From Candidatus Omnitrophota bacterium (lineage in GTDB: Bacteria; Omnitrophota; Omnitrophia; Omnitrophales; Aquincolibacteriaceae), in the NCBI GenBank assembly GCA_035352955.1, contig DAOPYQ010000001.1, forward strand, positions 101,536 to 165,535: a stretch of 64,000 nucleotides of DNA, given 5' to 3'. Both the position numbers and the translations under genes were made by a program. The notes under the pieces are model-generated. The model did not search any database, was not told the DNA's origin, and worked only from the letters and a program-made list of their open reading frames with translations. Positions 1 to 64,000 of this stretch are shown piece after piece; the first letter of the stretch is position 1, and the number at the start of each line of letters is the position of its first letter.

Positions 1-291
1 GATGAAGTGATCGTTACTAAGGGAAAAGATAAAGGCAAAAAAGGCCGTGTGATGCGGGTGTTCCCCAAGGAAAGCATGCTCTTGATCGAGAAGATCAATT
101 ACCGGACGTGTTATTTGAGGAAGAGTAAAGATAATCCGAAAGGCGGCATCACGAAGATGGAAGGCAAGCTCCATATTGCCAACGTGAAGCTGGTATGCCC
201 GCGCAGCGGCAAGCCCTCCCGTGTCGGGTATTCGATCCTCGCGGACGGGACCAAGCACCGTATCGTTAAAGCGTCAGGTGAGGTTCTATAA
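1..291 (+). CDS. rplX: 50S ribosomal protein L24, 5'-truncated by the window edge
   Basis: Frame 1 reads from position 1 ([17 protein letters not shown]..., the KOW motif of L24). The stop codon TAA is at 289-291, and rplE follows immediately. Confidence 0.85.
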
Positions 292-296
292 AAGCT

Positions 297-857
297 ATGA
301 ATCAAAAGGTTGCAGTGATGCCACGATTGCTCGAAAAATACCGTCAGGAAGCCCTTCCGGTTCTTATGGAAGAGTTTGGTTATAAAAATCCGATGCAGGC
401 TCCCAGGCTGGTCAAGGTCGTTATCAATATGGGCGTGAAAGAAGGTCAGGAGGATATCAAGATCCTGGATCAGATCGCGATCGAGCTTGGGCGCATTACC
501 GGGCAAAAACCGGTTGTGACGCGAGCCAAGAAATCCATTTCGGCTTTTAAGTTGAGAGAGGGGTCTCCCATTGGTCTTAAGGTGACGCTCCGGAAGATTC
601 GCATGTATGAATTCGTGGACCGGCTTTTTAATGTGGCGATGCCCCGTATTCGCGACTTCCGAGGGTTCTTGGATAAAAGTTTTGACCAGCGTGGGAACTT
701 TTCGATCGGCTTGACTGAACAGACGATTTTTCCGGAAGTCGAGTATGACAAGATTAAAAAGACGCAGGGGATGGATATTACCTTCGTGACTACAGCGGAG
801 AATCATAAAGAAGGAAAGAGACTTCTCGAGCTATTAGGATTTCCTTTTAGGAAATAA
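297..857 (+). CDS. rplE: 50S ribosomal protein L5
   Basis: The 186-aa ORF has typical L5 sequence ([12 protein letters not shown]..., [14 protein letters not shown]). Its position after L24 is conserved. Confidence 0.95.
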
Positions 858-872
858 CCCAGGGACTGATTC

Positions 873-1058
873 ATGGCAAAGAAATGTTTAGTTGTCAAAC
901 AAAGGCTTGAACCGAAATTTAAAGTGCGGAAATACAACCGCTGCCAGCGTTGCGGGCGGCCCCGCGGCTACATCCGGAAATTTTCCATCTGTCGTATTTG
1001 TTTCCGTGAATTAGCGAATACGGGGATGCTTCCCGGCGTGGTCAAATCCAGCTGGTAG
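873..1058 (+). CDS. rpsN: 30S ribosomal protein S14, type Z (zinc-binding)
   Basis: The 61-aa product has the CQRCGR...CRICFRE C4 zinc ribbon typical of short S14 and sits in the conserved position between L5 and S8. Confidence 0.95.
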
Positions 1059-1086
1059 GCTCGCGGACCCAAGAAGGAGTCATAGC

Positions 1087-1488
1087 ATGGCGCGTAGTGA
1101 TTTTATAGCAGATTTTATAACGGCGATCCGGAATGCTTCGAAGGCCAAGAAGGACAAGCTGACCATACCGGCTTCGAAACTGACCGTCCGTTTAGCGGAG
1201 ATCCTGAAGGAAGAGGGTTTCATCGAGAACGTGAAGCCGTTCAGCGAAGGGCAGAAGAATTTTGTGAGGATTCATTTGAAGTATCTTCCCGGGGGGAAGA
1301 AGGCTGCGATCCAGGGATTGCGCCGAATTTCCAAGCCCGGGCTTCGTCGGTATGTTGGTTATCAGGAGATCCCGAAGGTCCTTGGGGGGCTTGGGATCAC
1401 GATCCTTTCGACGCCTCGCGGTGTTTTGGCGGACAAGCAAGCCCGGGAACTCAAAGCGGGCGGCGAAATTCTTTGCACGGTTTGGTAA
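1087..1488 (+). CDS. rpsH: 30S ribosomal protein S8
   Basis: The 133-aa product begins MARSDFIADFITAIRNA..., typical of S8. Operon order is conserved. Confidence 0.95.
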   Translation: MARSDFIADFITAIRNASKAKKDKLTIPASKLTVRLAEILKEEGFIENVKPFSEGQKNFVRIHLKYLPGGKKAAIQGLRRISKPGLRRYVGYQEIPKVLGGLGITILSTPRGVLADKQARELKAGGEILCTVW

Positions 1489-1506
1489 GCAACGGAGTCT
1501 ATTGAA

Positions 1507-2043
1507 ATGTCACGTATCGGAAGAAAACCAGTAACAATCCCGGAAAAAGTTAAAGTGTCTGTTCAGGGCCTTACGGTCCAAGTGCAGGGGCCCAAGGGCT
1601 CTTTGACGATGTCTGTCCATCCCCGTATCAAAGTGGCGGTGGAAGGCAGCGAGGTGAAAGTTTCGCGGCCGACGGACATCCGGACCGACCGCGCGCTTCA
1701 TGGCCTTACGAGGAGTTTGATCCAGAACATGATCCATGGGGTCACTACAGGATACGGCAAAGACCTTGAGATCGTTGGCGTCGGCGCCAAGGCTGCTGTG
1801 AAGGGCAATGTTCTTTCAATGTCGCTCGGTTTCACTCATCCGATCGACTATGCGTTTGGCAAGGATGTTGAGATTAAATGTCCCAAGCCGACCCAGATTT
1901 CGATCACGGGGTTAGATAAGCAGCGGGTCGGTCAGGTTGCGGCAGAGATTCGTGCCTTTGCCAAACCCGAGCCTTATAAGGGCAAGGGGATCCGCTACGT
2001 CGGCGAGTACGTGCGGCGCAAACAAGGCAAAGCCGTCAGTTAA
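1507..2043 (+). CDS. rplF: 50S ribosomal protein L6
   Basis: The 178-aa product begins MSRIGRKPVTIPEKVKV..., typical of L6. Confidence 0.95.
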   Translation: MSRIGRKPVTIPEKVKVSVQGLTVQVQGPKGSLTMSVHPRIKVAVEGSEVKVSRPTDIRTDRALHGLTRSLIQNMIHGVTTGYGKDLEIVGVGAKAAVKGNVLSMSLGFTHPIDYAFGKDVEIKCPKPTQISITGLDKQRVGQVAAEIRAFAKPEPYKGKGIRYVGEYVRRKQGKAVS

Positions 2044-2064
2044 TAATAGAGGAGTTTAGAATTT

Positions 2065-2427
2065 ATGGTTCATGCGACAGAGTGGGGAAGAATTCAGAGG
2101 CATCGCCGGATCCGGAAGAAGATTTTCGGGACCGCCGAAAGGCCCCGCGTGGCAGTTCACCGTTCCCTGAACAATATTTTTGTCCAGGCGATCGATGATG
2201 GCGCCCAGAAGACGCTCGCGTCTTTTTCATCGCGCGACAAGGATTTTTTGAAAGTGGCCCCTAAAAAAGGGAAGACCACGATCGCCCAAGAGCTGGGCAA
2301 GCTTTTTGCCGAAGAGCTCAAGAAAAAAGGCATTGTGAAGATCGCCTTTGATCGCGGCGGCTATCTTTATCACGGACGCGTGAAGGCTTTGGCCGAAGCG
2401 ATCCGTCAGAACGGTATTCAATTTTGA
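2065..2427 (+). CDS. rplR: 50S ribosomal protein L18
   Basis: The 120-aa product ends ...[23 protein letters not shown], a C-terminus typical of L18. Confidence 0.95.
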
Positions 2428-3029
2428 AGAATCCAGCGAAAGGAAATCCAAGTAGCATGCAAAAGCCAGACGCATCGGTAAAAGACGAACCTAAAGATGT
2501 TGTAGCAGCTCCCGCGCCTAAGACGTGGGGGGCTTCTTCCCGGAGGCCTGTGGCGGATGACGCTACGGCGTTCGAGAAAGTCATCCAGGTCAACCGTTGC
2601 GCCAAGGTCGTGAAGGGCGGTAAGCGTTTTAGTTTTAGCGCTCTTGTGGTGATCGGGACCGGAAACGGGGAACTCGGATACGCTCAGGGAAAGGCGAACG
2701 AGGTTGCAGATGCGATTCGTAAGGCGCTCGTTGCGGCCCGCAAGAGCCGTATCAAGATCACTTTAAAAGGGACCACGATCCCCCATGAGATCATCGGACG
2801 CTATGGAGCGGCCAAGGTCCTTCTAAAGCCTGCTTCGCCGGGTACCGGCGTCATTGCCGGCGGCGCGGTCCGTGCGGCTTGCGAAGCTTGTGGGATTAAG
2901 GATATTTTGACAAAAAGTCTCGGCAGCGATAATTCGGTGAACGTGCTTAAGGCCGCCATCGACGGGTTGACTTCTCTGGTCGACCGGAGAATGCGCTACG
3001 ACACGGAAGGTGAGAAGAAAGCGTCATGA
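2424..3029 (+). CDS. rpsE: 30S ribosomal protein S5 with an N-terminal extension of about 35 aa
   Basis: The 201-aa product has a conserved S5 core ([36 protein letters not shown]). Its start overlaps the rplR stop (ATGA), and there is no internal Met that would allow a shorter start. Confidence 0.9.
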
Positions 3030-3463
3030 GAGCCAAATTTCCGTACAAGAAAAAGAGAAAACGTATCGGTTGCGGTATCGGTTCCGGGCATGGGAAGACC
3101 TCGACCAAGGGGCATAAAGGGCAACGCGCCCGTTCCGGCAAACAGGTCCGGCAGGGGTTTGAGGGAGGACAGAATCCTCTTTACCGCCGTCTCCCGAAGC
3201 GTGGTTTCAACCATGATGCTTTCAGAAAGTTTTACTGCATTATCAATCTTCAGCAGCTCGCGCTGCTTAGTGAGAAGGAAATCACACCGGAATTATTGGT
3301 GAAGAAAGGCGTCGTTAAAGAGCTTCTTTCGGGACTTAAAGTCCTCGGTAATGGTGAAGTGAAAAAGGCTCTGACCGTAAAGGCCCATCTTTTCAGCGCT
3401 TCGGCGAAGACAAAGATCGAGGCGGCCGGCGGCCAGGCAGTCGTGATCCCCTTCAAGGGGTAA
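3026..3463 (+). CDS. rplO: 50S ribosomal protein L15
   Basis: The 145-aa product carries [20 protein letters not shown], the glycine-rich L15 signature. It directly follows S5, with no L30 gene in between. Confidence 0.9.
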
Positions 3464-3472
3464 AGGGTTTCG

Positions 3473-4822
3473 ATGCTGCAGGCGTTCGCTAATATTTTAA
3501 AGATTCCGGATCTTCGTAAAAAGATCCTCTTCACGTTCGCGATCATCGCGGTCTACCGGATCGGGACTTATGTGCCGACCCCCGGGATCGACGGTGTCGC
3601 GCTCGCCCGGTTTTTTCAACAGCATATGGCCGGCGGGACGCTCCTCGGATTTATGGGGATGTTCACCGGCGGCGCGCTTCAGAAAGCGACGATCTTCGCG
3701 CTCGGGATCATGCCTTATATTTCGGCGTCGATCATCCTGCAGCTTTTGACGGTAGTGATTCCCGCTCTCGAAAAAATGGCCAAAGAGGGCGAAGAGGGCC
3801 GGAAAAAGATCATTCAGTACACGCGCTATGGCACGATCATCCTGAGCGCACTTCAGACGTTTTTTATCGCTCTTTGGCTTGAAAATCCTGCGGCTTTTCA
3901 GGGCGCGGTGATCGTTCCGAATCCCGGGTGGGGGTTCCGGTTGATGTGTATGCTTACCATGACCACCGGGACGGCGTTTATTATGTGGCTCGGCGAGCAG
4001 ATCGACAATTACGGCATCGGGAACGGTATGTCGATTATCATTACTGCCGGGATCATTGATTCATTGCCGGAAGCGCTGCGGCAGACCTGGGTTCTGCTTT
4101 CACCGCTTGATCCTGCGCGGCAGCAGCTTCCGTGGTGGAAATTTGCGATCATGATCGGATTGTTCGTCGGGGCGATCGTTTTTTTGATCCTGATTATTCA
4201 GGGGCAAAGAAAGATCCCCGTCCAATATGCCAAACAGATCCGGGGGCATAGAATGTACGGCGGGCAGAGCACGTATCTACCGTTAAAGGTGAACCAGGCG
4301 GGCGTGATTCCGATTATCTTTGCGCAGTCGGTGATTTTGTTTCCGGCAACGATAGCGGGGTTTTTCCCGAACGCCGGGGCGTTAACGCGCGTGGCGCAGA
4401 TGATCAGTTACGGGACCGGCGCTTATATGTTGATCGATGCTCTTTTGATCGTGTTCTTTACGTTCTTTTATACAGCGATTACGTTTAATCCGATCGAGGT
4501 GAGCGAGAACCTTCAGAAGTACGGGGGCTTCATCCCGGGGATCCGTCCGGGGCGCAATACGGCCGAGTATCTGGATTATTTGATGACAAGGATCGCGTCT
4601 TCTGGCGCGATCATCCTGGCGTTGATCGCACTTTTCCCGAAGATTGTTTCGGCACCTTGGTTCTTGAACATCCCGTTTTTGATCGCCAGCTTTTTCGGTG
4701 GTACGGGACTTCTCATCATTGTCGGCGTGGTGCTGGACGTGATGAAGTCCGTAGAATCGCAGCTCGTGATGCGTCACTACGACGGTTTTATAAAAAAAGG
4801 CCGTCTTAAGGGGCGCCGCTAA
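3473..4822 (+). CDS. secY: Preprotein translocase subunit SecY
   Basis: The 449-aa product is multi-pass membrane protein with typical SecY motifs (IFALGIMPYISASII, GEQIDNYGIGNGMS). Its position after L15 is conserved. Confidence 0.95.
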   Translation: MLQAFANILKIPDLRKKILFTFAIIAVYRIGTYVPTPGIDGVALARFFQQHMAGGTLLGFMGMFTGGALQKATIFALGIMPYISASIILQLLTVVIPALEKMAKEGEEGRKKIIQYTRYGTIILSALQTFFIALWLENPAAFQGAVIVPNPGWGFRLMCMLTMTTGTAFIMWLGEQIDNYGIGNGMSIIITAGIIDSLPEALRQTWVLLSPLDPARQQLPWWKFAIMIGLFVGAIVFLILIIQGQRKIPVQYAKQIRGHRMYGGQSTYLPLKVNQAGVIPIIFAQSVILFPATIAGFFPNAGALTRVAQMISYGTGAYMLIDALLIVFFTFFYTAITFNPIEVSENLQKYGGFIPGIRPGRNTAEYLDYLMTRIASSGAIILALIALFPKIVSAPWFLNIPFLIASFFGGTGLLIIVGVVLDVMKSVESQLVMRHYDGFIKKGRLKGRR

Positions 4823-4823
4823 T

Positions 4824-5483
4824 ATGAATCTTATTTTTCTCGGGCCTCCGGGGGCGGGGAAGGGAACGCACGCGCAGATGCTTTGTAAGGGGCTTCAGCT
4901 GGCTCATCTCGCGGCCGGTGATATTCTCCGGAAAAACGTCAAGGAAGGCACACCGCTCGGAGTTGAGGCCAAAGGGGTGATGGAGCGCGGAGAGCTCGTC
5001 TCGGACGATCTTGTGAACAAGATGATGTTCGATGCGATCGGTTCGTTGAAAGGATTCAAAGGGTTTGTGCTCGACGGTTATCCCCGGACGATCGGACAAG
5101 CGGAAGCCCTTGAAAAGTTTTTGATTGAGCGGGCGCAGCCGTTGACGGCGGTCATCAATTTCGACGCGTCGGAGCAAGTGGTCGTGGATCGGCTTTCGGG
5201 CCGCCGAGGCTGCCCGAAATGCGGGAAGATCTATCATGTGCGGAACATGCCTCCCAAAAGCGAAGGCGTGTGCGATGTGGACGGGGAAAAACTCACGACC
5301 CGTAAAGATGACGAGCCGGAAACGATCCGCCGGAGACTCAAGGTGTATCATGAGTCCACAAAGCCTTTGATCGATTTTTACAGGAAACGGCGGTTGCTTC
5401 GGGATGTTCCGGCGGATGGCGATGCACCTTCCGTGCAGAAGACTTTAGAGAAACTTTTTGAAAAGATCCGTAAAACTGCATGA
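4824..5483 (+). CDS. adk: Adenylate kinase (zinc-lid type)
   Basis: The 219-aa product has the P-loop GPPGAGKGT and a CPKCG...CDVDG zinc-binding LID. Confidence 0.95.
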   Translation: MNLIFLGPPGAGKGTHAQMLCKGLQLAHLAAGDILRKNVKEGTPLGVEAKGVMERGELVSDDLVNKMMFDAIGSLKGFKGFVLDGYPRTIGQAEALEKFLIERAQPLTAVINFDASEQVVVDRLSGRRGCPKCGKIYHVRNMPPKSEGVCDVDGEKLTTRKDDEPETIRRRLKVYHESTKPLIDFYRKRRLLRDVPADGDAPSVQKTLEKLFEKIRKTA

Positions 5484-6235
5484 TTGAGCTGAAATCGAAC
5501 CGGGAAATTCAGTTAATTCGGGAAGCCGGGGAGATTGCGCAGAAAGTTTTTAAAGCAGTTCAGCCGCGCGTGGTTGAAGGCGTGACCACTGACGAGCTGG
5601 ATGGTGTCGCGGAGAAAATTATCCGCGAGAACGGCGGACAGCCGGCGTTTAAGGGATATCGAGGTTTTCCGAAGACCGCCTGTATTTCGGTTAATGAGGA
5701 AGTTGTGCATGGGATCCCGGACGCAAGACGCCTCCAAGAAGGCGATATTGTTAGTTTTGATATTGGTGTGAAATTTAAAGGTTTTTTTGCGGATGCGGCA
5801 CGGACCTGGCATGTAGGCCGGGTCGGTCAGAAGGACAAAGATCTTATCCGGATCGCGAAAGAGGCTTTTGATCGCGGTCTGGATGGTTACAAACCGGGCT
5901 GGCGGATCGGGGACCTTTCCGAAACCATCCAGAAGTACATCGAGTCCCAAGGCTACCAGGTGGTTCGCGATTATGCAGGTCACGGGATTGGACGTGAGCT
6001 TCATGAAGACCCGCAGGTGCCGAATTACGGGAAGCCCGGGCGGGGCGCCAAGCTAGAACCGGGGCTTGTCCTCGCGATTGAGCCGATGGTGACCGCGGGA
6101 CATTATGCGGTTGAAACCCTCGCAAATGGCTGGACGGTGGTGACCAAGGACGGAAAAAACGCAAGCCATTACGAGGACACGGTCGCTTTTACAGAAAATG
6201 GAATTATCAATCTTACAGGGGATGAGGCTTCTTAA
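5480..6235 (+). CDS. map: Methionine aminopeptidase type I
   Basis: The 251-aa product contains conserved metal-ligand regions (FDIGV, GHGIGRELHEDP, EPMV). Its start overlaps the adk stop (ATGA). Confidence 0.95.
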   Translation: MIELKSNREIQLIREAGEIAQKVFKAVQPRVVEGVTTDELDGVAEKIIRENGGQPAFKGYRGFPKTACISVNEEVVHGIPDARRLQEGDIVSFDIGVKFKGFFADAARTWHVGRVGQKDKDLIRIAKEAFDRGLDGYKPGWRIGDLSETIQKYIESQGYQVVRDYAGHGIGRELHEDPQVPNYGKPGRGAKLEPGLVLAIEPMVTAGHYAVETLANGWTVVTKDGKNASHYEDTVAFTENGIINLTGDEAS

Positions 6236-6238
6236 ACC

Positions 6239-6457
6239 ATGCCGAAGGAAGATGCCATCGAGGTTGAGGGAAAGGTGGTTGAGCCGCTGCCGAACGCGAT
6301 GTTCCGCGTGCAGCTCGAGAACGGGCATTTGGTGTTGGCGCATATCTCTGGCAAAATGAGAATGAATTACATCCGCATCCTTCCGGGTGACAAGGTGAAG
6401 GTGGAGCTCTCGCCCTACGATCTGAACCGGGGCAGAATTACTTTTAGGGTTAAATGA
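6239..6457 (+). CDS. infA: Translation initiation factor IF-1
   Basis: The 72-aa S1-like product reads [20 protein letters not shown]...[16 protein letters not shown]. Confidence 0.95.
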
Positions 6458-6473
6458 TCTTCGAGGTGACAAA

Positions 6474-6587
6474 ATGAAAGTCAGAAGTTCGGTTAGAAGG
6501 ATTTGTGAAAATTGCAAGATCGTACGCCGCAAGGGCTATGTCTATGTGATCTGCTCGAATCCGAAGCATAAGCAGAGACAAGGTTAA
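6474..6587 (+). CDS. rpmJ: 50S ribosomal protein L36
   Basis: A 37-aa ORF that the ORF track does not list, because it falls below the length cutoff. It translates to [37 protein letters not shown] (C-x2-C...C...H zinc ribbon) and lies between infA and rpsM, as in most bacteria. Confidence 0.85.
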
Positions 6588-6616
6588 TTTTTCTTTTTTA
6601 AAGAAAGGATCTTAGT

Positions 6617-7003
6617 ATGCCGCGTTTTTTTGGGGTGGATATCCCGCGAGATAAAAGAGTGGATGTGGCGTTGACCTACCTGTACGGGATCGGGAAGACG
6701 CTTTCCAAGAAGGTTTTGCTGGAAGCCAAGGTGGACCTGGCGAAACGGGCCAAGGACCTGACCGAGGCGGAGATTTCCTCGATCACGAATATTATCCAGC
6801 ACCTGGTGAAGGTGGAAGGGGATCTGCGTCGTGAGATCCAGCAGAACATCAAGCGGTTGATGGATATTCGCAGCTACCGCGGGCAGAGACATTTGAAGGG
6901 CCTTCCGGTCCGGGGACAGCGCACCCACACGAATGCGCGTACCCGTAAAGGCAAACGTAAAACGGTGGGCGGGCTCAACAGGCAGGCGCCCGCACCCAAA
7001 TAA
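6617..7003 (+). CDS. rpsM: 30S ribosomal protein S13
   Basis: The 128-aa product begins [15 protein letters not shown]... and has a basic C-terminus, typical of S13. Confidence 0.95.
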
Positions 7004-7030
7004 TCCTAAGTGAGATAAAGAGGAAATAAA

Positions 7031-7399
7031 ATGGCAAAGAAGAAGGTTAAACATATCACGCGCGGTGTCGCTCATATCGCGGCGAGCTTTAACAACACGA
7101 TCATTACGATCACCGATGCCGGCGGGAACGCGATTTGCTGGGAATCTTCCGGGTCTGCCGGGTTCAAGGGCTCCAAGAAATCTACGCCTTTCGCGGCACA
7201 GATCGCGTCCGAAAAGGCCGCGAAGAAGGCCATGGAGCACGGCATGAAAGAAGTGGAAGTCTATATTAAAGGACCGGGCGCCGGGCGTGAATCGGCGATC
7301 CGGGCATTGCAGGCCGCGGGGCTTACGATCAGCGCGATCCATGACATTACCCCGATTCCGCACAATGGTTGCCGCGCGCCGAAGAAGAGGAGAGTTTAA
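7031..7399 (+). CDS. rpsK: 30S ribosomal protein S11
   Basis: The 122-aa product contains [18 protein letters not shown], a conserved S11 core. Confidence 0.95.
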
Positions 7400-7402
7400 T
7401 TT

Positions 7403-8026
7403 ATGGGAAGATATCGCGGTCCAGTCATCCGGTTGCACCGCCGTGAGGGCGTCAATTTAGGGCTCAAAGGCCGCCGCACGACGGATGAAAAACACGACAA
7501 GCGTTTGAGCAAGCCGCCCGGCCAGCATGGTCTCGCGCGCGTGAAGCTTTCCGACTACGGTGTGCAGCTTCGCGAAAAACAGAAAATGAAAAGGATCTAC
7601 GGCGTCACCGAGAAGCAGTTCCGCGTGTTCTTTCAGCGCGCTGTCCGGACGAAAGGCGTGACCGGCGAAATGCTCATTCAGTTGCTTGAGCGTCGCTTGG
7701 ACAACGTCGTGTACCGGCTTCTTTTTACCGCCTCCCGCCGGGAAGCGCGTCAGATGGTCGGACACGGGCATATCACCGTGGACGGAAAGAAAGTTAACAT
7801 TCCGTCGTACATCCTCAAGATCGGCCAGAAGATCGGCGTGAAGCAGAAGGAAGCGACGATCAAAAGAGGGCAGGCCAGCATGGAGAAGTGGAAGGACCTG
7901 ACCGTGCCGGAATGGTTGAAGCTGGACCGCGAGAAATTGACCGGGGAGGTTCTTCGGTTCCCCACGAAAGCGGAAGCCGGGTTGCCGGTCGAAGAGTCGC
8001 TCATCGTCGAATTGTACTCGAAATAA
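7403..8026 (+). CDS. rpsD: 30S ribosomal protein S4
   Basis: The 207-aa product begins MGRYRGPVIRLHRREG... and carries an S4 RNA-binding domain. Confidence 0.95.
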   Translation: MGRYRGPVIRLHRREGVNLGLKGRRTTDEKHDKRLSKPPGQHGLARVKLSDYGVQLREKQKMKRIYGVTEKQFRVFFQRAVRTKGVTGEMLIQLLERRLDNVVYRLLFTASRREARQMVGHGHITVDGKKVNIPSYILKIGQKIGVKQKEATIKRGQASMEKWKDLTVPEWLKLDREKLTGEVLRFPTKAEAGLPVEESLIVELYSK

Positions 8027-8086
8027 TTCATCCTGACCGGGTGCCCGTTTTTGCGGGACGGCAGGATTCATCGGAGGATAAAGAAA

Positions 8087-9097
8087 ATGGGAATTCGTTG
8101 GAAAACATTTGAAATGCCGAAACGTCTGGAGGCGGAACAGAGCAGTTTGACGCCGACCTTCGGGAAGTTCGTTGCCGAACCGTTCGAACGCGGCTACGGA
8201 ACCACGATCGGGAACGCGCTTCGCCGCGTGCTGATCTCTTCGATCGAAGGGGCGGCTGTTACCAATATCAAGATCGACGGGATGCTGCATGAGTTCTCTA
8301 CGCTGGACGGAGTCCTTGAGGACGGCGCCCAGATCGTTATGAACGTCAAGAAGCTGGTTCTTCGCTATCATGGCAAAGGTCCCAAGAAGATCTATATTGA
8401 TGTGAAGAAGCAGGGTCCGGTGAAGGGTTCTGACATCCAGGCCGATGAGACCGTTGAGATCGTCAATCCCGATCTCGTGCTCTGCACCCTGACCAAAGCC
8501 GTTTCTTTCAAGATGGAAATGGAAGTGGGTCGTGGCCGCGGGTATGTGCCTGCCGAACGCAACAAGCAGGAAGATTCCCCGATCGGCGTCGTGACGGTGG
8601 ATTCGATCTACTCACCCGTGATGAAGGTGAACTTCTACGTCGAAGACACCCGCGTCGGCCAGATCACGGATTATGATCGTCTGATCCTTGAGATCTGGAC
8701 CAACGGATCCATGGGGCCGGAAGAGGCGCTTTTGTACGCGTCCAACATCCTTCAGCGCCATCTCGATATCTTCGTTAATTACGGAGAGCTTCCGGAAGAA
8801 GAAGAAGAAGAGGAAGAGCAGGATAAGGAATTCCTCGATATGGTGAACAAACCCATCAGTGAACTCGAACTCTCCGTCCGCAGCGCGAACTGCCTTGAGG
8901 CCGCCAGCATCAAAACGATCGGCGATCTCGTGCAAAAGACGGAAGCGCAGATGCTCAAATACAAGAATTTCGGGAAGAAATCCCTCAACGAGATCAATGC
9001 CATCCTGACCTCCATGGGGCTTCACCTCGGAATGAATCTTGAGGAGCGTATGCCAAACAAGCCGGCAGCTGTTGTGACTCCTGCTGCGGAGGCATAA
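8087..9097 (+). CDS. rpoA: DNA-directed RNA polymerase subunit alpha
   Basis: The N-terminal domain (NTD) reads ...[20 protein letters not shown].. and aligns with alpha subunits. I take the start at the second in-frame Met (MGIRW...), which is preceded by GGAGG; the track ORF starts 36 nt earlier, at 8051. The linker between the NTD and the C-terminal domain (CTD) contains a poly-Glu run, [10 protein letters not shown]. Confidence 0.9.
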
Positions 9098-9106
9098 GAG
9101 GATCCC

Positions 9107-9673
9107 ATGCGCCATCGTCGACTTCGGAGAAAATTAGGCGTTAGAAGCGAACACCGGGAAGCCCTGTTGCGGAATCTTGTGCGGGCTCTCGTTTTCAAGA
9201 AGAGGATCGTGACCACGTACGCCCAGGCCAAAGAGGCCGGCGCGTTCGCGGACAAAATGGTCACGCTCGCGAAACAGGAAGGGCTTCACGCCCGGCGGTT
9301 GCTTGTTTCGAAAACGCATTCGGATGAGATCGCGAAAATGCTGATCCGTCAGATCGTTCCCCAGTTCAAGGACCGTAAGGGCGGTTACACCCGCGTCCTG
9401 CGCCTCGGGTTCCGTCCCGGTGACGGCGCGCAAAAGGCCCTTCTTGAGTGGACGGCTGTTTTTGAGGCTCCCGCAAAAAAGACCAAGAAAAAGAAGGAAG
9501 AGAAAAAATCTTCTGAAAAGCCGGAAGTGAAAGCCAGCGCCAAGGAAGTTGCCAAAGCGCCTGAGTCTAAGAAGGAGACCGCTAAGGTCGAGCCCGTCGA
9601 AAAGAAAGACTCGGAAAAGAAGGGTGGCTTTCTCAAAAGCCTTCGGAAATTTCTCAAGGGCAGCGAAGACTAA
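9107..9673 (+). CDS. rplQ: 50S ribosomal protein L17 with a Lys/Glu/Ala-rich C-terminal tail of about 70 aa
   Basis: The 188-aa product has an L17 core (MRHRRLRRKLGVRSEHREALLRNL...). The tail reads KKTKKKKEEKKSSEKPEVKASAKEVAKAPESKKETAKVEPVEKKDSEKK... Confidence 0.9.
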   Translation: MRHRRLRRKLGVRSEHREALLRNLVRALVFKKRIVTTYAQAKEAGAFADKMVTLAKQEGLHARRLLVSKTHSDEIAKMLIRQIVPQFKDRKGGYTRVLRLGFRPGDGAQKALLEWTAVFEAPAKKTKKKKEEKKSSEKPEVKASAKEVAKAPESKKETAKVEPVEKKDSEKKGGFLKSLRKFLKGSED

Positions 9674-9688
9674 GGAGATTTTCCCCCC

Positions 9689-10870
9689 ATGGATCTTTCG
9701 CGCAGAGTGCTTGCGGTCAAACCCTCCGTCACGCTTGAGATCGCCGCAAAGGCGAAGGCCATGAAAGCGCAGGGGATCGACGTGATCTCCCTGAGTGCCG
9801 GCGAGCCGGATTTCGATACGCCCTCTTTTATCAAAGAGACCACGATCGAATCCCTCAAGAAAGGGAACACCAAGTACACGCCCGTCCCAGGGACCGTGGA
9901 ACTCCGCCAGGCCGTTTGCCGTAAGCTCAAACGCGATCAAGGTTTGGATTTTGCGATCGATCAGATCGTGGTCGGCTGCGGCGCGAAGCACGTGATCTTC
10001 AATGTTCTTTTCGCGATGCTTAACCCCGGGGATGAAGTGCTCATTCCTTCGCCTTATTGGCTGAGCTATCCCGAGATGGTGACCGTGATCGGTGGGACGA
10101 ATGTTTTCCTTCCGACCTCCGTCAAAACAAGTTTCAAGATCACGCCGGATATTCTCGAAAAATCCCTTACGCCGCGCTCCAAACTTTTGATCCTGAATTC
10201 TCCGTCGAATCCGACCGGTGCGGTTTACACCCGGGAAGAACTGTTGGCGCTCTGCGCGGCGCTCAAAAAACACCCGGATGTTTGGATCCTGAGCGATGAG
10301 ATTTACGAAAAGCTCGTTTTTGACGGCGCCCAACATATTTCGATTGCGTCGTTGGACTCCGAGATCGCGAAACGCACGATCATCGTCAACGGCCACAGTA
10401 AGGCTTATGCCATGACCGGATGGCGGCTCGGATACGCCGCGATCCCCGAAAAGGTCCTCGCCAAAGCCGTGGAAAGCATCCAAAGCCATTCGACGTCGAA
10501 TCCCGTCTCTTTTACGCAGCCCGGTGGCGTGGTCGCCCTCGATCAGGGGGATGAGGAAGCCGCGAAGATGCGCGAGGTTTTCCAGAAACGCCGCGATCTT
10601 TTTATTTCCCTTCTCAAGACCGTTCCTTCCTTCAAACCTTTTAAGCCGGCCGGTGCGTTCTATCTTTTTATCGATATCCAGGATACCGGATTGAGCGCCT
10701 TTGAGGTTGCAAGAAAGCTTCTCGAAGAAGCTCACATTGCCGTTATCCCGTGTGAACCCTTCGGCAGCGCGGCTCATATCCGTACAAGTTTCGCTACCTC
10801 CGAAAAGGATATCGAAAGAGCCGTTGAGCGCATCAGCGCCTGGACCAAAAAACTGGCCGTTTCTGCTTAA
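9689..10870 (+). CDS. Class I/II pyridoxal-phosphate aminotransferase (aspartate aminotransferase-like)
   Basis: The 393-aa product has a PLP-lysine region (IIVNGHSKAYAMTGWRLGYAA) and N-terminal LSAGEPDFDTP, typical of AspC-family enzymes. The ribosome-binding site AAGGAG lies upstream. Confidence 0.85.
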   Translation: MDLSRRVLAVKPSVTLEIAAKAKAMKAQGIDVISLSAGEPDFDTPSFIKETTIESLKKGNTKYTPVPGTVELRQAVCRKLKRDQGLDFAIDQIVVGCGAKHVIFNVLFAMLNPGDEVLIPSPYWLSYPEMVTVIGGTNVFLPTSVKTSFKITPDILEKSLTPRSKLLILNSPSNPTGAVYTREELLALCAALKKHPDVWILSDEIYEKLVFDGAQHISIASLDSEIAKRTIIVNGHSKAYAMTGWRLGYAAIPEKVLAKAVESIQSHSTSNPVSFTQPGGVVALDQGDEEAAKMREVFQKRRDLFISLLKTVPSFKPFKPAGAFYLFIDIQDTGLSAFEVARKLLEEAHIAVIPCEPFGSAAHIRTSFATSEKDIERAVERISAWTKKLAVSA

Positions 10871-10912
10871 CTTTTTTCATATCAGTCGATACCCAGTATT
10901 CCAAGGAGTCCT

Positions 10913-11455
10913 ATGAAAAAGAATTCGAAATCCAAAGATTCTTCTCCGACATCCGCCGGACCGGATTTTTTAGGCTTCATGGCCAAGGTCCAGGAGCAGC
11001 TTTTGGCGTTAGGGCGGAAAATGGACAGTTTGATCACGCGGCTTTCCGTCGGCGAGGACCTTTCCAAGCCGGTCCAGCGTCCCGAACAGCCCCAGCAATC
11101 TTCCCGGCCTCAGGAAACACCGCAGCTGGGCCAGGGCAATCATCATCCCCAAGGGCACCGCGAAAGGATCCTTCATAAAGCGGTTTGCGCGGATTGCAAA
11201 AAGGATTGCGAAGTTCCTTTTAAACCAAGCGGCGACCGTCCGGTCTATTGCAAAGAATGCTTTGCGCAGCGTAAGGCCGCCTATCATCCCAAGGGCAATC
11301 CCGTCCCCCAGAAAGCCCCCGAGCCGCAGCGTCATGTGACTGTTACCAAAAAAGGTGTCGGGAAGGTGACGGTTTCCGAAGTGATCGCTCCCGCGCAACG
11401 GAATCCTACGCCGAAAAAAAAGCCCTCCCGGCCGCCCAAAAGATCCAAGAAATAA
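10913..11455 (+). CDS. Hypothetical small basic protein with a C4 zinc ribbon (CADCKKDC...CKECF) and a Pro/Lys-rich tail
   Basis: The 180-aa ORF has a good ribosome-binding site (AAGGAG). Its sequence is low complexity, Q/P-rich, with two CxxC pairs 21 aa apart, and I recognise no family. Confidence 0.5.
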   Translation: MKKNSKSKDSSPTSAGPDFLGFMAKVQEQLLALGRKMDSLITRLSVGEDLSKPVQRPEQPQQSSRPQETPQLGQGNHHPQGHRERILHKAVCADCKKDCEVPFKPSGDRPVYCKECFAQRKAAYHPKGNPVPQKAPEPQRHVTVTKKGVGKVTVSEVIAPAQRNPTPKKKPSRPPKRSKK

Positions 11456-11522
11456 GATACGCGGCACTTCCCAAGGCTTCCTCGGAGGTTTGCGCGTAAA
11501 GCATGCCCGCATGGTTTTTCTC

Positions 11523-11531
11523 TGCTAAAAT
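11523..11531 (+). promoter_or_regulatory. Extended -10-like element TGCTAAAAT exactly 9 nt upstream of the mfd-like ATG (possible leaderless transcript)
   Basis: This is a TGnTAnAAT match. There is no Shine-Dalgarno between it and the ATG at 11541. The same spacing is seen at the surA-like and polyprenyl synthase genes. Confidence 0.3.
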
Positions 11532-11540
11532 AGCTTCCCC

Positions 11541-13472
11541 ATGGAAATCAAAAGGCTCAGGGTTAATGCTACGATCGGCCCCTCGGGGCTTGAAGAGCTT
11601 CTGAACGGCCTTCATTATCAGAAAAGGGAGTTTGTTGCCCTTCCGGGGGAGTTTGCGGTCCGCGGCGGCGTGATCGATATCTATCCCGTGACCTACCGGC
11701 TTCCCATTCGTGTCCAGTTCCGCGGTGACTTGCCCGTCCAGATCCGTGATTTCTCGCTCGCGACCGGCGAAAGCACGGCTACGTTCGAGGAGGTCTTCCT
11801 CATTCAGGTCTCCGACATGTTCCGCAAAAAGCTCCGGCGCATGGAAGAAAGGCTCGAGACGTTCGAGCCCGTGGAAGGTCCCAGAGATCTCGAACGCGGG
11901 GATCTGGTCGTGCATTTCCAGTACGGGATCGGACGCTTTCTTGGAACGAAGGCGATCCAGATGCAAGGCAAAAAGACCCGGTGCCTCGCCCTGGAGTATG
12001 CGAACAAAGAGATCCTTTATCTTTCTCTCGAAGAACCGCTTGAGCGCTATGTCGGCGGTTCCGGGGTTTTGCCAAAACTTACAAAACTCAATACGAAAGA
12101 GTGGGAGAGGATCAAACAACGGACGCGTATCGCGCTCCACAATGTCGCCAAGGACCTGATCGAGCTTCAGGCGAAGCGGAGCCTTTTGAAAGGACTTGCC
12201 TTTCCCGTGGACACGCCGTGGCAAAAGCAGTTCGAAGATGAGTTTCCGTTCGACGAGACGCCCGGGCAGAAACGGGCGATCGAAGAGGCCAAACGCGATA
12301 TGGAATCCTCCGGGCCGATGGATCGCTTGCTGTGCGGGGACGTTGGTTACGGAAAGACCGAAGTCGCGATGCGGGCCGCTTTCAAAGCCGTTACCGGCGG
12401 AAAACAGGTCGCGTTCCTTGTCCCGACCACCATTCTTGCCGAACAGCATTACATTCTTTTCAAGGAGCGTGCGAAGAATTTTCCTGTGACGGTGGAACTT
12501 CTGTCCCGATTCCAGACGCCGAAGGAACAGCGGGCGATCGTAAAATCTCTTGAGACGGGGGCGACTGACGCTGTGATCGGCACCCACCGGCTTTTGTCCA
12601 AAGATGTGCGGTTCAAGGACCTGGGGCTCGTGATCATTGACGAGGAACAGCGTTTCGGCGTGAGGCATAAGGAAAAACTCAAACACCTTCGCACGCAGGT
12701 CGATGTCCTGACGCTTACCGCGACCCCGATCCCGCGAACGCTTCATATGGCGCTTCTGGGGGTTCGCGATATGTCCGTGATCGATACGCCTCCTGAGAAC
12801 CGCTTGCCGGTCGAGACCTTTGTGATGGAATATCATGAAAATATCGTGAAGCAGGCGGTGGAGCGGGAGCTCGCGCGCGGCGGGCAGGTTTATTTTGTCC
12901 ACAACCGGGTTCAGTCGATCGAGCGGGTCCACGAAAGGATGCGAAAACTTCTCCCGGGCGTGCGGTTCGGCGTGATGCACGGACAGATGAACGTTGAGAT
13001 GCTCGAAGGGGTGCTGAAGGAATTTCTCAAGGGAGAGATCGATTGTCTTATTTCGACCAATATTATCGAGTCCGGGATCGATATCCCGAACGTAAACACC
13101 CTCATTGTGGACCGGGCCGATTGTTTTGGTCTCGCGGATCTTTATCAGCTTCGCGGGCGCGTGGGGCGTTTTAAGCAGAAGCGTCAAGCTTACGCCTATT
13201 TCTTGATCCCGAAGGACTGGGTGATGACGCAGGATGCGCAGAAGCGGCTTGCCGCTATTGAGAAATTCACCCAGCTCGGGTCCGGGTTCCGGATCGCGAT
13301 GGAAGATCTTGAGATCCGCGGCGCGGGAAATCTTCTCGGGCATGAGCAAAGCGGTTTTATCCATGCCGTCGGGTTCGATCTTTACTGTAAAATGCTTAAA
13401 AAGGCAGTGGAGGAACAGCGCCAAGATGCCGGCCCTCGGTCTTCGGTCCTCGATCCCGCGACGGGGGCCTAG
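11541..13472 (+). CDS. mfd: Transcription-repair coupling factor Mfd, compact form that appears to lack domains D1a and D7
   Basis: The 643-aa product has, in order, a UvrB-homology D2/D1b-like N-terminus (EFAVRGGVIDIYP), an RNAP-interacting-domain-like region (GDLVVHFQYGIGRFLG) and a superfamily-2 translocase with the motifs CGDVGYGKTEVA, DEEQRFGV and TATPIPRT, plus the TRG region (LGHEQSGFIHAVGF). The protein ends about 25 aa after the TRG region, and an in-frame stop lies 13 nt upstream of the start. Confidence 0.8.
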   Translation: MEIKRLRVNATIGPSGLEELLNGLHYQKREFVALPGEFAVRGGVIDIYPVTYRLPIRVQFRGDLPVQIRDFSLATGESTATFEEVFLIQVSDMFRKKLRRMEERLETFEPVEGPRDLERGDLVVHFQYGIGRFLGTKAIQMQGKKTRCLALEYANKEILYLSLEEPLERYVGGSGVLPKLTKLNTKEWERIKQRTRIALHNVAKDLIELQAKRSLLKGLAFPVDTPWQKQFEDEFPFDETPGQKRAIEEAKRDMESSGPMDRLLCGDVGYGKTEVAMRAAFKAVTGGKQVAFLVPTTILAEQHYILFKERAKNFPVTVELLSRFQTPKEQRAIVKSLETGATDAVIGTHRLLSKDVRFKDLGLVIIDEEQRFGVRHKEKLKHLRTQVDVLTLTATPIPRTLHMALLGVRDMSVIDTPPENRLPVETFVMEYHENIVKQAVERELARGGQVYFVHNRVQSIERVHERMRKLLPGVRFGVMHGQMNVEMLEGVLKEFLKGEIDCLISTNIIESGIDIPNVNTLIVDRADCFGLADLYQLRGRVGRFKQKRQAYAYFLIPKDWVMTQDAQKRLAAIEKFTQLGSGFRIAMEDLEIRGAGNLLGHEQSGFIHAVGFDLYCKMLKKAVEEQRQDAGPRSSVLDPATGA

Positions 13473-13491
13473 GACCGGAGACCCGGTTTCA

Positions 13492-13500
13492 TGATATAAT
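13492..13500 (+). promoter_or_regulatory. Extended -10 TGATATAAT exactly 9 nt upstream of the surA-like ATG (possible leaderless transcript)
   Basis: The hexamer TATAAT is perfect and carries a TG extension. There is no Shine-Dalgarno before the ATG at 13510. Confidence 0.35.
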
Positions 13501-13509
13501 GCTCGCCTT

Positions 13510-14478
13510 ATGAAAAAGCTTCTTCTGGCCATTTTTATTTTTGGATCATGCCTGCCGTCCTCCCACGCGGCGGACCGGGAGCTTCTCGACCGCGTGGTCG
13601 CTGTCGTCAATGACGAGGTGATCACTCAGGCCGAATTGGATAATTTTCTCCGGCCGGTCTATGAGCAGTACAACAAGGAATATAGTGGCGAAGAACTGAT
13701 GAAGATCGTCCAAGAGGCCCGGCAGAAGATCCTCAACCAGATGATCGAGGACAAGCTGGTCTATCAGGAGGCCGTGCGCGAAGAGATCGTGGTGAAAGAC
13801 GAGGATCTGGAAAAAGAGATGGACCAGTTCAAGAGCAAGATGGAAAAGCCGGAAGAACTGGACTTGATGCTTGAAAAAGAAGGGATGACCCTGAAAGACC
13901 TGCGCGAGCGGTTGCGCAAGCAGGCCATGATCCGCCAGCTCCAGGACCGGGAGATCCGTTCGAAGGTTGTGGTTTCGCCGGCCGAGGCTGAAGATTTTTA
14001 CAAAAAAAACACCGACAAATTCCAGGTGAAAGAACGGGTCCGGGTGCGTTCGCTGACCCTCAAGAAGGGTGACGAATCCCGCCAAAAAGGCATCCCGGAT
14101 GAAGCGGTCCGCAAGAAGATCGAGGAGCTTTATCAGCAGGCCGAAGCGGGCGGAAAATTCGAGGAGATCGTCAAGCGGTTCTCCGAAGACACCCATGCGT
14201 CCCAGGAGGGTACCGGTGACTGGATCGAGCAAGGCGCGATGATCGAGTCGGTCGACAAGGCGATCTTTACGACGCCCGTGGGAAAATTGACGGGGGTGGT
14301 TGAGACGCCGATCGGGTACCATGTTTTCCGGATCGAGGAAAAACAACCCGGCAAGACCGTTCCTTTTGAAGAGGCCAAGGAGCAGATCAACAACTACCTT
14401 TTCCAGCAGAAGAGCAACGCACGTTTCCGTGATTGGATGGAAGAAATCAAAAAAGCCGCCTATATTTCGATACGGTGA
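13510..14478 (+). CDS. surA: Periplasmic chaperone / parvulin-type peptidyl-prolyl isomerase, SurA-like
   Basis: The 322-aa product has a signal peptide (MKKLLLAIFIFGSCLPSSHA), a SurA_N-like region (VAVVNDEVITQAELD) and a single parvulin domain (GYHVFRIEE). Synteny with pdxA and rsmA matches the surA-pdxA-ksgA arrangement. Confidence 0.75.
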   Translation: MKKLLLAIFIFGSCLPSSHAADRELLDRVVAVVNDEVITQAELDNFLRPVYEQYNKEYSGEELMKIVQEARQKILNQMIEDKLVYQEAVREEIVVKDEDLEKEMDQFKSKMEKPEELDLMLEKEGMTLKDLRERLRKQAMIRQLQDREIRSKVVVSPAEAEDFYKKNTDKFQVKERVRVRSLTLKKGDESRQKGIPDEAVRKKIEELYQQAEAGGKFEEIVKRFSEDTHASQEGTGDWIEQGAMIESVDKAIFTTPVGKLTGVVETPIGYHVFRIEEKQPGKTVPFEEAKEQINNYLFQQKSNARFRDWMEEIKKAAYISIR

Positions 14479-14481
14479 AAC

Positions 14482-15438
14482 ATGCCTAAGCAAAAGCCAG
14501 TCCTAGCGATCACGATGGGGGATCCGGGCGGCATCGGTCCCGAGGTTATCTGTAAGGCGCTCAAGGGTCACGTTTTCAAGAAGTCCCTCAATTACGCCGT
14601 CATCGGCTCCCGGGCCGCCTTTAACGCCCTTGAAAGTCACATGAAGCTTAAACTCCCGGCCCGGAGCGTTTCTTTTCATGAGACCGGCGATGAAGATTTC
14701 GATCTTGCCGCGGAAAGCGCATCGAACGGTCGCCTGGCCATCAAGGCCATCGCGATTGCGGCGGACCTTGCTAACCGGGGATTTATCCAGGGCATCGTTA
14801 CAGGGCCGCTTAACAAAGCCTCGGCGCGTCTCGCGGAACCCGGCTTCGTCGGCCACACCGAATTTTTTGCCCGGGCGAGCGGCGCTTCAAAATTCGCCAT
14901 GATGTTCGTTGGGCCGAAACTGAAACTGACGCTTGCGACGATCCACGTGCCTCTGCGGAAAGTGAGCGAACTGCTGACGGCGGACCTTATTTTTGACAAA
15001 ATTTTCCTGACCGACGAAGCCTTGCGTCGCGATCACGGGATCAAAAAACCCCGCATCGCCGTTTGTGCCTTAAATCCGCACGGACGTGAAACCGGAGAAG
15101 AGGAAGATCGCGTGATCCTTCCGGCGATCCATCGCGCTGTCAAAGCGGGGATGAACGTTACGGGTCCGCATCCCGCGGACCAGATCTTCTATCCGGCCTA
15201 CCAGGGGGAATACGACGCGCTGATCGGGATGTACCACGACCAGGCGCTCGCGCCGTTCAAGATGGTTTCCTTTCATGACGGGGTCAATGTGACGCTCGGT
15301 CTTCCTTACGTCCGTACTTCTCCGGACCACGGCACGGCTTTCGATATTGCCTGGCAGAAGAAGGGGAAAGCGGATCCCTCGTCGATGAAGGCTGCGCTGG
15401 TTCTTGCCGAGCGGCTTGTTCTTGCCCGGTATGCTTAG
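14482..15438 (+). CDS. pdxA: 4-hydroxythreonine-4-phosphate dehydrogenase
   Basis: The 318-aa product has the PdxA N-terminal signature (AITMGDPGGIGPEV) and conserved HVPL and SPDHGTAFDIA motifs. Confidence 0.9.
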   Translation: MPKQKPVLAITMGDPGGIGPEVICKALKGHVFKKSLNYAVIGSRAAFNALESHMKLKLPARSVSFHETGDEDFDLAAESASNGRLAIKAIAIAADLANRGFIQGIVTGPLNKASARLAEPGFVGHTEFFARASGASKFAMMFVGPKLKLTLATIHVPLRKVSELLTADLIFDKIFLTDEALRRDHGIKKPRIAVCALNPHGRETGEEEDRVILPAIHRAVKAGMNVTGPHPADQIFYPAYQGEYDALIGMYHDQALAPFKMVSFHDGVNVTLGLPYVRTSPDHGTAFDIAWQKKGKADPSSMKAALVLAERLVLARYA

Positions 15439-16336
15439 TCAGATCGAACTCCTCAAAAAATACGATCTTAAGATCCGCGGTCATCTCGGCCAGCATCTTT
15501 TGATCGATCCCAATACGATCCGAAAGATCGTAGATTCCCTGGACCTTCAGCCGGGCGACCGCGTTTTCGAGATCGGCCCGGGGCTCGGTGCCGTGACCCG
15601 CGAAGTATTGGAACGGGGTTTCGCGGTACTTGCCGTCGAAACCGACAGGAAATTTGTCGAAGTCCTGACCGCCGAACTTTTACCCGAGCACGGAGATCGT
15701 TTCAAGCTGGTCCATGCGGACGTGTTGAAATGCGATCTGACGAAACTTATTACGGGGGCGGAAGCCTTTTCTGATGGGAAAAAAGGAGTTTTACCTTCCG
15801 TCAAAGTGATCGGGAACCTGCCGTATTACATCAGCACGCCGATCCTGTTCCAGCTGATCGATCATGCGGCGGTTTTTTCGAAGGCCGTGCTGATGCTTCA
15901 GAAAGAAGTCGCGCTGCGTTTGACGGCCAAGGCCGGGGACGAAGATTACAGCCGTTTGAGCGTGACGAGCCGGCTTTGCGGGGAGGCGGAGTTTCTTTTT
16001 GACGTGTCGCCCTCCTGTTTTCTTCCGAAACCCCAGGTCATGTCGCGCGTGATCTCGTTTCTGTTCCGTCCGTATCCTTTGGAAGGGCGCGTCAAGAGCC
16101 TGGGATTCCTCTTACAAGTGGTCCGGGTCGCATTTGCTCAGCGCCGCAAGACCCTTCTTTCGGTCCTCGCAAAAAATCTCACGCCGAAGGTAGCCCGCGA
16201 AAACTTGGAGCAGGCCCTCTCGAAGCTCGGTCTTTCGTTGAACGTTCGCGGTGAGGAACTTTCCCTCGAGCAATTTATCGTGCTTACCGGAATGCTGGAG
16301 CGCGGGGCGGGTCACGGAAATATCCCTCAGGCGTAA
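15431..16336 (+). CDS. rsmA: 16S rRNA (adenine1518/1519-N6) dimethyltransferase RsmA/KsgA
   Basis: The product has a GQHLLIDPN motif matching the KsgA QNFL-box region and a SAM-binding EIGPGLGAVT motif. The start at 15431 (MLSQIEL...) overlaps the pdxA stop by 8 nt; an alternative upstream Met lies at 15404. Confidence 0.85.
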   Translation: MLSQIELLKKYDLKIRGHLGQHLLIDPNTIRKIVDSLDLQPGDRVFEIGPGLGAVTREVLERGFAVLAVETDRKFVEVLTAELLPEHGDRFKLVHADVLKCDLTKLITGAEAFSDGKKGVLPSVKVIGNLPYYISTPILFQLIDHAAVFSKAVLMLQKEVALRLTAKAGDEDYSRLSVTSRLCGEAEFLFDVSPSCFLPKPQVMSRVISFLFRPYPLEGRVKSLGFLLQVVRVAFAQRRKTLLSVLAKNLTPKVARENLEQALSKLGLSLNVRGEELSLEQFIVLTGMLERGAGHGNIPQA

Positions 16337-16345
16337 AGACAGTTT

Positions 16346-16354
16346 TGTTATAAT
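16346..16354 (+). promoter_or_regulatory. Extended -10 TGTTATAAT exactly 9 nt upstream of the polyprenyl synthase ATG (possible leaderless transcript)
   Basis: The hexamer TATAAT is perfect and carries a TG extension. No Shine-Dalgarno is present, and the ATG is at 16364. Confidence 0.35.
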
Positions 16355-16363
16355 AAAGCCCTT

Positions 16364-17371
16364 ATGAAAACAACCCTGACCCTGGACGAGATCTACGCGC
16401 CGATAAACGAACCGCTTAAACGGGTTCCGACGCTGATCCTGGAGACGCTGAATACGCCGATCCCGAAGATGCGCGGGATGGTCGATCATTTTTTCTCGAA
16501 AAGCGGGAAGCTTTTGCGTCCCGCCCTGATCTTTTTAGGCGCCGGCCTTTCGAGGTCATCGCAGCCGGGCATGGGGATCCCCTCCGAGCGTAACGAGACC
16601 GCCGAACTTTATCTTGCCGTAGCGGTCGAGATCTTCCACGCCGCGACATTGATCCATGATGACATTATCGACTCCGCGCCGCTCCGGCGCGGCGTGGCGG
16701 CCCTTCATATCAAGGCAGGCCCGCAGGCGGCCGTGCTCGCGGGCGATTTTTTTCATGATCGCGCAGTGGCGGTGGTCTTCCGTCACGGGAATGACAGGAT
16801 CTTCCCGCTTTTTCTCAAAACCGCCGGGGAGATTTGCGAAGGCGAGGTCCAGGAGATCAGTGAGAAAAAGAATATTAACATGACCGAGGAAGCGCATCTG
16901 GAGATCGTCCGCAAGAAAACGGCGTCCCTTCTCGCGTGCGCGCTTCAGACGGGCGCCCTGATCTGGGGGCTCGGGCCGGAGCGATGCGAAGCGCTTAGCC
17001 GTTTCGGGACTTTTTTCGGCATGGCGTTCCAGATCATTGACGATTACCTGGATTTTGCCGGCCAGGAAAGCGAGTTTGGCAAGACGCTCGGCTCCGACCT
17101 GGAAGAGGGGGTTTACACGCTTCCTGTGATCCATTGCCTGGCTTCCGAGGAACGGGACAAAGTGGTCCGTATCCTTTATTCCCGCAGTTATCACAGGCGT
17201 TTTTCCATGCTCCGGGAAGTCCTTGAAAAAAGCGGAGCGCTTGCCTACGCCTTTGCAAAAGCCAGGGCATTGATCGCGATGGCCAAACGCGAGCTCGAGG
17301 TTTTTCCGCCGTCCTGTTTCCGGACAAGCCTTGAGCAGCTTGCCGATTATGTGGTTGAACGGAACCGGTGA
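16364..17371 (+). CDS. Long-chain trans-polyprenyl diphosphate synthase (IspB/HepT-like)
   Basis: The 335-aa product has a first DDxxD motif (LIHDDIIDSAPLRRG) and a second DDYLD motif (FQIIDDYLDF), as in the polyprenyl synthetase family. Confidence 0.85.
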   Translation: MKTTLTLDEIYAPINEPLKRVPTLILETLNTPIPKMRGMVDHFFSKSGKLLRPALIFLGAGLSRSSQPGMGIPSERNETAELYLAVAVEIFHAATLIHDDIIDSAPLRRGVAALHIKAGPQAAVLAGDFFHDRAVAVVFRHGNDRIFPLFLKTAGEICEGEVQEISEKKNINMTEEAHLEIVRKKTASLLACALQTGALIWGLGPERCEALSRFGTFFGMAFQIIDDYLDFAGQESEFGKTLGSDLEEGVYTLPVIHCLASEERDKVVRILYSRSYHRRFSMLREVLEKSGALAYAFAKARALIAMAKRELEVFPPSCFRTSLEQLADYVVERNR

Positions 17372-17377
17372 TCTGAT

Positions 17378-18100
17378 ATGTTGAGCATTGTCCCCACGCC
17401 GATCGGAAATCTCGCGGACATCACGTTGCGGGCGCTCGAGGTCCTGAAACAGGCCGACCTGATCCTTTGCGAAGATACGCGTCGCACCCTGACGCTTCTC
17501 CGGCACTATGAGATCGGCAAACCGCTCCTTAGTTATCATGAGCACAGCTCCGACAGGCGGGCTGAAGAGATCCTGAAGCTCTTGAAGGAGGACAAGCGCG
17601 TCGCGCTCGTCTCAGACGGAGGGATGCCGGTTATTTCAGACCCCGGATTCGAGATCGTCCATGCGGCGCTTAAGGAAAAACTGCCGTTCGAAGTTCTTCC
17701 CGGACCGTCGGCCGTCACCACGGCGCTGGTGATGAGCGGGCTTCCCGTGGACAGTTTCGGGTTTTACGGTTTTCTTTCCAACAAGGGCGCGAAGCGGAAG
17801 AACGAATTGAAGGCGCTCGAAGACCATGAAGAAACGCTGATCTTTTTTGAGTCGCCCTTCCGTGTTCTGAAGGCTCTTCAAGACATGCTCGAAGTGCTCG
17901 GGGATCGCGAGGCCGCCGTTGCCCGGGAAATTTCAAAAAAATTCGAGGAGGTCCTGCGCGGCAACTTGTCGGAACTTATCGCGGAGATGACCCGGAAAGA
18001 ACGGCCGGGGGAGATGGTCGTTCTGGTTGCGGGGAAGGGAAGAAAGCGTATTTTTGAAAAAGGAGATAGCGCGACGCTCAACGCGCAAACCACGACGTAG
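17378..18100 (+). CDS. rsmI: 16S rRNA (cytidine1402-2'-O)-methyltransferase RsmI
   Basis: The 240-aa product belongs to the tetrapyrrole-methylase superfamily and has an N-terminus (LSIVPTPIGNLADITLRALEVLKQADLILCEDTRRT) typical of RsmI. Confidence 0.85.
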   Translation: MLSIVPTPIGNLADITLRALEVLKQADLILCEDTRRTLTLLRHYEIGKPLLSYHEHSSDRRAEEILKLLKEDKRVALVSDGGMPVISDPGFEIVHAALKEKLPFEVLPGPSAVTTALVMSGLPVDSFGFYGFLSNKGAKRKNELKALEDHEETLIFFESPFRVLKALQDMLEVLGDREAAVAREISKKFEEVLRGNLSELIAEMTRKERPGEMVVLVAGKGRKRIFEKGDSATLNAQTTT

Positions 18101-18192
18101 GTTAAGAGTTTTTACGTTGTGCGTTGATCGCTGACCGCCCAATTTTCGCTTTGCGGAAATTGACAGGCATTGAGACCGTTGCGCGAAAAAAA

Positions 18193-18789
18193 ATGAAACG
18201 TATCGCATTTTTAGTGTCGGGTTCCGGAACCAATATGGCCAACCTGGTCGAAAAGATCAAGGCCGGGAAGGTCCATGCCGAGGCGGCGCTTGTGATCTCG
18301 AACAAGCCTGACGTGAAGGCCCTTGAGCGCGCGAAAGAACTGGGCGTGCCGGCCGTCGTCATTTCCCACAGGGATTACGCCACGCGGGCGCTTTTCGACG
18401 AAGCGGTCGCTTCGTGTATTGATTCCCACAAGATCGATTATGTTGTCCTGGCCGGATTCATGAGGGTCCTGACCGAAGGGTTCGTCCGGAAATACTGGGG
18501 ACGTCTTATCAATATCCACCCGGCGCTTTTGCCGGCCTTTCCGGGCGCCCATGGGATTCGGGACGCATGGAATGCGAAGGTTAAAGAGACCGGTGTGACC
18601 GTTCATTTTGTCGATCCCGGTGTCGATACCGGGCCGGTCATTCTCCAGAGAAAAGTTCCGGTATTGCCCGGGGACACGCTCGAGACGCTCGAGGCCAGGG
18701 TCCACGGCGCCGAGTACGAGATCTACCCCGAAGCGCTTGAGCTGGTGGTTTCCGGGAAGGTCAAGGCACCTTCTACGGCGCATCCGTGA
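18193..18789 (+). CDS. purN: Phosphoribosylglycinamide formyltransferase
   Basis: The product begins MKRIAFLVSGSGTNMANL..., with NIHPALLPAFPG and conserved HFVD motifs. The track ORF starts at 18124, but the PurN alignment begins at the Met at 18193. Confidence 0.85.
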   Translation: MKRIAFLVSGSGTNMANLVEKIKAGKVHAEAALVISNKPDVKALERAKELGVPAVVISHRDYATRALFDEAVASCIDSHKIDYVVLAGFMRVLTEGFVRKYWGRLINIHPALLPAFPGAHGIRDAWNAKVKETGVTVHFVDPGVDTGPVILQRKVPVLPGDTLETLEARVHGAEYEIYPEALELVVSGKVKAPSTAHP

Positions 18790-18795
18790 GGAAAC

Positions 18796-18823
18796 TGGAC
18801 ACCTTGGGCGTATTTGCTATAAT
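18796..18823 (+). promoter_or_regulatory. Putative sigma70-type promoter upstream of eno (-35 TGGACA, 16-bp spacer, -10 TATAAT)
   Basis: The -35 element spans 18796-18801 and the -10 element 18818-18823, in the 146-bp intergenic gap between purN and eno. Confidence 0.35.
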
Positions 18824-18884
18824 CAGCCTCTGATTTTCCGGGTTTCTTTCCCTGTTATCCCCGAAAGTTTTCGACCCTCCATAG

Positions 18885-20245
<1,361 letters not shown>

Positions 20246-20246
<1 letters not shown>

Positions 20247-20683
20247 TGCTGAAAAAATTCTTCATCTTCCTCGCGATAGCGCTCGCCATCTTTCTGGTGT
20301 TGTGCTGGATCTACCTGCCGTCGGTCACGCGCTATCGCGAGCTGAAGCTTGAGGAAGAGAAGCTCAATAAGCGGATCCACGATATCGATATGAAGATCAA
20401 GGGTCTCGCCGAGGAGAAGAACCTTCTCCAGACCGATGTCGCCTACCTCGAAAAAGTGATCCGCGAAGAGCTTGGTTTCGTAAAACCCGGCGAGATCGTC
20501 TACGAACTTGTCACGAAAAAAGGTGCGCCGGTCCCAAAGCCGGACGCTCCGGCAGTAGCTCCCGCGCTTGCCTCAAAGACAACGCCTGATGTTGCCCAGG
20601 CATCTGTTGCGGCTACTTCGACGAAAAAAGTCGCGTCCGCGACGGCCGTTTCCAGAAAAAAATCCTCTTCGACGCGCCGCTAG
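20246..20683 (+). CDS. ftsB: Septum formation initiator-like protein (FtsB/DivIC family) with a low-complexity Ala/Ser/Thr-rich tail
   Basis: The 145-aa product has one N-terminal TM segment (FFIFLAIALAIFLVLCWIYL) followed by a coiled coil (ELKLEEEKLNKRIHDIDMKIKGLAEEKNLLQ), the typical FtsB layout. Its start overlaps the eno stop (TAATG). Confidence 0.6.
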
Positions 20684-20705
20684 AAGCGCGTTTGTTGTTT
20701 CTTTG
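20672..20705 (+). terminator. Putative rho-independent terminator after ftsB
   Basis: A stem ACGCGC/GCGCGT with an 8-nt loop (CGCTAGAA) is followed by a T-rich tract (TTGTTGTTTCTTTG). Confidence 0.35.
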
Positions 20706-20739
20706 TCGGAAGGGGATCCCTCTCTGTATTGCCTCCCAA

Positions 20740-20903
20740 TGAAAAATGTCAGAATTCTTTGAAAGTGCAACCTATCAAAAAATATCAATTTATAGCATTC
20801 CTGGCACATCAATAATTCCATAAATCCATGAATTTGCGCGATTTAGATCCGCCTGTTAAATTTCTAAAGACTTTTTAAATACCACAAAGTAAGGGCAGAG
20901 GTC
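20740..20903 (+). promoter_or_regulatory. AT-rich leader and promoter region of giant gene 1
   Basis: The region is markedly AT-rich compared with its GC-rich flanks. It contains TTGAAA at 20759-20764, TTTATAGCATT at 20789-20799 (also present upstream of gene 2) and a ribosome-binding site GGGCAGAGG before the ATG at 20904. Confidence 0.35.
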
Positions 20904-23900
20904 ATGGTAAAAAAAGGCGTATTCCATAGAGAGGACTGTCTCCGGAAAGTGATCGCTTTCCTGACAGTCCTTTTCTTTTTAACGACCGACCTCTTCGGGC
21001 CTAAGGCCTATGCCTTGTCTGCCGTACCCAATTCTGCACGCTCCATGTCTTCCCATGTTCAGGAGGGGAACCTCACCGGCGCTCCTTTGACCTCTGCCAA
21101 GTTTTCGAAGGTCGCCATCCCCTCCGAACATGGAACTATCCTTGAAAGATTTCAGGGAAAAACGGACCGGACCGTAGTCCTGATCCAGGATGCACACGAC
21201 GTTTCAGACGCCCAGGAGAACATCCGGGCGCTGATCGGCTATTTCCGGAAGACGTACGGGATCGGCCTTGTGGCGCTCGAAGGGGCGGCGGGACCGCTTG
21301 ATGCGCGGATCTTCCGGAGTTTTCCTGACAAGGAACTTTTGAAGAGTGTTCTCAAGGAATACCATGAAAAGGGCGAACTGACCGGCGCGGTTTCAGCGGC
21401 CATCCTGGATGAGGAGGCCGGGGATTATTTCGGGATCGAGGACTGGCAGCTTTACGAAGAAGGTCTTGCGCTCTACCGTGCGGCATCGGAAAAAGAGCCG
21501 CAGCTTTTAAAAGCCCTGAATGCCGAGAAGACGAAGAACGACGAGGCCAAGAAGAAACTTTATTCCGCGGACCTTTTTGCGATCGACCGGGGGTGGGGAA
21601 ACTTTTCCAGGGACGGGAAGGGGCTTGCCGAGCTCCTCGGGAAATTGGTTGCCGTCCGGAAACCGGCGCAGGGTTCGGGATTGGCGGCCATCGTCGAAGC
21701 TCTCGGGCAGGGATCATTCGACGGCGCCGCGCTTATTGCCGAAGTCGAAGCGCTTGCGGGGAAGGTCCGGCGCGCGCTTCAAGCGGCATCCGGCAAGGAA
21801 CAGGAAAGGTTCAAGAAGTTCAACGCGCTTTATCAGGATTTCCGCAGCTCAAGAATCACGCCGCAAGCCTTCGCTCTTGCCATGGGGCCCTGGCTTCGGG
21901 AGCACAGGGTCCCTTACAAGGCTTCCGGCGCACTTGAGAGATGGGTCCGCAACCAGAAGATGATCGAATCGATCCGCGGCCCGGAGCTTTTTGCGGAGCT
22001 CAAGGCCTATGTGGCTGAAGTGAAGACCGTTCTCATGAAAACGCCGGAGCAAAGATCGCTCGATGAACAGGGCGAAACGATCCGGATGCTGACAAACCTT
22101 GCCCGCCTCGAATTAAGTGATGAAGAATGGCGGACTTTGTGCGCAACGTCACGGGTCTCTTTGGATGATCGATTTCAGGATCACCGGAAGTTCTATGAGA
22201 ACGCGGAGAGGCGTGACGAGTGTTTTTACCGTAATCTTTCGGAGCGGATCGGTTCTCAGGGCCGAGAAGCGTCCCGGACGGCGCTTTTGGTCGCCGGGGG
22301 GTTCCACACCGAAGGGCTGACGCGCCGGTTCAGGGAGAACGGGATCTCCTATTTTCTTGTCTCGCCTCGCACCGGAGACGCCTCCCTAAAAACGAATTAC
22401 CGCGCCCATATCCGGGGCGACGTTTCCTGGAAGGACCATTTCAAGGTCGAGAATGGCCGCGTCGATCTTTACGCCGCGTTCATTCGCGCGACGCGGGATA
22501 AATTGTTGCAGACGGAACGCGGCAACCGGGGCCCGGAAGTTTTCCCTCCCGTTACTGTCCGGTTACCCTCGTTTGCGGCGAAGGAATGGCGCGATCAGAT
22601 CATTCGCGACCTGGCCCGGGAAGGGAAGATCGCCGAATCGTACCGCTATGTCCGGTTCATGGATGAAACCGCGGAAGGGAGCCGCACCTTTCCGGGGCTT
22701 GAAAAAGTCGACCGTTTTATCGAAGCGCTTCGCCGTCTGGAATCCTCCGGCGCGTTGACGCGGGAAAATATCGTCCATCTTTTAAAGCCGTCGACCATTC
22801 TTTCCGCAGCGGCCGGTAATGCGATCCTCGGCGGGATGACCGTGCCGGCGGCGTTGTTAGTCCGAGAAGGCGGTAAGCGGGACGAGAAACGGGATGAGAA
22901 GCAGGAGATCTCGGCCATGCTTCCTCCCCAAGGCGGGATTGACCTCAGCCGTTATCTATGGTTTCGGTCGCTCCGGGTGCCCGAAATGTACGGGATCCAC
23001 GGGCAGGTGAACGCGCTCAAAGTGAAGGAAGCCGAGTTTTTTGATAGTCGCGAGGACCCGGTGGGCGCGTTCCTGGCTTCAGAGGGTTTTTTGGCGCTCC
23101 CGAACGGCCGTGATCGTCGGGCCGCGCTGACGGCTTTAAGTGAGATCTGGAAAGCTATCAGCAACATCCATTTTGCCAAGGACAGAGTTGTCCGAGGCGA
23201 GAGCGCGTACGATGCGGTACGGGTCCTTGCCGAATATTTAAATCATCCGTTTATCCGGGGGATCAAGGATGATGCGGCTCGCCTTAAATCTATCGAGATC
23301 TTTCGTGAGATTTCGGTCGATACCGTCCTGGAGCTTAACAAGGAAAAGGACTGGCTCGTGAAGCTCTTGGCCGGGGCGGCAACCGCCGGGATCCGGGACG
23401 CCGGGGAAATGGAAGAGTTTTTCGAGATCCTCCACCGGATCCTGAAGAATGTTCTCTTCGATCGGGTTCGCGGCGTAAATGGTCGCGATGATTCTTTCCG
23501 GGACCTCGACGGCATTTTGCGCGATCCCGCGTTTCTCCGGCTGGAAACGTCCGGAGAGCGGAGGGAGGCCCTTGCGATGTTCAAGCGAGTTCTTCCTCTC
23601 GCGCCGCTTTCGCTTATCGGGGTTATCGAATTCAGCGGTGATAGTCGTAGCGCCAGTGTCTTTTTGAAAAGTTTCCTGGCCTCGGACCTTTTTTCGATTC
23701 TCCCGGATTCCCGGGCACGGGAGTACGGTATCGCGCTCATGTCCCGCTTGTATTTTCATAAAGATCCCGAGATCGCCGCGATTGTCAGAAATATTTTTTG
23801 GGAATTCCGCAAAGAAGATGACCGGTTGCAGGAGATTTTCCATAGAGCTATGGCGGACATCGCTTCGCGGAGCGGCCGTGTGGATATAGAACGAGTCGTT

Positions 23901-26900
23901 GACGAAGCGGCTGAAAGTATCCGTCAGATGTTTGCGCAACGTGAAGCCCGTCAGACGCGCGGGGAACAGCAGGACGCGCAACGCGCGACGCAGGGCGCGC
24001 AACGAGAAGCGGAAGGGAAGTTGTGGATTGAAACGGAAAAGCCGGGGGACGGAAAACGGATGACGGATGGAGTAAAGCCTGGTTTTTCGAAATCCGCCAT
24101 CCGTCATCCATTATCCTCCGCCGAAGGCGACGGTCGCGCTGAATTACGGGTCAATCCCGACGAATATCCCTGGTTCAAAAGTCTGGAGCCTCTTGAGAAA
24201 ATCGGAATCCGTGACCAGTTGAATGATCTCAGTGAAAAAGAGAGGAAAAACTTCCCCAAAAGTTTTGGAAGGCTCCGGCGGTTCCTGAACTCGAAGGGAT
24301 TTTCGGCACTCCGCAGCGGACGTGAGCGATGGGAGGCGATCACGGGCCTCCAGAAGTTCTGGACCCGGCTGGTTGACAATTTCGGAGATGATTATTCCCG
24401 CAGCGTTAGAGCGACGAGGTTCGGCCTGTTTTTCGAGGCTTATATGGCAAGTCCGTTCTTTATGGAAATGGAAGGTCCCGCGGAACGTTTGAAAGCCCTT
24501 GCGATCTTTCACGAGATCGATTTCGAGACAGTGAACCATCTGGACAGGTACGAAGGCGGCATCCTGGAGATTTTGAACAAGTCCGTACGCGCAGGGATCA
24601 ACACGGCGCCGGAAAAAGTCGAAGTCGTCGAGATCCTTCGGCGGAGCTTCCAGAATATTCACCAGGACAGCTACAAAGAAAACGTGGATTTAAGGGAGGT
24701 TTTGGCGATCTTTTACGAATTTCTGGATGTGCCGGCGTTTTCCTCGCTTGCGACTCCGGGAGAACGGCAGGCCGCTCTTTCCGTTCTGAAAAACGCTTAT
24801 CCTACGAAGTCCACGCGGTATTCCTCGAAAGAACATTTAAACACGATCCTGGTGACCCGCGCGGCCCTGGTTGCTTTTCTGAAATGGGACTCTTTCAGGA
24901 ATCTTTCGAATCCCCAGGCCCGTCGTTATGGGTTAGCGCTTTTCGGGCGTCTTCTTTTTCCGCCGGAGACCCTTAAACGGGGGTGGATCTGGATCCCCAA
25001 AGGTTTACTGGATACGCGGGCGGCGGTCGCTGAAATTGTCCGGGAGGCTTTCCTTCATCCCGGAAAAAGCAGCGAAGAGGTTCTTAATATTTTTCGTGAG
25101 GTGATGGAACGCATGGACCGGGAGCGGGGGCAGTTCCAGCTCAAGAAGATGGTGGTGGGGGCTGTTCGGGCAGTTCTTCAGGCGTGTGATCATATCCTGG
25201 CCCGGAAAACGCGGGGAGAGCCGCAGGACGCGCAACGCGCAACGGACAACGTACAACGAGAAGCGGAAGGGAAGTTGTGGCTTGAAACGGCAAAGCCGGA
25301 TGAGGGAGAACGGATGACGGATGGAGTAAAGCCTGGTTTTTCGACATCCGACATCCGGCATCCGCAATCCGTAAGCGAAGACGGCGGCCGCGCGGAATTG
25401 CGGGCGAAAGAGCTTATCTTTCTGCCGTCCCTGAGCGTCATTGAACGCAGATTGAAAAAGGATCCGGGGTATGCGACCGAAGCGAATTTCGAACCGTTCC
25501 GCAAGGTCCTGGCCGGGGAAGATGCGGCGTTTAACCGGTTGTTGAACGTTCTGAGATGGCTTCCCCAAAAGACGATCGACGCGGCGGAAGGCGTTTGGAG
25601 ACTTCTCATGAAAGGCGCGATCGCTTTTCTGGCCATTTCCTTGGCGGGCGGACAGATCATTGCCATCCTGCTGGGAAGTTTCGGGGACCCCGTCTTGTTT
25701 TTCTGGCTCAAGAGCATGGGGGTTGCCGGTTTGATAGCCGGGGGAGCAGCGGTTATGATCAGGATTGCCAACGTTTTGCGTGAGAGAGGGTTGCCTTCGA
25801 TCCGCAAAAACATTCACGAGGCCAGGACCGTCAAATCTTTCAAGGCGCTCCGGCTGTTCGCACGGCAGCATTCCGTTTTCCGGTCCGGAAAATATCTGGA
25901 TTATGCCGGAACGCATCTCCGCTCCAGAAGCTTTGTCGTCACAAAAGCGGCATTTGGATTTTTAGATCAGATCCACGGGTGGGGTTTTCCCCCGGCATGG
26001 TATCCGGAGCTTTTTGAGGCCCTGAAGCCGTTCTTTTCCAAAGAGTTTACGGTTGACCGGGGAGTTCTGGCCGTTCTGGATCAAGCGTCTTTCCGGAAGG
26101 ATAAGGCCGAGGCGATCGCATTTGTCCGCCAACAGCTGGAGATGATGGAAGAGCAAGAGCAGGCCAGAAAAGAAAGAGGAACGGTTCAGCCGGTGCCCGC
26201 ATCGCAACGGCGCGGTTCCGGGAACGTGGAAGGCTCCCTGTGGGAAGAAAAATCGTTCCGCGCGGAGGTGCGGGTTGTGTCACAAACTTTTGCGGATGTC
26301 GTGGCGAAGATCCGCCAAACGGGTACTTTTGGGATCAATGTGGGCCTGGGACAGCCGCGCGAATTGTTTTCTGGTCTCGCGAAACAGGCTCCCGGAGAAT
26401 TTAATGAGGCGAACCTGGGAGCGCTGATCGGGGAGATCCTCGACCATTCGGGAGCCGAAGCTGAAGCGTGGTGGACGATCCTGAAAGCCGCGGACCCTTA
26501 TTTCGCGTTGGCTGGCGCCAAGGATCCCGCTTTAAGCCCTTACAGTCCCGCGAATCTTCGCCCGGTCCTGGAACGCGCGATCACGCAGGATCCCCCCGGC
26601 AAATACGTTCTCAACCTTTTGAAACGGTTTTCCATAAGAAACCAGGCCGCCTTTGATGAAGAGAATCTGCGTCATTGCATCGATCTTTTTGATCTGGAAC
26701 GGCGAGAGTTCTTTTTCCGGGTGAAGCCGTTTTTCAGTCATCTGCTGGTCTCCGGCATCTTTTTCACCGAGACGCAGCTGGATCCTTTTCTGGATAAGGT
26801 CATTGAGTTCTTTCTGAGGAGAGAAAGGGAGGTGGATCTGAGCTCGTTCCACGGTTGGATCACGGCAGTCGCCGCGGGAGTGCCGGGCGTTGCCCTTCGG

Positions 26901-29900
26901 GCACTTAGCCTGCTCTTTGCCATTGAGGTCTTTCCGGATTTTAATGACATGAAAACATTCGCTCTGAATCTTTTCTCGATTCTTGAAAAGCGCTACGGGC
27001 CACTGGACCGGGAGGCTATGGTGGACGCGGCAGAGGATCTTTGGAACAGCATGTTCCCGGCACCGCGCGTGCGGAATTTCTGGACTACAAAAACGAAAAG
27101 CGAGTTTGAGGCATTTGACAGCCTTTTCCGGGACTTTGCGGCCTCGCTTGATGCGGCAAGGACGGCAGGAAGTGAGAAGGCTTATAAACAGGCTGTCACA
27201 CAATTCAAATTGCAGCTGCATCATTATGCGGGACAAAGGCAGGCCAGGGTTACACGGGGAGAGCCGCAGGACGCGCAACGCGCGGCACAGGGTACGCAAG
27301 GGGTAACGGAAGGGAAGTTGTGGGCGGAGAGGGCCGAAGACGGTTTGCGTTCGGAACTTCGCGTGACGCATCCTGACATTCGCGAAAGGATGCGTGGCTT
27401 GAGGCAGAAGATAGAAAACCAGGTCGGGGATACCGGAGCGTTCGGAGCTTATGTCCAACTGCTGGATTTGCCCCCTGCCGCCGCGAGGTCCCAAGTCATT
27501 GGCGATATCAGTAAAGAGCTCAAGAAACAAGCGCGAGCGATCGCGGACACGGTTACGGATCCGGACCCCAAAGTCCAGGAAACGAAACAGAAGACTTTGC
27601 TCGCGAATCTGACAGTGCTTGCGGTCCTTCAGACCATCGACCGTAACGCGAGAAAGGCGGCTTCGACGGAGCCTGCGGGCGACAAGTTCTTCGGCCTGTA
27701 TGAGCGGGAAAGTTTCGTCGAAACGGCGTTCTTCACGCACATGACGGTTTCGCTGAGCAGTTTGCTGAAGGACCTTGATCCCGACTATATCGAGGATGAA
27801 GAACTGCGGCTTTTAACTTTCAAGATCCAGACTTACTTCGGGCTGGAAGCGTTTTTTAAAAGTTCGCCGAAGGTCCATTTCCGTCCGTGGTTTAGCAAAT
27901 TCCTGCTCAATTACATTCTCCGTGAACGTCCCGAACTCGCGCAGGCCCTGTATTCTCTGAATCCGGATCAGAGCCTTGTGGGGCTTCTCGAAGACTGGTC
28001 CGTTGAATCCAAGCTCAAATTCCAGGAGTGTCCGGAGATTACGATCCTGCGGGACATCGTGAAGCGCTACCAGTTCACGTTCCGGGATTTTGTCAGCAAG
28101 AAGAGCGGCCAGCCCTTCGATGAGAACGAGGTCTCGGAACAGTACCAGGGCGACCTTGAAATGCTCATGGAAGACGAAACCGTGCGCGGGCTGATCCAAC
28201 GGGATCTCCGGGGGCTCCAGGATATCGTGACGATCATGCTGACGGAAGGCCGGATCGAAGCGGAAAAGGCCAAAAAAGAAAAGGGCGGCAAGGACGACGG
28301 GTACGGCGAAGTTCGGTACATCCTGGAACAGATCATCCCGAAGGCCCTGCCGAAGATCCGGGAGAGGCTGAATAACGCGGACCCTCTCGAGATCCTTGAT
28401 GCGATGGCGAGCATTGTGCAGGTGGCGAACGGGGAATTCTCCGCGTTGATGGGCAAGTTGCTTGGGGCGCACCCGCGGATCGGGGACAAGTATTCCCGTC
28501 TGATCGCGGGCAACGTCCAACGCCTCAAGCAGATCGGACTGATCCTTGTGGCGGTCGGCGAGACCGGATTTGACCAGATCCCGTTCGATAAACTGGTCGC
28601 ACGCTACAAGATCGTAAAAGGGAGCGACGCCGAAGGCCGGCTTCTCGAGATCATCGCGAACATCGCCCGTTCCGCGAAGGAAGGGACCGCCGGACTGATC
28701 GAAGAAACCTTCGATCTTTACAGCCAGGAGGCCGGCGAGACGTTGGACGACCTGAACAAACTGCTCCGCGCGTTCAATTATTTCGTCAGGATCGTCAATT
28801 TTCACTATGAATACGAAAAACTGGTCCTTGCCGGCGAGGTCGGCCAGATCAATAACGAAACTTATTTCGTGAGCTTGCGCGACCTCAAAAAGACCCTGCA
28901 GATCGTACGGCGCAACTTCAACGCAGGCATGGACATCAAGGAAGCTGCGGCCGATGCGGTGAAACGCCGCTATTACAACCGTCTTAGTCCCGAGGACCGC
29001 GACCGCGTGCGGGGCCTTATGATCTCTCACAGGATCATCCATCCCCACGACGAATTGAAGTTCAGTTATGAGGTCCAAGGATACGAGGTCGGCAGCCGCG
29101 AGATCGTGATCACGGAGAAACGGCCGCCGTATCAGATGCAAAAGAAGGACCGGGTGACGGGGCAGCTCTACATGGAAGAGATCCAGGTCGGGAAGCCTCG
29201 AGAGGTCATGCGTATTCAGTTTAAGGAACCGCTGGAACCCGGAGACGTCGATCCGGACATCATCTTCAACGAAACGACCTGCCGGAATCTGTCGGCGGTG
29301 CTTGAGGCGCTGGAGGTCAAAAACGGCGAAAAATTCAATCCCGTGCTGGAATTCGGGACCACGGCCGGCGGCAAAAGCACGATCGCCAAGCTCGCGGCGA
29401 AGGTCCTCAGGGTCGGTTACACCCGCATCCAGATCAACGAACGCACCGACGAGTTCGATCTGTTCGGGTCCTTTCAGCCGTTCGAGATCAACATGGAGCT
29501 GGGCGATGCGATGGAGCGGATCCGGGAAGCTCTCGATCGCGGGGAATACAACGCGCTTGAAGATGTCCTGAGCCGCATGTTGACGGGCGGAGAGGGGAAG
29601 TTCTGGGAACGGTTCTTCAGCGAAGAAGAACGCCGCGAGATCCTTGCGGGACAGGAGGGACTGGACCTTCACGAAGCCAAACGTCTGGCGATCCAGAAAC
29701 GTGTCCTCGCCCGCGTCGAAAATATCCTCGCGCAGGCGCGAGAACTTTTGCCGTTGGAACATGCGCCTGCCCAGGACCCGAAAGCGGCGGAACGGATCCA
29801 ACTCGTCAAGGCCATGGCGTATATGCTCAATCATGAAGTCGGGCTCCGTTACAAGAAAGGGCGTTTTCTCGAAGCTTACGAAAAAGGTGACCTGATCCTT

Positions 29901-32900
29901 CTTGACGAGGTTAACCTTGCGAACGAGGAAATGCTCGGCGTGCTCTACCAGCTTCTGACGATGGGGTATCTCCAGCACGGTGGCAAGGTCGTCGAACCGG
30001 CGTCCGGCCAGAAAGCCCGTATCCTGGCGACGGCGAACCCTTCAAGCTACGGCGGTCGCAACCGGATGAGCGAGGCGTTCATGAACCGGTTCGAGATCAT
30101 TTATATCGATTCGATGACCGATGAGGAAATGGCCGAGATCCTGGAAGGGACCGTTCATAAAGACCTGATCGCTTCCGGCCGGTATGCGGCGGCGGACTTC
30201 AAGAAACGGGAGGGAGAAACCCCTGCCGAGTGCCGGCAGAGGCTTGACCAGATCCTGCTGAAAGAGATCGGAGTGACACGTTACCATCTGACGCTTTTGG
30301 CCCGGGTCCAGGACAAGATCAACGGCGCGCTCCGCGGCGGGAAATTCATCGGGATGGGTGCCGACGCCGATTATGTTTTTACGATCCGCAATTATTTCAA
30401 TTTATACAAGGACCAGATGGCCCGTAAAAAGCAGGGGCAGACGCTTAGTCTCGAGACCTGGCTGCGCGAAGCCTTTATGGAATACGGGAACGTCCTGATG
30501 CGCACGAATACGTATCTCCTGAATCAGCCGGAACTTTTGAAGGAAGAAGCCTCTTACAAGACGCTTCGCAATATTTTCGGGCTCACGATCGGGGATCCGA
30601 TCCTCGACCTTCCGTCGCTTCAGCATCCGCGCGAAGGCCCTGCCGCGGCGGACGGTACCCCAACGGTGCGGTCCACCCTGCGGCCCGAAAATGCCCATGA
30701 AGCCTTTGATGAACTGGTCGCGAACTGGTTCCGCAAGATCGATTACGAATATGACCGGGCGACGCATACGCTCCGGATCGACGGGCTTACGATCACCGGC
30801 CGGACCCTCGAGGAACGGAAACTGATCGAAGAGCTTATCGAAACGGAGTCCACCAAATACAGCCAGATCGCGGTCCTGAAGGCACTGCTCCTGAACGAAC
30901 CGCTTCTGAACGTGGGCCAGTCCGGCGGAGGAAAGACCGAATCGATCGGGGATATTGTCCAGCGCCTCGGCCGCAAGTACGTCACGGTTTCCCTCGGAGA
31001 CGCGACGCTTGAAAGCCTGCTTGGGAACATGGAATGGAATCCGCGGGAAAAACGTTTTGTCTACGTTCCGGGGATCCTCGTCAAAGCGATGCAGGACGGA
31101 TCGGCGCTCGTGCTTGAGGAACTGAACATGGCGAAGTCCGGCGTGATCGAGATTCTGAACGAATATTTTGACGAAGGGACCTTCACCAATCCTTTTACGC
31201 TCGAGAAGATCAGGGTCCATTCTGATTTCCGGTTGTTCGCGACCATGAATCCTGTGCAGGGTATGACGGGGCAGAATGGCGGACGCGTGAGCCTTTCTCC
31301 GGCTCTCCGCAACCGTTTCCGCGAAGTATGGGTGCCGCACGAAAAAACGGATGCGGAAATGCGGGAGATCCTTCAGGGGCGTTTTGCTCAGAAGAATATC
31401 CAGGTCGGGGATGTTTCGATGAAGAAGATCCTCGCGTTCTTCCACGCGTATCAGGAAGCGTTCCGTTTCCGCGGCGAAGCGGCCTACTATACGAGCCCGC
31501 GCGACCTGACGCGTATCGTCCGGATCATGTCCTATCTCATCACCGTCTGCCATATGGATGAAGAAAAAGCCCTCTCCCGAGCGGTGCGGCGCGTGTACTT
31601 TGCCAAGATCGCGAAAGAGGAGGACCGGAACGATGTCCGCAAACTGATCGCCGAGGCAAAGATCCCGTCCGGCGAGATCCGGGCGCCTTCCTACCGGTTT
31701 TCCGAGGACAAACGTTTTCTTGAGGCCTACGATGGCCAGGAACTTGTCGCGCGTTTCGATGTGACCGCCCACCGGTCCCGCCTAGAAAAGATGATCGAGG
31801 ACGAGATCGGTGAAAACGATCCCGGCATTTCCGGAGAGGCGCTCCGCTCGCAAACGAAGTCCAAACTGGAACAGGCACTGAAAGAAGCGACGCTGGTTGA
31901 GAATGCGCACACGATGGAGAATCTGCTCGGGCTCATAGAGGCCGTTGCGATGGACGATCAAGATGTCCGGCAGGGAAAATTCAACCCGGTCCTTCTTCTT
32001 GGCGAAACCGCAGGAGGGAAGACCTCGCTTGTGAAATATCTTGCCGTGGCGATCCTCGGACAGGGGTACACCCGCATTCAGATCAACGAACGCACCGATG
32101 AGCTGGACCTTTTCGGTTCGTATGAACCGCGTGAAATGAAGATCGGAACGGACGATGCGGTCCGGATCGTCCAGAACGCCATCGAAGAAAAAGAGTGGGT
32201 CAAGCTCAAGAAAGCCCTGCAGATGTTGAGAAAGGGGTACGCCGGCGAGGATGAATTCGACCGGTTGCAGGATCCCGAGCGGATTTTCGAGCAGCTTGCG
32301 GCAGAGGAAACGGCCGCCCGTGAAGAGATCTTCCTGTATCTCCGGCAGGCCGTCTCGGATGACGCTGATCCCCAGAGTCGTGACGCGGCGATCCACCGGC
32401 TCAAGGTGATCGCGTATCTCGTGAAAAACGGGGCGATGAGCGTGGAAATGGAGTTCCGGGAAGGGCGGTTCCTTTCCGCCCTGAAACGCGGGGATTTTAT
32501 CGTGCTCGACGAGATCAATCTTGCGAGCGAAGAGTCGATCGCCGTCCTGTACCAGTTCCTCACGCTCGGTTTTGTGGAATATTACAACAAGGACGCCAAA
32601 GATGAGAACGGCAATCCCCACCCGCGCGTCGAGAAGATCTATCCGCCGGCGGGAATGAAACTGGCCGCGACCGCGAACCCGTCCGGTTACGGCGGCCGCA
32701 ACCGTCTCAGCGAAGCGCTCATGAACCGTTTCGAGATCCAGTACCTGCAGAACATGTCGCCGGAACAGATGAGCGAGATCATTATGGGAGAAAGCGCCCG
32801 CAAAAGCGTTTTCGCGAAAAATACGCGGTTGGCCGGCACGGTCCTGAAACTCGCCAAGCTTCAGCGGCAGATCAACTTGACCCTGGGAAGCGACGCTAAT

Positions 32901-35900
32901 CCTTTTCCGTCCGTCGGTTCGGGGCAGACGCAGGGATATCTGTTCACGCTCCGGGACCTGAAGCGGATCATGCGGAGCGCTGAAGAGATCCTTAGCCAGG
33001 GGAGCCGTTCGCCACCCGAGGCCCTGGTGGTCCAGCAGGCGTACCTGGAATATCTCGGCGTGCTCGGCCGAAGCGACGACGAAGTGAAACATCTTCTCCA
33101 GATCTTTAAATTCCCAGAATTTTTCCCGTCGTTCGATCCCGACCAGCTCAATCTCTCGTTCGAGGAAACCCGGAACGCCCGCGGCCGGAAGGTCATCCGG
33201 ATCGGCGGTTTCGAGATCGAAGAGCGCGACTATGACGGCAAAGGACCCTCGAATGAAGCGGACGTCATTGAAGCGCTTGAGGAAGGTCCGCTGACCAATT
33301 TGATCCGCATTGCGATCGTGAAAGGTCTGTTGGACCCACGAAGCCCCGTGATGGCGGTCGGCCAATCCGGCGGCGGGAAAACCGAAATGATCGGGGATGT
33401 CTGCCGGCGGCTCGGATGGAAATACCGGTCTGTGTCGCTCGGGAACGCGTCGCTTGAAAGGTTGATCGGAGGCTATGAGCGGGATCGGGAAACGAAGATC
33501 TTCCGGTATATGGTCGGCGAACTGGTTCGGGCCATGGAGGACGGCGCGGTCTTTGTGCTTGAAGAAGCCAATATGGCGAGTTCGGGGCTCGTGGAAATCC
33601 TGAACGAATATTTCGATGAGGGAACATTCACCAATCCTTTGACGGGGCGGAAGGTTGTGATCCACAAGGATTTCCGCCTGTTCGCCACGATGAATCCGGA
33701 GGTCGGTGTGACCGGGTCGAATGCCGGCCGCGTGGGATTCTCCCCGGCGCTCCGGAGCCGTTTCAAGGAGGTCTGGGTACCGCACGTCAAGACCTCCGAC
33801 GAGACAAAGCGGATCATTCGTAAAAAATTCACAAATCAGAAGATGAAGGTTTCCGACAAGACCGTTGAACAGCTTTATTCGATCTACGAGATGTTCCGAA
33901 CCTACGTGGAAGGATTCAATGATGAGACCGGTCTGTTGCATCCCGCCCGCATCGGCCAGGTGAACAACGAAGGCTACTACACCAGCTTGCGCGATATGGG
34001 AAAGATCGCGGACATCATGGTCCAGGACATGCGGCGTGGCGTTCCAGAATCCGAGGCTCTCCGCTATGCGGTCAAGCGTATCTATTATCTCCGGTTAAAT
34101 TGCGAGGAGGACCGAAAGGTCGTGCGGGAAGAGATCCTTGCCGGTCTGGACATGACGCCGATGGAATACCGATGGAGCCTGGAGGGGGCCGAGTATGTGA
34201 TCCGTCGCGGTCCGATCGAAGTGGCCCGCGTGTCCGCCGAGCTTCTCAAGAAAAAACATTTTGTCCTGACGGGTCCCGCGAAAGAAGAGATGGGTTTTCT
34301 GATCGAAGCGATGAGCCGCGGCCCCGGGTTCAAGCGGTCGTTCAATCCTGTCATGCTTTTCGGTGAAACGAGCGGTGGCAAGTCGACCATGATCGAGATC
34401 GCCGCGCACATTTTCAGGAAGAAGTTCAGACGTATCCAGATCAATCAGCGGACCGACGAATACGATCTCCTCGGAAGCTATCATCCCGTCGAGATGAAGC
34501 TCAGCCTGGCGCGCAGCCTCGAGGTCTTCCAGGAGAACCTCCGGAAGAAGAACTATTCCAAGATCGCGAAAGCGCTCCGGGTCTTGAAGAAGGACGTCCG
34601 GCTCTCGCTTCATCTTACGGAAGATGAGAAAGTGAGCGATGCCGAACTTTTCCAGCGCTTCCTCGACCAATACATCCTGCCCGGCGTGAAGCGAGAAGAC
34701 TCTACCGTCATCGAGGAGGCCCGTAAACTCGCGGTCCTGATCCATAACGGAGTGGCCGGTATCGACCTGGTCCACCAGACGGGATTTTTCCTTGAAGCCG
34801 TCGGGAACCGGGACGAAGGGATCCCGGGCCGGATCGTGCTTCTTGATGAGGTCAACCTTGCCAACGAGGAATCCATCGGGCTTCTTTACCAGATCCTCAC
34901 GCTCGGTTATATGGAATACCAGGGCAAGCGTATCTATCCCGGCGACGGCTTCCAACTCGTGACGAGCGGCAATCCGTTCACCTATTCCGGCCGCAACCGG
35001 ATGAGCGAGGCGTTCATGAACCGGTTCGAGATGCATGTGATCCCGGAGATGACGCCCCAGGAAATGGTCCAGATCCTTTGGGAAGGTTATGATCTGCAGG
35101 CCAAAGGGATCTCGCAGAACGCCTTGCAGGAGATCGTCGCCCTGCAGGTGAGGATCCATGAAGAAAGCATGAAACACTCATTCGATGGGTTCAATCTGGA
35201 CAACACTTACCGTTTCACGCTCCGCAACCTTGAGAGGATCGTCGAAGACGCACTGAAGCGGAAAACCGTCGAATCTTCCCGGAGCGCCGACGAGTGCCTC
35301 TGGGTCGAGGCCTACATCGAATACGCCGGGCTGCTGAGCCAGTCGAACGAGGATGACAACGCCGAAAAGAACAATATCGCGACGCTGAAAGGCCTTTTCC
35401 ACGACACCTTGCTCCGGGAAGGCTATGCCGTGCTGGGCAAGAAGATCGAATCGGGCAAAAAAGAAGAGCTGGAAAAACTTCTCGGCGTGCTCGGGATCCT
35501 GACTGAAAAAAAGACGGTCGACGATATGAAAGCGCAACTTAAGGAGATCCTCGCCTGGTCCCTTGGCGGCAATCTCGGGGCGACCTTGCAGGTCCTGAAG
35601 CTGGTGGAGGCCGTCACGGGCAAGCCTTATCAGCCGTGGTATCCGGACAGGGATCCGCTTTTCATGGAATTCCGGAAGATGGCCGTGACGCAGGAAGGGC
35701 AGACCGAGTGGGCCGAACTCGGAGGGGTCCGTGTCGCGAAACTTTCGGCTTCCGAGATGCTCGAAAGTTTTCTTAAAGAATTCGGGACCGATACGGAAAG
35801 CGGGCTTTTGAAAGGACCGAACGGAGAGGCCTTGGAGGCTTTCGACGGGAACAGCCAGAAGTATATCTTGCAGCAGATCCAAGGTATTGCCGTCCGCCGG

Positions 35901-38900
35901 CTTAAGCAGGAAGGCGGGAATCTCAAGGATCTGTTGCGTCAGGAGGTCCAGAAATGGATCGCCGGGCAGCTGGAAGGTTTCCGTCTGCCGCCCGGTTATA
36001 TCGAAGGGCTCTTGCGCAAACATTTTTACACGCAGGCGGAAAGGATCGAACAACTTGTCGAATTGAGATCGACCCTGATCCCGCGCATGCAGATCATGAA
36101 AGGTTTCCGCGACGGTGGCGTGGTCCAGACGGAGGACACCGAGGGCAATCCGGTCGCGATCCACAAGTCGCGCCCCGTCAATGAGATCGGGCAGTCCGGC
36201 GGAGGGAAGACCGAAATGGTCGCCGACATCGCGCGGGAACTGAACTGGCCGTACATGTCGGTCGCGCTCGGCGCCGCGACCGTGGAATCGCTCGTGGGCG
36301 AATTCGTTCTGAACGACCAGACGGGCGCTTTCGAATTCCGGAAAGGGATCCTTGTTCGCGCGATGGAAGAGGGCGCGGCGCTTGTGCTCGAGGAACTCAA
36401 TATGGCCGAGAGCGGCGTGATCGAGATCCTGAACGAATATTTCGATCGCGGGGTCATGACGATCCAGGGCCGCAAGATCTCGGTGAAGATCCACCGCAAT
36501 TTCCGCCTGTTCGCGACGATGAATCCGACGGAAGGCCGTACCGGGAAGAATGCCGGCCGGATCCCGCTTTCGCCGGCCTTGAGGAGCCGGTTCCGCGAGA
36601 CATGGGTCCGCAGCGAGCGCACGAAAGCGGAGCAGTACCGGATGGCGCTTGGAGGCATTCGCGATCTTGTGAACGGTTTGATGGAACGCGGGATCCCCGA
36701 GGAGTCCGAGGACGCCATGGGGATCCTGGAAGAAAACCTGACGCGGCAGAAGATCGCCGAAAGGTCCGGTCTCCGCAATCTTCCCAAAGGGAGGGACAGT
36801 ATCGAGGACGGGGTCACGGTCGAAGCGGTTCGCCCCGTCACGGCGCGCCCGGCCGCGCGTTCCCCGTCCGCACCTGCCGTGAGCATGGCCGCTCCGGCCG
36901 GCGAGCCTGCCGTCAAGATCCCGACCAAAGGAGAATGGGAACGGCTGCACCTGGAGGAGAGGAAAAAACTTTATGAAGACACGTTCTCGATCATTACCGG
37001 AAAAGCGGACATCAAACTGGTGGCCGGCAAGGGCTGGTCGTGGGCGCCTGCCAGTCATGTTCTGACTTACGATGAAAAAGACATTGAGAACCTGAGCCTG
37101 AATGCTCTTCTCGGCGTCGGGATCCATGAAGCCATGCACCGTATCGGGACGCGGTACCTTTCACTTTTCTGGGAGTTTTTCGACGAGCACGGAATCGAGA
37201 GCCGCGTTTTCAATACGCTCGAGGACGGGCGCATCGAGAACTGGGGGCGTTTCCTTTTCGGCGGGGCCGCCACGCCTTTACGCGCGACTAATGACGAAGT
37301 CGTGTTCGGGAAAGTAAAAGACGTGGACGAAATGGTGGAGCGGTTTGTGTTCCGCCAGAAGGACAAGGAGGGCAACGTTGTCGAACTTTCCTACACGTCC
37401 GCGATCATTAACTTTTTTCTCTATCTCGGCAAACGGGGTTCGGATGCCAACGCTCCCGAAGTCATCGAAAAGTTCCTGAAGGCTTTCGAGAAACGGGACC
37501 CGCAGCTTCGCAGGGACCTCGCGGGGCTGCTTCAGGCAGGGTATTTTGGAGGCGGGCGCGACGAGGATATCCTGAACCCGCCCAACCAGAACCGGGTGTC
37601 GGGCGTTTTCTCTAAACTTCCGATGAAAAGGAACGAATTCGGGACTTACGAGTTCGACGCCAACCCGGCGGGAACGACGGTCGAGAATCTGGCGATCGAA
37701 CAGGGGATCATCATCCGCGAATGCATCATGCCCATTGTTTATAAATGGGCCGTCAAGGATCTTGCGGACGTTCCTTCGGGAAAAGGGAAAAAAGGTAAGG
37801 GCGGAAGGGAAGTTATCCCGCGGAAATCTTCCGGGGGTGGCGGGGAAGATGACAGCGATGGGGACGACGGGGGCGAAAGCGATGGGGAGAGTGAACCCGG
37901 CCAACCGGCTGATGGATCCCCCAAGGATTTCAAGCCTGGAAAGCCGGCAAAGGGCGGTCAGCCCGTGAAGCCGATGACCCCGGCGGAGTGGAAAGCGATC
38001 TGGGACAAGCTCTCCAACGAAGACAAGAAAAAGTTGACGGACAAGATCGACAAGGGCGTCGAGCACAAGGCCCAGGACCGTACGGCCAAGGATTCCAAGG
38101 ATTACCAGAAGGCCCAGCAGGACGCCGAGATCGGAAAGCCGATGAGCGAGCGCGATCGTTTGATGGGACTCCTCGGGCGTATGATCACGGAACTTTCGGG
38201 GTACCTGCGCGACATCATCCAGAATTCCGTCCGTCCGAAAGAGATCACCGGTCTCAAGCGCGGACGTATTGACGTCCGGCGTCTGATCAACTCCATGGCG
38301 CGCGGATTCACGGACATGCGGTTCTATAAGCAGCGGATCCTTCCGCAAAAAAAGAACGTTAAGTTCACGATCATCGTGGACGAGAGCGGCAGTATGTCCG
38401 GCATGGAAGAACCCGGCAAGAAAGTCGAGATCAATACGCCCCAGAAAGGGTACCGGACGCTGATGGGCGTGACGCTTCTCATGGAGGTCCTGGAATCGCT
38501 CGGGATCGATTTCGCCGTCCGCGGTTATCACGACACGACTTGTCTCCACAAACGGTTCAAGAACCAGAGGATCCCTTCGGACAAGAAAGACCAGTACCTG
38601 GAAGCGGGGCAGGATGCCGTTCAGGACGGCTATACGACGAGGCGGGACAAGGAAAGTTTGATCGATCTTCTCCGCCAGAGCATCGGTCGCGGCGGGAACA
38701 ACGAAGGGCCGGCGCTGGAAGCCGCGATCCGGGACGCCGGGGAGGCGGGCGGTGAGCGGCACTATATTATTATCCTGACGGATGGCATGGGCGATGAAGA
38801 GGCGATCAAAAAGCATGTCGCTCAGCTCCGGCAGGCGAATGGTATGGTGAACGGGACCAAGGTGGAATTGATCGCCATCGGCCTCGGGAACGATTGCGAA

Positions 38901-41900
38901 TCGGTGATCAACAATTACGGCGGACGATACTCGATCTGGCTCAAGGATGACGAGGTCCAGAAACTTCCGGCCGAACTCAAACGCATTCTCCAGGAAGTGA
39001 TCCGCGGTGTTTTTCAACCCGGCGCGCCCGGCGCGAACCGTTTTGAGAATATGGCCCGGGGCTTCAGCCTTGCCGGTGTGGCCGGCATGGTCGGCGCATC
39101 CCGCGTCCGTTCGGAACTTCGCGCTTCCGAAAAGGTCCCCTCTCTCTCCGGCGCCGAAGACGAGGGGCTTGGCGAAGATCAGAAAACATGGTTCCGTTCT
39201 TTGCAGTTCAGGAGTCCGGAGGAGCGTTCGGAACTTCTCAAGGTGATCCGGGACAGCCATTTTTATTATGAAGATCTGGTGGGCGAGACCCCGGGGGGAA
39301 GCCCTGATTTTCAATACAAGTTCGGGGATGGTCTGCCGATCCTTCAAACGTTTTGGGAATCGGAATCTTTTACAACACTTCCGGATTCGCGAGAAAGGAT
39401 CCTGGTCTTGAGGCTCTTTGACGGGATTTTGAATACCGGGGATTATTTTATGATCCAGCAGGCTGCCAGGATCCTGGAGCGTTTGGTGGGTCCTGAAATT
39501 CTCGGAAAGGTTACGGACCCTCAGGAAAGGGTCCTCGCCCTGGAAGTGACTGCGGATATCCTGGTCCAATCGAGCGTTTACAGTCCGTGGGGTAATACAA
39601 TATCCCGAAGTGAAACCGTTATGGATTCTTTCCTGTATTTTTTAAGCACCTATTATCCGGAGATAAATAAAAATTTCGAAAAGAACGCGGAAACTTGGGG
39701 CTTTTTCCGGGAAATCATCCGTGCGGGGTATGAGCCCGAGCGAAGGTTTGAAGAAACCAGCAGGGCTTTTGGCATGCTGGGCAAGTTAATGGACTTGGCA
39801 GGTTTTGAGCGGGTTGGCGGACCGGAAGCGAAAAAGAGGGTTCTGGGCGTTGTGAAAGATATCCTGGTTTATTCGCAGCCAGGATCCCAAGAGGCGTTCG
39901 AAGCTTTAAGGACCTTGCTTGGAGGTCAAGGTTTCGGCTCGATCCAGGATCCGGACGAACAGGGAGTGGTGCTTGAGATCCTTTGCGCCGTTCCGTTTCT
40001 GGCCCGCGAGCGGGCGGACGCGTACTTCCAGAGATTCGATCAAATGCTTTCATGGGCTTCCGGTGGGGCCGCGAGCTTTCATGAAAAACGTTTTAGGGAG
40101 ATCCTTCTCGAGTTTTCTTCCCGGCCCCGGTCTGCCGAAGCGGCAGAGAACGCCTGCCAGAAGATCATCCAGCTGGCAGATCAAAGCGCAGCCCGTGAGA
40201 CACGAGGGGAACAAAGCCCGGTTCCCGAGCCTCAAGCCCTGCTTGCCGGCAGGCAAAGTTCTGTTCTTGAGAATAAGGAAGGGAAGTTGTGGTTTGAAAT
40301 TCCAACGACGGATGACGGAGATCGGATGGCGGAGGACGGACGGCTAAAGGCAAAAGGTTTTTCGACATCCGACATCCGTCCTCCGCAATCCGTAAGCGAA
40401 GATGTCAGCCGCGCAGAGCGCAACGCGCAACGCACAACGAAAAACGGAGATTCAACGTTGACCGTTGCGCGTGGCACGTCGAACGCGGACGAAATCCGCC
40501 GTGCCGAGCTCCGCATTTCCGGGATTCCTATGATCCCTCTTGACCGTTACCAATGGTTTAATGCCGATACAAATGAAGAGCATAAGGCCGAGCTTCGCCG
40601 GAAAGTCGCCTTGCTTGAAAACGAACTTCGCCGTTATCAGGGGGATGAACTTAGAGAAGCTCTGCGTTGTTTCAAAGACTGGTTCGCTTCAAAGGATTGG
40701 ACCGCCGCCGGGGTGGATTATGAGCAACGATTAAAGATGCTGGAGATTGCGGTGAACCTGCAAATCCATGTTTATCCGGGAATGGTCTATAGTGATGGAA
40801 GGCCTGCTTTTGACCATGAGAAGCTGAAGCCTTTCTCGGCTTTTCTGAAAAGCGACGCCTTTCGGCAGATCGTCGATCCCGCCGAGCGGCAAAGGGTGTT
40901 CGGCGTGCTCGCGGACATTCCTCCGCGTGCCGGGGATGCTGCGCCTAAAGCTTTCAAGGCCCTGGAAGCGTTTCTTGGCAGAGCAGGGTTTTCCGGAAGG
41001 GTGGACCCTTCGGAAAGAACGCGCATGCTGGAGGTGTTCCGGCAAACGGTGCTGGATATTTCGAATAAAAATGTGAAAGGTGATGCGTTTGCGGGGCTTG
41101 AAGCTCTGAATCGCATCAAGGCCGTTTCGGATCTTGCGGATCCGGCCAGCTTAAAAAAGATATTCGATCTTTTTTGGGAGATCGGCCGCACGCGGGATTA
41201 CTGGAAATGTGACTCTTTCGAACCGTTGGCGCAATTTCTCGCCTCGGATGCAGTACGCGGGATCAAGCATTTCGAGGATCTGTGCGCAATTTTTGACATT
41301 TGCAAAACACTTGTTGATTTAGGGATCAAAAACCGGGCGGCGGCATTCTGGGGTCTCGAAGGGTTTCTCAGAACGCAGGATTTTTCCATGCGGGAGGACG
41401 CGGTTCTTCGGGGGATTCTTTTGAAAGAATTCTCCGGGATATTTGCCCTTGTCGGGAATGTTGGAGGTTACTATTCGGATGAGCGGTCCGGTGCCTTGGT
41501 CGCTTTGGGGGATTTTTTTAACAGAAAATGGGGATTTGAACGGCTCGAGACGAACAGAAAGGTGATCGATCTTTTGGGAATGATCTTGCCCGGTCTGGCG
41601 GATGAAGATGTGCGCGGATGGATCGAAGCGTTTGGCCTGGATATTTCCGCGATCAGCCATACGGAATCCCTGAAGGGAGAGCCTATGGTAAATATCCTTC
41701 AGGAATTTTCTCAAGGAGCGGAAAGCGTTACGGGAGCTGAGGAACGCAAGGCCTTGGCGCAGGCGGCGGCGGAGAAGATCCGGGCGTTGGCAGATCATGC
41801 CCAGGCGCGCGCGGCGCGCGGGGAAGCGCATGACGCGCAACGCGTCGCGAACGGCGCGCAACGAGGAGTCGAAGGGAAGTTGTGGAACCAAACGGCGGAG

Positions 41901-44900
41901 AGACGCAGTGAAGTTCGCTCGGGACAGGGGGAAGAAACTCAGAAAACGATCAATTTGAAGAAAAAAGATTGGTTGGGGCGGTACGACTGGTACAAGCGGA
42001 TCTCTTCGCAGGACGAGAAGAAACGGACCGGGAACCTTGTCCGGGACGTATCCCTTGAGGTCTGGAGATATGCCAGCCGGGAGAAGCCGACCAATTTCGA
42101 TCCTCTGTGGCGGTTGCTTGGGAGCGAAGGATTCGGCCGGATTACGGATTCGAAGGAGCGGGAAGAGCTTCTGAACGTTTTTCTCAAGATCATGAAAGAG
42201 ATCTTCGAAAAACGGTATGTGGACGAAAGAGCGAATCTGGCCTTTCCCAAAGAGAATAAAGATCATGCGCTTGAAGCGTTCGCGTCATTTCTCGGCAGTT
42301 CGGCGTTCAGCCGGACCACGAATCCGAAAGAACGGTTGAGAATGCTGGGCCGTGCCCGGTCGATCCTGATGCGGTTCGCGCAGTATGAGCCGCATGACCG
42401 GACCGTCGCTTTATCAAACCTCGAAGAGTTTTTCAGGAGCAATGGTTTTAACAAGGACCTGAGCCCGGCGGAGCAGGGGAAGGTCCTTCAGCTTCTGGGG
42501 ACGCTTCCTCAATATACCCGGGGAGGCCTTGATCACGCTATTTTGGCTTTGTGGGTGATGATCGAAGGCGCGGGTTTTTCGGGGATCATGGGGTCCGGGG
42601 AGCGGATCATCGCGTTGAAGAAGTTCGGTGCTACTGCGGCCGGATTGCCGCGGTATGAAAAAGCCGGGTGGAACGATGTGACCCGCCGGGGGACGGAATG
42701 GGAGGTTTATGCGGCTTTGCGGGAATTGCTTTCCAGCGGGTATTTTAACCGGATCAAGGACTCTGCGGAACGGATAAAAGTGTTCGACGATTTTGCCGCG
42801 CTGGTCAATATCGCTGCGGTGGGTAAAGAGGAACGGCCGGACCTTGTGCTGGAGGTTTTTCGACATATTTTTCAGGGCGCCTTGTTTACAGAGACTGCAG
42901 ATCCCGGTGAACAGAGGATCGTCTGGGGAATCCTCCGGAAGCTCGCGGCGTACCGGAACGCTTACCAGGTAACGGATGATTTGGCGGATCTGCTGAACGG
43001 TGACGGGCTGAAGGCCGTGGTCCTTCGCGAAGAAAGAGCTTTGATCTGGGAGATCATTAAACCGCTCGCACAGGATGCCGAAAAAGACGGCGGTTGCAAT
43101 TTCTTCCGGGCTCTCAACACGCTGCTTTCCGGAAAAGGATTTCAACAGACGAAGGCCCCGTCCGAACGGTTGGGGGTCCTTCGTCTTGCCGGCCTGCTTT
43201 TAGATCCGGAAGATGACGAGATCGATCATAAGATGAAAGATCTGTCGGAGGCGCTGGTAGAACTTCAGGACGCATTGCAGGAGGGCGTAAGAACGGCAGA
43301 CCTTCCGGCGCTCTTGTCGGATCTTTTTGAAAATGCGGCGTACGTTCGTAGCAGGAAAGAAAAACTAGCGTTGGCGGTGAGCGCATGGCGGCAGATCATC
43401 CAGAGCGCATCTCAGGGCTTATCCCGTATCGATCGCGGGGAACCGCAGGCCGCGCAACGCGCAACGCACACCCCACAGGGGCTGGGCACAGGACGCCCTG
43501 GCGCGCAACGAGAAGAGGAAGGGAAGTTGTGGCTTGAAACGGCAAAACCGGAGGACGGAAAACGGATGACGGATGGAGTAAAGCCTGGTTTTTCGACATT
43601 CGACATCCGTCCTCCGAAATCCGTAAGCGAAGATGCCAGCCGCGCGGAGCGCAACGCGCAACGCACAACGAAAAACGGAGATTCAACGTTGACCGTTGCG
43701 CGTGCCGAGGTCCGGGGCGGGCGGATGCCAAAAGAAAAAGCTTTCGATCAAGTCAAGCGGATCGCGGCGATGTATCAAATGATGCAGTCCAGTTCGGAGA
43801 ACAAGGTTCCCGGGACCCTTTCGCCGGATAATCGCTACTATATTCCTTATCTGTCGGAGCGGGTGATCGATATCCTGACGGGGCAGGAACTTCCGCTTTC
43901 CAAACAGCTTTCATTTGCCCGTGCGAGCGAAACGGTCTTTTCGAAGGACGGGCGTTTTCTGGCCGCAGTCGATTGTTCATCCCCGCTATTTCCATTGAGA
44001 AAGCCGGGGATCGCGGAGATCTACGATCTTGAGACCCTGCAAACATCGGTCGCCCGGCTCCAGAGCAAGCCGCTACGAGAGGATGGGCGCCCCGTGTGGA
44101 TCTCCCGGGAGAACCGTTACCTGGTCGTCCACTACCTTGATTCCACCACAGAAGTATTCAGGATCGAACCCGGCGCGGCAGAACTCACGAAGGTTGAGGG
44201 CCTTGGTGAGAATGTGTATGAGATGGATATCTCAGAGGATGGTACCTGGTTTCACATGCCTTATTTTTTAAGGGACAACAAAGCGCGCTCGATCGATCTA
44301 TTGAACGGTAAGGAATATCCGGTTGCGGCGGGGCGGACAGCCGAAATCGTTCCGTGGCGGTACGGAAGCGCGGTCGTCTTCCTCCCTAAGGAACACGGAA
44401 ATCCGATGCGGCTTCTTGACCGGAAAACCGGGAAGGATATTGCCGATCAGGTCGGTCCTTATTCGGGCGTGGTTGTTCACTCGCCGGACGGCAGGAAGCT
44501 ACTTCTCCGCGGAACGGGGCATGCGCTCAACCTGGTCGTGAATGAGAACGGCGTCTGGAAGAAGACAGCGCTTGCACTGAAGACGAGATCGTCGACGGAG
44601 CCGGTCGCGGTCTTTTCGGAAGACGGGCGCCGGCTTGCCGTCGCGGACATCGAACCCGGTTTTATTCTTGTCTACGATGCGGACAAGACGGACAAAAATC
44701 CGGAGCGTTACTCGATCTGTCCGACCCCGAACGAGATCTTTTTCCCGGAGCGGATCGTTTTTGTGGCGGGGCAAAAAAGACTGCTCATAAAGATCGGCGT
44801 CAAGGGGGCCATCCGGAGCCCGCAGTGGCTGTACGCGTCTCTTTCACGGGAGAACGTCGCGTCCTCCTTTTGGATTACCGATAAAACTCATGACGGTGTT

Positions 44901-47900
44901 TACGGAGAACCTGCGCCGGACGGGTCCTGGATCACGCTGCAAAATCACTCACGCGATCCTTTTGAGGTGTACGACGTCAGGCGGGAGGTCAGCCTCAAGC
45001 TTCCGTTTGAAAGCCGATACGTCAGCGATGTCCGTTTTTCCCCGGACAGCCGGCGTATATCATTCGAATCCCGGGATCCGGATGATCTTGGGCGCCGTCA
45101 GGTTATTGACCTTGAAGCGTTCCGTGAGAACGGTTTTCTTAACAAATTATCGCAGACGGAGGAAGGCCCGAGTCTCCTGTTCCTGCTCTTCCGGAACGGG
45201 TTCTTTCAGCGCCAGGAGGCGGAGCCGTTCTTCGAATTAATGAAGGGGCTTCATCGGCCGAGGTTGGTCACACTGCCTCTCATGAAGTTCTTCACGACCT
45301 ATTATTACGAGAAAGAAGTGCCTGCCTATGTGGTCCGGGCGCCAGGAGTCCCTTTTGCCGACATTGCGGAAGCAATCGGGAGATTTTCGGAGGAAGCGCT
45401 TCGGGTGAAGGCAGAGTCAGGCGAACAAGCCGCAGTCCGGAATTTTGCGGCGCGTCTGGATCAATTCGAAGAACAGACCCTGGCCCGTCAGACGCGAGGG
45501 GAAGCGCAGTTGGTTTCCGGTCCTCAGGTCCCGAAGGTGGAGAGTGAAGGGAAATTGTGGTTTGAAACTCCAACGACGGATGACGGAGGTCGGATAGCGG
45601 AGGACGGAAGGCAAAAGGCAAAGGGTTTGACGTCCTCCGTCCTCCGTCCTCCGAAATCCGTAAGCGAAGATGGCAGCCGCGCCGAGCTTCGCAAGCTTCT
45701 GGAGGATCTCCGCGCGTTGGGGATCCGTGTTAAGGACTGGATCCTTTACCAAACGGTCTATCGATGGGTTTATTTTCATCCGATCATCAGGATCCGGGCC
45801 CTGTGGGCCGGGATTCTGAGCCTGGGAACGCGGGAAGGGCAGCTAAGGATTCTTTATCGATTCAAATACCGCCGGCAGATCCGCGAGATCCGGAAAGAGA
45901 TCTTACAATACGCGAAGGCGACGCACATGTTCAAACAGGACAAGGACCTGGCTCTCGGGGGATTCCGCCGGTTCGTGAAATACGGATTGGTCCTGGTGAA
46001 GGATGCCGCGGAGCGGGAAGAGCTTTTGGCGCTTTGCGCGCGGCTCCCCGGGCATTCCGGAAGCCAGATTTCCGTCGTTTGTATGCTTTTGGCCAGGGCG
46101 ATGGATCCCATCCTGATCCTTTTCCCTGGGCGTTCCGACCGGCATCGGGTCTTTCAACTGATCGAGAACCTTTCCCGGTACAGCGATCGTTCCTGGGGAT
46201 TTATGTCGGTAGCGCATTTGATAGAAGCTTTGGAAACGATCGTGGAATCTCAAAATCGGGACCGGAGAGAAGCGCTGATGCGGTACATGGAAGAATTCGG
46301 TCAAGAGACTGCCGGGATTCAGGATCCCGAGGCGCTGGAGAAGACATCTTTGCGCACTTGTCAAAATATCCTTCAGCTGGCCGATCAGGCCGATGCCCGT
46401 CAGACGCGGGGGGAGCCGCAAGGAACGGGACTCGAACCTTCCGCCCCAGGAGCGTCGGCGGACAGGCAGAATCCGGGACTCGGAGAAAAAGAAGGGAAGT
46501 TGTGGTTTGAAACGGCAAAACCGGATGACGGAAAACGGATAACGGATGGCGTAAAGCCTGGTTTTTCGCCATCCGAAAGCCTTCATCCTTCTTCCAAAGA
46601 TGACGGACGGCTCAAGGCAAAGGTTTTGACGTCCTCCGACATCCGTCCTCCGTTATCCTCCGCCGACGGCGGCGAACGGGCGGAGATCCGTAGCGCGGTG
46701 CAACGATCTACGGAGAAAGCGGTATTAGAAGCGAAGATCTTGTCCGCTCGGAGCAAGATTTATCGTTATTCAAGGGAGCATTTTAATTATGCCGGGGAGA
46801 AGGAATCCCAACTGGTGCGGATGGATGACGAGATCCGAAAATTTTTGATGGCTTTCAACGGCGCGGCGGAACGGAAAGCCCTGTTGGAAATATTGCAGAG
46901 CCTTTTTCGCTGTTGGAAAAAGGATGAAACTATGAATCCCTTTGCTTTATGGAGTGTGATCGCCACCTGGAATGCGGCATTGTCGGTCTATCCCGAAGGC
47001 GTGCTGCGGGGCATGATCGCAAGATTCATAGAAATCTTTTCGCAATATTTAGAAGAGGTGTCGGGGATGGATCTGGATATTACCGGATTTAAAGATGCTT
47101 TGATCTCTATTCATGGCGCAGCTGCCGATGGCAATGGTCCCTTGATGGCGGGTGTTTTTTCCGAGTTTTCTGAGGATGCGGGAGGGTTTTCCGATGCTCC
47201 GACAGCCGCAAAGGCTGTGAAAAGGGTGTATCAAGAAGTTTTCCGTGTGCTTGATCAAATAAGCTCCCGTGCGGCGCGGGGAGAAGCGCAGCCGGTTCCA
47301 AGTTCCCAGTCCCAGGCCCGTGAGGACAAGGAAGGGAAGTTGTGGCTTGAAATTCCAACGACGGATGACGGATCCCACGGGACTGCTTCGCCGGATCGGA
47401 GGACGGAGGACGGAAGGCTAAAGGCAAAGGGTTTTCCGACATCCGACATCCGTCCTCCGAAATCCGTAAGCGAAGATGGCAGCCGCGCAGAGCTTAAAGC
47501 GCAGCGCACAACGAAAAACGGAGCCCCAACGTTGACCGTTTCGCGTAGTACGTCGAACGCGGACGAAGTCCGCCGCGCCGAGCGGCGTTTCAGTGACGCG
47601 GAATATGCGACGGCGTATGAGAAACTCAAGTATTTCACTTCGATGGGGTTTGGGGCGCAGCAAGTCGCGGTCTCGGAGCACCTTAGGCGGGGAGTTGTGG
47701 AATACCGAGATGGGAGCGTCAGGGTTTTTGATCTTGAGACCGGGAAGGAGGGCGCGAAGCTCAACCTTGGCCCGGAGAGGGATCACTTGAAGATCGCGCC
47801 TAACGGTCGCTCCATCGCGGTCAAGTATAAGGACAACCGGTGGAAGATAGTCAGTTTGGAGACCGGTGCCGTAGTCTTCAATTTTACACCGGAAGATAAT

Positions 47901-50315
47901 GTCTGGTTCAATCATGCATCCGGAGACCTTTGGCTTAGTGAACCCACGGCCGGAACAAGAAGAACTCCGAGGATCTTTGATGTGGGTACCGGCCAAGAGA
48001 GGAAAGAATTCACTCCCGAGAAGGATGTGGAGGATGCCGAATTTTTGCCGGGGGACAAGCTCCTGACGCGTCGAGTCGGCGGCGTCCTGAAAGTGATGGA
48101 CCGTTCCACCGGGAAGGAGAAATGGAGCCGTTCCTTTCCGGAAGGGACGCTTGACAGTTTCAAGGTTTCACCGGACGGGCGCGTCTTGTACGTCGTGACG
48201 CGCGTCGGTGATGAAAGACAGCATCAGTTCTTTGACCTGGGAACGGGTGAGATGACTTTAAGTTTTTCACCGGGAGAGGCTCTCGTGTCCCGTCTTGATT
48301 TTGTCTTTGGTAGCGGGCACTGGATCTTCGTGACGTTCAGAGGAGAGAAGGGACCGGCGTTCTTCAACACGGTTTCGAACCCGCCTCAAAAAGAAATCCC
48401 GCTCCCTGACAATCATGTTTATGGCATGAGAGCCTTCGCCGGCGGGAAGTTCCTGAGTCTTGAGCCCTATTGCCCGCCGGACGGGCCTTCGATGGAACGA
48501 AGCCGTCTGGTGCTTGCGGAAACCATGAAGACGCCGGAGGCTTTTAATTTGGGTAAAAAGGATTCATGGCAGTTCTTTGACCAGGACCGCAAGATCATGA
48601 TCCAGAGCCCGGACAATACTTTCAGGATCCTGGAGGTGGATTCCGGAAGAGAACTCGGACGTCTTTCGTTGCCGGGAACGCGGGAGATGCGGTTCTGGAT
48701 TATCCAGGGCGACCGCTGGTTCGAAGCGAGCGTTAACGTTCCGGACCGGCACGAATATTGGGACCTTCGCTCGCCGGACTTTTCCCGGAAGCTGTCGTTG
48801 GGAGACAACCTGGATAGTTTCTGGACGTACGGGTCGCCGTCCATTGTTGTACGTTATTCGAACGAATTGCCGGGGTTGATCGACATGGATCGGTTCATCG
48901 AAGATCCGCTGTTTCTCGAATTAATGAATGAAAAGGGCGGGGTGTCTCTGCGTGTTCTTGCGATGCTGGAGATCTTCGGAGCGCTTGGGAGCAAGGGATC
49001 GTTTAAGGCTGCGGAGGAGCTGTTGCGGCAAGCTCCCGAGACGGAGTTGGAAGAACTTGAAAAGGCCCTTTTCGGATTTGGCAAGTTCCAGCCGGGTGTT
49101 TTACCCGGCACGAAGACGCCGGCGTTCAATGAATTGAGCCACTTATTGGAAGGGGTGCTTGCGGGGGTAGCGTCTGGAATGGAAAATGCCGGGCCCGGGA
49201 TTTCGGCACTAGTTCGTGGAATCTCGCAAATGGTCAAACAGGCGGGCGCCCGTCAGACGCGGGGGGAACCGCAGGACGTGCAACGCGCAACGCAGCGCCC
49301 TGACGTGCAACAGGGAGAGGAAGGGAAGTTGTGGCTTGAAACTCCAACGACGGATGACGGGGGTCGGATGGCGGAGGACGGAAGGCAAAAGGCAAAGGCT
49401 TCTTCGACATCCGATATCCGTCATCCGTTATCCTCCGCCGAAAGCGGCAGCCGTGCGGAAAAGCGTGCGCCGGTCGAGGTGACGGCGGAAGATCAAGTTG
49501 TCGCGCGGGATACGGTCGCGGTTTTGCTTGGCGCCGGGGCGAAGGACCGTGAACTCGGAGCTCTTGCGGAAAAAGTGCAGAAGACCGTGACGCGCATGCC
49601 TTTGGAGATCTTCGCGAAACTTCTGCGCCGGGAAGCGCTCCGGGTGTTGCATGCTGCCGGAATGGCCCCAACCGCGGCTTCCGTCAAGGTTAGCCAGGAA
49701 AAAGCGGAGCTCCTTGTGAAGTGGTTCGTCAAAGTATTGGAAACAAGCCATCGGAAGGGAAATCTCGCCATCGGTTTTGATATGGAGCCGGGGCAGAATT
49801 TTCTGGAAGCTTTAGCGAAACTTCGCGCCGGGATCGGGATCGCTGTTTTCAGCAAAGAGATGGCCCGCGCGATGCCGGGGGATGTTCTGAAAGGTCTCAG
49901 GACCCAGACCGTGACCAGTTTTACGAGTTACAAACCGCGGGCCGCGGAGAATACGGCGGTGCCTTTGCTTGCTTCGGATCTCGCGTCCGAGGAGCTGACC
50001 GCCAATCTCGCTCTCTTCGGTGTGGGGGTCGAGACGGAGGGTATCGAAGGTGAGCCGTTCCTTGAAGTGGTGGAGAACGTGGTCCGGATCGTGGGCGGTC
50101 TTTTAATGGCGGACCGGCTCAAATCTCCTGCGGATCTCAAGAATTCCGTGAAAATGGAAGAGATCAGGGCCGAGCTTTTGAAGGCTCTCTTCAAGCTGGA
50201 TGTCGATTCCGGCGTGCTTTCGATCCAGGGGCGAAACCTTATCGTGCACCGCGGTCTTCTCCAGAAATTTATCCTCGAATATCAGGCCCAATCGACGGTC
50301 CGTACCGCCGCGTAA
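20904..50315 (+). CDS. Giant gene 1: 9803-aa midasin-like megaprotein combining a signal anchor, a conserved N-domain, transmembrane segments, six AAA_5-type AAA+ domains, an HExxH motif, an acidic stretch, a VWA(MIDAS) domain, helical repeats, beta-propellers and 11 linker modules
   Basis: There is a single uninterrupted reading frame of 29,412 nt. It contains six in-frame Walker A motifs, sensor/Arg-finger signatures, a DxSxS MIDAS motif, and repeated in-frame modules. Confidence 0.85.
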   Translation: MVKKGVFHREDCLRKVIAFLTVLFFLTTDLFGPKAYALSAVPNSARSMSSHVQEGNLTGAPLTSAKFSKVAIPSEHGTILERFQGKTDRTVVLIQDAHDVSDAQENIRALIGYFRKTYGIGLVALEGAAGPLDARIFRSFPDKELLKSVLKEYHEKGELTGAVSAAILDEEAGDYFGIEDWQLYEEGLALYRAASEKEPQLLKALNAEKTKNDEAKKKLYSADLFAIDRGWGNFSRDGKGLAELLGKLVAVRKPAQGSGLAAIVEALGQGSFDGAALIAEVEALAGKVRRALQAASGKEQERFKKFNALYQDFRSSRITPQAFALAMGPWLREHRVPYKASGALERWVRNQKMIESIRGPELFAELKAYVAEVKTVLMKTPEQRSLDEQGETIRMLTNLARLELSDEEWRTLCATSRVSLDDRFQDHRKFYENAERRDECFYRNLSERIGSQGREASRTALLVAGGFHTEGLTRRFRENGISYFLVSPRTGDASLKTNYRAHIRGDVSWKDHFKVENGRVDLYAAFIRATRDKLLQTERGNRGPEVFPPVTVRLPSFAAKEWRDQIIRDLAREGKIAESYRYVRFMDETAEGSRTFPGLEKVDRFIEALRRLESSGALTRENIVHLLKPSTILSAAAGNAILGGMTVPAALLVREGGKRDEKRDEKQEISAMLPPQGGIDLSRYLWFRSLRVPEMYGIHGQVNALKVKEAEFFDSREDPVGAFLASEGFLALPNGRDRRAALTALSEIWKAISNIHFAKDRVVRGESAYDAVRVLAEYLNHPFIRGIKDDAARLKSIEIFREISVDTVLELNKEKDWLVKLLAGAATAGIRDAGEMEEFFEILHRILKNVLFDRVRGVNGRDDSFRDLDGILRDPAFLRLETSGERREALAMFKRVLPLAPLSLIGVIEFSGDSRSASVFLKSFLASDLFSILPDSRAREYGIALMSRLYFHKDPEIAAIVRNIFWEFRKEDDRLQEIFHRAMADIASRSGRVDIERVVDEAAESIRQMFAQREARQTRGEQQDAQRATQGAQREAEGKLWIETEKPGDGKRMTDGVKPGFSKSAIRHPLSSAEGDGRAELRVNPDEYPWFKSLEPLEKIGIRDQLNDLSEKERKNFPKSFGRLRRFLNSKGFSALRSGRERWEAITGLQKFWTRLVDNFGDDYSRSVRATRFGLFFEAYMASPFFMEMEGPAERLKALAIFHEIDFETVNHLDRYEGGILEILNKSVRAGINTAPEKVEVVEILRRSFQNIHQDSYKENVDLREVLAIFYEFLDVPAFSSLATPGERQAALSVLKNAYPTKSTRYSSKEHLNTILVTRAALVAFLKWDSFRNLSNPQARRYGLALFGRLLFPPETLKRGWIWIPKGLLDTRAAVAEIVREAFLHPGKSSEEVLNIFREVMERMDRERGQFQLKKMVVGAVRAVLQACDHILARKTRGEPQDAQRATDNVQREAEGKLWLETAKPDEGERMTDGVKPGFSTSDIRHPQSVSEDGGRAELRAKELIFLPSLSVIERRLKKDPGYATEANFEPFRKVLAGEDAAFNRLLNVLRWLPQKTIDAAEGVWRLLMKGAIAFLAISLAGGQIIAILLGSFGDPVLFFWLKSMGVAGLIAGGAAVMIRIANVLRERGLPSIRKNIHEARTVKSFKALRLFARQHSVFRSGKYLDYAGTHLRSRSFVVTKAAFGFLDQIHGWGFPPAWYPELFEALKPFFSKEFTVDRGVLAVLDQASFRKDKAEAIAFVRQQLEMMEEQEQARKERGTVQPVPASQRRGSGNVEGSLWEEKSFRAEVRVVSQTFADVVAKIRQTGTFGINVGLGQPRELFSGLAKQAPGEFNEANLGALIGEILDHSGAEAEAWWTILKAADPYFALAGAKDPALSPYSPANLRPVLERAITQDPPGKYVLNLLKRFSIRNQAAFDEENLRHCIDLFDLERREFFFRVKPFFSHLLVSGIFFTETQLDPFLDKVIEFFLRREREVDLSSFHGWITAVAAGVPGVALRALSLLFAIEVFPDFNDMKTFALNLFSILEKRYGPLDREAMVDAAEDLWNSMFPAPRVRNFWTTKTKSEFEAFDSLFRDFAASLDAARTAGSEKAYKQAVTQFKLQLHHYAGQRQARVTRGEPQDAQRAAQGTQGVTEGKLWAERAEDGLRSELRVTHPDIRERMRGLRQKIENQVGDTGAFGAYVQLLDLPPAAARSQVIGDISKELKKQARAIADTVTDPDPKVQETKQKTLLANLTVLAVLQTIDRNARKAASTEPAGDKFFGLYERESFVETAFFTHMTVSLSSLLKDLDPDYIEDEELRLLTFKIQTYFGLEAFFKSSPKVHFRPWFSKFLLNYILRERPELAQALYSLNPDQSLVGLLEDWSVESKLKFQECPEITILRDIVKRYQFTFRDFVSKKSGQPFDENEVSEQYQGDLEMLMEDETVRGLIQRDLRGLQDIVTIMLTEGRIEAEKAKKEKGGKDDGYGEVRYILEQIIPKALPKIRERLNNADPLEILDAMASIVQVANGEFSALMGKLLGAHPRIGDKYSRLIAGNVQRLKQIGLILVAVGETGFDQIPFDKLVARYKIVKGSDAEGRLLEIIANIARSAKEGTAGLIEETFDLYSQEAGETLDDLNKLLRAFNYFVRIVNFHYEYEKLVLAGEVGQINNETYFVSLRDLKKTLQIVRRNFNAGMDIKEAAADAVKRRYYNRLSPEDRDRVRGLMISHRIIHPHDELKFSYEVQGYEVGSREIVITEKRPPYQMQKKDRVTGQLYMEEIQVGKPREVMRIQFKEPLEPGDVDPDIIFNETTCRNLSAVLEALEVKNGEKFNPVLEFGTTAGGKSTIAKLAAKVLRVGYTRIQINERTDEFDLFGSFQPFEINMELGDAMERIREALDRGEYNALEDVLSRMLTGGEGKFWERFFSEEERREILAGQEGLDLHEAKRLAIQKRVLARVENILAQARELLPLEHAPAQDPKAAERIQLVKAMAYMLNHEVGLRYKKGRFLEAYEKGDLILLDEVNLANEEMLGVLYQLLTMGYLQHGGKVVEPASGQKARILATANPSSYGGRNRMSEAFMNRFEIIYIDSMTDEEMAEILEGTVHKDLIASGRYAAADFKKREGETPAECRQRLDQILLKEIGVTRYHLTLLARVQDKINGALRGGKFIGMGADADYVFTIRNYFNLYKDQMARKKQGQTLSLETWLREAFMEYGNVLMRTNTYLLNQPELLKEEASYKTLRNIFGLTIGDPILDLPSLQHPREGPAAADGTPTVRSTLRPENAHEAFDELVANWFRKIDYEYDRATHTLRIDGLTITGRTLEERKLIEELIETESTKYSQIAVLKALLLNEPLLNVGQSGGGKTESIGDIVQRLGRKYVTVSLGDATLESLLGNMEWNPREKRFVYVPGILVKAMQDGSALVLEELNMAKSGVIEILNEYFDEGTFTNPFTLEKIRVHSDFRLFATMNPVQGMTGQNGGRVSLSPALRNRFREVWVPHEKTDAEMREILQGRFAQKNIQVGDVSMKKILAFFHAYQEAFRFRGEAAYYTSPRDLTRIVRIMSYLITVCHMDEEKALSRAVRRVYFAKIAKEEDRNDVRKLIAEAKIPSGEIRAPSYRFSEDKRFLEAYDGQELVARFDVTAHRSRLEKMIEDEIGENDPGISGEALRSQTKSKLEQALKEATLVENAHTMENLLGLIEAVAMDDQDVRQGKFNPVLLLGETAGGKTSLVKYLAVAILGQGYTRIQINERTDELDLFGSYEPREMKIGTDDAVRIVQNAIEEKEWVKLKKALQMLRKGYAGEDEFDRLQDPERIFEQLAAEETAAREEIFLYLRQAVSDDADPQSRDAAIHRLKVIAYLVKNGAMSVEMEFREGRFLSALKRGDFIVLDEINLASEESIAVLYQFLTLGFVEYYNKDAKDENGNPHPRVEKIYPPAGMKLAATANPSGYGGRNRLSEALMNRFEIQYLQNMSPEQMSEIIMGESARKSVFAKNTRLAGTVLKLAKLQRQINLTLGSDANPFPSVGSGQTQGYLFTLRDLKRIMRSAEEILSQGSRSPPEALVVQQAYLEYLGVLGRSDDEVKHLLQIFKFPEFFPSFDPDQLNLSFEETRNARGRKVIRIGGFEIEERDYDGKGPSNEADVIEALEEGPLTNLIRIAIVKGLLDPRSPVMAVGQSGGGKTEMIGDVCRRLGWKYRSVSLGNASLERLIGGYERDRETKIFRYMVGELVRAMEDGAVFVLEEANMASSGLVEILNEYFDEGTFTNPLTGRKVVIHKDFRLFATMNPEVGVTGSNAGRVGFSPALRSRFKEVWVPHVKTSDETKRIIRKKFTNQKMKVSDKTVEQLYSIYEMFRTYVEGFNDETGLLHPARIGQVNNEGYYTSLRDMGKIADIMVQDMRRGVPESEALRYAVKRIYYLRLNCEEDRKVVREEILAGLDMTPMEYRWSLEGAEYVIRRGPIEVARVSAELLKKKHFVLTGPAKEEMGFLIEAMSRGPGFKRSFNPVMLFGETSGGKSTMIEIAAHIFRKKFRRIQINQRTDEYDLLGSYHPVEMKLSLARSLEVFQENLRKKNYSKIAKALRVLKKDVRLSLHLTEDEKVSDAELFQRFLDQYILPGVKREDSTVIEEARKLAVLIHNGVAGIDLVHQTGFFLEAVGNRDEGIPGRIVLLDEVNLANEESIGLLYQILTLGYMEYQGKRIYPGDGFQLVTSGNPFTYSGRNRMSEAFMNRFEMHVIPEMTPQEMVQILWEGYDLQAKGISQNALQEIVALQVRIHEESMKHSFDGFNLDNTYRFTLRNLERIVEDALKRKTVESSRSADECLWVEAYIEYAGLLSQSNEDDNAEKNNIATLKGLFHDTLLREGYAVLGKKIESGKKEELEKLLGVLGILTEKKTVDDMKAQLKEILAWSLGGNLGATLQVLKLVEAVTGKPYQPWYPDRDPLFMEFRKMAVTQEGQTEWAELGGVRVAKLSASEMLESFLKEFGTDTESGLLKGPNGEALEAFDGNSQKYILQQIQGIAVRRLKQEGGNLKDLLRQEVQKWIAGQLEGFRLPPGYIEGLLRKHFYTQAERIEQLVELRSTLIPRMQIMKGFRDGGVVQTEDTEGNPVAIHKSRPVNEIGQSGGGKTEMVADIARELNWPYMSVALGAATVESLVGEFVLNDQTGAFEFRKGILVRAMEEGAALVLEELNMAESGVIEILNEYFDRGVMTIQGRKISVKIHRNFRLFATMNPTEGRTGKNAGRIPLSPALRSRFRETWVRSERTKAEQYRMALGGIRDLVNGLMERGIPEESEDAMGILEENLTRQKIAERSGLRNLPKGRDSIEDGVTVEAVRPVTARPAARSPSAPAVSMAAPAGEPAVKIPTKGEWERLHLEERKKLYEDTFSIITGKADIKLVAGKGWSWAPASHVLTYDEKDIENLSLNALLGVGIHEAMHRIGTRYLSLFWEFFDEHGIESRVFNTLEDGRIENWGRFLFGGAATPLRATNDEVVFGKVKDVDEMVERFVFRQKDKEGNVVELSYTSAIINFFLYLGKRGSDANAPEVIEKFLKAFEKRDPQLRRDLAGLLQAGYFGGGRDEDILNPPNQNRVSGVFSKLPMKRNEFGTYEFDANPAGTTVENLAIEQGIIIRECIMPIVYKWAVKDLADVPSGKGKKGKGGREVIPRKSSGGGGEDDSDGDDGGESDGESEPGQPADGSPKDFKPGKPAKGGQPVKPMTPAEWKAIWDKLSNEDKKKLTDKIDKGVEHKAQDRTAKDSKDYQKAQQDAEIGKPMSERDRLMGLLGRMITELSGYLRDIIQNSVRPKEITGLKRGRIDVRRLINSMARGFTDMRFYKQRILPQKKNVKFTIIVDESGSMSGMEEPGKKVEINTPQKGYRTLMGVTLLMEVLESLGIDFAVRGYHDTTCLHKRFKNQRIPSDKKDQYLEAGQDAVQDGYTTRRDKESLIDLLRQSIGRGGNNEGPALEAAIRDAGEAGGERHYIIILTDGMGDEEAIKKHVAQLRQANGMVNGTKVELIAIGLGNDCESVINNYGGRYSIWLKDDEVQKLPAELKRILQEVIRGVFQPGAPGANRFENMARGFSLAGVAGMVGASRVRSELRASEKVPSLSGAEDEGLGEDQKTWFRSLQFRSPEERSELLKVIRDSHFYYEDLVGETPGGSPDFQYKFGDGLPILQTFWESESFTTLPDSRERILVLRLFDGILNTGDYFMIQQAARILERLVGPEILGKVTDPQERVLALEVTADILVQSSVYSPWGNTISRSETVMDSFLYFLSTYYPEINKNFEKNAETWGFFREIIRAGYEPERRFEETSRAFGMLGKLMDLAGFERVGGPEAKKRVLGVVKDILVYSQPGSQEAFEALRTLLGGQGFGSIQDPDEQGVVLEILCAVPFLARERADAYFQRFDQMLSWASGGAASFHEKRFREILLEFSSRPRSAEAAENACQKIIQLADQSAARETRGEQSPVPEPQALLAGRQSSVLENKEGKLWFEIPTTDDGDRMAEDGRLKAKGFSTSDIRPPQSVSEDVSRAERNAQRTTKNGDSTLTVARGTSNADEIRRAELRISGIPMIPLDRYQWFNADTNEEHKAELRRKVALLENELRRYQGDELREALRCFKDWFASKDWTAAGVDYEQRLKMLEIAVNLQIHVYPGMVYSDGRPAFDHEKLKPFSAFLKSDAFRQIVDPAERQRVFGVLADIPPRAGDAAPKAFKALEAFLGRAGFSGRVDPSERTRMLEVFRQTVLDISNKNVKGDAFAGLEALNRIKAVSDLADPASLKKIFDLFWEIGRTRDYWKCDSFEPLAQFLASDAVRGIKHFEDLCAIFDICKTLVDLGIKNRAAAFWGLEGFLRTQDFSMREDAVLRGILLKEFSGIFALVGNVGGYYSDERSGALVALGDFFNRKWGFERLETNRKVIDLLGMILPGLADEDVRGWIEAFGLDISAISHTESLKGEPMVNILQEFSQGAESVTGAEERKALAQAAAEKIRALADHAQARAARGEAHDAQRVANGAQRGVEGKLWNQTAERRSEVRSGQGEETQKTINLKKKDWLGRYDWYKRISSQDEKKRTGNLVRDVSLEVWRYASREKPTNFDPLWRLLGSEGFGRITDSKEREELLNVFLKIMKEIFEKRYVDERANLAFPKENKDHALEAFASFLGSSAFSRTTNPKERLRMLGRARSILMRFAQYEPHDRTVALSNLEEFFRSNGFNKDLSPAEQGKVLQLLGTLPQYTRGGLDHAILALWVMIEGAGFSGIMGSGERIIALKKFGATAAGLPRYEKAGWNDVTRRGTEWEVYAALRELLSSGYFNRIKDSAERIKVFDDFAALVNIAAVGKEERPDLVLEVFRHIFQGALFTETADPGEQRIVWGILRKLAAYRNAYQVTDDLADLLNGDGLKAVVLREERALIWEIIKPLAQDAEKDGGCNFFRALNTLLSGKGFQQTKAPSERLGVLRLAGLLLDPEDDEIDHKMKDLSEALVELQDALQEGVRTADLPALLSDLFENAAYVRSRKEKLALAVSAWRQIIQSASQGLSRIDRGEPQAAQRATHTPQGLGTGRPGAQREEEGKLWLETAKPEDGKRMTDGVKPGFSTFDIRPPKSVSEDASRAERNAQRTTKNGDSTLTVARAEVRGGRMPKEKAFDQVKRIAAMYQMMQSSSENKVPGTLSPDNRYYIPYLSERVIDILTGQELPLSKQLSFARASETVFSKDGRFLAAVDCSSPLFPLRKPGIAEIYDLETLQTSVARLQSKPLREDGRPVWISRENRYLVVHYLDSTTEVFRIEPGAAELTKVEGLGENVYEMDISEDGTWFHMPYFLRDNKARSIDLLNGKEYPVAAGRTAEIVPWRYGSAVVFLPKEHGNPMRLLDRKTGKDIADQVGPYSGVVVHSPDGRKLLLRGTGHALNLVVNENGVWKKTALALKTRSSTEPVAVFSEDGRRLAVADIEPGFILVYDADKTDKNPERYSICPTPNEIFFPERIVFVAGQKRLLIKIGVKGAIRSPQWLYASLSRENVASSFWITDKTHDGVYGEPAPDGSWITLQNHSRDPFEVYDVRREVSLKLPFESRYVSDVRFSPDSRRISFESRDPDDLGRRQVIDLEAFRENGFLNKLSQTEEGPSLLFLLFRNGFFQRQEAEPFFELMKGLHRPRLVTLPLMKFFTTYYYEKEVPAYVVRAPGVPFADIAEAIGRFSEEALRVKAESGEQAAVRNFAARLDQFEEQTLARQTRGEAQLVSGPQVPKVESEGKLWFETPTTDDGGRIAEDGRQKAKGLTSSVLRPPKSVSEDGSRAELRKLLEDLRALGIRVKDWILYQTVYRWVYFHPIIRIRALWAGILSLGTREGQLRILYRFKYRRQIREIRKEILQYAKATHMFKQDKDLALGGFRRFVKYGLVLVKDAAEREELLALCARLPGHSGSQISVVCMLLARAMDPILILFPGRSDRHRVFQLIENLSRYSDRSWGFMSVAHLIEALETIVESQNRDRREALMRYMEEFGQETAGIQDPEALEKTSLRTCQNILQLADQADARQTRGEPQGTGLEPSAPGASADRQNPGLGEKEGKLWFETAKPDDGKRITDGVKPGFSPSESLHPSSKDDGRLKAKVLTSSDIRPPLSSADGGERAEIRSAVQRSTEKAVLEAKILSARSKIYRYSREHFNYAGEKESQLVRMDDEIRKFLMAFNGAAERKALLEILQSLFRCWKKDETMNPFALWSVIATWNAALSVYPEGVLRGMIARFIEIFSQYLEEVSGMDLDITGFKDALISIHGAAADGNGPLMAGVFSEFSEDAGGFSDAPTAAKAVKRVYQEVFRVLDQISSRAARGEAQPVPSSQSQAREDKEGKLWLEIPTTDDGSHGTASPDRRTEDGRLKAKGFPTSDIRPPKSVSEDGSRAELKAQRTTKNGAPTLTVSRSTSNADEVRRAERRFSDAEYATAYEKLKYFTSMGFGAQQVAVSEHLRRGVVEYRDGSVRVFDLETGKEGAKLNLGPERDHLKIAPNGRSIAVKYKDNRWKIVSLETGAVVFNFTPEDNVWFNHASGDLWLSEPTAGTRRTPRIFDVGTGQERKEFTPEKDVEDAEFLPGDKLLTRRVGGVLKVMDRSTGKEKWSRSFPEGTLDSFKVSPDGRVLYVVTRVGDERQHQFFDLGTGEMTLSFSPGEALVSRLDFVFGSGHWIFVTFRGEKGPAFFNTVSNPPQKEIPLPDNHVYGMRAFAGGKFLSLEPYCPPDGPSMERSRLVLAETMKTPEAFNLGKKDSWQFFDQDRKIMIQSPDNTFRILEVDSGRELGRLSLPGTREMRFWIIQGDRWFEASVNVPDRHEYWDLRSPDFSRKLSLGDNLDSFWTYGSPSIVVRYSNELPGLIDMDRFIEDPLFLELMNEKGGVSLRVLAMLEIFGALGSKGSFKAAEELLRQAPETELEELEKALFGFGKFQPGVLPGTKTPAFNELSHLLEGVLAGVASGMENAGPGISALVRGISQMVKQAGARQTRGEPQDVQRATQRPDVQQGEEGKLWLETPTTDDGGRMAEDGRQKAKASSTSDIRHPLSSAESGSRAEKRAPVEVTAEDQVVARDTVAVLLGAGAKDRELGALAEKVQKTVTRMPLEIFAKLLRREALRVLHAAGMAPTAASVKVSQEKAELLVKWFVKVLETSHRKGNLAIGFDMEPGQNFLEALAKLRAGIGIAVFSKEMARAMPGDVLKGLRTQTVTSFTSYKPRAAENTAVPLLASDLASEELTANLALFGVGVETEGIEGEPFLEVVENVVRIVGGLLMADRLKSPADLKNSVKMEEIRAELLKALFKLDVDSGVLSIQGRNLIVHRGLLQKFILEYQAQSTVRTAA
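20946..21008 (+). other. N-terminal signal peptide / signal anchor of giant protein 1
   Basis: The sequence MVKKGVFHREDCLRKVIAFLTVLFFLTTDLFGPKAYALSA has a positive n-region, a hydrophobic core and an AYA-type cleavage site. Confidence 0.6.
21100..22860 (+). other. Conserved N-terminal domain of about 590 aa, paralogous to gene 2 50690..52410, with possible TraB/GumN/TIKI-like GxxH motifs (tentative)
   Basis: Shared blocks include VVLIQDAHD.., ENIR.LI.YF, LLVAGGFHT.GL, W+D.F...+GRVD and AWRDQIIRDLA....AAAGNAILG. Both LIQDAH and GGFH are invariant between the two genes. Confidence 0.5.
23944..24148 (+). repeat. Linker module copy 1 (RQTRGE..EGKLW..ETxKPxDGKRMTDGVKPGFS..IRHP..RAELR)
   Basis: In frame. 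It contains the inverted repeat CGGATGACGGATGG / CCATCCGTCATCCA. Confidence 0.7.
25204..25402 (+). repeat. Linker module copy 2
   Basis: Reads RKTRGEPQDAQRATDNVQREAEGKLWLETAKPDEGERMTDGVKPGFSTSDIRHPQSVSEDGGRAELR. Confidence 0.7.
25461..25490 (+). other. Conserved DPGYATEANF motif preceding the internal transmembrane module, with a paralog in gene 2 at 61238..61267
   Basis: LKKDPGYATEANFEPFRKVLAGEDAAF in gene 1 matches LRRDPGYATEANFKPFRKVLTGKDAAF in gene 2. Confidence 0.6.
25600..25775 (+). other. Internal predicted transmembrane segments of giant protein 1 (2-3 helices)
   Basis: The hydrophobic segments are AIAFLAISLAGGQIIAILLGSF and VLFFWLKSMGVAGLIAGGAAVMIRIANVL. Confidence 0.55.
26170..26275 (+). 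repeat. Degenerate linker module copy 3
   Basis: Reads ERGTVQPVPASQRRGSGNVEGSLWEEKSFRAEVR; only the ends of the module are retained. Confidence 0.4.
27241..27372 (+). repeat. Truncated linker module copy 4
   Basis: Reads ARVTRGEPQDAQRAAQGTQGVTEGKLWAERAEDGLRSELR. Confidence 0.55.
29330..30330 (+). other. AAA+ domain 1 (A-type, AAA_5 MoxR/dynein/midasin-like)
   Basis: The motifs are Walker A GTTAGGKST at 29355-29381, Walker B LILLDEVN with DE at 29904-29909, and sensor/Arg region ATANPSSYGGRNRMSEAFMNRFE. Confidence 0.8.
30880..31700 (+). other. AAA+ domain 2 (B-type)
   Basis: The motifs are Walker A GQSGGGKT at 30915-30938, Walker B-like LVLEELN (Glu-Glu variant), and sensor FATMNP..GRVSLSPALRNRFRE. 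Confidence 0.8.
31970..32960 (+). other. AAA+ domain 3 (A-type)
   Basis: The motifs are Walker A GETAGGKTS at 32001-32027, Walker B FIVLDEINLASEE, and sensor ATANPSGYGGRNRLSEALMNRFE. Confidence 0.8.
33330..34120 (+). other. AAA+ domain 4 (B-type)
   Basis: The motifs are Walker A GQSGGGKT at 33360-33383, Walker B-like FVLEEANMASSG, and sensor FATMNP..GRVGFSPALRSRFKE. Confidence 0.8.
34330..35290 (+). other. AAA+ domain 5 (A-type)
   Basis: The motifs are Walker A GETSGGKST at 34362-34388, Walker B IVLLDEVNLANEE, and sensor TSGNPFTYSGRNRMSEAFMNRFE. Confidence 0.8.
36170..36650 (+). other. AAA+ domain 6 (B-type)
   Basis: The motifs are Walker A GQSGGGKT at 36189-36212, Walker B-like LVLEELNMAESG, and sensor FATMNP..GRIPLSPALRSRFRE. 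Confidence 0.8.
37000..37700 (+). other. Putative zinc-metallopeptidase-like region carrying HEAMH, between the AAA ring and the VWA domain
   Basis: The HExxH motif (HEAMH) is encoded at 37125-37139, followed by NTLEDGRIENWG about 30 aa later, which could supply a third Glu ligand. Confidence 0.45.
37780..37925 (+). other. Acidic Gly/Asp/Glu/Ser-rich stretch preceding the VWA domain
   Basis: The sequence GKGKKGKGGREVIPRKSSGGGGEDDSDGDDGGESDGESEPGQPADG sits in the same relative position as the D/E-rich region that precedes the MIDAS domain in eukaryotic midasin. Confidence 0.7.
38350..38990 (+). other. von Willebrand factor A domain with an intact MIDAS motif
   Basis: The DxSxS motif DESGS is encoded at 38379-38393, in the context KFTIIVDESGSMSG. 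Downstream lie ..IIILTDGMGDEE and VELIAIGLGND, as expected for a VWA domain. Confidence 0.8.
40190..40525 (+). repeat. Linker module copy 5 (long form with the RAERNAQRTTKNGDSTLTVAR extension)
   Basis: About 97 % identical in DNA to copy 7 over roughly 117 bp. It has the second palindrome GCGCAACG...CGTTGCGC. Confidence 0.75.
40560..43380 (+). repeat. Array of about 55-aa alpha-helical repeats with a DPxER-type core (gene 1, main block)
   Basis: Units include FSGRVDPSERTRMLEVF, FSRTTNPKERLRMLGRA, FNKDLSPAEQGKVLQLL, FNRIKDSAERIKVFDDF, FTETADPGEQRIVWGIL and FQQTKAPSERLGVLRLA. Further units occur at 23000-25200 and 39300-40100. Confidence 0.6.
41805..41925 (+). repeat. Truncated linker module copy 6
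   Basis: Reads ARAARGEAHDAQRVANGAQRGVEGKLWNQTAERRSEVR. Confidence 0.55.
43425..43715 (+). repeat. Linker module copy 7 (long form)
   Basis: Reads RGEPQAAQRATHT..EEEGKLWLETAKPEDGKRMTDGVKPGFSTFDIRPPKSVSEDASRAERNAQRTTKNGDSTLTVAR. Confidence 0.75.
43740..45100 (+). other. PD40/WD40-like beta-propeller block 1 of giant protein 1
   Basis: Blade-like units with SPDGR/SEDGR signatures recur: FSKDGRFLAAVD, VHSPDGRKLLL, FSEDGRRLAVADIEPGFILVYD, FSPDSRRISFESRD. Confidence 0.55.
45484..45695 (+). repeat. Linker module copy 8 (variant B, ETPTTDDGGRIAEDGRQKAKG..)
   Basis: It has the inverted repeat GGAGGACGGAAGG / CGTCCTCCGTCCTCC. Confidence 0.7.
46395..46700 (+). repeat. Linker module copy 9 (composite of variants A and B)
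   Basis: Reads ARQTRGEPQGTG...EGKLWFETAKPDDGKRITDGVKPGFSPSESLHPSSKDDGRLKAKVLTSSDIRPPLSSADGGERAEIR. Confidence 0.7.
47266..47590 (+). repeat. Linker module copy 10 (variant B, long form)
   Basis: Reads RAARGEAQPVPSS..EGKLWLEIPTTDDG..EDGRLKAKGFPTSDIRPPKSVSEDGSRAELKAQRTTKNGAPTLTVSR. Confidence 0.75.
47590..48900 (+). other. Beta-propeller block 2 of giant protein 1
   Basis: Units include FDLETGKEGAKLNL, IAPNGRSIAVKY, VSPDGRVLYVVTRVGDERQHQFFDLGTGE and ILEVDSGRELGRLSL. Confidence 0.5.
49247..49462 (+). repeat. Linker module copy 11
   Basis: Reads ARQTRGEPQDVQRATQRPDVQQGEEGKLWLETPTTDDGGRMAEDGRQKAKASSTSDIRHPLSSAESGSRAEKR. Confidence 0.7.
49440..50315 (+). other. C-terminal domain of giant protein 1 (about 290 aa), function unknown
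   Basis: This is a non-repetitive segment after the last linker module and ends at the TAA at 50313-50315. I recognise no family. Confidence 0.4.
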
Positions 50316-50380
50316 GCCTCGGTTCATTTTTGTCAATTCCCTCACAGGGAAATCCAGTTTTCGGGTCATTTTCAGCGCCT

Positions 50381-50409
50381 ATTTATAGCAATATATAGCA
50401 TTAAATTCC
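50381..50409 (+). promoter_or_regulatory. AT-rich leader motif ATTTATAGCAATATATAGCATTAAATTCC upstream of giant gene 2, sharing TTTATAGCA(T) with the gene 1 leader
   Basis: The motif lies in the 167-bp AT-rich gap between the two giant genes. The same TATAGCATT core is found at 20791-20799, upstream of gene 1. Confidence 0.35.
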
Positions 50410-50482
50410 CCCGATTTGCTTTTTAAGGAAAATGGGTTATTTTTTATTAGTAAAATCATTTAAAAAGATTTAGAGGACAAGG

Positions 50483-53400
50483 ATGCCGTCTAACTTAAGT
50501 CAAACAAATATAACGGTTTATCGAAGATTTATTGCTGCGTTAACCGTCTGTTTTTTTATATTCTCAGACCTCCTGTTTTTTCCGTCCCAAGGCTTTGCCG
50601 GAACCCAGGATATGAGGACGAACAAGACAAGTATTTCCGCCAATATTTCTTTTCCCGCGCAAGTTGAGAAAGTCGAAATCCCTTCCGTGCTTGGCAGCAT
50701 TGAGGAGCGTTTCCGGGGCAACGGTTCGAAGGCTGTGGTGCTGATCCAGGACGCCCACGCCATTCCAACGGCTCAGGAGAACATCAGGAAACTTATCGCT
50801 TATTTCCAGGAACAGTACGGAGTCCGGCTTGTGGCGGCCGAAGGCGCTGCGACGCGACTTGACCCGCAGCTCTTCCGCAGTTTTCCCGATAAGGAACGTT
50901 TGGCGAAAGCGCTGGAACCTTACGCCGGTGAAGGCCATTTGACGGGCGTTGTGGAAGCGGCGCTCCTGAATTCCGTAGCCGGTGATTTCTGGGGGATCGA
51001 AGACGCCGGATTGTATGAGGAAGGGCTGGGTTTTTATCGCCGGGCCATGACCGTTTCTCCGTCGTTGGCTATCGAGATCCAACGAACGGAATTGAGGAAC
51101 TCCGGGCTCAAGGCGGCGATCTATCCTCCGGAACTTTTCGCGGTCGAAAAAGCGCTCGACGCTTTTTATGAGAATAAACTCGGTTTTGCGGAAGCGCTCA
51201 AGACGCTGGTGGTGGTTCGTCCTCCGGCGCGCGGGACCGCACTGGCGCTTATCGCTGAAGAGATCGTCCGTTCCCCGGCGTCTCCGGTGAAAGATCCGGG
51301 GATCGGAAGCGAGACCGGCCGGCTTGCGGAGCGGATGAACGACGCCCTGAAGCAGCGTTTGGTTTCGAGTTCTTCCGAGATGAAGGAATGGAATCAGAAA
51401 TACCAGTCGTTCCGGACGGGGGCCCTGGAAGACGGGGACTACGCGGCCTATCTGAAAGACGTGGCCCGTACGCAGCAGATCCCGATCACCGTCAGCGCTA
51501 CGCTCGATGCGAAAATTTCCCGGCACGAGAAATTCAGGGATATCGAAGGGGGCCTGCTTGTCCGGGAATTCGAATCTTATGTCCGGGAGGTCTCCAGGGA
51601 GCTTTTGAAAAAAAGTTCCGATGCGGACAAGGCGCTACGCCTTTACGAAAGCACGAACCGGCTGCGGCTTCTCAAAAGGCTCGCGCGGCTCGAGCTCGGG
51701 TGGGAAGAATGGGAGATCCTGAAAAAAGACATCGGACAAGTGTCCGCGGGGCTGCTTCAGACGTCGGAACTCCACCGGAATTTTTACAAGAACGCGGAAA
51801 AACGCGACGGCGCTTTTTTGAAAAACCTGGCACGGTTGGACCGCGAGGGTCCGACCCTTCTTGTCGCGGGAGGTTTCCACACCCGGGGGCTTGCGAACGG
51901 ACTGAAGGCCGCGAACATTCCTTACGTCGTCATTCGTCCCGCGATGGGCGCGGTTCCGGAGAAAAGTGTCTATCAGGAGCAGATGTCGGGGAACGTTCCC
52001 TGGAAAGATTATTTTGAAGAGCGGGACGGACGTGTTGATGTCCGTGACGCGTTTACCCGCGCGATGAGCGACAAATTGTTGCAGCCTGCAGGGCCAAAAG
52101 ATTTTGCGTCATCCTTCACCCTTTCGCCGTCCTCTGTGGCGAAAGCCTGGCGCGACCAGATCATCCGTGATCTTGCGGCGCAGGGGAGGATCGAACGGGC
52201 CGGGGAGTACACGCGGTCGCTGGACCGTCTTGCCGGACGTCGTGTTCCGAAGATCGAAAATTTTATCCGGGCTCTTCAGGCGCTTGAAACCTCGGGCGGG
52301 TTGAATCGCGATAACATCCTGGGCCTTTTGAAAGGCGCGCACATTCTTCCCGCTGCGGCGGGCAACGCGATCCTGGGAAACACGACTCTCCCGGTATCGT
52401 TGCTCACTCCGTTCTCATTACCCACAACAACCTCCGAGGTTAAATCTGGCGGCATCCCAACTCAAACCTCGGGGGTTGAGCCCGGCCGTCGTGCGGGCGA
52501 TGAGGATTTTCAAAAATCCCACAGTACGGAATTGGTGGAGAGGCCGACAAGTGATGCTCCCATCCGATCGGAATCACGAATCGAGGCGACAGATGCGGAG
52601 TGGGAGAAGACGCTTGCGTTCTTGAAATCCGCTGTGATGGGGGATTGGAACAGGGAGATCGAGGGATTTACCGAGTATAGTTTGTCCCGCGATGGGCGGT
52701 GGTTCTTTGCCCAATATGATAGTGGGCGGTCGGGAAAGCTGATCGATCTTTCGACGGGTGAAGAGATGCGGCTTGCCGATGGGCGGACGTTTTCGGAGGT
52801 CTACGGGACCAGCGTTAGGCTCGAATTTTCAAAAAATAGCCGTTATGTTCTAGATCGACACAGTGGGATGGTGATCGACCTGATGACCCGTGAGGAAAAA
52901 ACGACCGACGAGGGTGTGCCGTTGTCGCGAGTGATGGATCTCTCCAAGATAGTTTTAAGGGACTTCGAAGCGGATTATCTTGAAGGGACGGTCCGTGGGA
53001 AAAAGGGAGTGATCGTTTTTGATATGGGCACGGGAAAAGAGCTTGTGAGCGCCGCAGGAAAACCGCTTTCGGAGCTGACGGGTCCCGATGTGAAAGCAGT
53101 CCATATTTCACCGGATAAGAGGTGGTGTTTTGTCGGCTATCAAGATCTCGGCCTGAAGTTGATCGATCTTAAGACGGGGCGCCTGGGCCTATCCGGTAAG
53201 GGCAGTCCCGGAAAGGGAGGAGACCCGATGGGAACCTTTTCATCCGATAGTCGTCTTTTTGTGCTGCAGGGGAAAAAGGCAAAAGTCATAGATCTCAGGA
53301 CGGGGAAGCCCCGCATGACAGATTCCGGGCAGAAACTTTCTGACGTGATTGGGAAGACCATCGGCTTTGCTCAGTACCCAGCTTTCGGGAGCAGATTGAT

Positions 53401-56400
53401 CCAAATGGTGTGCTACGCGGAGGAGACAAGTGTCTTCAGATTGTTCGATACAAAGACCGGCCGGGAGCCGATGATCGAGTCCGGCAAGGCGCTTGCCCGG
53501 TTGAAGGGTGCCATCATTGAAAAAGTATCGGAATCTCCGGATGGCCGGTATTTTTGTGTGACCTATCGACGAGCTTCAAAGGGGTTGAAATTCCTGTTGA
53601 TCGACGCTGAAACCGGGAAAGAGAAACTTCTGCGTGACGGGAGGCGGTTTTCTCAGGTTGCCGGGAATGCCGGGAAATGGGTTTTCCCGGAGAATGTCGG
53701 GCTGCTTTGGAGCGTTGAACGCGGGCAAATGTTCGATATCGAGACGGGGGAGAAATATGAAGTGGCCCCGAAATTGATGGGCTCCGGGGCTTGGGCGATC
53801 CCTCGAAATATCACGGGGGCTTCTCTGATCGGGCCAGCGTATGGGATTCTTTTCTCCGTGGATGTTCTTGAAGCTGAAAAAGATCGCATTCTCAGGGCGA
53901 TGGATCCGGGAGCTTTTCAGTCGCTCGCTCTTTTGAGTCGGATGGGGATGATCCGGGACGCTCGGGAATTGAAAGCTCTGACGGCGCTTTTCCAGGGTGT
54001 TTCGGAGAAAATGAACAACGTCTGGCCGGTTGCGGTGGCCAAATTGTGGGAACAGTGGACGGGGAATGAAAAACAAGAGCAGGAATTACGCGGTATGCTG
54101 GAGGAGGCCCGTAGCCTTTTTGAAAGCAAAACTACCGAAAGTGAAAAATTTGAAGTTCAGCAGGATCTTGGATTGAGTTTGGATCAATGGGCCGGCCAGA
54201 TCGCTTCACGCAAGTCGCGGGGAGAACAGCAACGTGCGCAACGCGTCGCGAACGGCGCGCAACGGGGAGAGGAAGGGAAATTGTGGCTTGAAACTCCAAC
54301 AACGGATGACGGAGGTCGGATGACGGATGGCGTAAAGCCCGGTTTTTCGACATCCGCCATCCGCCATCCGTTATCCTCCGCCAAAGGCGGCGGCCGGTCC
54401 GAACTCAGGGAGGGCGACAAGTTTCAAGAAGACGGCGGGTTGCCGGCGGCGATCCGTACCGCTCAGGACAAGATCGCGCAATTGCTCCCCGAAACATTTG
54501 AAGTAGATAACGGTGGCGATTATGAAAGAGAAACACCGGACTATACGATCTATCCCAGGCAGGAAGCTTTGGCGAATTTCTCGGCGATGATGCGGACGGC
54601 GGAATTCACGGCGCTCACAGACGATGAAAAGAAGGTTTTTCTGAAGGCCCTCAGCGGACAATTTTACTCCTGGAGCGGGCTTGATTTTCGGGCTCAGCTT
54701 GAGGTCGTGAAACAACTTCTGTCTTCAGCCGATTTTCAGGCTTTGACGGATCCCGCGGAACGGGAACTGATCTTAAAATGGCTTGCGGATAAGCGTTTGT
54801 GGTTCCCCGGGAAAGGTTCTTTTTTAACCGGATTTCTCCAGACCCGGGCGTTCAGTCTCTCCCGGGATCAAAACGAACGGCTCTTGAACCTCGAAGTTTT
54901 TATCTTGCTGCACACGGAAGGTTTCCGCTTTTTCGGGGATTCGTGGAAGACCTTTCTGGATGCGGCGGAGGGATACCAAGGGATGGGGAGAGAACAGCGC
55001 CTCCGCGTTCTCAAGTTCGCGCGGGCCCTTCTTCTTCGGGAACAACGTTCCCGGAAAATACTCGAAATGGATGATTTCGGGGGTCGTTCGGGCCACCGCT
55101 CGCGGCTGGAAGCGCTTTTGAAATCGGGAATGGAATCTGTCCTGAGCCGGAAAGATGAGGCGCATCTGATTGCCGTAGCGGAGAAAGTTTATGAGCAGAT
55201 CGTTTTATTGAAAAAACAGGTTGTTGCCCGCAAAACGCGCGGGGAGGCACAGCCGGTCCCCGGTCCCCGGTCCCCGGTCTTTGGGAATAAGGAAGGGAAG
55301 TTGTGGCTTGAAACGGCAAAGCCGGAGGACGGGAAACGGATGACGGATGAAGTAAAGCCTGGTTTTTCGACATTCGACATCCGTCATCCGTTATCCTCCG
55401 CCGACGGCGACGGCCGGGCGGAACGGCGGGAAGACAAGGATCCCGCGCAGGCGGAGTTCAGGAAATTCGTGGAGTTTTTCGGATTCTGGAACGTGATGCG
55501 GGGGCAGGAGGGCAGTCAATGGATCGTGACGGAGAACGGACGGTACGCCCTGATCCATCAGAATCGGCGTTCTATCATTCGCCCTAATGAAGGATATTTT
55601 TTGATCAGGGATCTTGTGGCAGGCACGGAACGGATGTTCGAACCGGCTCCGGACACGCTGCCCTTGGCCGATGAGATCCGGCTTTCCGAAGACGGGGCGT
55701 GGATCTTCGCTACGGCATTCGGAGAGACTCAGGACCGGGGCCGGCTTTTCCGGGTGGGAGAGCCCGTGCCGTACAAGATGAAATTCGGTGAGGGTCTGCG
55801 GGACGGATTTTTTTCTCCGGACAGCCGGTATTTGCTTGCGGAATACAAGGATCATCACTTCCGTTTGTCCGCGACTGACCGTACGCCGGCGCCAAAATTG
55901 CAGCTGCCGGAGCGGATCCAGCGCTGGAAATTCTCCGCGGACAGCCGCTGGCTTTCCGTTGTCTCCGGCGGCCGGCTTTTCGTTTATGACCTGGTTGAAG
56001 GCGGGGAGCATTTCCGCTCCTCATTTCTGACCCGCTTCCGGGAGCCTTCTTTTTCCGCCGACGGGCAGTTCTTTTTCGGCCTGACCTCTTCGGCCACTGC
56101 GGTGCGGATCAGCGTTGCGGGAGACTCTCCCGCGGTTCGTCTCTTTTCCCGGGAAGGGATCTGCGGCGGCGGTTTTATCGGGGAAGGGAACAGGATCTGG
56201 ACGCAAGGCCGGATCAAACAAGATTCAACCTCCCTGGTCACGGTCTGGAGCGATCTCGGGAAAGAAGACCGGAATTTTACGCTGGACCGCGGGCTGTTGA
56301 ATCACGGTTTTTCTCCCGATGAACGATGGTTCGTCGCGAGTTATCCTGCCGAATCCGGTACGACGGCTCGTATTGTTCCCACGGGGCTCGGACCTTCCGG

Positions 56401-59400
56401 AGTTCATGCCGGTTATGAAGTCGCGGGGCAGTATTTTCTTTCATTGCCGCCGTTCTTTTTGGATCCCGAAGGCCGGGTCTCCGCGACGCTTAACAAAGGA
56501 GTCCCTCGAAAAAAACAGAATTACTTCGATCCTGCGACCGGTCTTCCTATTTTCCCTAAAAAAGAATATTTGTTTTACACCTTTCACGTGGAGAATCCGG
56601 GATTCTGGTCATTTTTGGGTGATCCGGAAAGAGGCCGTGAGCTGGATCTCCGGTCGCTGAGGGCCGTGAGCGCGCCGCTTGCGGAACTCGCGCAGGCCAC
56701 CGGCCCGCAGTTTGTGAACGTGCTGGGTCTTCTGGGCTATATCGTTCATCTCGGGCTTTTTAGTGAAGAAGATTTTTCCGTAATCCAGGAATGGGCCCGG
56801 CAGAGGAAAGACCCGAAAAATCTGTATGATGTTCTCCAGAAGACTTTGGGAACGGTCCTGACCCATTATCCGGATGCGCAATGGAACGGGACGCTTCTTC
56901 GGGATATTTTCCTTTTGGATGATGAAAAACAGATGGAAAAACGGCTGGAACAATACGCCCAACAGGTCATGGTCCGCCACGAACGCGGCGAAGAACAGCC
57001 CCTGGCCGGTCCTTCTCAACCTTCCGCGGTAAAGGAATCAGAAGAAGGGAAGCTGTGGTTTGAAACTCCAACGACGGATGACGGAGGACGGATGACGGAG
57101 GACGGACGGCTAAAGCCTGGTTTTTCGACATCCGAAATCCTTCATCCTTCTTCCAAAGATGACGGACGGCTAAAGACAAAGGGTTTTTCGTCATCCGCCA
57201 TCCGCCATCCGTTATCCTCCGCCAAAGGCGGCGAACGTGCGGAAAAGCGTGAAGGGGAATTGTCGGCAGAACAACAGGCGTGGGTGGATTCGCTGTCACT
57301 CCGGGATCCGGAAGAACGGGCGCTACTGGTGTCGCTGCTTGGGCGGCTCGGGCGGTTTTCGGGTCTCAGTGTTGAACCCTATGAATATGAAGAGAATCCT
57401 CTTGTTAAACGTCCGCGGGAAATTCAGGAACTGCCGGTCCAAACGTCACTGATGGAATTGTTTGACCCGAAAGTGTATCCGAATCCGTTCACAGACCGTG
57501 AAAAGATCATAGCGCTCCGGATCTTTCATGCCGTTCTGGACAATCTGGACGCCATTTTCCCTTATTTTGAAGAGGCGCGCCGGTCGTTTTTTACTTACTT
57601 GCAGTTTTTGTACGTCAATTCTGCGGTCCGCGGGATCCTCGGTCTTAAGGTTTTTACCAAGCTCAAAACTCCGGAGGAGAGAACGCTGGCCCTGGAGACC
57701 GTTCTGGAGATCCCGGAAAATGTCCGGAAAAATTTCGGAGACGCCGTTAATCACTGGGCTTCCTGGATCATCGGGAGCGCTTTTGACATGATCAAAGACC
57801 TTCCGGACCGGATCGCCCTGCTCGAGGTCGCCCGCCGGACCGTTCCCGCGGCGAAGGAAATGACCGCGCAAAAATTCCGGGACATTGCCGAAGCGACCGT
57901 ATCGATCGATCTTCTCCGCATCCTCCGGGAGTTTTCGTCCCGGGCGGCTGATACCGCGGAGGAAAGCGTCAAGGATCATTTTGCGGAACAGGCGATGGAG
58001 AAGATCAGCCGCGTGGCACAGCGGATCCGGTCCGAGGAAGTTTCGGGCGAGGAACTCCGGGAGTGGCTCGACGGATTACCTTTTAAGAGCCCTGAAGAGC
58101 GGGAGGCATTTGCGGAGATGGTTGCAAAGTCCAATCGCGAGAAGAATGTCCTGACCTACGAATTTGCGACGGGGGAGAATTCCGCAGGCAATACCGAATA
58201 TGAGGACCGTACCGAAGCGATCCTTCCGTATCTTGAAAAACTCTGGCTTTTAGAACCCTATACCTCGCTTCAGGCTCCGCAGGAGCGGGTTCTTGCCTTA
58301 AAACTTTTTGGCGCAATTTTATTCGGGAATTCTGCGCTTTTTCTGGAGGTCATTCCCCATCTCAACAAGATCCTGGGTCCGGAAGTTCTTGGCCCGAGCA
58401 ACGATCCGGCGGAGAGGAGGACTATTCTGGAAATGGCCCGGCAGATCGCGGAACGCGCTACAGGCTCCAGCGAGGACGTTCTCGAAGAAAAATTATCCAA
58501 CTTCGGTCAGTTGCTCGCTCTCAAAGAGGTCCGCGGTCTTGGGATCGCGCAGAGGAGGACGGTCTTTGAAATCATCGGGGAGATCCTCCGTCACGCTGAT
58601 TCTTGGAGGACTTATCAGGGAAGTAAAATGGCCCTCATTACCTTTTGGGAGCTCCTCAGTTCTGACGGATTCAAAAGGCTTCCGGATCCGCTAAAAAAGA
58701 AATCTCTTGAGATCGCGAAGGGATTGCCGGCTTACGCGAAGGGGAAGAGTGATGATGGTATCCAGGCGTTTAGCCAGCTGATCGGTTCGGCAGGAGTTGG
58801 CGGCATTACGGATCCCGTCGAACAGGAAGAATATCTGGACGCGTTCGACAAAACCGCCCGTGTTTTTGCACTCTATGACGAGCCCTTCTCGAGCGGCTCC
58901 GACGCGCCTGACATTTTGTCGGCTTTCGGAAAGTTTTTTGAAAAAGGAAGCATGGATTCTTTCCGGGATCCCGCGGAGCGGAGGGAGATCTTCCGGCTCC
59001 TTGGAGATATCCCGCAACACACGAAAGAAAGAACCGGAGCGGCCCTGGATGTTCTTGGCGGATTGCTTCGGAGCAAGGGGTTCAGAAGTCTTCCGGACGC
59101 GGCCGGGCGGAAAAAGTTCCTGGATAAATTTACGGAGATCGCTTCTGCGCCTTTATTTCGATGGTTTTTCAAGCTCAGCCGCTTGATCGAAAGGCCTGGC
59201 TTTTCGGGGGTTTTTGGCTCTGACAAACAGAGGCGGGTTCTGGAGACCGTTAACGGGATGCCGGAACTTTTGGGTGACAATACCCCTGAGGCGATATCGG
59301 CTCTCGCATCGCTGCTCGATGAGCATGAGTTCCGTGGCGTCGATTTCACAGAAGAGGCGGAGGAGTATCTCACGAAATTTGAGGAGATTCTCAAAGAGCT

Positions 59401-62400
59401 CCCGCAGTATGCCGGAAAGAATGTGAGCCTAGCGTTGAGAGTCCTCGAGGAATTTTTCAAGGAAGGCCTTCCCTGGATCCCGGATCCCGGGCTGCGAAGG
59501 ACAGCGTTGCAGATCGTGAGGTTTTCGCTCAGGCGCTTTACGGAAGGGTCGCATTCTCATCCGGCCCTCGGCTTTTCCAGGGTGATGAAAGATGTCGGGC
59601 GTTCCGTGTACTTGAGTGGCGTGTTGAAGGATTTTTCCCTTCAGCTTGAAGCGGCACCCGACGACGAAACAAGGGTCGCCGAGGCGGAACAGGTTTGCCG
59701 GAACATTGTTTTGATGGCGCCGCAGGTGAGAGCGCGTGAAGTGCGGGGCGAATCGCATCCCGCGCAACGCGCAGTAAACGGCACGCAACGGGAAGTGGAA
59801 GGGAAGTTGTGGTTTGAAACGGCAAAGACGGAAGACGGAAGACGGAAGACGGATGGGGTAAAGCCTGGTTTTTCGACATCCGAAATCCGTCCTCCGCAAT
59901 CCGTAAGCGACGGCGGTGAACGGGCGGAGATCCGCACGGGGCAACAGGAGCGGAAGTACGGTTGGTTCTGGAAAGCCGGACTCTCGGAGAAGGTCGCCGC
60001 GCTTTATTGGGGGTTTCGTTTGTTCGATTATTTCCGCTTGGGTGACCCGCTGGTGCGCGAGGCGTTGTGGGATTTTCTCGGTTCGGAAGGGTTCGGGCAT
60101 CTGTCCCGTGCGGAACGGAATGTGATCTGGCGGTTGTTGGACCTGGTTTTTTGCAGCAACAGCGGGTTGAAGTGGGAAGGTTACCAGCGGGCGCCGGAGT
60201 ATTTCAAGGAACTGGACGCGCTATTGAAATCTCGCGCGTTTGCCGAGATGTCGTTCCCCTGGCGGATGGAATTGTTGACCGCCCTTAAGGCATGGCTCCA
60301 TAAAGGATTCGATCCGAACATTGGAAGGTCCATGGCTGCCGGTTGGGAAGTTCCGCAGATGACCGTTCTTCTCAACACTGAAGTGCTTGGAAGGGTCAGT
60401 CCGGAAACGCGGGAGAAGTTCTGGGAATATCTTTTTCCGAAAGAGACTGTGGGACAGGCGATCCGTCCCGTGCATGATAGCTCGTTACTGAGGTCGTTCT
60501 TGGAAAGCAACGGGGTCAAAGCCTTGACGGTTGAAGAACTCGAAACGATGTTCGGAATGTTCCGGGTTGAAGATGTCAAAATACCCGGCAGCAAGGAACA
60601 AGAACTCCGCCTAAGTATTTCCGTCAGCCCGTCTGTTTTAATCTTTGCCCGGAAGCTTTATGCTTCCCCGCAATGGAAAGCGATGACCGATCCCTCCGAG
60701 AGGTTGGCGATGATCCGGCTCGTGAACGCGGATCCTTTCAACTTGTCCATGGCGGCTCCGGTTGGCGCGACTTTTCGTTCCATGACCATACGCATGCGGC
60801 GGTCACTGATGGATTGGAAAGCTCCCGCGTTGTTCAAAAGAGCGTTTGCGGTGTTGCGCGATGCGGCCCAGGAGCTTGACGCGTCGAAAGACGCCGGATC
60901 TTTCGAGTCGATCCTCGACCGGTCCCGGCAAAAGATCAAACAGATCCTTGAACAGGTCAATGCCCGTCTGGATCGCGGCGAGGCGCAGTCCGATGCCGGA
61001 TCCAGTCCTCAGACCTCGAAGCCGGACAGCGAGGGGAAGTTGTGGTTTGGAACGGAAAACCCGGAAGACGGTAGACGGATGACGGATGGAGTAAAACCTG
61101 GTTTTTCGACATCCGACATCCGCCATCCATTATCCTCCGCCGAAGGCGGCGAACGCGCCGAAGTGCGGGAAAAACAGAGCGAAGAGAAAGCGATCTTTTT
61201 ACCGGCGCTCGATTTGCTCGAGCAACGGCTCAGGCGGGATCCCGGTTATGCTACGGAAGCGAACTTTAAGCCGTTCCGGAAGGTTTTGACCGGGAAAGAT
61301 GCGGCCTTTACTTGGTTTTCAAACATCGTGATTCTTGCTGGGGTTTTATGCTGGGGCTTAGGCTTTTTAGGGTTTTCAAGTGTTGGGGCAGGACTTTTTG
61401 GATTTTTCTTTCTTTCCCGTTCTGAGGATGTTACCGGTTTCAAGATCGCTTGTCTTGTCGCGGGAGGATTTTCGGCATTTGTTTTAGGTATGTCGATTGC
61501 CGAATCCAGCGTGCTGGACACCGGGAAGATGAAGCTCCGGAGAACGAAGGCGGCTTTTCGGGCTCTTGCCATGTTTAAAAATTTCAACGCGGATTTTGAT
61601 TTCGAAACCTACTTACCTTATGTCTACCGGGGGATTTCTTCGCCGTTGTCCGAGGAAGCGTTTGAAACATTGAAGGAACTCTTCGGGTGGGAGCTTCCGG
61701 AGGGCGTTCGCCGGCTGTTTATTTCCGGGGAGCATCGCGAGCGATTTTTCTTTGATGCCCCCGAAGAAATTCTTTCTATTCTTGGCGAAGCTTCTCGGCG
61801 CTATCGTGTGAATGGAAACGAAGCGGAGTGTTGTTCCTTGATCCGGAACGGGATCGAACTGATCGGAGCGCAAGCGATGGCCCGCAAAGCTCGCGGGGAA
61901 CTTAACCCGGTTCCGGGTTCGCGGCCCAAGACTCTTGAGGATCAGGAAGGGAAGTTGTGGTTTGAAACGGCAAAACCGGAGGACGGAAAACGGATGACGG
62001 ATGGAGTAAAGCCTGGTTTTTCGACATCCGACATCCGTCCTCCGAAATCCGTAAGCGAAGGCGGCGGGCGTGCCGAGTTCCGCAGTGAATTGCGGGAGAA
62101 GGCAGGGATGTCCGGTCTGGAGCATGTGGCCCGCGGTGATTACGCCCAACGTTTCTCCGATCTTCTCGACCGGGCTGAGCAAAAAATTTCGCCCCGGGAA
62201 TTCGGGAAGACGGTTGATGTGTTCCGTAGGTTGCTGTCCCGGGAAAGATTTGAGGAGTTTGAAAAACACCGTGAGATAGCGCCTCTTTTTGTGGTTTTGG
62301 AGAATGTCATTCAATATTCATGGCTGAACGCTCCGGAAGCTTTCGAGGCGCTTGCGGCGCTTCTGGATTCGGACGGGTTCAGGAAACTTTCAGCGGGGGA

Positions 62401-64000
62401 ACGGAAACGATTGTTTGAGATTTTTCAGGTCACTCCGAAAAATGCGAGTTTTGCGGCTTATCGCGCGTTTGAGGCACTTTCCGAGCTGATCAATACCCGG
62501 TCGTTGCCGTCTTCCAGATCTCCCGAGCTTCGGCGTCCGGTGTGGGACCTTCTTCAAAAGCTGTCGGCAGAAAATAATCCGCCGGTCCATGCGGCTTACC
62601 GCGCGGCCGGAATCCTGGTGCGGCATTTGTCCGCGTCCGGGTCCGCTTACCGCACGTACGATACGGCCCCTGAACACTGGAAAAATGTGATGGAAACGTT
62701 TGGGGAAACCCTCGAAGCGATTCGCAAGCATGACGGGATCAATGCCATGCAGTCTTACGAAGCGCTCACTTCGCTGATCGCGTCTCCGGGATTTTCGGGA
62801 TTACTTCTGGAGGAGCGGCAGGTGTTTTTGCGACTGCTTCGGTTGATCCCGGAAGGCAGCACTTCGCGGACGGCGAACGTGTTCTCGAAGCTCCGGCAAT
62901 TGATCGAATCGGAAGATTTCACGACGGCCTGGCCGTTGCGGCGGAGTCAGCGTTTGATGTTGTTAAGTAATCTGACAGGGGACTTGTCCCGCTTTTTTGC
63001 GTATCAAGGGATCTTTCTCCCGGCCATATTGAGAGAAGAAGAAAACGCGGCTTTCCAGGTCGCCCGGATACTCTTTCTGGTGCTTTCGTCTTCAGAGAGG
63101 TTCTATCGAGTGTTCAACCATATTGCCAGACAACCTGATTTCAGGATCGCGCTTCTATTTAACGGGATCGGGGATATCCTTGCAAGAGTGGTCGGCAGCG
63201 AGCATTTTAAAAACAACCAAGACCTTGAACAAATGATGCGGGCCTTGGAAGATCCCCAGGCGTACAAGAGGGTTCTGGATTGTTTCGACGAAATAGCCCG
63301 GAGATTTCATGCCAAGAAAAAGGAAGATCGCAAAACAAAGCTGCTGGAAGCGTTCAGTCAAGGTCTTAGGGAATTACTTCCTCAGATCGAGGCCCGCAAA
63401 ACACGCGGGGAAGCGCAGACGGTTTCCGGTTTCCGGCCGCCGGTTTCAGGGGAAAAGGAAGGGAAGTTGTGGTTTGAAACTCCAACGACGGATGACGGAG
63501 GTCGGATGGCGGAGGACGGAAAACGGATGACGGATGGCGTAAAGCCCGGTTTTTCGCCATCCGACATCCGTCATCCATTATCCTCCGCCGACGGCGGCGA
63601 ACGTGCGGAGATCCGCGCGGGGCAACAGGACCGGAAGTACGGTTGGTTCTGGAAAGCCGGGCTCCCGGAGAAGGTCGCCGCGCTTTATTGGGTATTCCGT
63701 TTGTTTAATTATTTCCGTTCGTCCAAATATTTCCGCTTGGACGATTCGCCGGTCCGCGAGACGTTATGGGATTTTCTCGGTTCGGAAGGGTTCGGGCATC
63801 TGTCTCGTGCGGAACGGGATGTGATCTGGCGGTTGTTGGACCTGGTTTTTTGCTTCAAAAGCGGGTTGGAGTGGGAAGATTACCAACGGGCGTCCAAGTA
63901 TTTAAGGGAACTGGACGCGCTGCTGAAGTCCCGCGCGGTTACCGATATGCCGTCCCCCTGGCGGATGGAATTGTTGGTCGCTTTAAAAGCGTTGTTCCAC
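50483..64000 (+). CDS. Giant gene 2, 3'-truncated by the window (at least 4506 aa): paralogous signal anchor and N-domain, beta-propeller blocks, helical DPxER repeats, an internal transmembrane module, 7 linker modules, and no AAA+ domain within the window
   Basis: The ATG at 50483 is preceded by an in-frame TAG at 50471 and by a ribosome-binding site AGGACAAGG. Frame 2 stays open to the window end, all repeat modules translate in frame 2, and the ORF track shows no + strand ORF in frame 2 in this region. The N-terminus is MPSNLSQTNITVYRRFIAALTVCFFIFSDLLFFPSQGFAGT, a signal-like sequence. Confidence 0.8.
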   Translation, partial: MPSNLSQTNITVYRRFIAALTVCFFIFSDLLFFPSQGFAGTQDMRTNKTSISANISFPAQVEKVEIPSVLGSIEERFRGNGSKAVVLIQDAHAIPTAQENIRKLIAYFQEQYGVRLVAAEGAATRLDPQLFRSFPDKERLAKALEPYAGEGHLTGVVEAALLNSVAGDFWGIEDAGLYEEGLGFYRRAMTVSPSLAIEIQRTELRNSGLKAAIYPPELFAVEKALDAFYENKLGFAEALKTLVVVRPPARGTALALIAEEIVRSPASPVKDPGIGSETGRLAERMNDALKQRLVSSSSEMKEWNQKYQSFRTGALEDGDYAAYLKDVARTQQIPITVSATLDAKISRHEKFRDIEGGLLVREFESYVREVSRELLKKSSDADKALRLYESTNRLRLLKRLARLELGWEEWEILKKDIGQVSAGLLQTSELHRNFYKNAEKRDGAFLKNLARLDREGPTLLVAGGFHTRGLANGLKAANIPYVVIRPAMGAVPEKSVYQEQMSGNVPWKDYFEERDGRVDVRDAFTRAMSDKLLQPAGPKDFASSFTLSPSSVAKAWRDQIIRDLAAQGRIERAGEYTRSLDRLAGRRVPKIENFIRALQALETSGGLNRDNILGLLKGAHILPAAAGNAILGNTTLPVSLLTPFSLPTTTSEVKSGGIPTQTSGVEPGRRAGDEDFQKSHSTELVERPTSDAPIRSESRIEATDAEWEKTLAFLKSAVMGDWNREIEGFTEYSLSRDGRWFFAQYDSGRSGKLIDLSTGEEMRLADGRTFSEVYGTSVRLEFSKNSRYVLDRHSGMVIDLMTREEKTTDEGVPLSRVMDLSKIVLRDFEADYLEGTVRGKKGVIVFDMGTGKELVSAAGKPLSELTGPDVKAVHISPDKRWCFVGYQDLGLKLIDLKTGRLGLSGKGSPGKGGDPMGTFSSDSRLFVLQGKKAKVIDLRTGKPRMTDSGQKLSDVIGKTIGFAQYPAFGSRLIQMVCYAEETSVFRLFDTKTGREPMIESGKALARLKGAIIEKVSESPDGRYFCVTYRRASKGLKFLLIDAETGKEKLLRDGRRFSQVAGNAGKWVFPENVGLLWSVERGQMFDIETGEKYEVAPKLMGSGAWAIPRNITGASLIGPAYGILFSVDVLEAEKDRILRAMDPGAFQSLALLSRMGMIRDARELKALTALFQGVSEKMNNVWPVAVAKLWEQWTGNEKQEQELRGMLEEARSLFESKTTESEKFEVQQDLGLSLDQWAGQIASRKSRGEQQRAQRVANGAQRGEEGKLWLETPTTDDGGRMTDGVKPGFSTSAIRHPLSSAKGGGRSELREGDKFQEDGGLPAAIRTAQDKIAQLLPETFEVDNGGDYERETPDYTIYPRQEALANFSAMMRTAEFTALTDDEKKVFLKALSGQFYSWSGLDFRAQLEVVKQLLSSADFQALTDPAERELILKWLADKRLWFPGKGSFLTGFLQTRAFSLSRDQNERLLNLEVFILLHTEGFRFFGDSWKTFLDAAEGYQGMGREQRLRVLKFARALLLREQRSRKILEMDDFGGRSGHRSRLEALLKSGMESVLSRKDEAHLIAVAEKVYEQIVLLKKQVVARKTRGEAQPVPGPRSPVFGNKEGKLWLETAKPEDGKRMTDEVKPGFSTFDIRHPLSSADGDGRAERREDKDPAQAEFRKFVEFFGFWNVMRGQEGSQWIVTENGRYALIHQNRRSIIRPNEGYFLIRDLVAGTERMFEPAPDTLPLADEIRLSEDGAWIFATAFGETQDRGRLFRVGEPVPYKMKFGEGLRDGFFSPDSRYLLAEYKDHHFRLSATDRTPAPKLQLPERIQRWKFSADSRWLSVVSGGRLFVYDLVEGGEHFRSSFLTRFREPSFSADGQFFFGLTSSATAVRISVAGDSPAVRLFSREGICGGGFIGEGNRIWTQGRIKQDSTSLVTVWSDLGKEDRNFTLDRGLLNHGFSPDERWFVASYPAESGTTARIVPTGLGPSGVHAGYEVAGQYFLSLPPFFLDPEGRVSATLNKGVPRKKQNYFDPATGLPIFPKKEYLFYTFHVENPGFWSFLGDPERGRELDLRSLRAVSAPLAELAQATGPQFVNVLGLLGYIVHLGLFSEEDFSVIQEWARQRKDPKNLYDVLQKTLGTVLTHYPDAQWNGTLLRDIFLLDDEKQMEKRLEQYAQQVMVRHERGEEQPLAGPSQPSAVKESEEGKLWFETPTTDDGGRMTEDGRLKPGFSTSEILHPSSKDDGRLKTKGFSSSAIRHPLSSAKGGERAEKREGELSAEQQAWVDSLSLRDPEERALLVSLLGRLGRFSGLSVEPYEYEENPLVKRPREIQELPVQTSLMELFDPKVYPNPFTDREKIIALRIFHAVLDNLDAIFPYFEEARRSFFTYLQFLYVNSAVRGILGLKVFTKLKTPEERTLALETVLEIPENVRKNFGDAVNHWASWIIGSAFDMIKDLPDRIALLEVARRTVPAAKEMTAQKFRDIAEATVSIDLLRILREFSSRAADTAEESVKDHFAEQAMEKISRVAQRIRSEEVSGEELREWLDGLPFKSPEEREAFAEMVAKSNREKNVLTYEFATGENSAGNTEYEDRTEAILPYLEKLWLLEPYTSLQAPQERVLALKLFGAILFGNSALFLEVIPHLNKILGPEVLGPSNDPAERRTILEMARQIAERATGSSEDVLEEKLSNFGQLLALKEVRGLGIAQRRTVFEIIGEILRHADSWRTYQGSKMALITFWELLSSDGFKRLPDPLKKKSLEIAKGLPAYAKGKSDDGIQAFSQLIGSAGVGGITDPVEQEEYLDAFDKTARVFALYDEPFSSGSDAPDILSAFGKFFEKGSMDSFRDPAERREIFRLLGDIPQHTKERTGAALDVLGGLLRSKGFRSLPDAAGRKKFLDKFTEIASAPLFRWFFKLSRLIERPGFSGVFGSDKQRRVLETVNGMPELLGDNTPEAISALASLLDEHEFRGVDFTEEAEEYLTKFEEILKELPQYAGKNVSLALRVLEEFFKEGLPWIPDPGLRRTALQIVRFSLRRFTEGSHSHPALGFSRVMKDVGRSVYLSGVLKDFSLQLEAAPDDETRVAEAEQVCRNIVLMAPQVRAREVRGESHPAQRAVNGTQREVEGKLWFETAKTEDGRRKTDGVKPGFSTSEIRPPQSVSDGGERAEIRTGQQERKYGWFWKAGLSEKVAALYWGFRLFDYFRLGDPLVREALWDFLGSEGFGHLSRAERNVIWRLLDLVFCSNSGLKWEGYQRAPEYFKELDALLKSRAFAEMSFPWRMELLTALKAWLHKGFDPNIGRSMAAGWEVPQMTVLLNTEVLGRVSPETREKFWEYLFPKETVGQAIRPVHDSSLLRSFLESNGVKALTVEELETMFGMFRVEDVKIPGSKEQELRLSISVSPSVLIFARKLYASPQWKAMTDPSERLAMIRLVNADPFNLSMAAPVGATFRSMTIRMRRSLMDWKAPALFKRAFAVLRDAAQELDASKDAGSFESILDRSRQKIKQILEQVNARLDRGEAQSDAGSSPQTSKPDSEGKLWFGTENPEDGRRMTDGVKPGFSTSDIRHPLSSAEGGERAEVREKQSEEKAIFLPALDLLEQRLRRDPGYATEANFKPFRKVLTGKDAAFTWFSNIVILAGVLCWGLGFLGFSSVGAGLFGFFFLSRSEDVTGFKIACLVAGGFSAFVLGMSIAESSVLDTGKMKLRRTKAAFRALAMFKNFNADFDFETYLPYVYRGISSPLSEEAFETLKELFGWELPEGVRRLFISGEHRERFFFDAPEEILSILGEASRRYRVNGNEAECCSLIRNGIELIGAQAMARKARGELNPVPGSRPKTLEDQEGKLWFETAKPEDGKRMTDGVKPGFSTSDIRPPKSVSEGGGRAEFRSELREKAGMSGLEHVARGDYAQRFSDLLDRAEQKISPREFGKTVDVFRRLLSRERFEEFEKHREIAPLFVVLENVIQYSWLNAPEAFEALAALLDSDGFRKLSAGERKRLFEIFQVTPKNASFAAYRAFEALSELINTRSLPSSRSPELRRPVWDLLQKLSAENNPPVHAAYRAAGILVRHLSASGSAYRTYDTAPEHWKNVMETFGETLEAIRKHDGINAMQSYEALTSLIASPGFSGLLLEERQVFLRLLRLIPEGSTSRTANVFSKLRQLIESEDFTTAWPLRRSQRLMLLSNLTGDLSRFFAYQGIFLPAILREEENAAFQVARILFLVLSSSERFYRVFNHIARQPDFRIALLFNGIGDILARVVGSEHFKNNQDLEQMMRALEDPQAYKRVLDCFDEIARRFHAKKKEDRKTKLLEAFSQGLRELLPQIEARKTRGEAQTVSGFRPPVSGEKEGKLWFETPTTDDGGRMAEDGKRMTDGVKPGFSPSDIRHPLSSADGGERAEIRAGQQDRKYGWFWKAGLPEKVAALYWVFRLFNYFRSSKYFRLDDSPVRETLWDFLGSEGFGHLSRAERDVIWRLLDLVFCFKSGLEWEDYQRASKYLRELDALLKSRAVTDMPSPWRMELLVALKALFH
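50690..52410 (+). other. N-terminal conserved domain of giant protein 2 (paralog of 21100..22860)
   Basis: It contains AVVLIQDAHAIPTAQENIRKLIAYF, LLVAGGFHTRGLANGLKAANIPYVVIRP, WKDYFEERDGRVDV and AWRDQIIRDLAAQGRIE...AAAGNAILGNTTLP. Confidence 0.6.
52560..53900 (+). other. Beta-propeller-like repeat block in giant protein 2
   Basis: Units of about 45 aa recur with the pattern [IV]DL.TG.E (LIDLSTGEEMRL, VIDLMTREEKT, VFDMGTGKELV, LIDLKTGRLGL, VIDLRTGKPRM, LFDTKTGREPM, LIDAETGKEKLL). Confidence 0.45.
54216..54408 (+). repeat. Linker module copy 12 (gene 2)
   Basis: Reads SRGEQQRAQRVANGAQRGEEGKLWLETPTTDDGGRMTDGVKPGFSTSAIRHPLSSAKGGGRSELR. Confidence 0.7.
55231..55428 (+). repeat. Linker module copy 13 (gene 2) with a perfect 13-bp inverted repeat
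   Basis: CGGATGACGGATG at 55337-55349 and CATCCGTCATCCG at 55378-55390 flank a 28-nt loop. The translation is ..KRMTDEVKPGFSTFDIRHPLSS... Confidence 0.75.
55440..56600 (+). other. PD40/WD40-like beta-propeller block in giant protein 2
   Basis: Units include FSPDSRYLLAEY, FSADSRWLSVVSGGRLFVYDLVEGGE, FSADGQFFFGLTS and FSPDERWFVASY. Confidence 0.5.
56985..57252 (+). repeat. Linker module copy 14 (gene 2, composite)
   Basis: Reads HERGEEQPLAGPSQ..EGKLWFETPTTDDGGRMTEDGRLKPGFSTSEILHPSSKDDGRLKTKGFSSSAIRHPLSSAKGGERAEKR. Confidence 0.7.
57280..59700 (+). repeat. Array of about 55-aa alpha-helical DPxER-type repeats in giant protein 2
   Basis: Units include FTDREKIIALRIF, LKTPEERTLALETV, SLQAPQERVLALKLF, SNDPAERRTILEMA, ITDPVEQEEYLDAF, FRDPAERREIFRLL, LPDAAGRKKFLDKF, FGSDKQRRVLETV and IPDPGLRRTALQIV. 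Confidence 0.6.
59740..59932 (+). repeat. Linker module copy 15 (gene 2)
   Basis: Reads REVRGESHPAQRAVNGTQREVEGKLWFETAKTEDGRRKTDGVKPGFSTSEIRPPQSVSDGGERAEIR. Confidence 0.7.
60966..61170 (+). repeat. Linker module copy 16 (gene 2)
   Basis: Reads DRGEAQSDAGSSPQTSKPDSEGKLWFGTENPEDGRRMTDGVKPGFSTSDIRHPLSSAEGGERAEVR. Confidence 0.7.
61300..61500 (+). other. Internal predicted transmembrane segments of giant protein 2, downstream of a DPGYATEANF motif at 61238..61267
   Basis: The hydrophobic segments are FSNIVILAGVLCWGLGFLGFSSVGAGLFGFFFLS and FKIACLVAGGFSAFVLGMSIAESSVL. Confidence 0.55.
61888..62082 (+). repeat. Linker module copy 17 (gene 2)
   Basis: Reads ARGELNPVPGSRPKTLEDQEGKLWFETAKPEDGKRMTDGVKPGFSTSDIRPPKSVSEGGGRAEFR. 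Confidence 0.7.
63393..63615 (+). repeat. Linker module copy 18 (gene 2, composite)
   Basis: Reads KTRGEAQTVSGFRPPVSGEKEGKLWFETPTTDDGGRMAEDGKRMTDGVKPGFSPSDIRHPLSSADGGERAEIR. Confidence 0.7.

What the first reader, a model, noticed from the sequence alone, without database searches (positions are those of the whole stretch)
50483..64000. A second giant gene follows in tandem, made of the same building blocks but with no AAA+ motor in at least 4506 residues
Gene 2 starts 167 bp after gene 1 and is still open at the window edge. It shares the signal anchor, the N-domain of about 590 aa, the DPGYATEANF/transmembrane module, the DPxER helical repeats, the beta-propeller blocks and the linker modules with gene 1. 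No Walker A or AAA_5 signature occurs in 13.5 kb. It could be a motor-less paralogue, such as a substrate, track or scaffold for the gene 1 ATPase. Alternatively its motor may lie beyond the window, which would make it even larger than gene 1. Either way the two genes form a locus of more than 43 kb.
Basis: seen in the sequence. Interest (0 to 1): 0.75.

Follow-up and report, generated by a model that had tools for sequence, protein, structure and literature searches.

The report
Second capped giant gene of Omnitrophota
The second open reading frame is real and has no motor, but that is normal for its family: it is the cut-off start of one more member of a very large, barely described family of modular giant envelope proteins of Omnitrophota bacteria, whose modules are separated by a short conserved peptide that could be a cutting site.

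Summary
Observation confirmed. Frame 2 is open from 50474 to 64000, with ATG at 50483 and 4506 codons. The gene starts 167 nt after gene 1. It shares the N-domain, a linker module and a TM module with gene 1. It has no Walker A or AAA_5 signal.

Interpretation partly supported. The N-domain marks a huge family: 9501 cluster representatives, and all named ones are Candidatus Omnitrophica/Omnitrophota. Only 1 of 150 top members has any AAA domain, so gene 1 is the exception, not gene 2.

57 of the 150 end in a ~250-aa C-terminal cap that always finishes at the last residue. Gene 2 has no such cap, so the window truncates it. A motor further downstream cannot be excluded, but I put it at about 0.1.

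Gene 2 is built from WD40-type propellers, helical repeats and a TM hairpin, separated by seven ~110-aa linkers. Each linker ends in R[AS]E#R (# = any residue from a defined set at the fourth position). The related pentapeptide [RK]SE[LIVMFT]R is about 75-fold enriched across the family and absent from neighbouring genes.

Most likely role: an exported, membrane-tethered interaction scaffold, possibly processed at these sites. Function is inferred, not shown.

The parts
50382..50402 (+). Upstream motif TTTATAGCAAT, overlapped by CAATATATAGCATT; candidate promoter or operator shared with gene 1 (20786-20799)
   Evidence: TTTATAGCAWT occurs exactly twice in 64 kb against 0.01 expected, each time 91-105 nt upstream of a giant-gene ATG. 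It also occurs once in L004, 66 nt upstream of family member P0028. There is no terminator-like site between the genes. Function is inferred.
50483..64000 (+). Gene 2 coding sequence, N-terminally complete and cut by the window end (4506 codons)
   Evidence: Open frame. ATG at 50483 with GAGGA 5 nt upstream. No family C-cap found.
50483..50599 (+). Signal peptide or signal anchor (aa 1-39: RR, FIAALTVCFFIFS, GFA|G)
   Evidence: Hydrophobicity scan and sequence. Cleavage is not tested.
50648..52402 (+). N-cap (aa 56-640): TIKI/TraB/ChaN/EreA-like alpha/beta core split by a ~290-aa helical insert; invariant D90-x-H92, E120, R441, H466
52562..54085 (+). Bead 1 (aa ~694-1201): WD40-type beta-propeller, starting right after RSESRIEATDAEW
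   Evidence: phmmer to P0007 segments, E 2e-26 and 1e-17. Those segments pass the Pfam WD40 and ANAPC4_WD40 cut-offs. Direct Pfam hits on gene 2 are sub-threshold.
54086..54427 (+). Linker module 1 (aa 1202-1315), ends RSELR at aa 1305
54428..55105 (+). Bead 2 (aa 1316-1541), helical by composition, no family match
55106..55447 (+). Linker module 2 (aa 1542-1655), ends RAERR at aa 1645
55448..56917 (+). Bead 3 (aa 1656-2145), propeller-like (four S[PA]D..[WYF] blade motifs); unconfirmed
   Evidence: Motif spacing. Pfam WD40 and PD40 only at E 0.06-0.27. No homologue among 150 family members.
56918..57268 (+). Linker module 3 (aa 2146-2262, with an internal partial duplication), ends RAEKR at aa 2252
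57269..59611 (+). Bead 4 (aa 2263-3043): DPxER helical repeats, homologous to gene 1 aa ~6100-7600
   Evidence: BLASTP E 1e-22 to 1e-25. DPxER positions.
59612..59953 (+). Linker module 4 (aa 3044-3157), ends RAEIR at aa 3147
59954..60841 (+). Bead 5 (aa 3158-3453), helical, starts KYGWFWKAGL
60842..61186 (+). Linker module 5 (aa 3454-3568), ends RAEVR at aa 3558
61187..61762 (+). TM module (aa 3569-3760): DPGYATEANF, then 2-3 hydrophobic helices (aa ~3612-3675); shared only with gene 1 aa 1501-1698
   Evidence: No other homologue among 5.8e9 proteins by word search.
61763..62101 (+). Linker module 6 (aa 3761-3873), ends RAEFRSELR at aa 3863
62102..63271 (+). Bead 6 (aa 3874-4263), helical repeats
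63272..63634 (+). Linker module 7 (aa 4264-4384), ends RAEIR at aa 4374
63635..64000 (+). Start of bead 7 (aa 4385-4506), a recent duplicate of bead 5; runs off the window
   Evidence: DNA repeats D9 and D11: 59829-60300 vs 63510-63999, 85-87% identity.
20904..50315 (+). Gene 1 (context): 9803-aa family member with N-cap, about 11 linkers, the TM module, a midasin/dynein-type AAA_5 array (aa ~2800-5250) and the C-cap (aa 9554-9802)

Best explanation
Gene 2 is the first 4506 residues of a second member of a very large family of 'capped' modular giant proteins. As far as named members show, the family belongs to Omnitrophota.

A family member consists of:
- a Sec-type signal peptide or anchor;
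- a ~600-aa N-cap whose core has the TIKI/TraB/ChaN/erythromycin-esterase fold and keeps the acid-x-His, Glu, His constellation of that superfamily;
- a freely variable cargo region;
- a ~250-aa alpha/beta C-cap that ends at the last residue.

Gene 2's cargo is non-enzymatic. It holds one WD40-type propeller and one probable propeller, three to four helical-repeat blocks and one TM hairpin module. These are separated by seven copies of a lineage-specific ~110-aa linker, each ending in the motif R[AS]E#R.

What is shown: the gene is real, it belongs to this family, it has no AAA+ motor in the window, and it lacks its C-cap there, so it continues.

What is inferred:
- The N-terminal ~3600 residues are exported and the protein is held in the inner membrane by the TM module.
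- It serves as an envelope interaction scaffold (propellers and HEAT-like repeats), in line with the host- or prey-contact role proposed for Omnitrophota giant proteins.
- It is co-regulated with gene 1 through a shared upstream element.
- Lacking a motor is the family's normal state, so gene 2 does not need gene 1's ATPase to be explained.
For: Reality and extent.

Family:
- The N-domain profile finds 9501 representatives (6272 at E<=1e-30). In the 150 best it sits at the N-terminus of proteins 510-7984 aa long.
- All named hits are Candidatus Omnitrophica/Omnitrophota.

C-cap: found in 57 of 150 members, and in nearly all of them it ends within 1-5 residues of the last residue. It is absent from gene 2.

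Motor:
- Only P0081 of 150 has AAA hits.
- P0007, the closest relative of gene 1 (54% N-cap identity, shared C-cap, 17 linkers), has none.
- Complete members stand alone among housekeeping genes.

N-cap fold:
- AF2 model pLDDT 83.
- Invariant D90/H92, E120, R441 and H466 match that paper's 2His/2Glu plus basic-residue description.

Cargo: WD40 by transitive homology; DPxER repeats; TM module.

Linkers and motif.

Shared upstream 11-mer.
Against: - Function is not tested anywhere. No cargo domain of gene 2 has a biochemical assignment, and Pfam finds nothing significant.
- Topology is judged by eye from hydrophobicity. Two versus three helices in the TM module would put the C-terminal part on opposite sides of the membrane.
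- Relatives carry cytoplasm-type cargo (receiver, GNAT, HATPase_c, AAA_5). This sits awkwardly with a simple 'all exported' picture.
- The remainder of gene 2 was not seen.
Confidence: 0.6

Rival explanations
1. Bacterial polyprotein. The giant ORF is a precursor. The R[AS]E#R / RSE#R sites at module boundaries are cleavage sites, cut by the TIKI-like N-cap or another protease. Gene 2 would yield about eight separate products: N-cap plus propeller, helical blocks and a TM piece. The overall logic would resemble autoprocessing MARTX toxins. This elaborates the best explanation rather than excluding it.
For: - [RK]SE[LIVMFT]R occurs 563 times against 7.5 expected in 483 kaa of family proteins. 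It is present in 117 of 149 members, with a median spacing of 345 aa.
- It has 0 hits in 16.2 kaa of neighbouring or housekeeping proteins.
- Its flanks are unconserved, with small residues on either side. Codons at the sites vary, so selection acts on the peptide.
- It sits at every linker end in gene 2, shortly after the N-cap in 71 of 138 members, and just before the C-cap in 25 of 40.
- The N-cap has a protease-capable fold and residues.
- West-Roberts et al. raise cleavage as an open question and state that cleavage points are unknown.
Against: - There is no experimental evidence of cleavage.
- TIKI-fold proteins include non-proteases (ChaN, EreA-C, PMT).
- The motif could instead be a binding, modification or export-related signal.
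- 32 of 149 members lack a strict match, including the complete P0028.
- If the N-cap is periplasmic, it could not reach cytoplasmic sites.
Confidence: 0.3
2. First reader's option (a). Gene 2 is a dedicated partner of gene 1's midasin-like ATPase, acting as substrate, track or scaffold. For example, it could be gripped by gene 1's MIDAS/VWA domain much as eukaryotic midasin grips WD40 proteins.
For: - The genes are adjacent, on the same strand, with no terminator between them.
- They share the upstream motif.
- Linkers and the TM module are shared only by these two genes.
- Gene 2 carries WD40 propellers.
Against: - Lacking a motor is the family norm.
- P0007, the closest relative of gene 1, has no motor.
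- Other members are solitary.
- The N-caps are only 40% identical, so the pair is old.
- The VWA signal in gene 1 is weak (E 0.005).
- The similarity of gene 2 to Notchless is not significant (E 0.78), and no UBL/MIDO-like domain was found.
Confidence: 0.12
3. First reader's option (b). Gene 2 has its own AAA+ motor downstream of the window and is a second motor protein, larger than gene 1.
For: - Gene 2 is certainly incomplete.
- In gene 1 the motor begins about 1170 aa after the shared TM module. In gene 2 only about 830 aa follow that module inside the window, so colinearity would place a motor beyond the edge.
Against: - Only 2 of 152 family proteins carry AAA domains.
- Colinearity with gene 1 ends after the TM block. 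What follows in gene 2 is a helical bead and a duplicate of its own bead 5.
- On the near-identical JGI contig only 2,220 nt remain, too few for a roughly 2,500-aa motor to be seen there.
Confidence: 0.1
4. Artefact. The frame is a pseudogene remnant or a misassembly of repeats, not a functional gene.
For: Repeated linkers at 60-90% DNA identity could mislead an assembler.
Against: - An open frame of 4509 codons has a chance of about 1e-84.
- All invariant N-cap residues are intact.
- There is a good ribosome-binding site.
- An independent JGI contig agrees over the 21 kb of overlap (window 8909-30246, gene 1 side), with 1 mismatch.
- The repeats are diverged, not identical.
Confidence: 0.02

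Closest known systems
Giant membrane-associated proteins of Omnitrophota (West-Roberts et al. 2023, bioRxiv 10.1101/2023.11.21.568195; Nielsen & Lui 2026, bioRxiv 10.64898/2026.06.07.730766)
   Same: - Same phylum.
- N-terminal signal plus internal TM helices.
- N-terminal region without known domains.
- Modular, repeat-rich cargo (WD40, HEAT-like) with much Pfam-dark sequence.
- AAA_5 is listed among domains seen in such proteins.
- Cleavage into smaller products is discussed as an open question.
   Different: - Those studies catalogue proteins above 30,000 aa or of at least 10,000 aa. Gene 2 (at least 4506 aa) and gene 1 (9803 aa) fall below both thresholds.
- Gene 2 has none of the domains that define the 'Archaeovorin' or 'Dockerin-type' classes: SecA_DEAD, glycosyl transferases or hydrolases, NUDIX, dockerin, TSP3.
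- A term search of the two texts turned up no description of a TIKI-like N-cap, a terminal C-cap or an RSE#R motif.
TIKI / TraB-PrgY / ChaN / erythromycin esterase (EreA-C, Bcr135/136) / HopBA1 / RRSP superfamily
   Same: - It keeps an acid-x-His after the first strand, a Glu after the second, a His (GGFH) after a later strand and a conserved Arg. This matches the 2His/2Glu plus basic-residue description in PMC6254334.
- From my own knowledge of the superfamily, not tested here: like Tiki, PrgY and ChaN, it follows a signal sequence.
   Different: - There is no sequence-level match to Pfam TraB, ChaN or Erythro_esterase models, or to PDB sequences.
- Foldseek is not significant.
- The core is split by a ~290-aa helical insert.
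- It is fused to thousands of residues of cargo.
- Activity and substrate are unknown.
MARTX toxins (multifunctional autoprocessing repeats-in-toxin)
   Same: This is a 'works like' analogy only. From my own knowledge of MARTX toxins: very large secreted proteins with conserved N- and C-terminal regions that flank a variable, shuffled set of modules, and a built-in protease that cuts in the inter-module linkers. One MARTX effector, RRSP, has the TIKI fold.
   Different: - Pfam reports no family at all for gene 2, hence no RTX repeat or cysteine protease domain. A type I secretion signal could not be assessed because the C-terminus was not seen.
- In MARTX the TIKI domain is cargo, not the processing enzyme.
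- Cleavage of gene 2 is hypothetical.
Midasin (Rea1) / dynein-type AAA_5 giant ATPases (gene 1's motor)
   Same: Gene 2 shares with gene 1 everything except the motor: N-cap, linkers, TM module, DPxER repeats and propeller-type blocks.
   Different: Gene 2 has no P-loop, AAA_5 or AAA lid signal in 4506 aa. No VWA domain was reported at the thresholds used (E<0.01 for the whole protein, E<5 per bead).

Membership tests
N-cap/C-cap giant protein family of Omnitrophota (defined here) | N-terminal signal followed by the ~600-aa N-cap with invariant QDAH, EG and GGFH | tested here: met
   Gene 2 aa 15-645 aligns to all members at 35-41% identity. All invariant columns are present. The profile search recovers 9501 representatives.
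N-cap/C-cap giant protein family of Omnitrophota (defined here) | ~250-aa C-cap ending at the last residue ([AS]A-COOH) | not testable with these tools
   The C-cap is absent from the 4506 aa in the window. The ORF runs off the window, and downstream DNA could not be fetched.
N-cap/C-cap giant protein family of Omnitrophota (defined here) | Recurrent RSE#R-type punctuation motif between modules | tested here: met
   Seven R[AS]E#R sites, one at the end of each linker, plus RSESR at about aa 694.
AAA+ motor proteins of the midasin/dynein (AAA_5) type | Walker A P-loop and AAA_5 domains, usually six in tandem | tested here: not met
   The regular expression finds nothing. Pfam reports no family for the whole protein and no AAA family for any bead. 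An HMM of gene 1's AAA domains finds nothing. This holds only for the part inside the window.
TIKI/TraB/ChaN/EreA superfamily (N-cap only) | Parallel beta-sheet core flanked by helices, superposable on known members | tested here: met
   [not shown]
TIKI/TraB/ChaN/EreA superfamily (N-cap only) | 2His/2Glu-type catalytic residues and a conserved basic residue at the sheet edge | tested here: inconclusive
   D90-x-H92, E120, H466 and R441 are invariant in 20-25 sequences. Their order matches PMC6254334. Residue-by-residue structural equivalence and spatial clustering were not checked.
TIKI/TraB/ChaN/EreA superfamily (N-cap only) | Match to the sequence models of the member families (Pfam TraB/PrgY/GumN, ChaN, erythromycin esterase) | tested here: not met
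   No hit at E up to 5-10, even with the helical insert removed. No PDB sequence hit.
WD40-type beta-propeller (bead aa ~694-1201) | Significant match to WD40-type repeat or propeller models | tested here: met
   The direct hit is only E 0.026. But the bead is homologous to P0007 segments (E 2e-26 and 1e-17), and those segments pass the WD40 and ANAPC4_WD40 gathering scores. For the second bead (aa 1656-2145) the result is inconclusive.
'Archaeovorin' and 'Dockerin-type' giant proteins (West-Roberts et al. 2023) | SecA_DEAD domain plus glycosyl transferase or hydrolase, methyltransferase, NUDIX and peptidase domains; or dockerin and TSP3 repeats | tested here: not met
   Pfam finds none of these in gene 2.
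RTX/Bap-type giant adhesins | Ig-like, cadherin or RTX repeats and a C-terminal type I secretion signal | tested here: not met
   No such Pfam repeats. The C-terminus was not seen.

The most novel reading that the evidence does not exclude
The pentapeptide RSE#R (R[AS]E#R in this lineage) is the long-sought cleavage point of Omnitrophota giant proteins. Capped giant genes would then be bacterial polyproteins. A TIKI-type protease at the N-terminus, or a dedicated partner, would cut at each linker and release propellers, helical scaffolds, a membrane piece and, in gene 1, a midasin-like motor as separate products. The N- and C-caps would be the constant machinery that handles an interchangeable cargo.
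Probability: 0.3. Interest if true: 0.85.

Novelty: new variant of a known kind. Interest (0 to 1): 0.55.

Why it matters
Giant genes of Omnitrophota are known, but their proteins are almost entirely undescribed. Whether they act as single chains or are cut into pieces is an explicit open question: West-Roberts et al. state that cleavage points are unknown.

Following gene 2 gave four concrete handles:
- A family signature: the N-cap, with at least 9501 clusters, and a strictly terminal C-cap. This tells complete genes from truncated ones in fragmented metagenomes.
- A hydrolase-type fold with intact catalytic-type residues at the start of every member.
- A 75-fold enriched pentapeptide at module boundaries, which can be tested directly as a processing site.
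- A conserved upstream DNA motif.

It also corrects the reading of this locus. The AAA+ motor of gene 1 is a rare cargo insertion, and gene 2 is the ordinary state. If the motif is not a cleavage site, gene 2 remains one more large scaffold protein of unknown role.

Tried and rejected
Extending gene 2 beyond the window failed every way I tried:
- Word search with the whole 4505 aa timed out.
- The last 900 aa gave no hit at E<=1e-10, not even to itself or gene 1. These proteins are therefore not in the searchable protein collection.
- The last 400 aa found nothing in genome contigs or metagenome contigs.
- The linker alignment found nothing in metagenome contigs.
- The TM module found nothing among 5.8e9 proteins.
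- The look-up of encoding contigs cannot take gene 1 (over 5000 aa) or the unfinished gene 2. Through the enolase it gave a near-identical JGI contig on which only 2,220 nt lie past the window end. Larger contigs (0.2-1 Mb) carry the same enolase but could not be reached.

Searches that gave nothing:
- Pfam on gene 2, whole and per bead.
- Pfam on six small complete family members.
- Pfam on N-cap cores with the insert removed.
- PDB sequence searches with the N-cap profile and with both propeller-like beads. A Notchless hit at E 0.78 was tempting, because Notchless is midasin's partner, but it is not significant and I rejected it.
- Foldseek of the N-cap model against the PDB. The afdb50 library was not available.
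- Rfam on the whole window.
- Literature search for the motif and for Omnitrophota together with TIKI or TraB.

Other results:
- Tandem arrangement as a family rule: rejected. Three complete members in L002, L004 and L005 are single genes.
- Recent tandem duplication of gene 1 and gene 2: rejected. The N-caps are 40% identical, no closer than to other lineages.
- A C-cap alignment of 18 sequences was too diverse for the locus scan. A 5-sequence version found two Omnitrophica loci.
Full report
**1.

Frame 2 of the + strand is free of stops from 50474 to the window end, 4509 codons. Given the base composition, the chance of that is about 1e-84. The first ATG is at 50483, with GAGGA five bases upstream. 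Gene 1 is 20904-50315 (9803 aa), so the gap is 167 nt and the pair spans 43.1 kb.

BLASTP of gene 2 against gene 1 confirms the shared N-domain: aa 15-645 vs 24-665, 40% identity, E 1e-115. It also shows a colinear 770-aa block around DPGYATEANF and a hydrophobic cluster (31% identity, E 5e-76), and a short module that recurs many times.

No P-loop pattern occurs in gene 2. Pfam finds no family at E<0.01 in 4505 aa and no AAA hit in any single bead at E<5. An HMM built from gene 1's six AAA domains finds nothing either. Gene 1, by contrast, has seven AAA_5 matches, a midasin AAA lid, and weak VWA and WD40 signals.

**2. Source organism**

The first 20 kb of the window are ordinary bacterial housekeeping genes: secY, rpoA, an mfd-like helicase, surA, pdxA, ksgA, a polyprenyl synthase, enolase and ftsB/divIC.

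The enolase is found on JGI metagenome 3300009692, contig Ga0116171_10000061 (103,141 nt), where gene 1 is also called at 9803 residues. That contig matches window 8909-30246 with a single mismatch. The window therefore comes from this contig or from a sister contig. On the JGI contig only 2,220 nt follow the window end.

All N-domain relatives that carry a name are from Candidatus Omnitrophica/Omnitrophota.

**3. Gene 2 belongs to a very large family, and that changes the interpretation**

A profile of the N-domain (gene 1, gene 2 and six database hits; alignment A1) was searched against 1.84 billion cluster representatives. It finds 9501 proteins at E<=1e-3 and 6272 at E<=1e-30. In the 150 best hits the match lies at the N-terminus of proteins 510-7984 aa long.

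In those 150, the AAA HMM hits only one protein, P0081. Pfam confirms a single AAA region there.

The C-terminal ~250 aa of gene 1 (aa 9554-9802) recur in 57 of the 150. In nearly all of them the match ends within 1-5 residues of the last residue (three outliers end at 9, 12 and 27). In an 18-sequence alignment of these ends (A2) the final residue is an invariant Ala.

So a complete family member has an N-cap, a variable cargo and a C-cap. Complete members range from 1395 to 7743 aa. Gene 2 has no C-cap in 4506 aa, so the window cuts it.

P0007 (7743 aa, complete) is the closest relative of gene 1. Its N-cap is 54% identical, its C-cap 38%, and it carries 17 linker copies, yet it has no motor. 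The AAA+ array of gene 1 is therefore a rare cargo, and gene 2's lack of one is the normal state.

Three complete members examined in their genomes (L002, L004, L005) are single genes among housekeeping genes. Tandem pairs are not the rule.

Gene 2's N-cap is about 40% identical to every member, gene 1 included. The two genes are old paralogues, not a fresh duplication.

**4. Anatomy of gene 2**

An iterated HMM defines a ~110-aa linker module:

...AR.TRGE.Q...EGKLW[FL]ET..T[DE]DG.RMTDGVKPGFSTSDIRHP.S...G.RAE#R

- In gene 2 it lies at aa 1202, 1542, 2146, 3044, 3454, 3761 and 4264.
- Gene 1 has about 11 copies.
- Among the 152 family proteins, only gene 1, gene 2 and P0007 have it.
- It was not found in the metagenome contig collection.
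- Copies are 60-90% identical at DNA level, and as similar between the two genes as within them (46552-46691 vs 57111-57250 is 88%). This points to gene conversion or module exchange.

Between the linkers lie the beads:
- aa ~694-1201: a WD40-type propeller. It is homologous to P0007 segments (E 2e-26 and 1e-17), and those segments pass the Pfam WD40 and ANAPC4_WD40 cut-offs.
- aa 1316-1541: helical.
- aa 1656-2145: propeller-like, with four S[PA]D..[WYF] motifs. Unconfirmed.
- aa 2263-3043: DPxER helical repeats, homologous to gene 1 aa 6100-7600.
- aa 3158-3453: helical.
- aa 3569-3760: DPGYATEANF followed by two or three hydrophobic helices. Only gene 1 shares this module.
- aa 3874-4263: helical.
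- aa 4385 onward: a recent duplicate of bead 5, 85-87% DNA identity.

**5. The N-cap**

An AlphaFold2 model of gene 2 aa 56-640, built with a 20-sequence alignment, has mean pLDDT 83 and pTM 0.74. It shows a small parallel-sheet alpha/beta core, built from residues before about 120 and after about 400 of the model, split by a ~290-aa helical insert.

- the erythromycin-esterase-like proteins 2rad and 2qgm;
- HopBA1 (5t09);
- a TraB family protein (8bqs_DQ);
- ChaN (2g5g);
- EreC (6xcq).

The family's invariant residues fit that order: D90-x-H92 after the first strand (QDAH), E120 (EG), R441 and H466 (GGFH), in gene 2 numbering.

Against this reading:
- Foldseek gives no significant hit (best E 0.34; the EreA-like 3b55 ranks second).
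- Pfam gives nothing, even when the insert is removed.
- A PDB sequence profile search gives nothing.

I therefore treat the N-cap as TIKI-fold-like with a plausible hydrolase site. It is not a demonstrated member or enzyme.

**6. A punctuation motif**

Every linker of gene 2 ends in R[AS]E#R, at aa 1305, 1645, 2252, 3147, 3558, 3863 and 4374. Unrelated family members show RSE[LVM]R just after the N-cap.

Counts across the family:
- [RK]SE[LIVMFT]R occurs 563 times in 483,066 aa of the 152 proteins, against 7.5 +/- 3.2 in residue shuffles.
- It is present in 117 of 149 members, with a median spacing of 345 aa.
- The flanks are unconserved apart from small residues on both sides.
- It is absent from 6,452 aa of housekeeping proteins in the window and from 9,761 aa of neighbours of family genes elsewhere.
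- Codons at the sites vary, so the constraint acts on the peptide.
- It lies within -60 to +150 aa of the N-cap end in 71 of 138 members (median +26).
- It lies within 120 aa before the C-cap in 25 of 40.
- The WD40 bead of gene 2 and its P0007 homologues begin right after RSE[SA]RI.ATD.EW.

A term search of the two Omnitrophota giant-gene papers and a library search turned up no description of this motif. [quoted passage not shown]

**7. How it most likely works**

Shown:
- Gene 2 is a real, truncated member of this capped family.
- Its cargo is made of interaction-type domains.
- It has no motor in the window.

Inferred:
- The signal sequence exports the N-cap and the following ~3,500 residues.
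- The TM module ties the chain to the inner membrane.
- The propellers and helical repeats act as an envelope scaffold. This fits the host- or prey-contact role proposed for Omnitrophota giant proteins.

Gene 2 probably has its own promoter and is co-regulated with gene 1. The 11-mer TTTATAGCAWT occurs only twice in 64 kb, 91 and 105 nt upstream of the two ATGs. It occurs once more, 66 nt upstream of family member P0028 on an unrelated contig. No terminator-like site separates the genes.

The more daring reading is that RSE#R marks processing sites and these genes encode polyproteins. The evidence is positional and statistical only. I give it about 0.3.

**8. Rivals**

- A dedicated substrate or track for gene 1's ATPase remains possible, given adjacency, the shared motif and the exclusive shared modules. 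It is not needed and has no specific support (about 0.12).
- A motor beyond the window is not excluded. In gene 1 the motor starts about 1170 aa after the TM module, and only about 830 aa follow that module in gene 2's window portion. Family frequencies and the loss of colinearity argue against it (about 0.1).
- An artefact is very unlikely.

**9. Novelty and verdict**

Giant, signal-bearing, TM-containing, repeat-rich proteins of Omnitrophota are known. Gene 2 as such is another one, below the size thresholds of the published catalogues.

Three things appear undescribed in the literature I could search: the family architecture (TIKI-like N-cap and strictly terminal C-cap), the RSE#R punctuation motif and the shared upstream element. 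They make the cleavage question testable. I rate the finding as a new variant of a known kind, with interest 0.55.

Noticed in passing
window 20786-20799 and 50382-50402; L004 296-306: The 11-mer TTTATAGCAWT occurs only twice in the 64-kb window (0.01 expected), 105 and 91 nt upstream of the two giant-gene start codons. It occurs once on an unrelated Logan contig, 66 nt upstream of family member P0028. L002 has a related ATATAGC about 100 nt upstream of its family gene. This is a candidate family-specific promoter or operator.
   Followed up: partly
family-wide; in the window e.g. 54395-54409 (gene 2 aa 1305-1309) and 24135-24149 (gene 1 aa 1078-1082): The pentapeptide [RK]SE[LIVMFT]R (R[AS]E#R in this lineage) is about 75-fold enriched in 152 family proteins. 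It sits at module boundaries, after the N-cap and before the C-cap. It is absent from 16 kaa of neighbouring proteins. It is a candidate processing site.
   Followed up: yes
window 49563-50315 (gene 1 aa 9554-9802): A ~250-aa C-terminal cap domain is shared by 57 of 150 family members, and in nearly all of them it ends within 1-5 residues of the last residue. In the 18-sequence alignment the chains end in [AS]A, with the last Ala invariant. The AF2 model (pLDDT 84) has only generic Rossmann/HAD-like neighbours. It is useful as a marker of gene completeness in fragmented assemblies.
   Followed up: yes
window 29300-36700 (gene 1 aa ~2800-5250): Gene 1's midasin/dynein-type AAA_5 array is a rare cargo. 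P0007, its closest relative (7743 aa, 54% N-cap identity, same C-cap, 17 linkers), lacks it entirely, so the motor looks like an insertion into a capped scaffold gene. The AAA units are themselves DNA-level repeats (D6, D12, D15, D16).
   Followed up: partly
window 46552-46691 vs 57111-57250; 59829-60300 vs 63510-63999: Linker copies are up to 88% identical in DNA between gene 1 and gene 2, although the N-caps are only 40% identical in protein. Gene 2 also holds a recent internal duplication of at least 490 nt (85-87%) that runs off the window. This suggests ongoing gene conversion or module exchange between and within the two genes.
   Followed up: partly
window 17655: There is a single mismatch between the window and JGI contig Ga0116171_10000061 over 21,338 nt. 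The same enolase is on five contigs, two of them 0.2-1 Mb long. The window may therefore come from a sister assembly of the same population, and longer contigs that would finish gene 2 exist.
   Followed up: no
P0040, P0028, P0031, P0014 (family members): Cargo in other members includes cytoplasm-type domains: response-regulator receiver, GNAT and HATPase_c in P0040, and ARMT1-like in P0028. Source names include 'methyltransferase domain-containing' and 'HEAT repeat domain-containing'. This is hard to reconcile with a fully exported protein and deserves a proper topology analysis.
   Followed up: no
window 11541-13472: An mfd-like gene (UvrB-interaction, CarD/TRCF RID, DEAD and Helicase_C domains) encodes only 643 aa. 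From memory, typical Mfd proteins are about 1150 aa, so this one is much shorter.
   Followed up: no
window 25008-42284, minus strand: Many long antisense open frames (314-787 aa) lie inside gene 1 on the minus strand. I read them as by-products of composition rather than genes. None was examined further.
   Followed up: no
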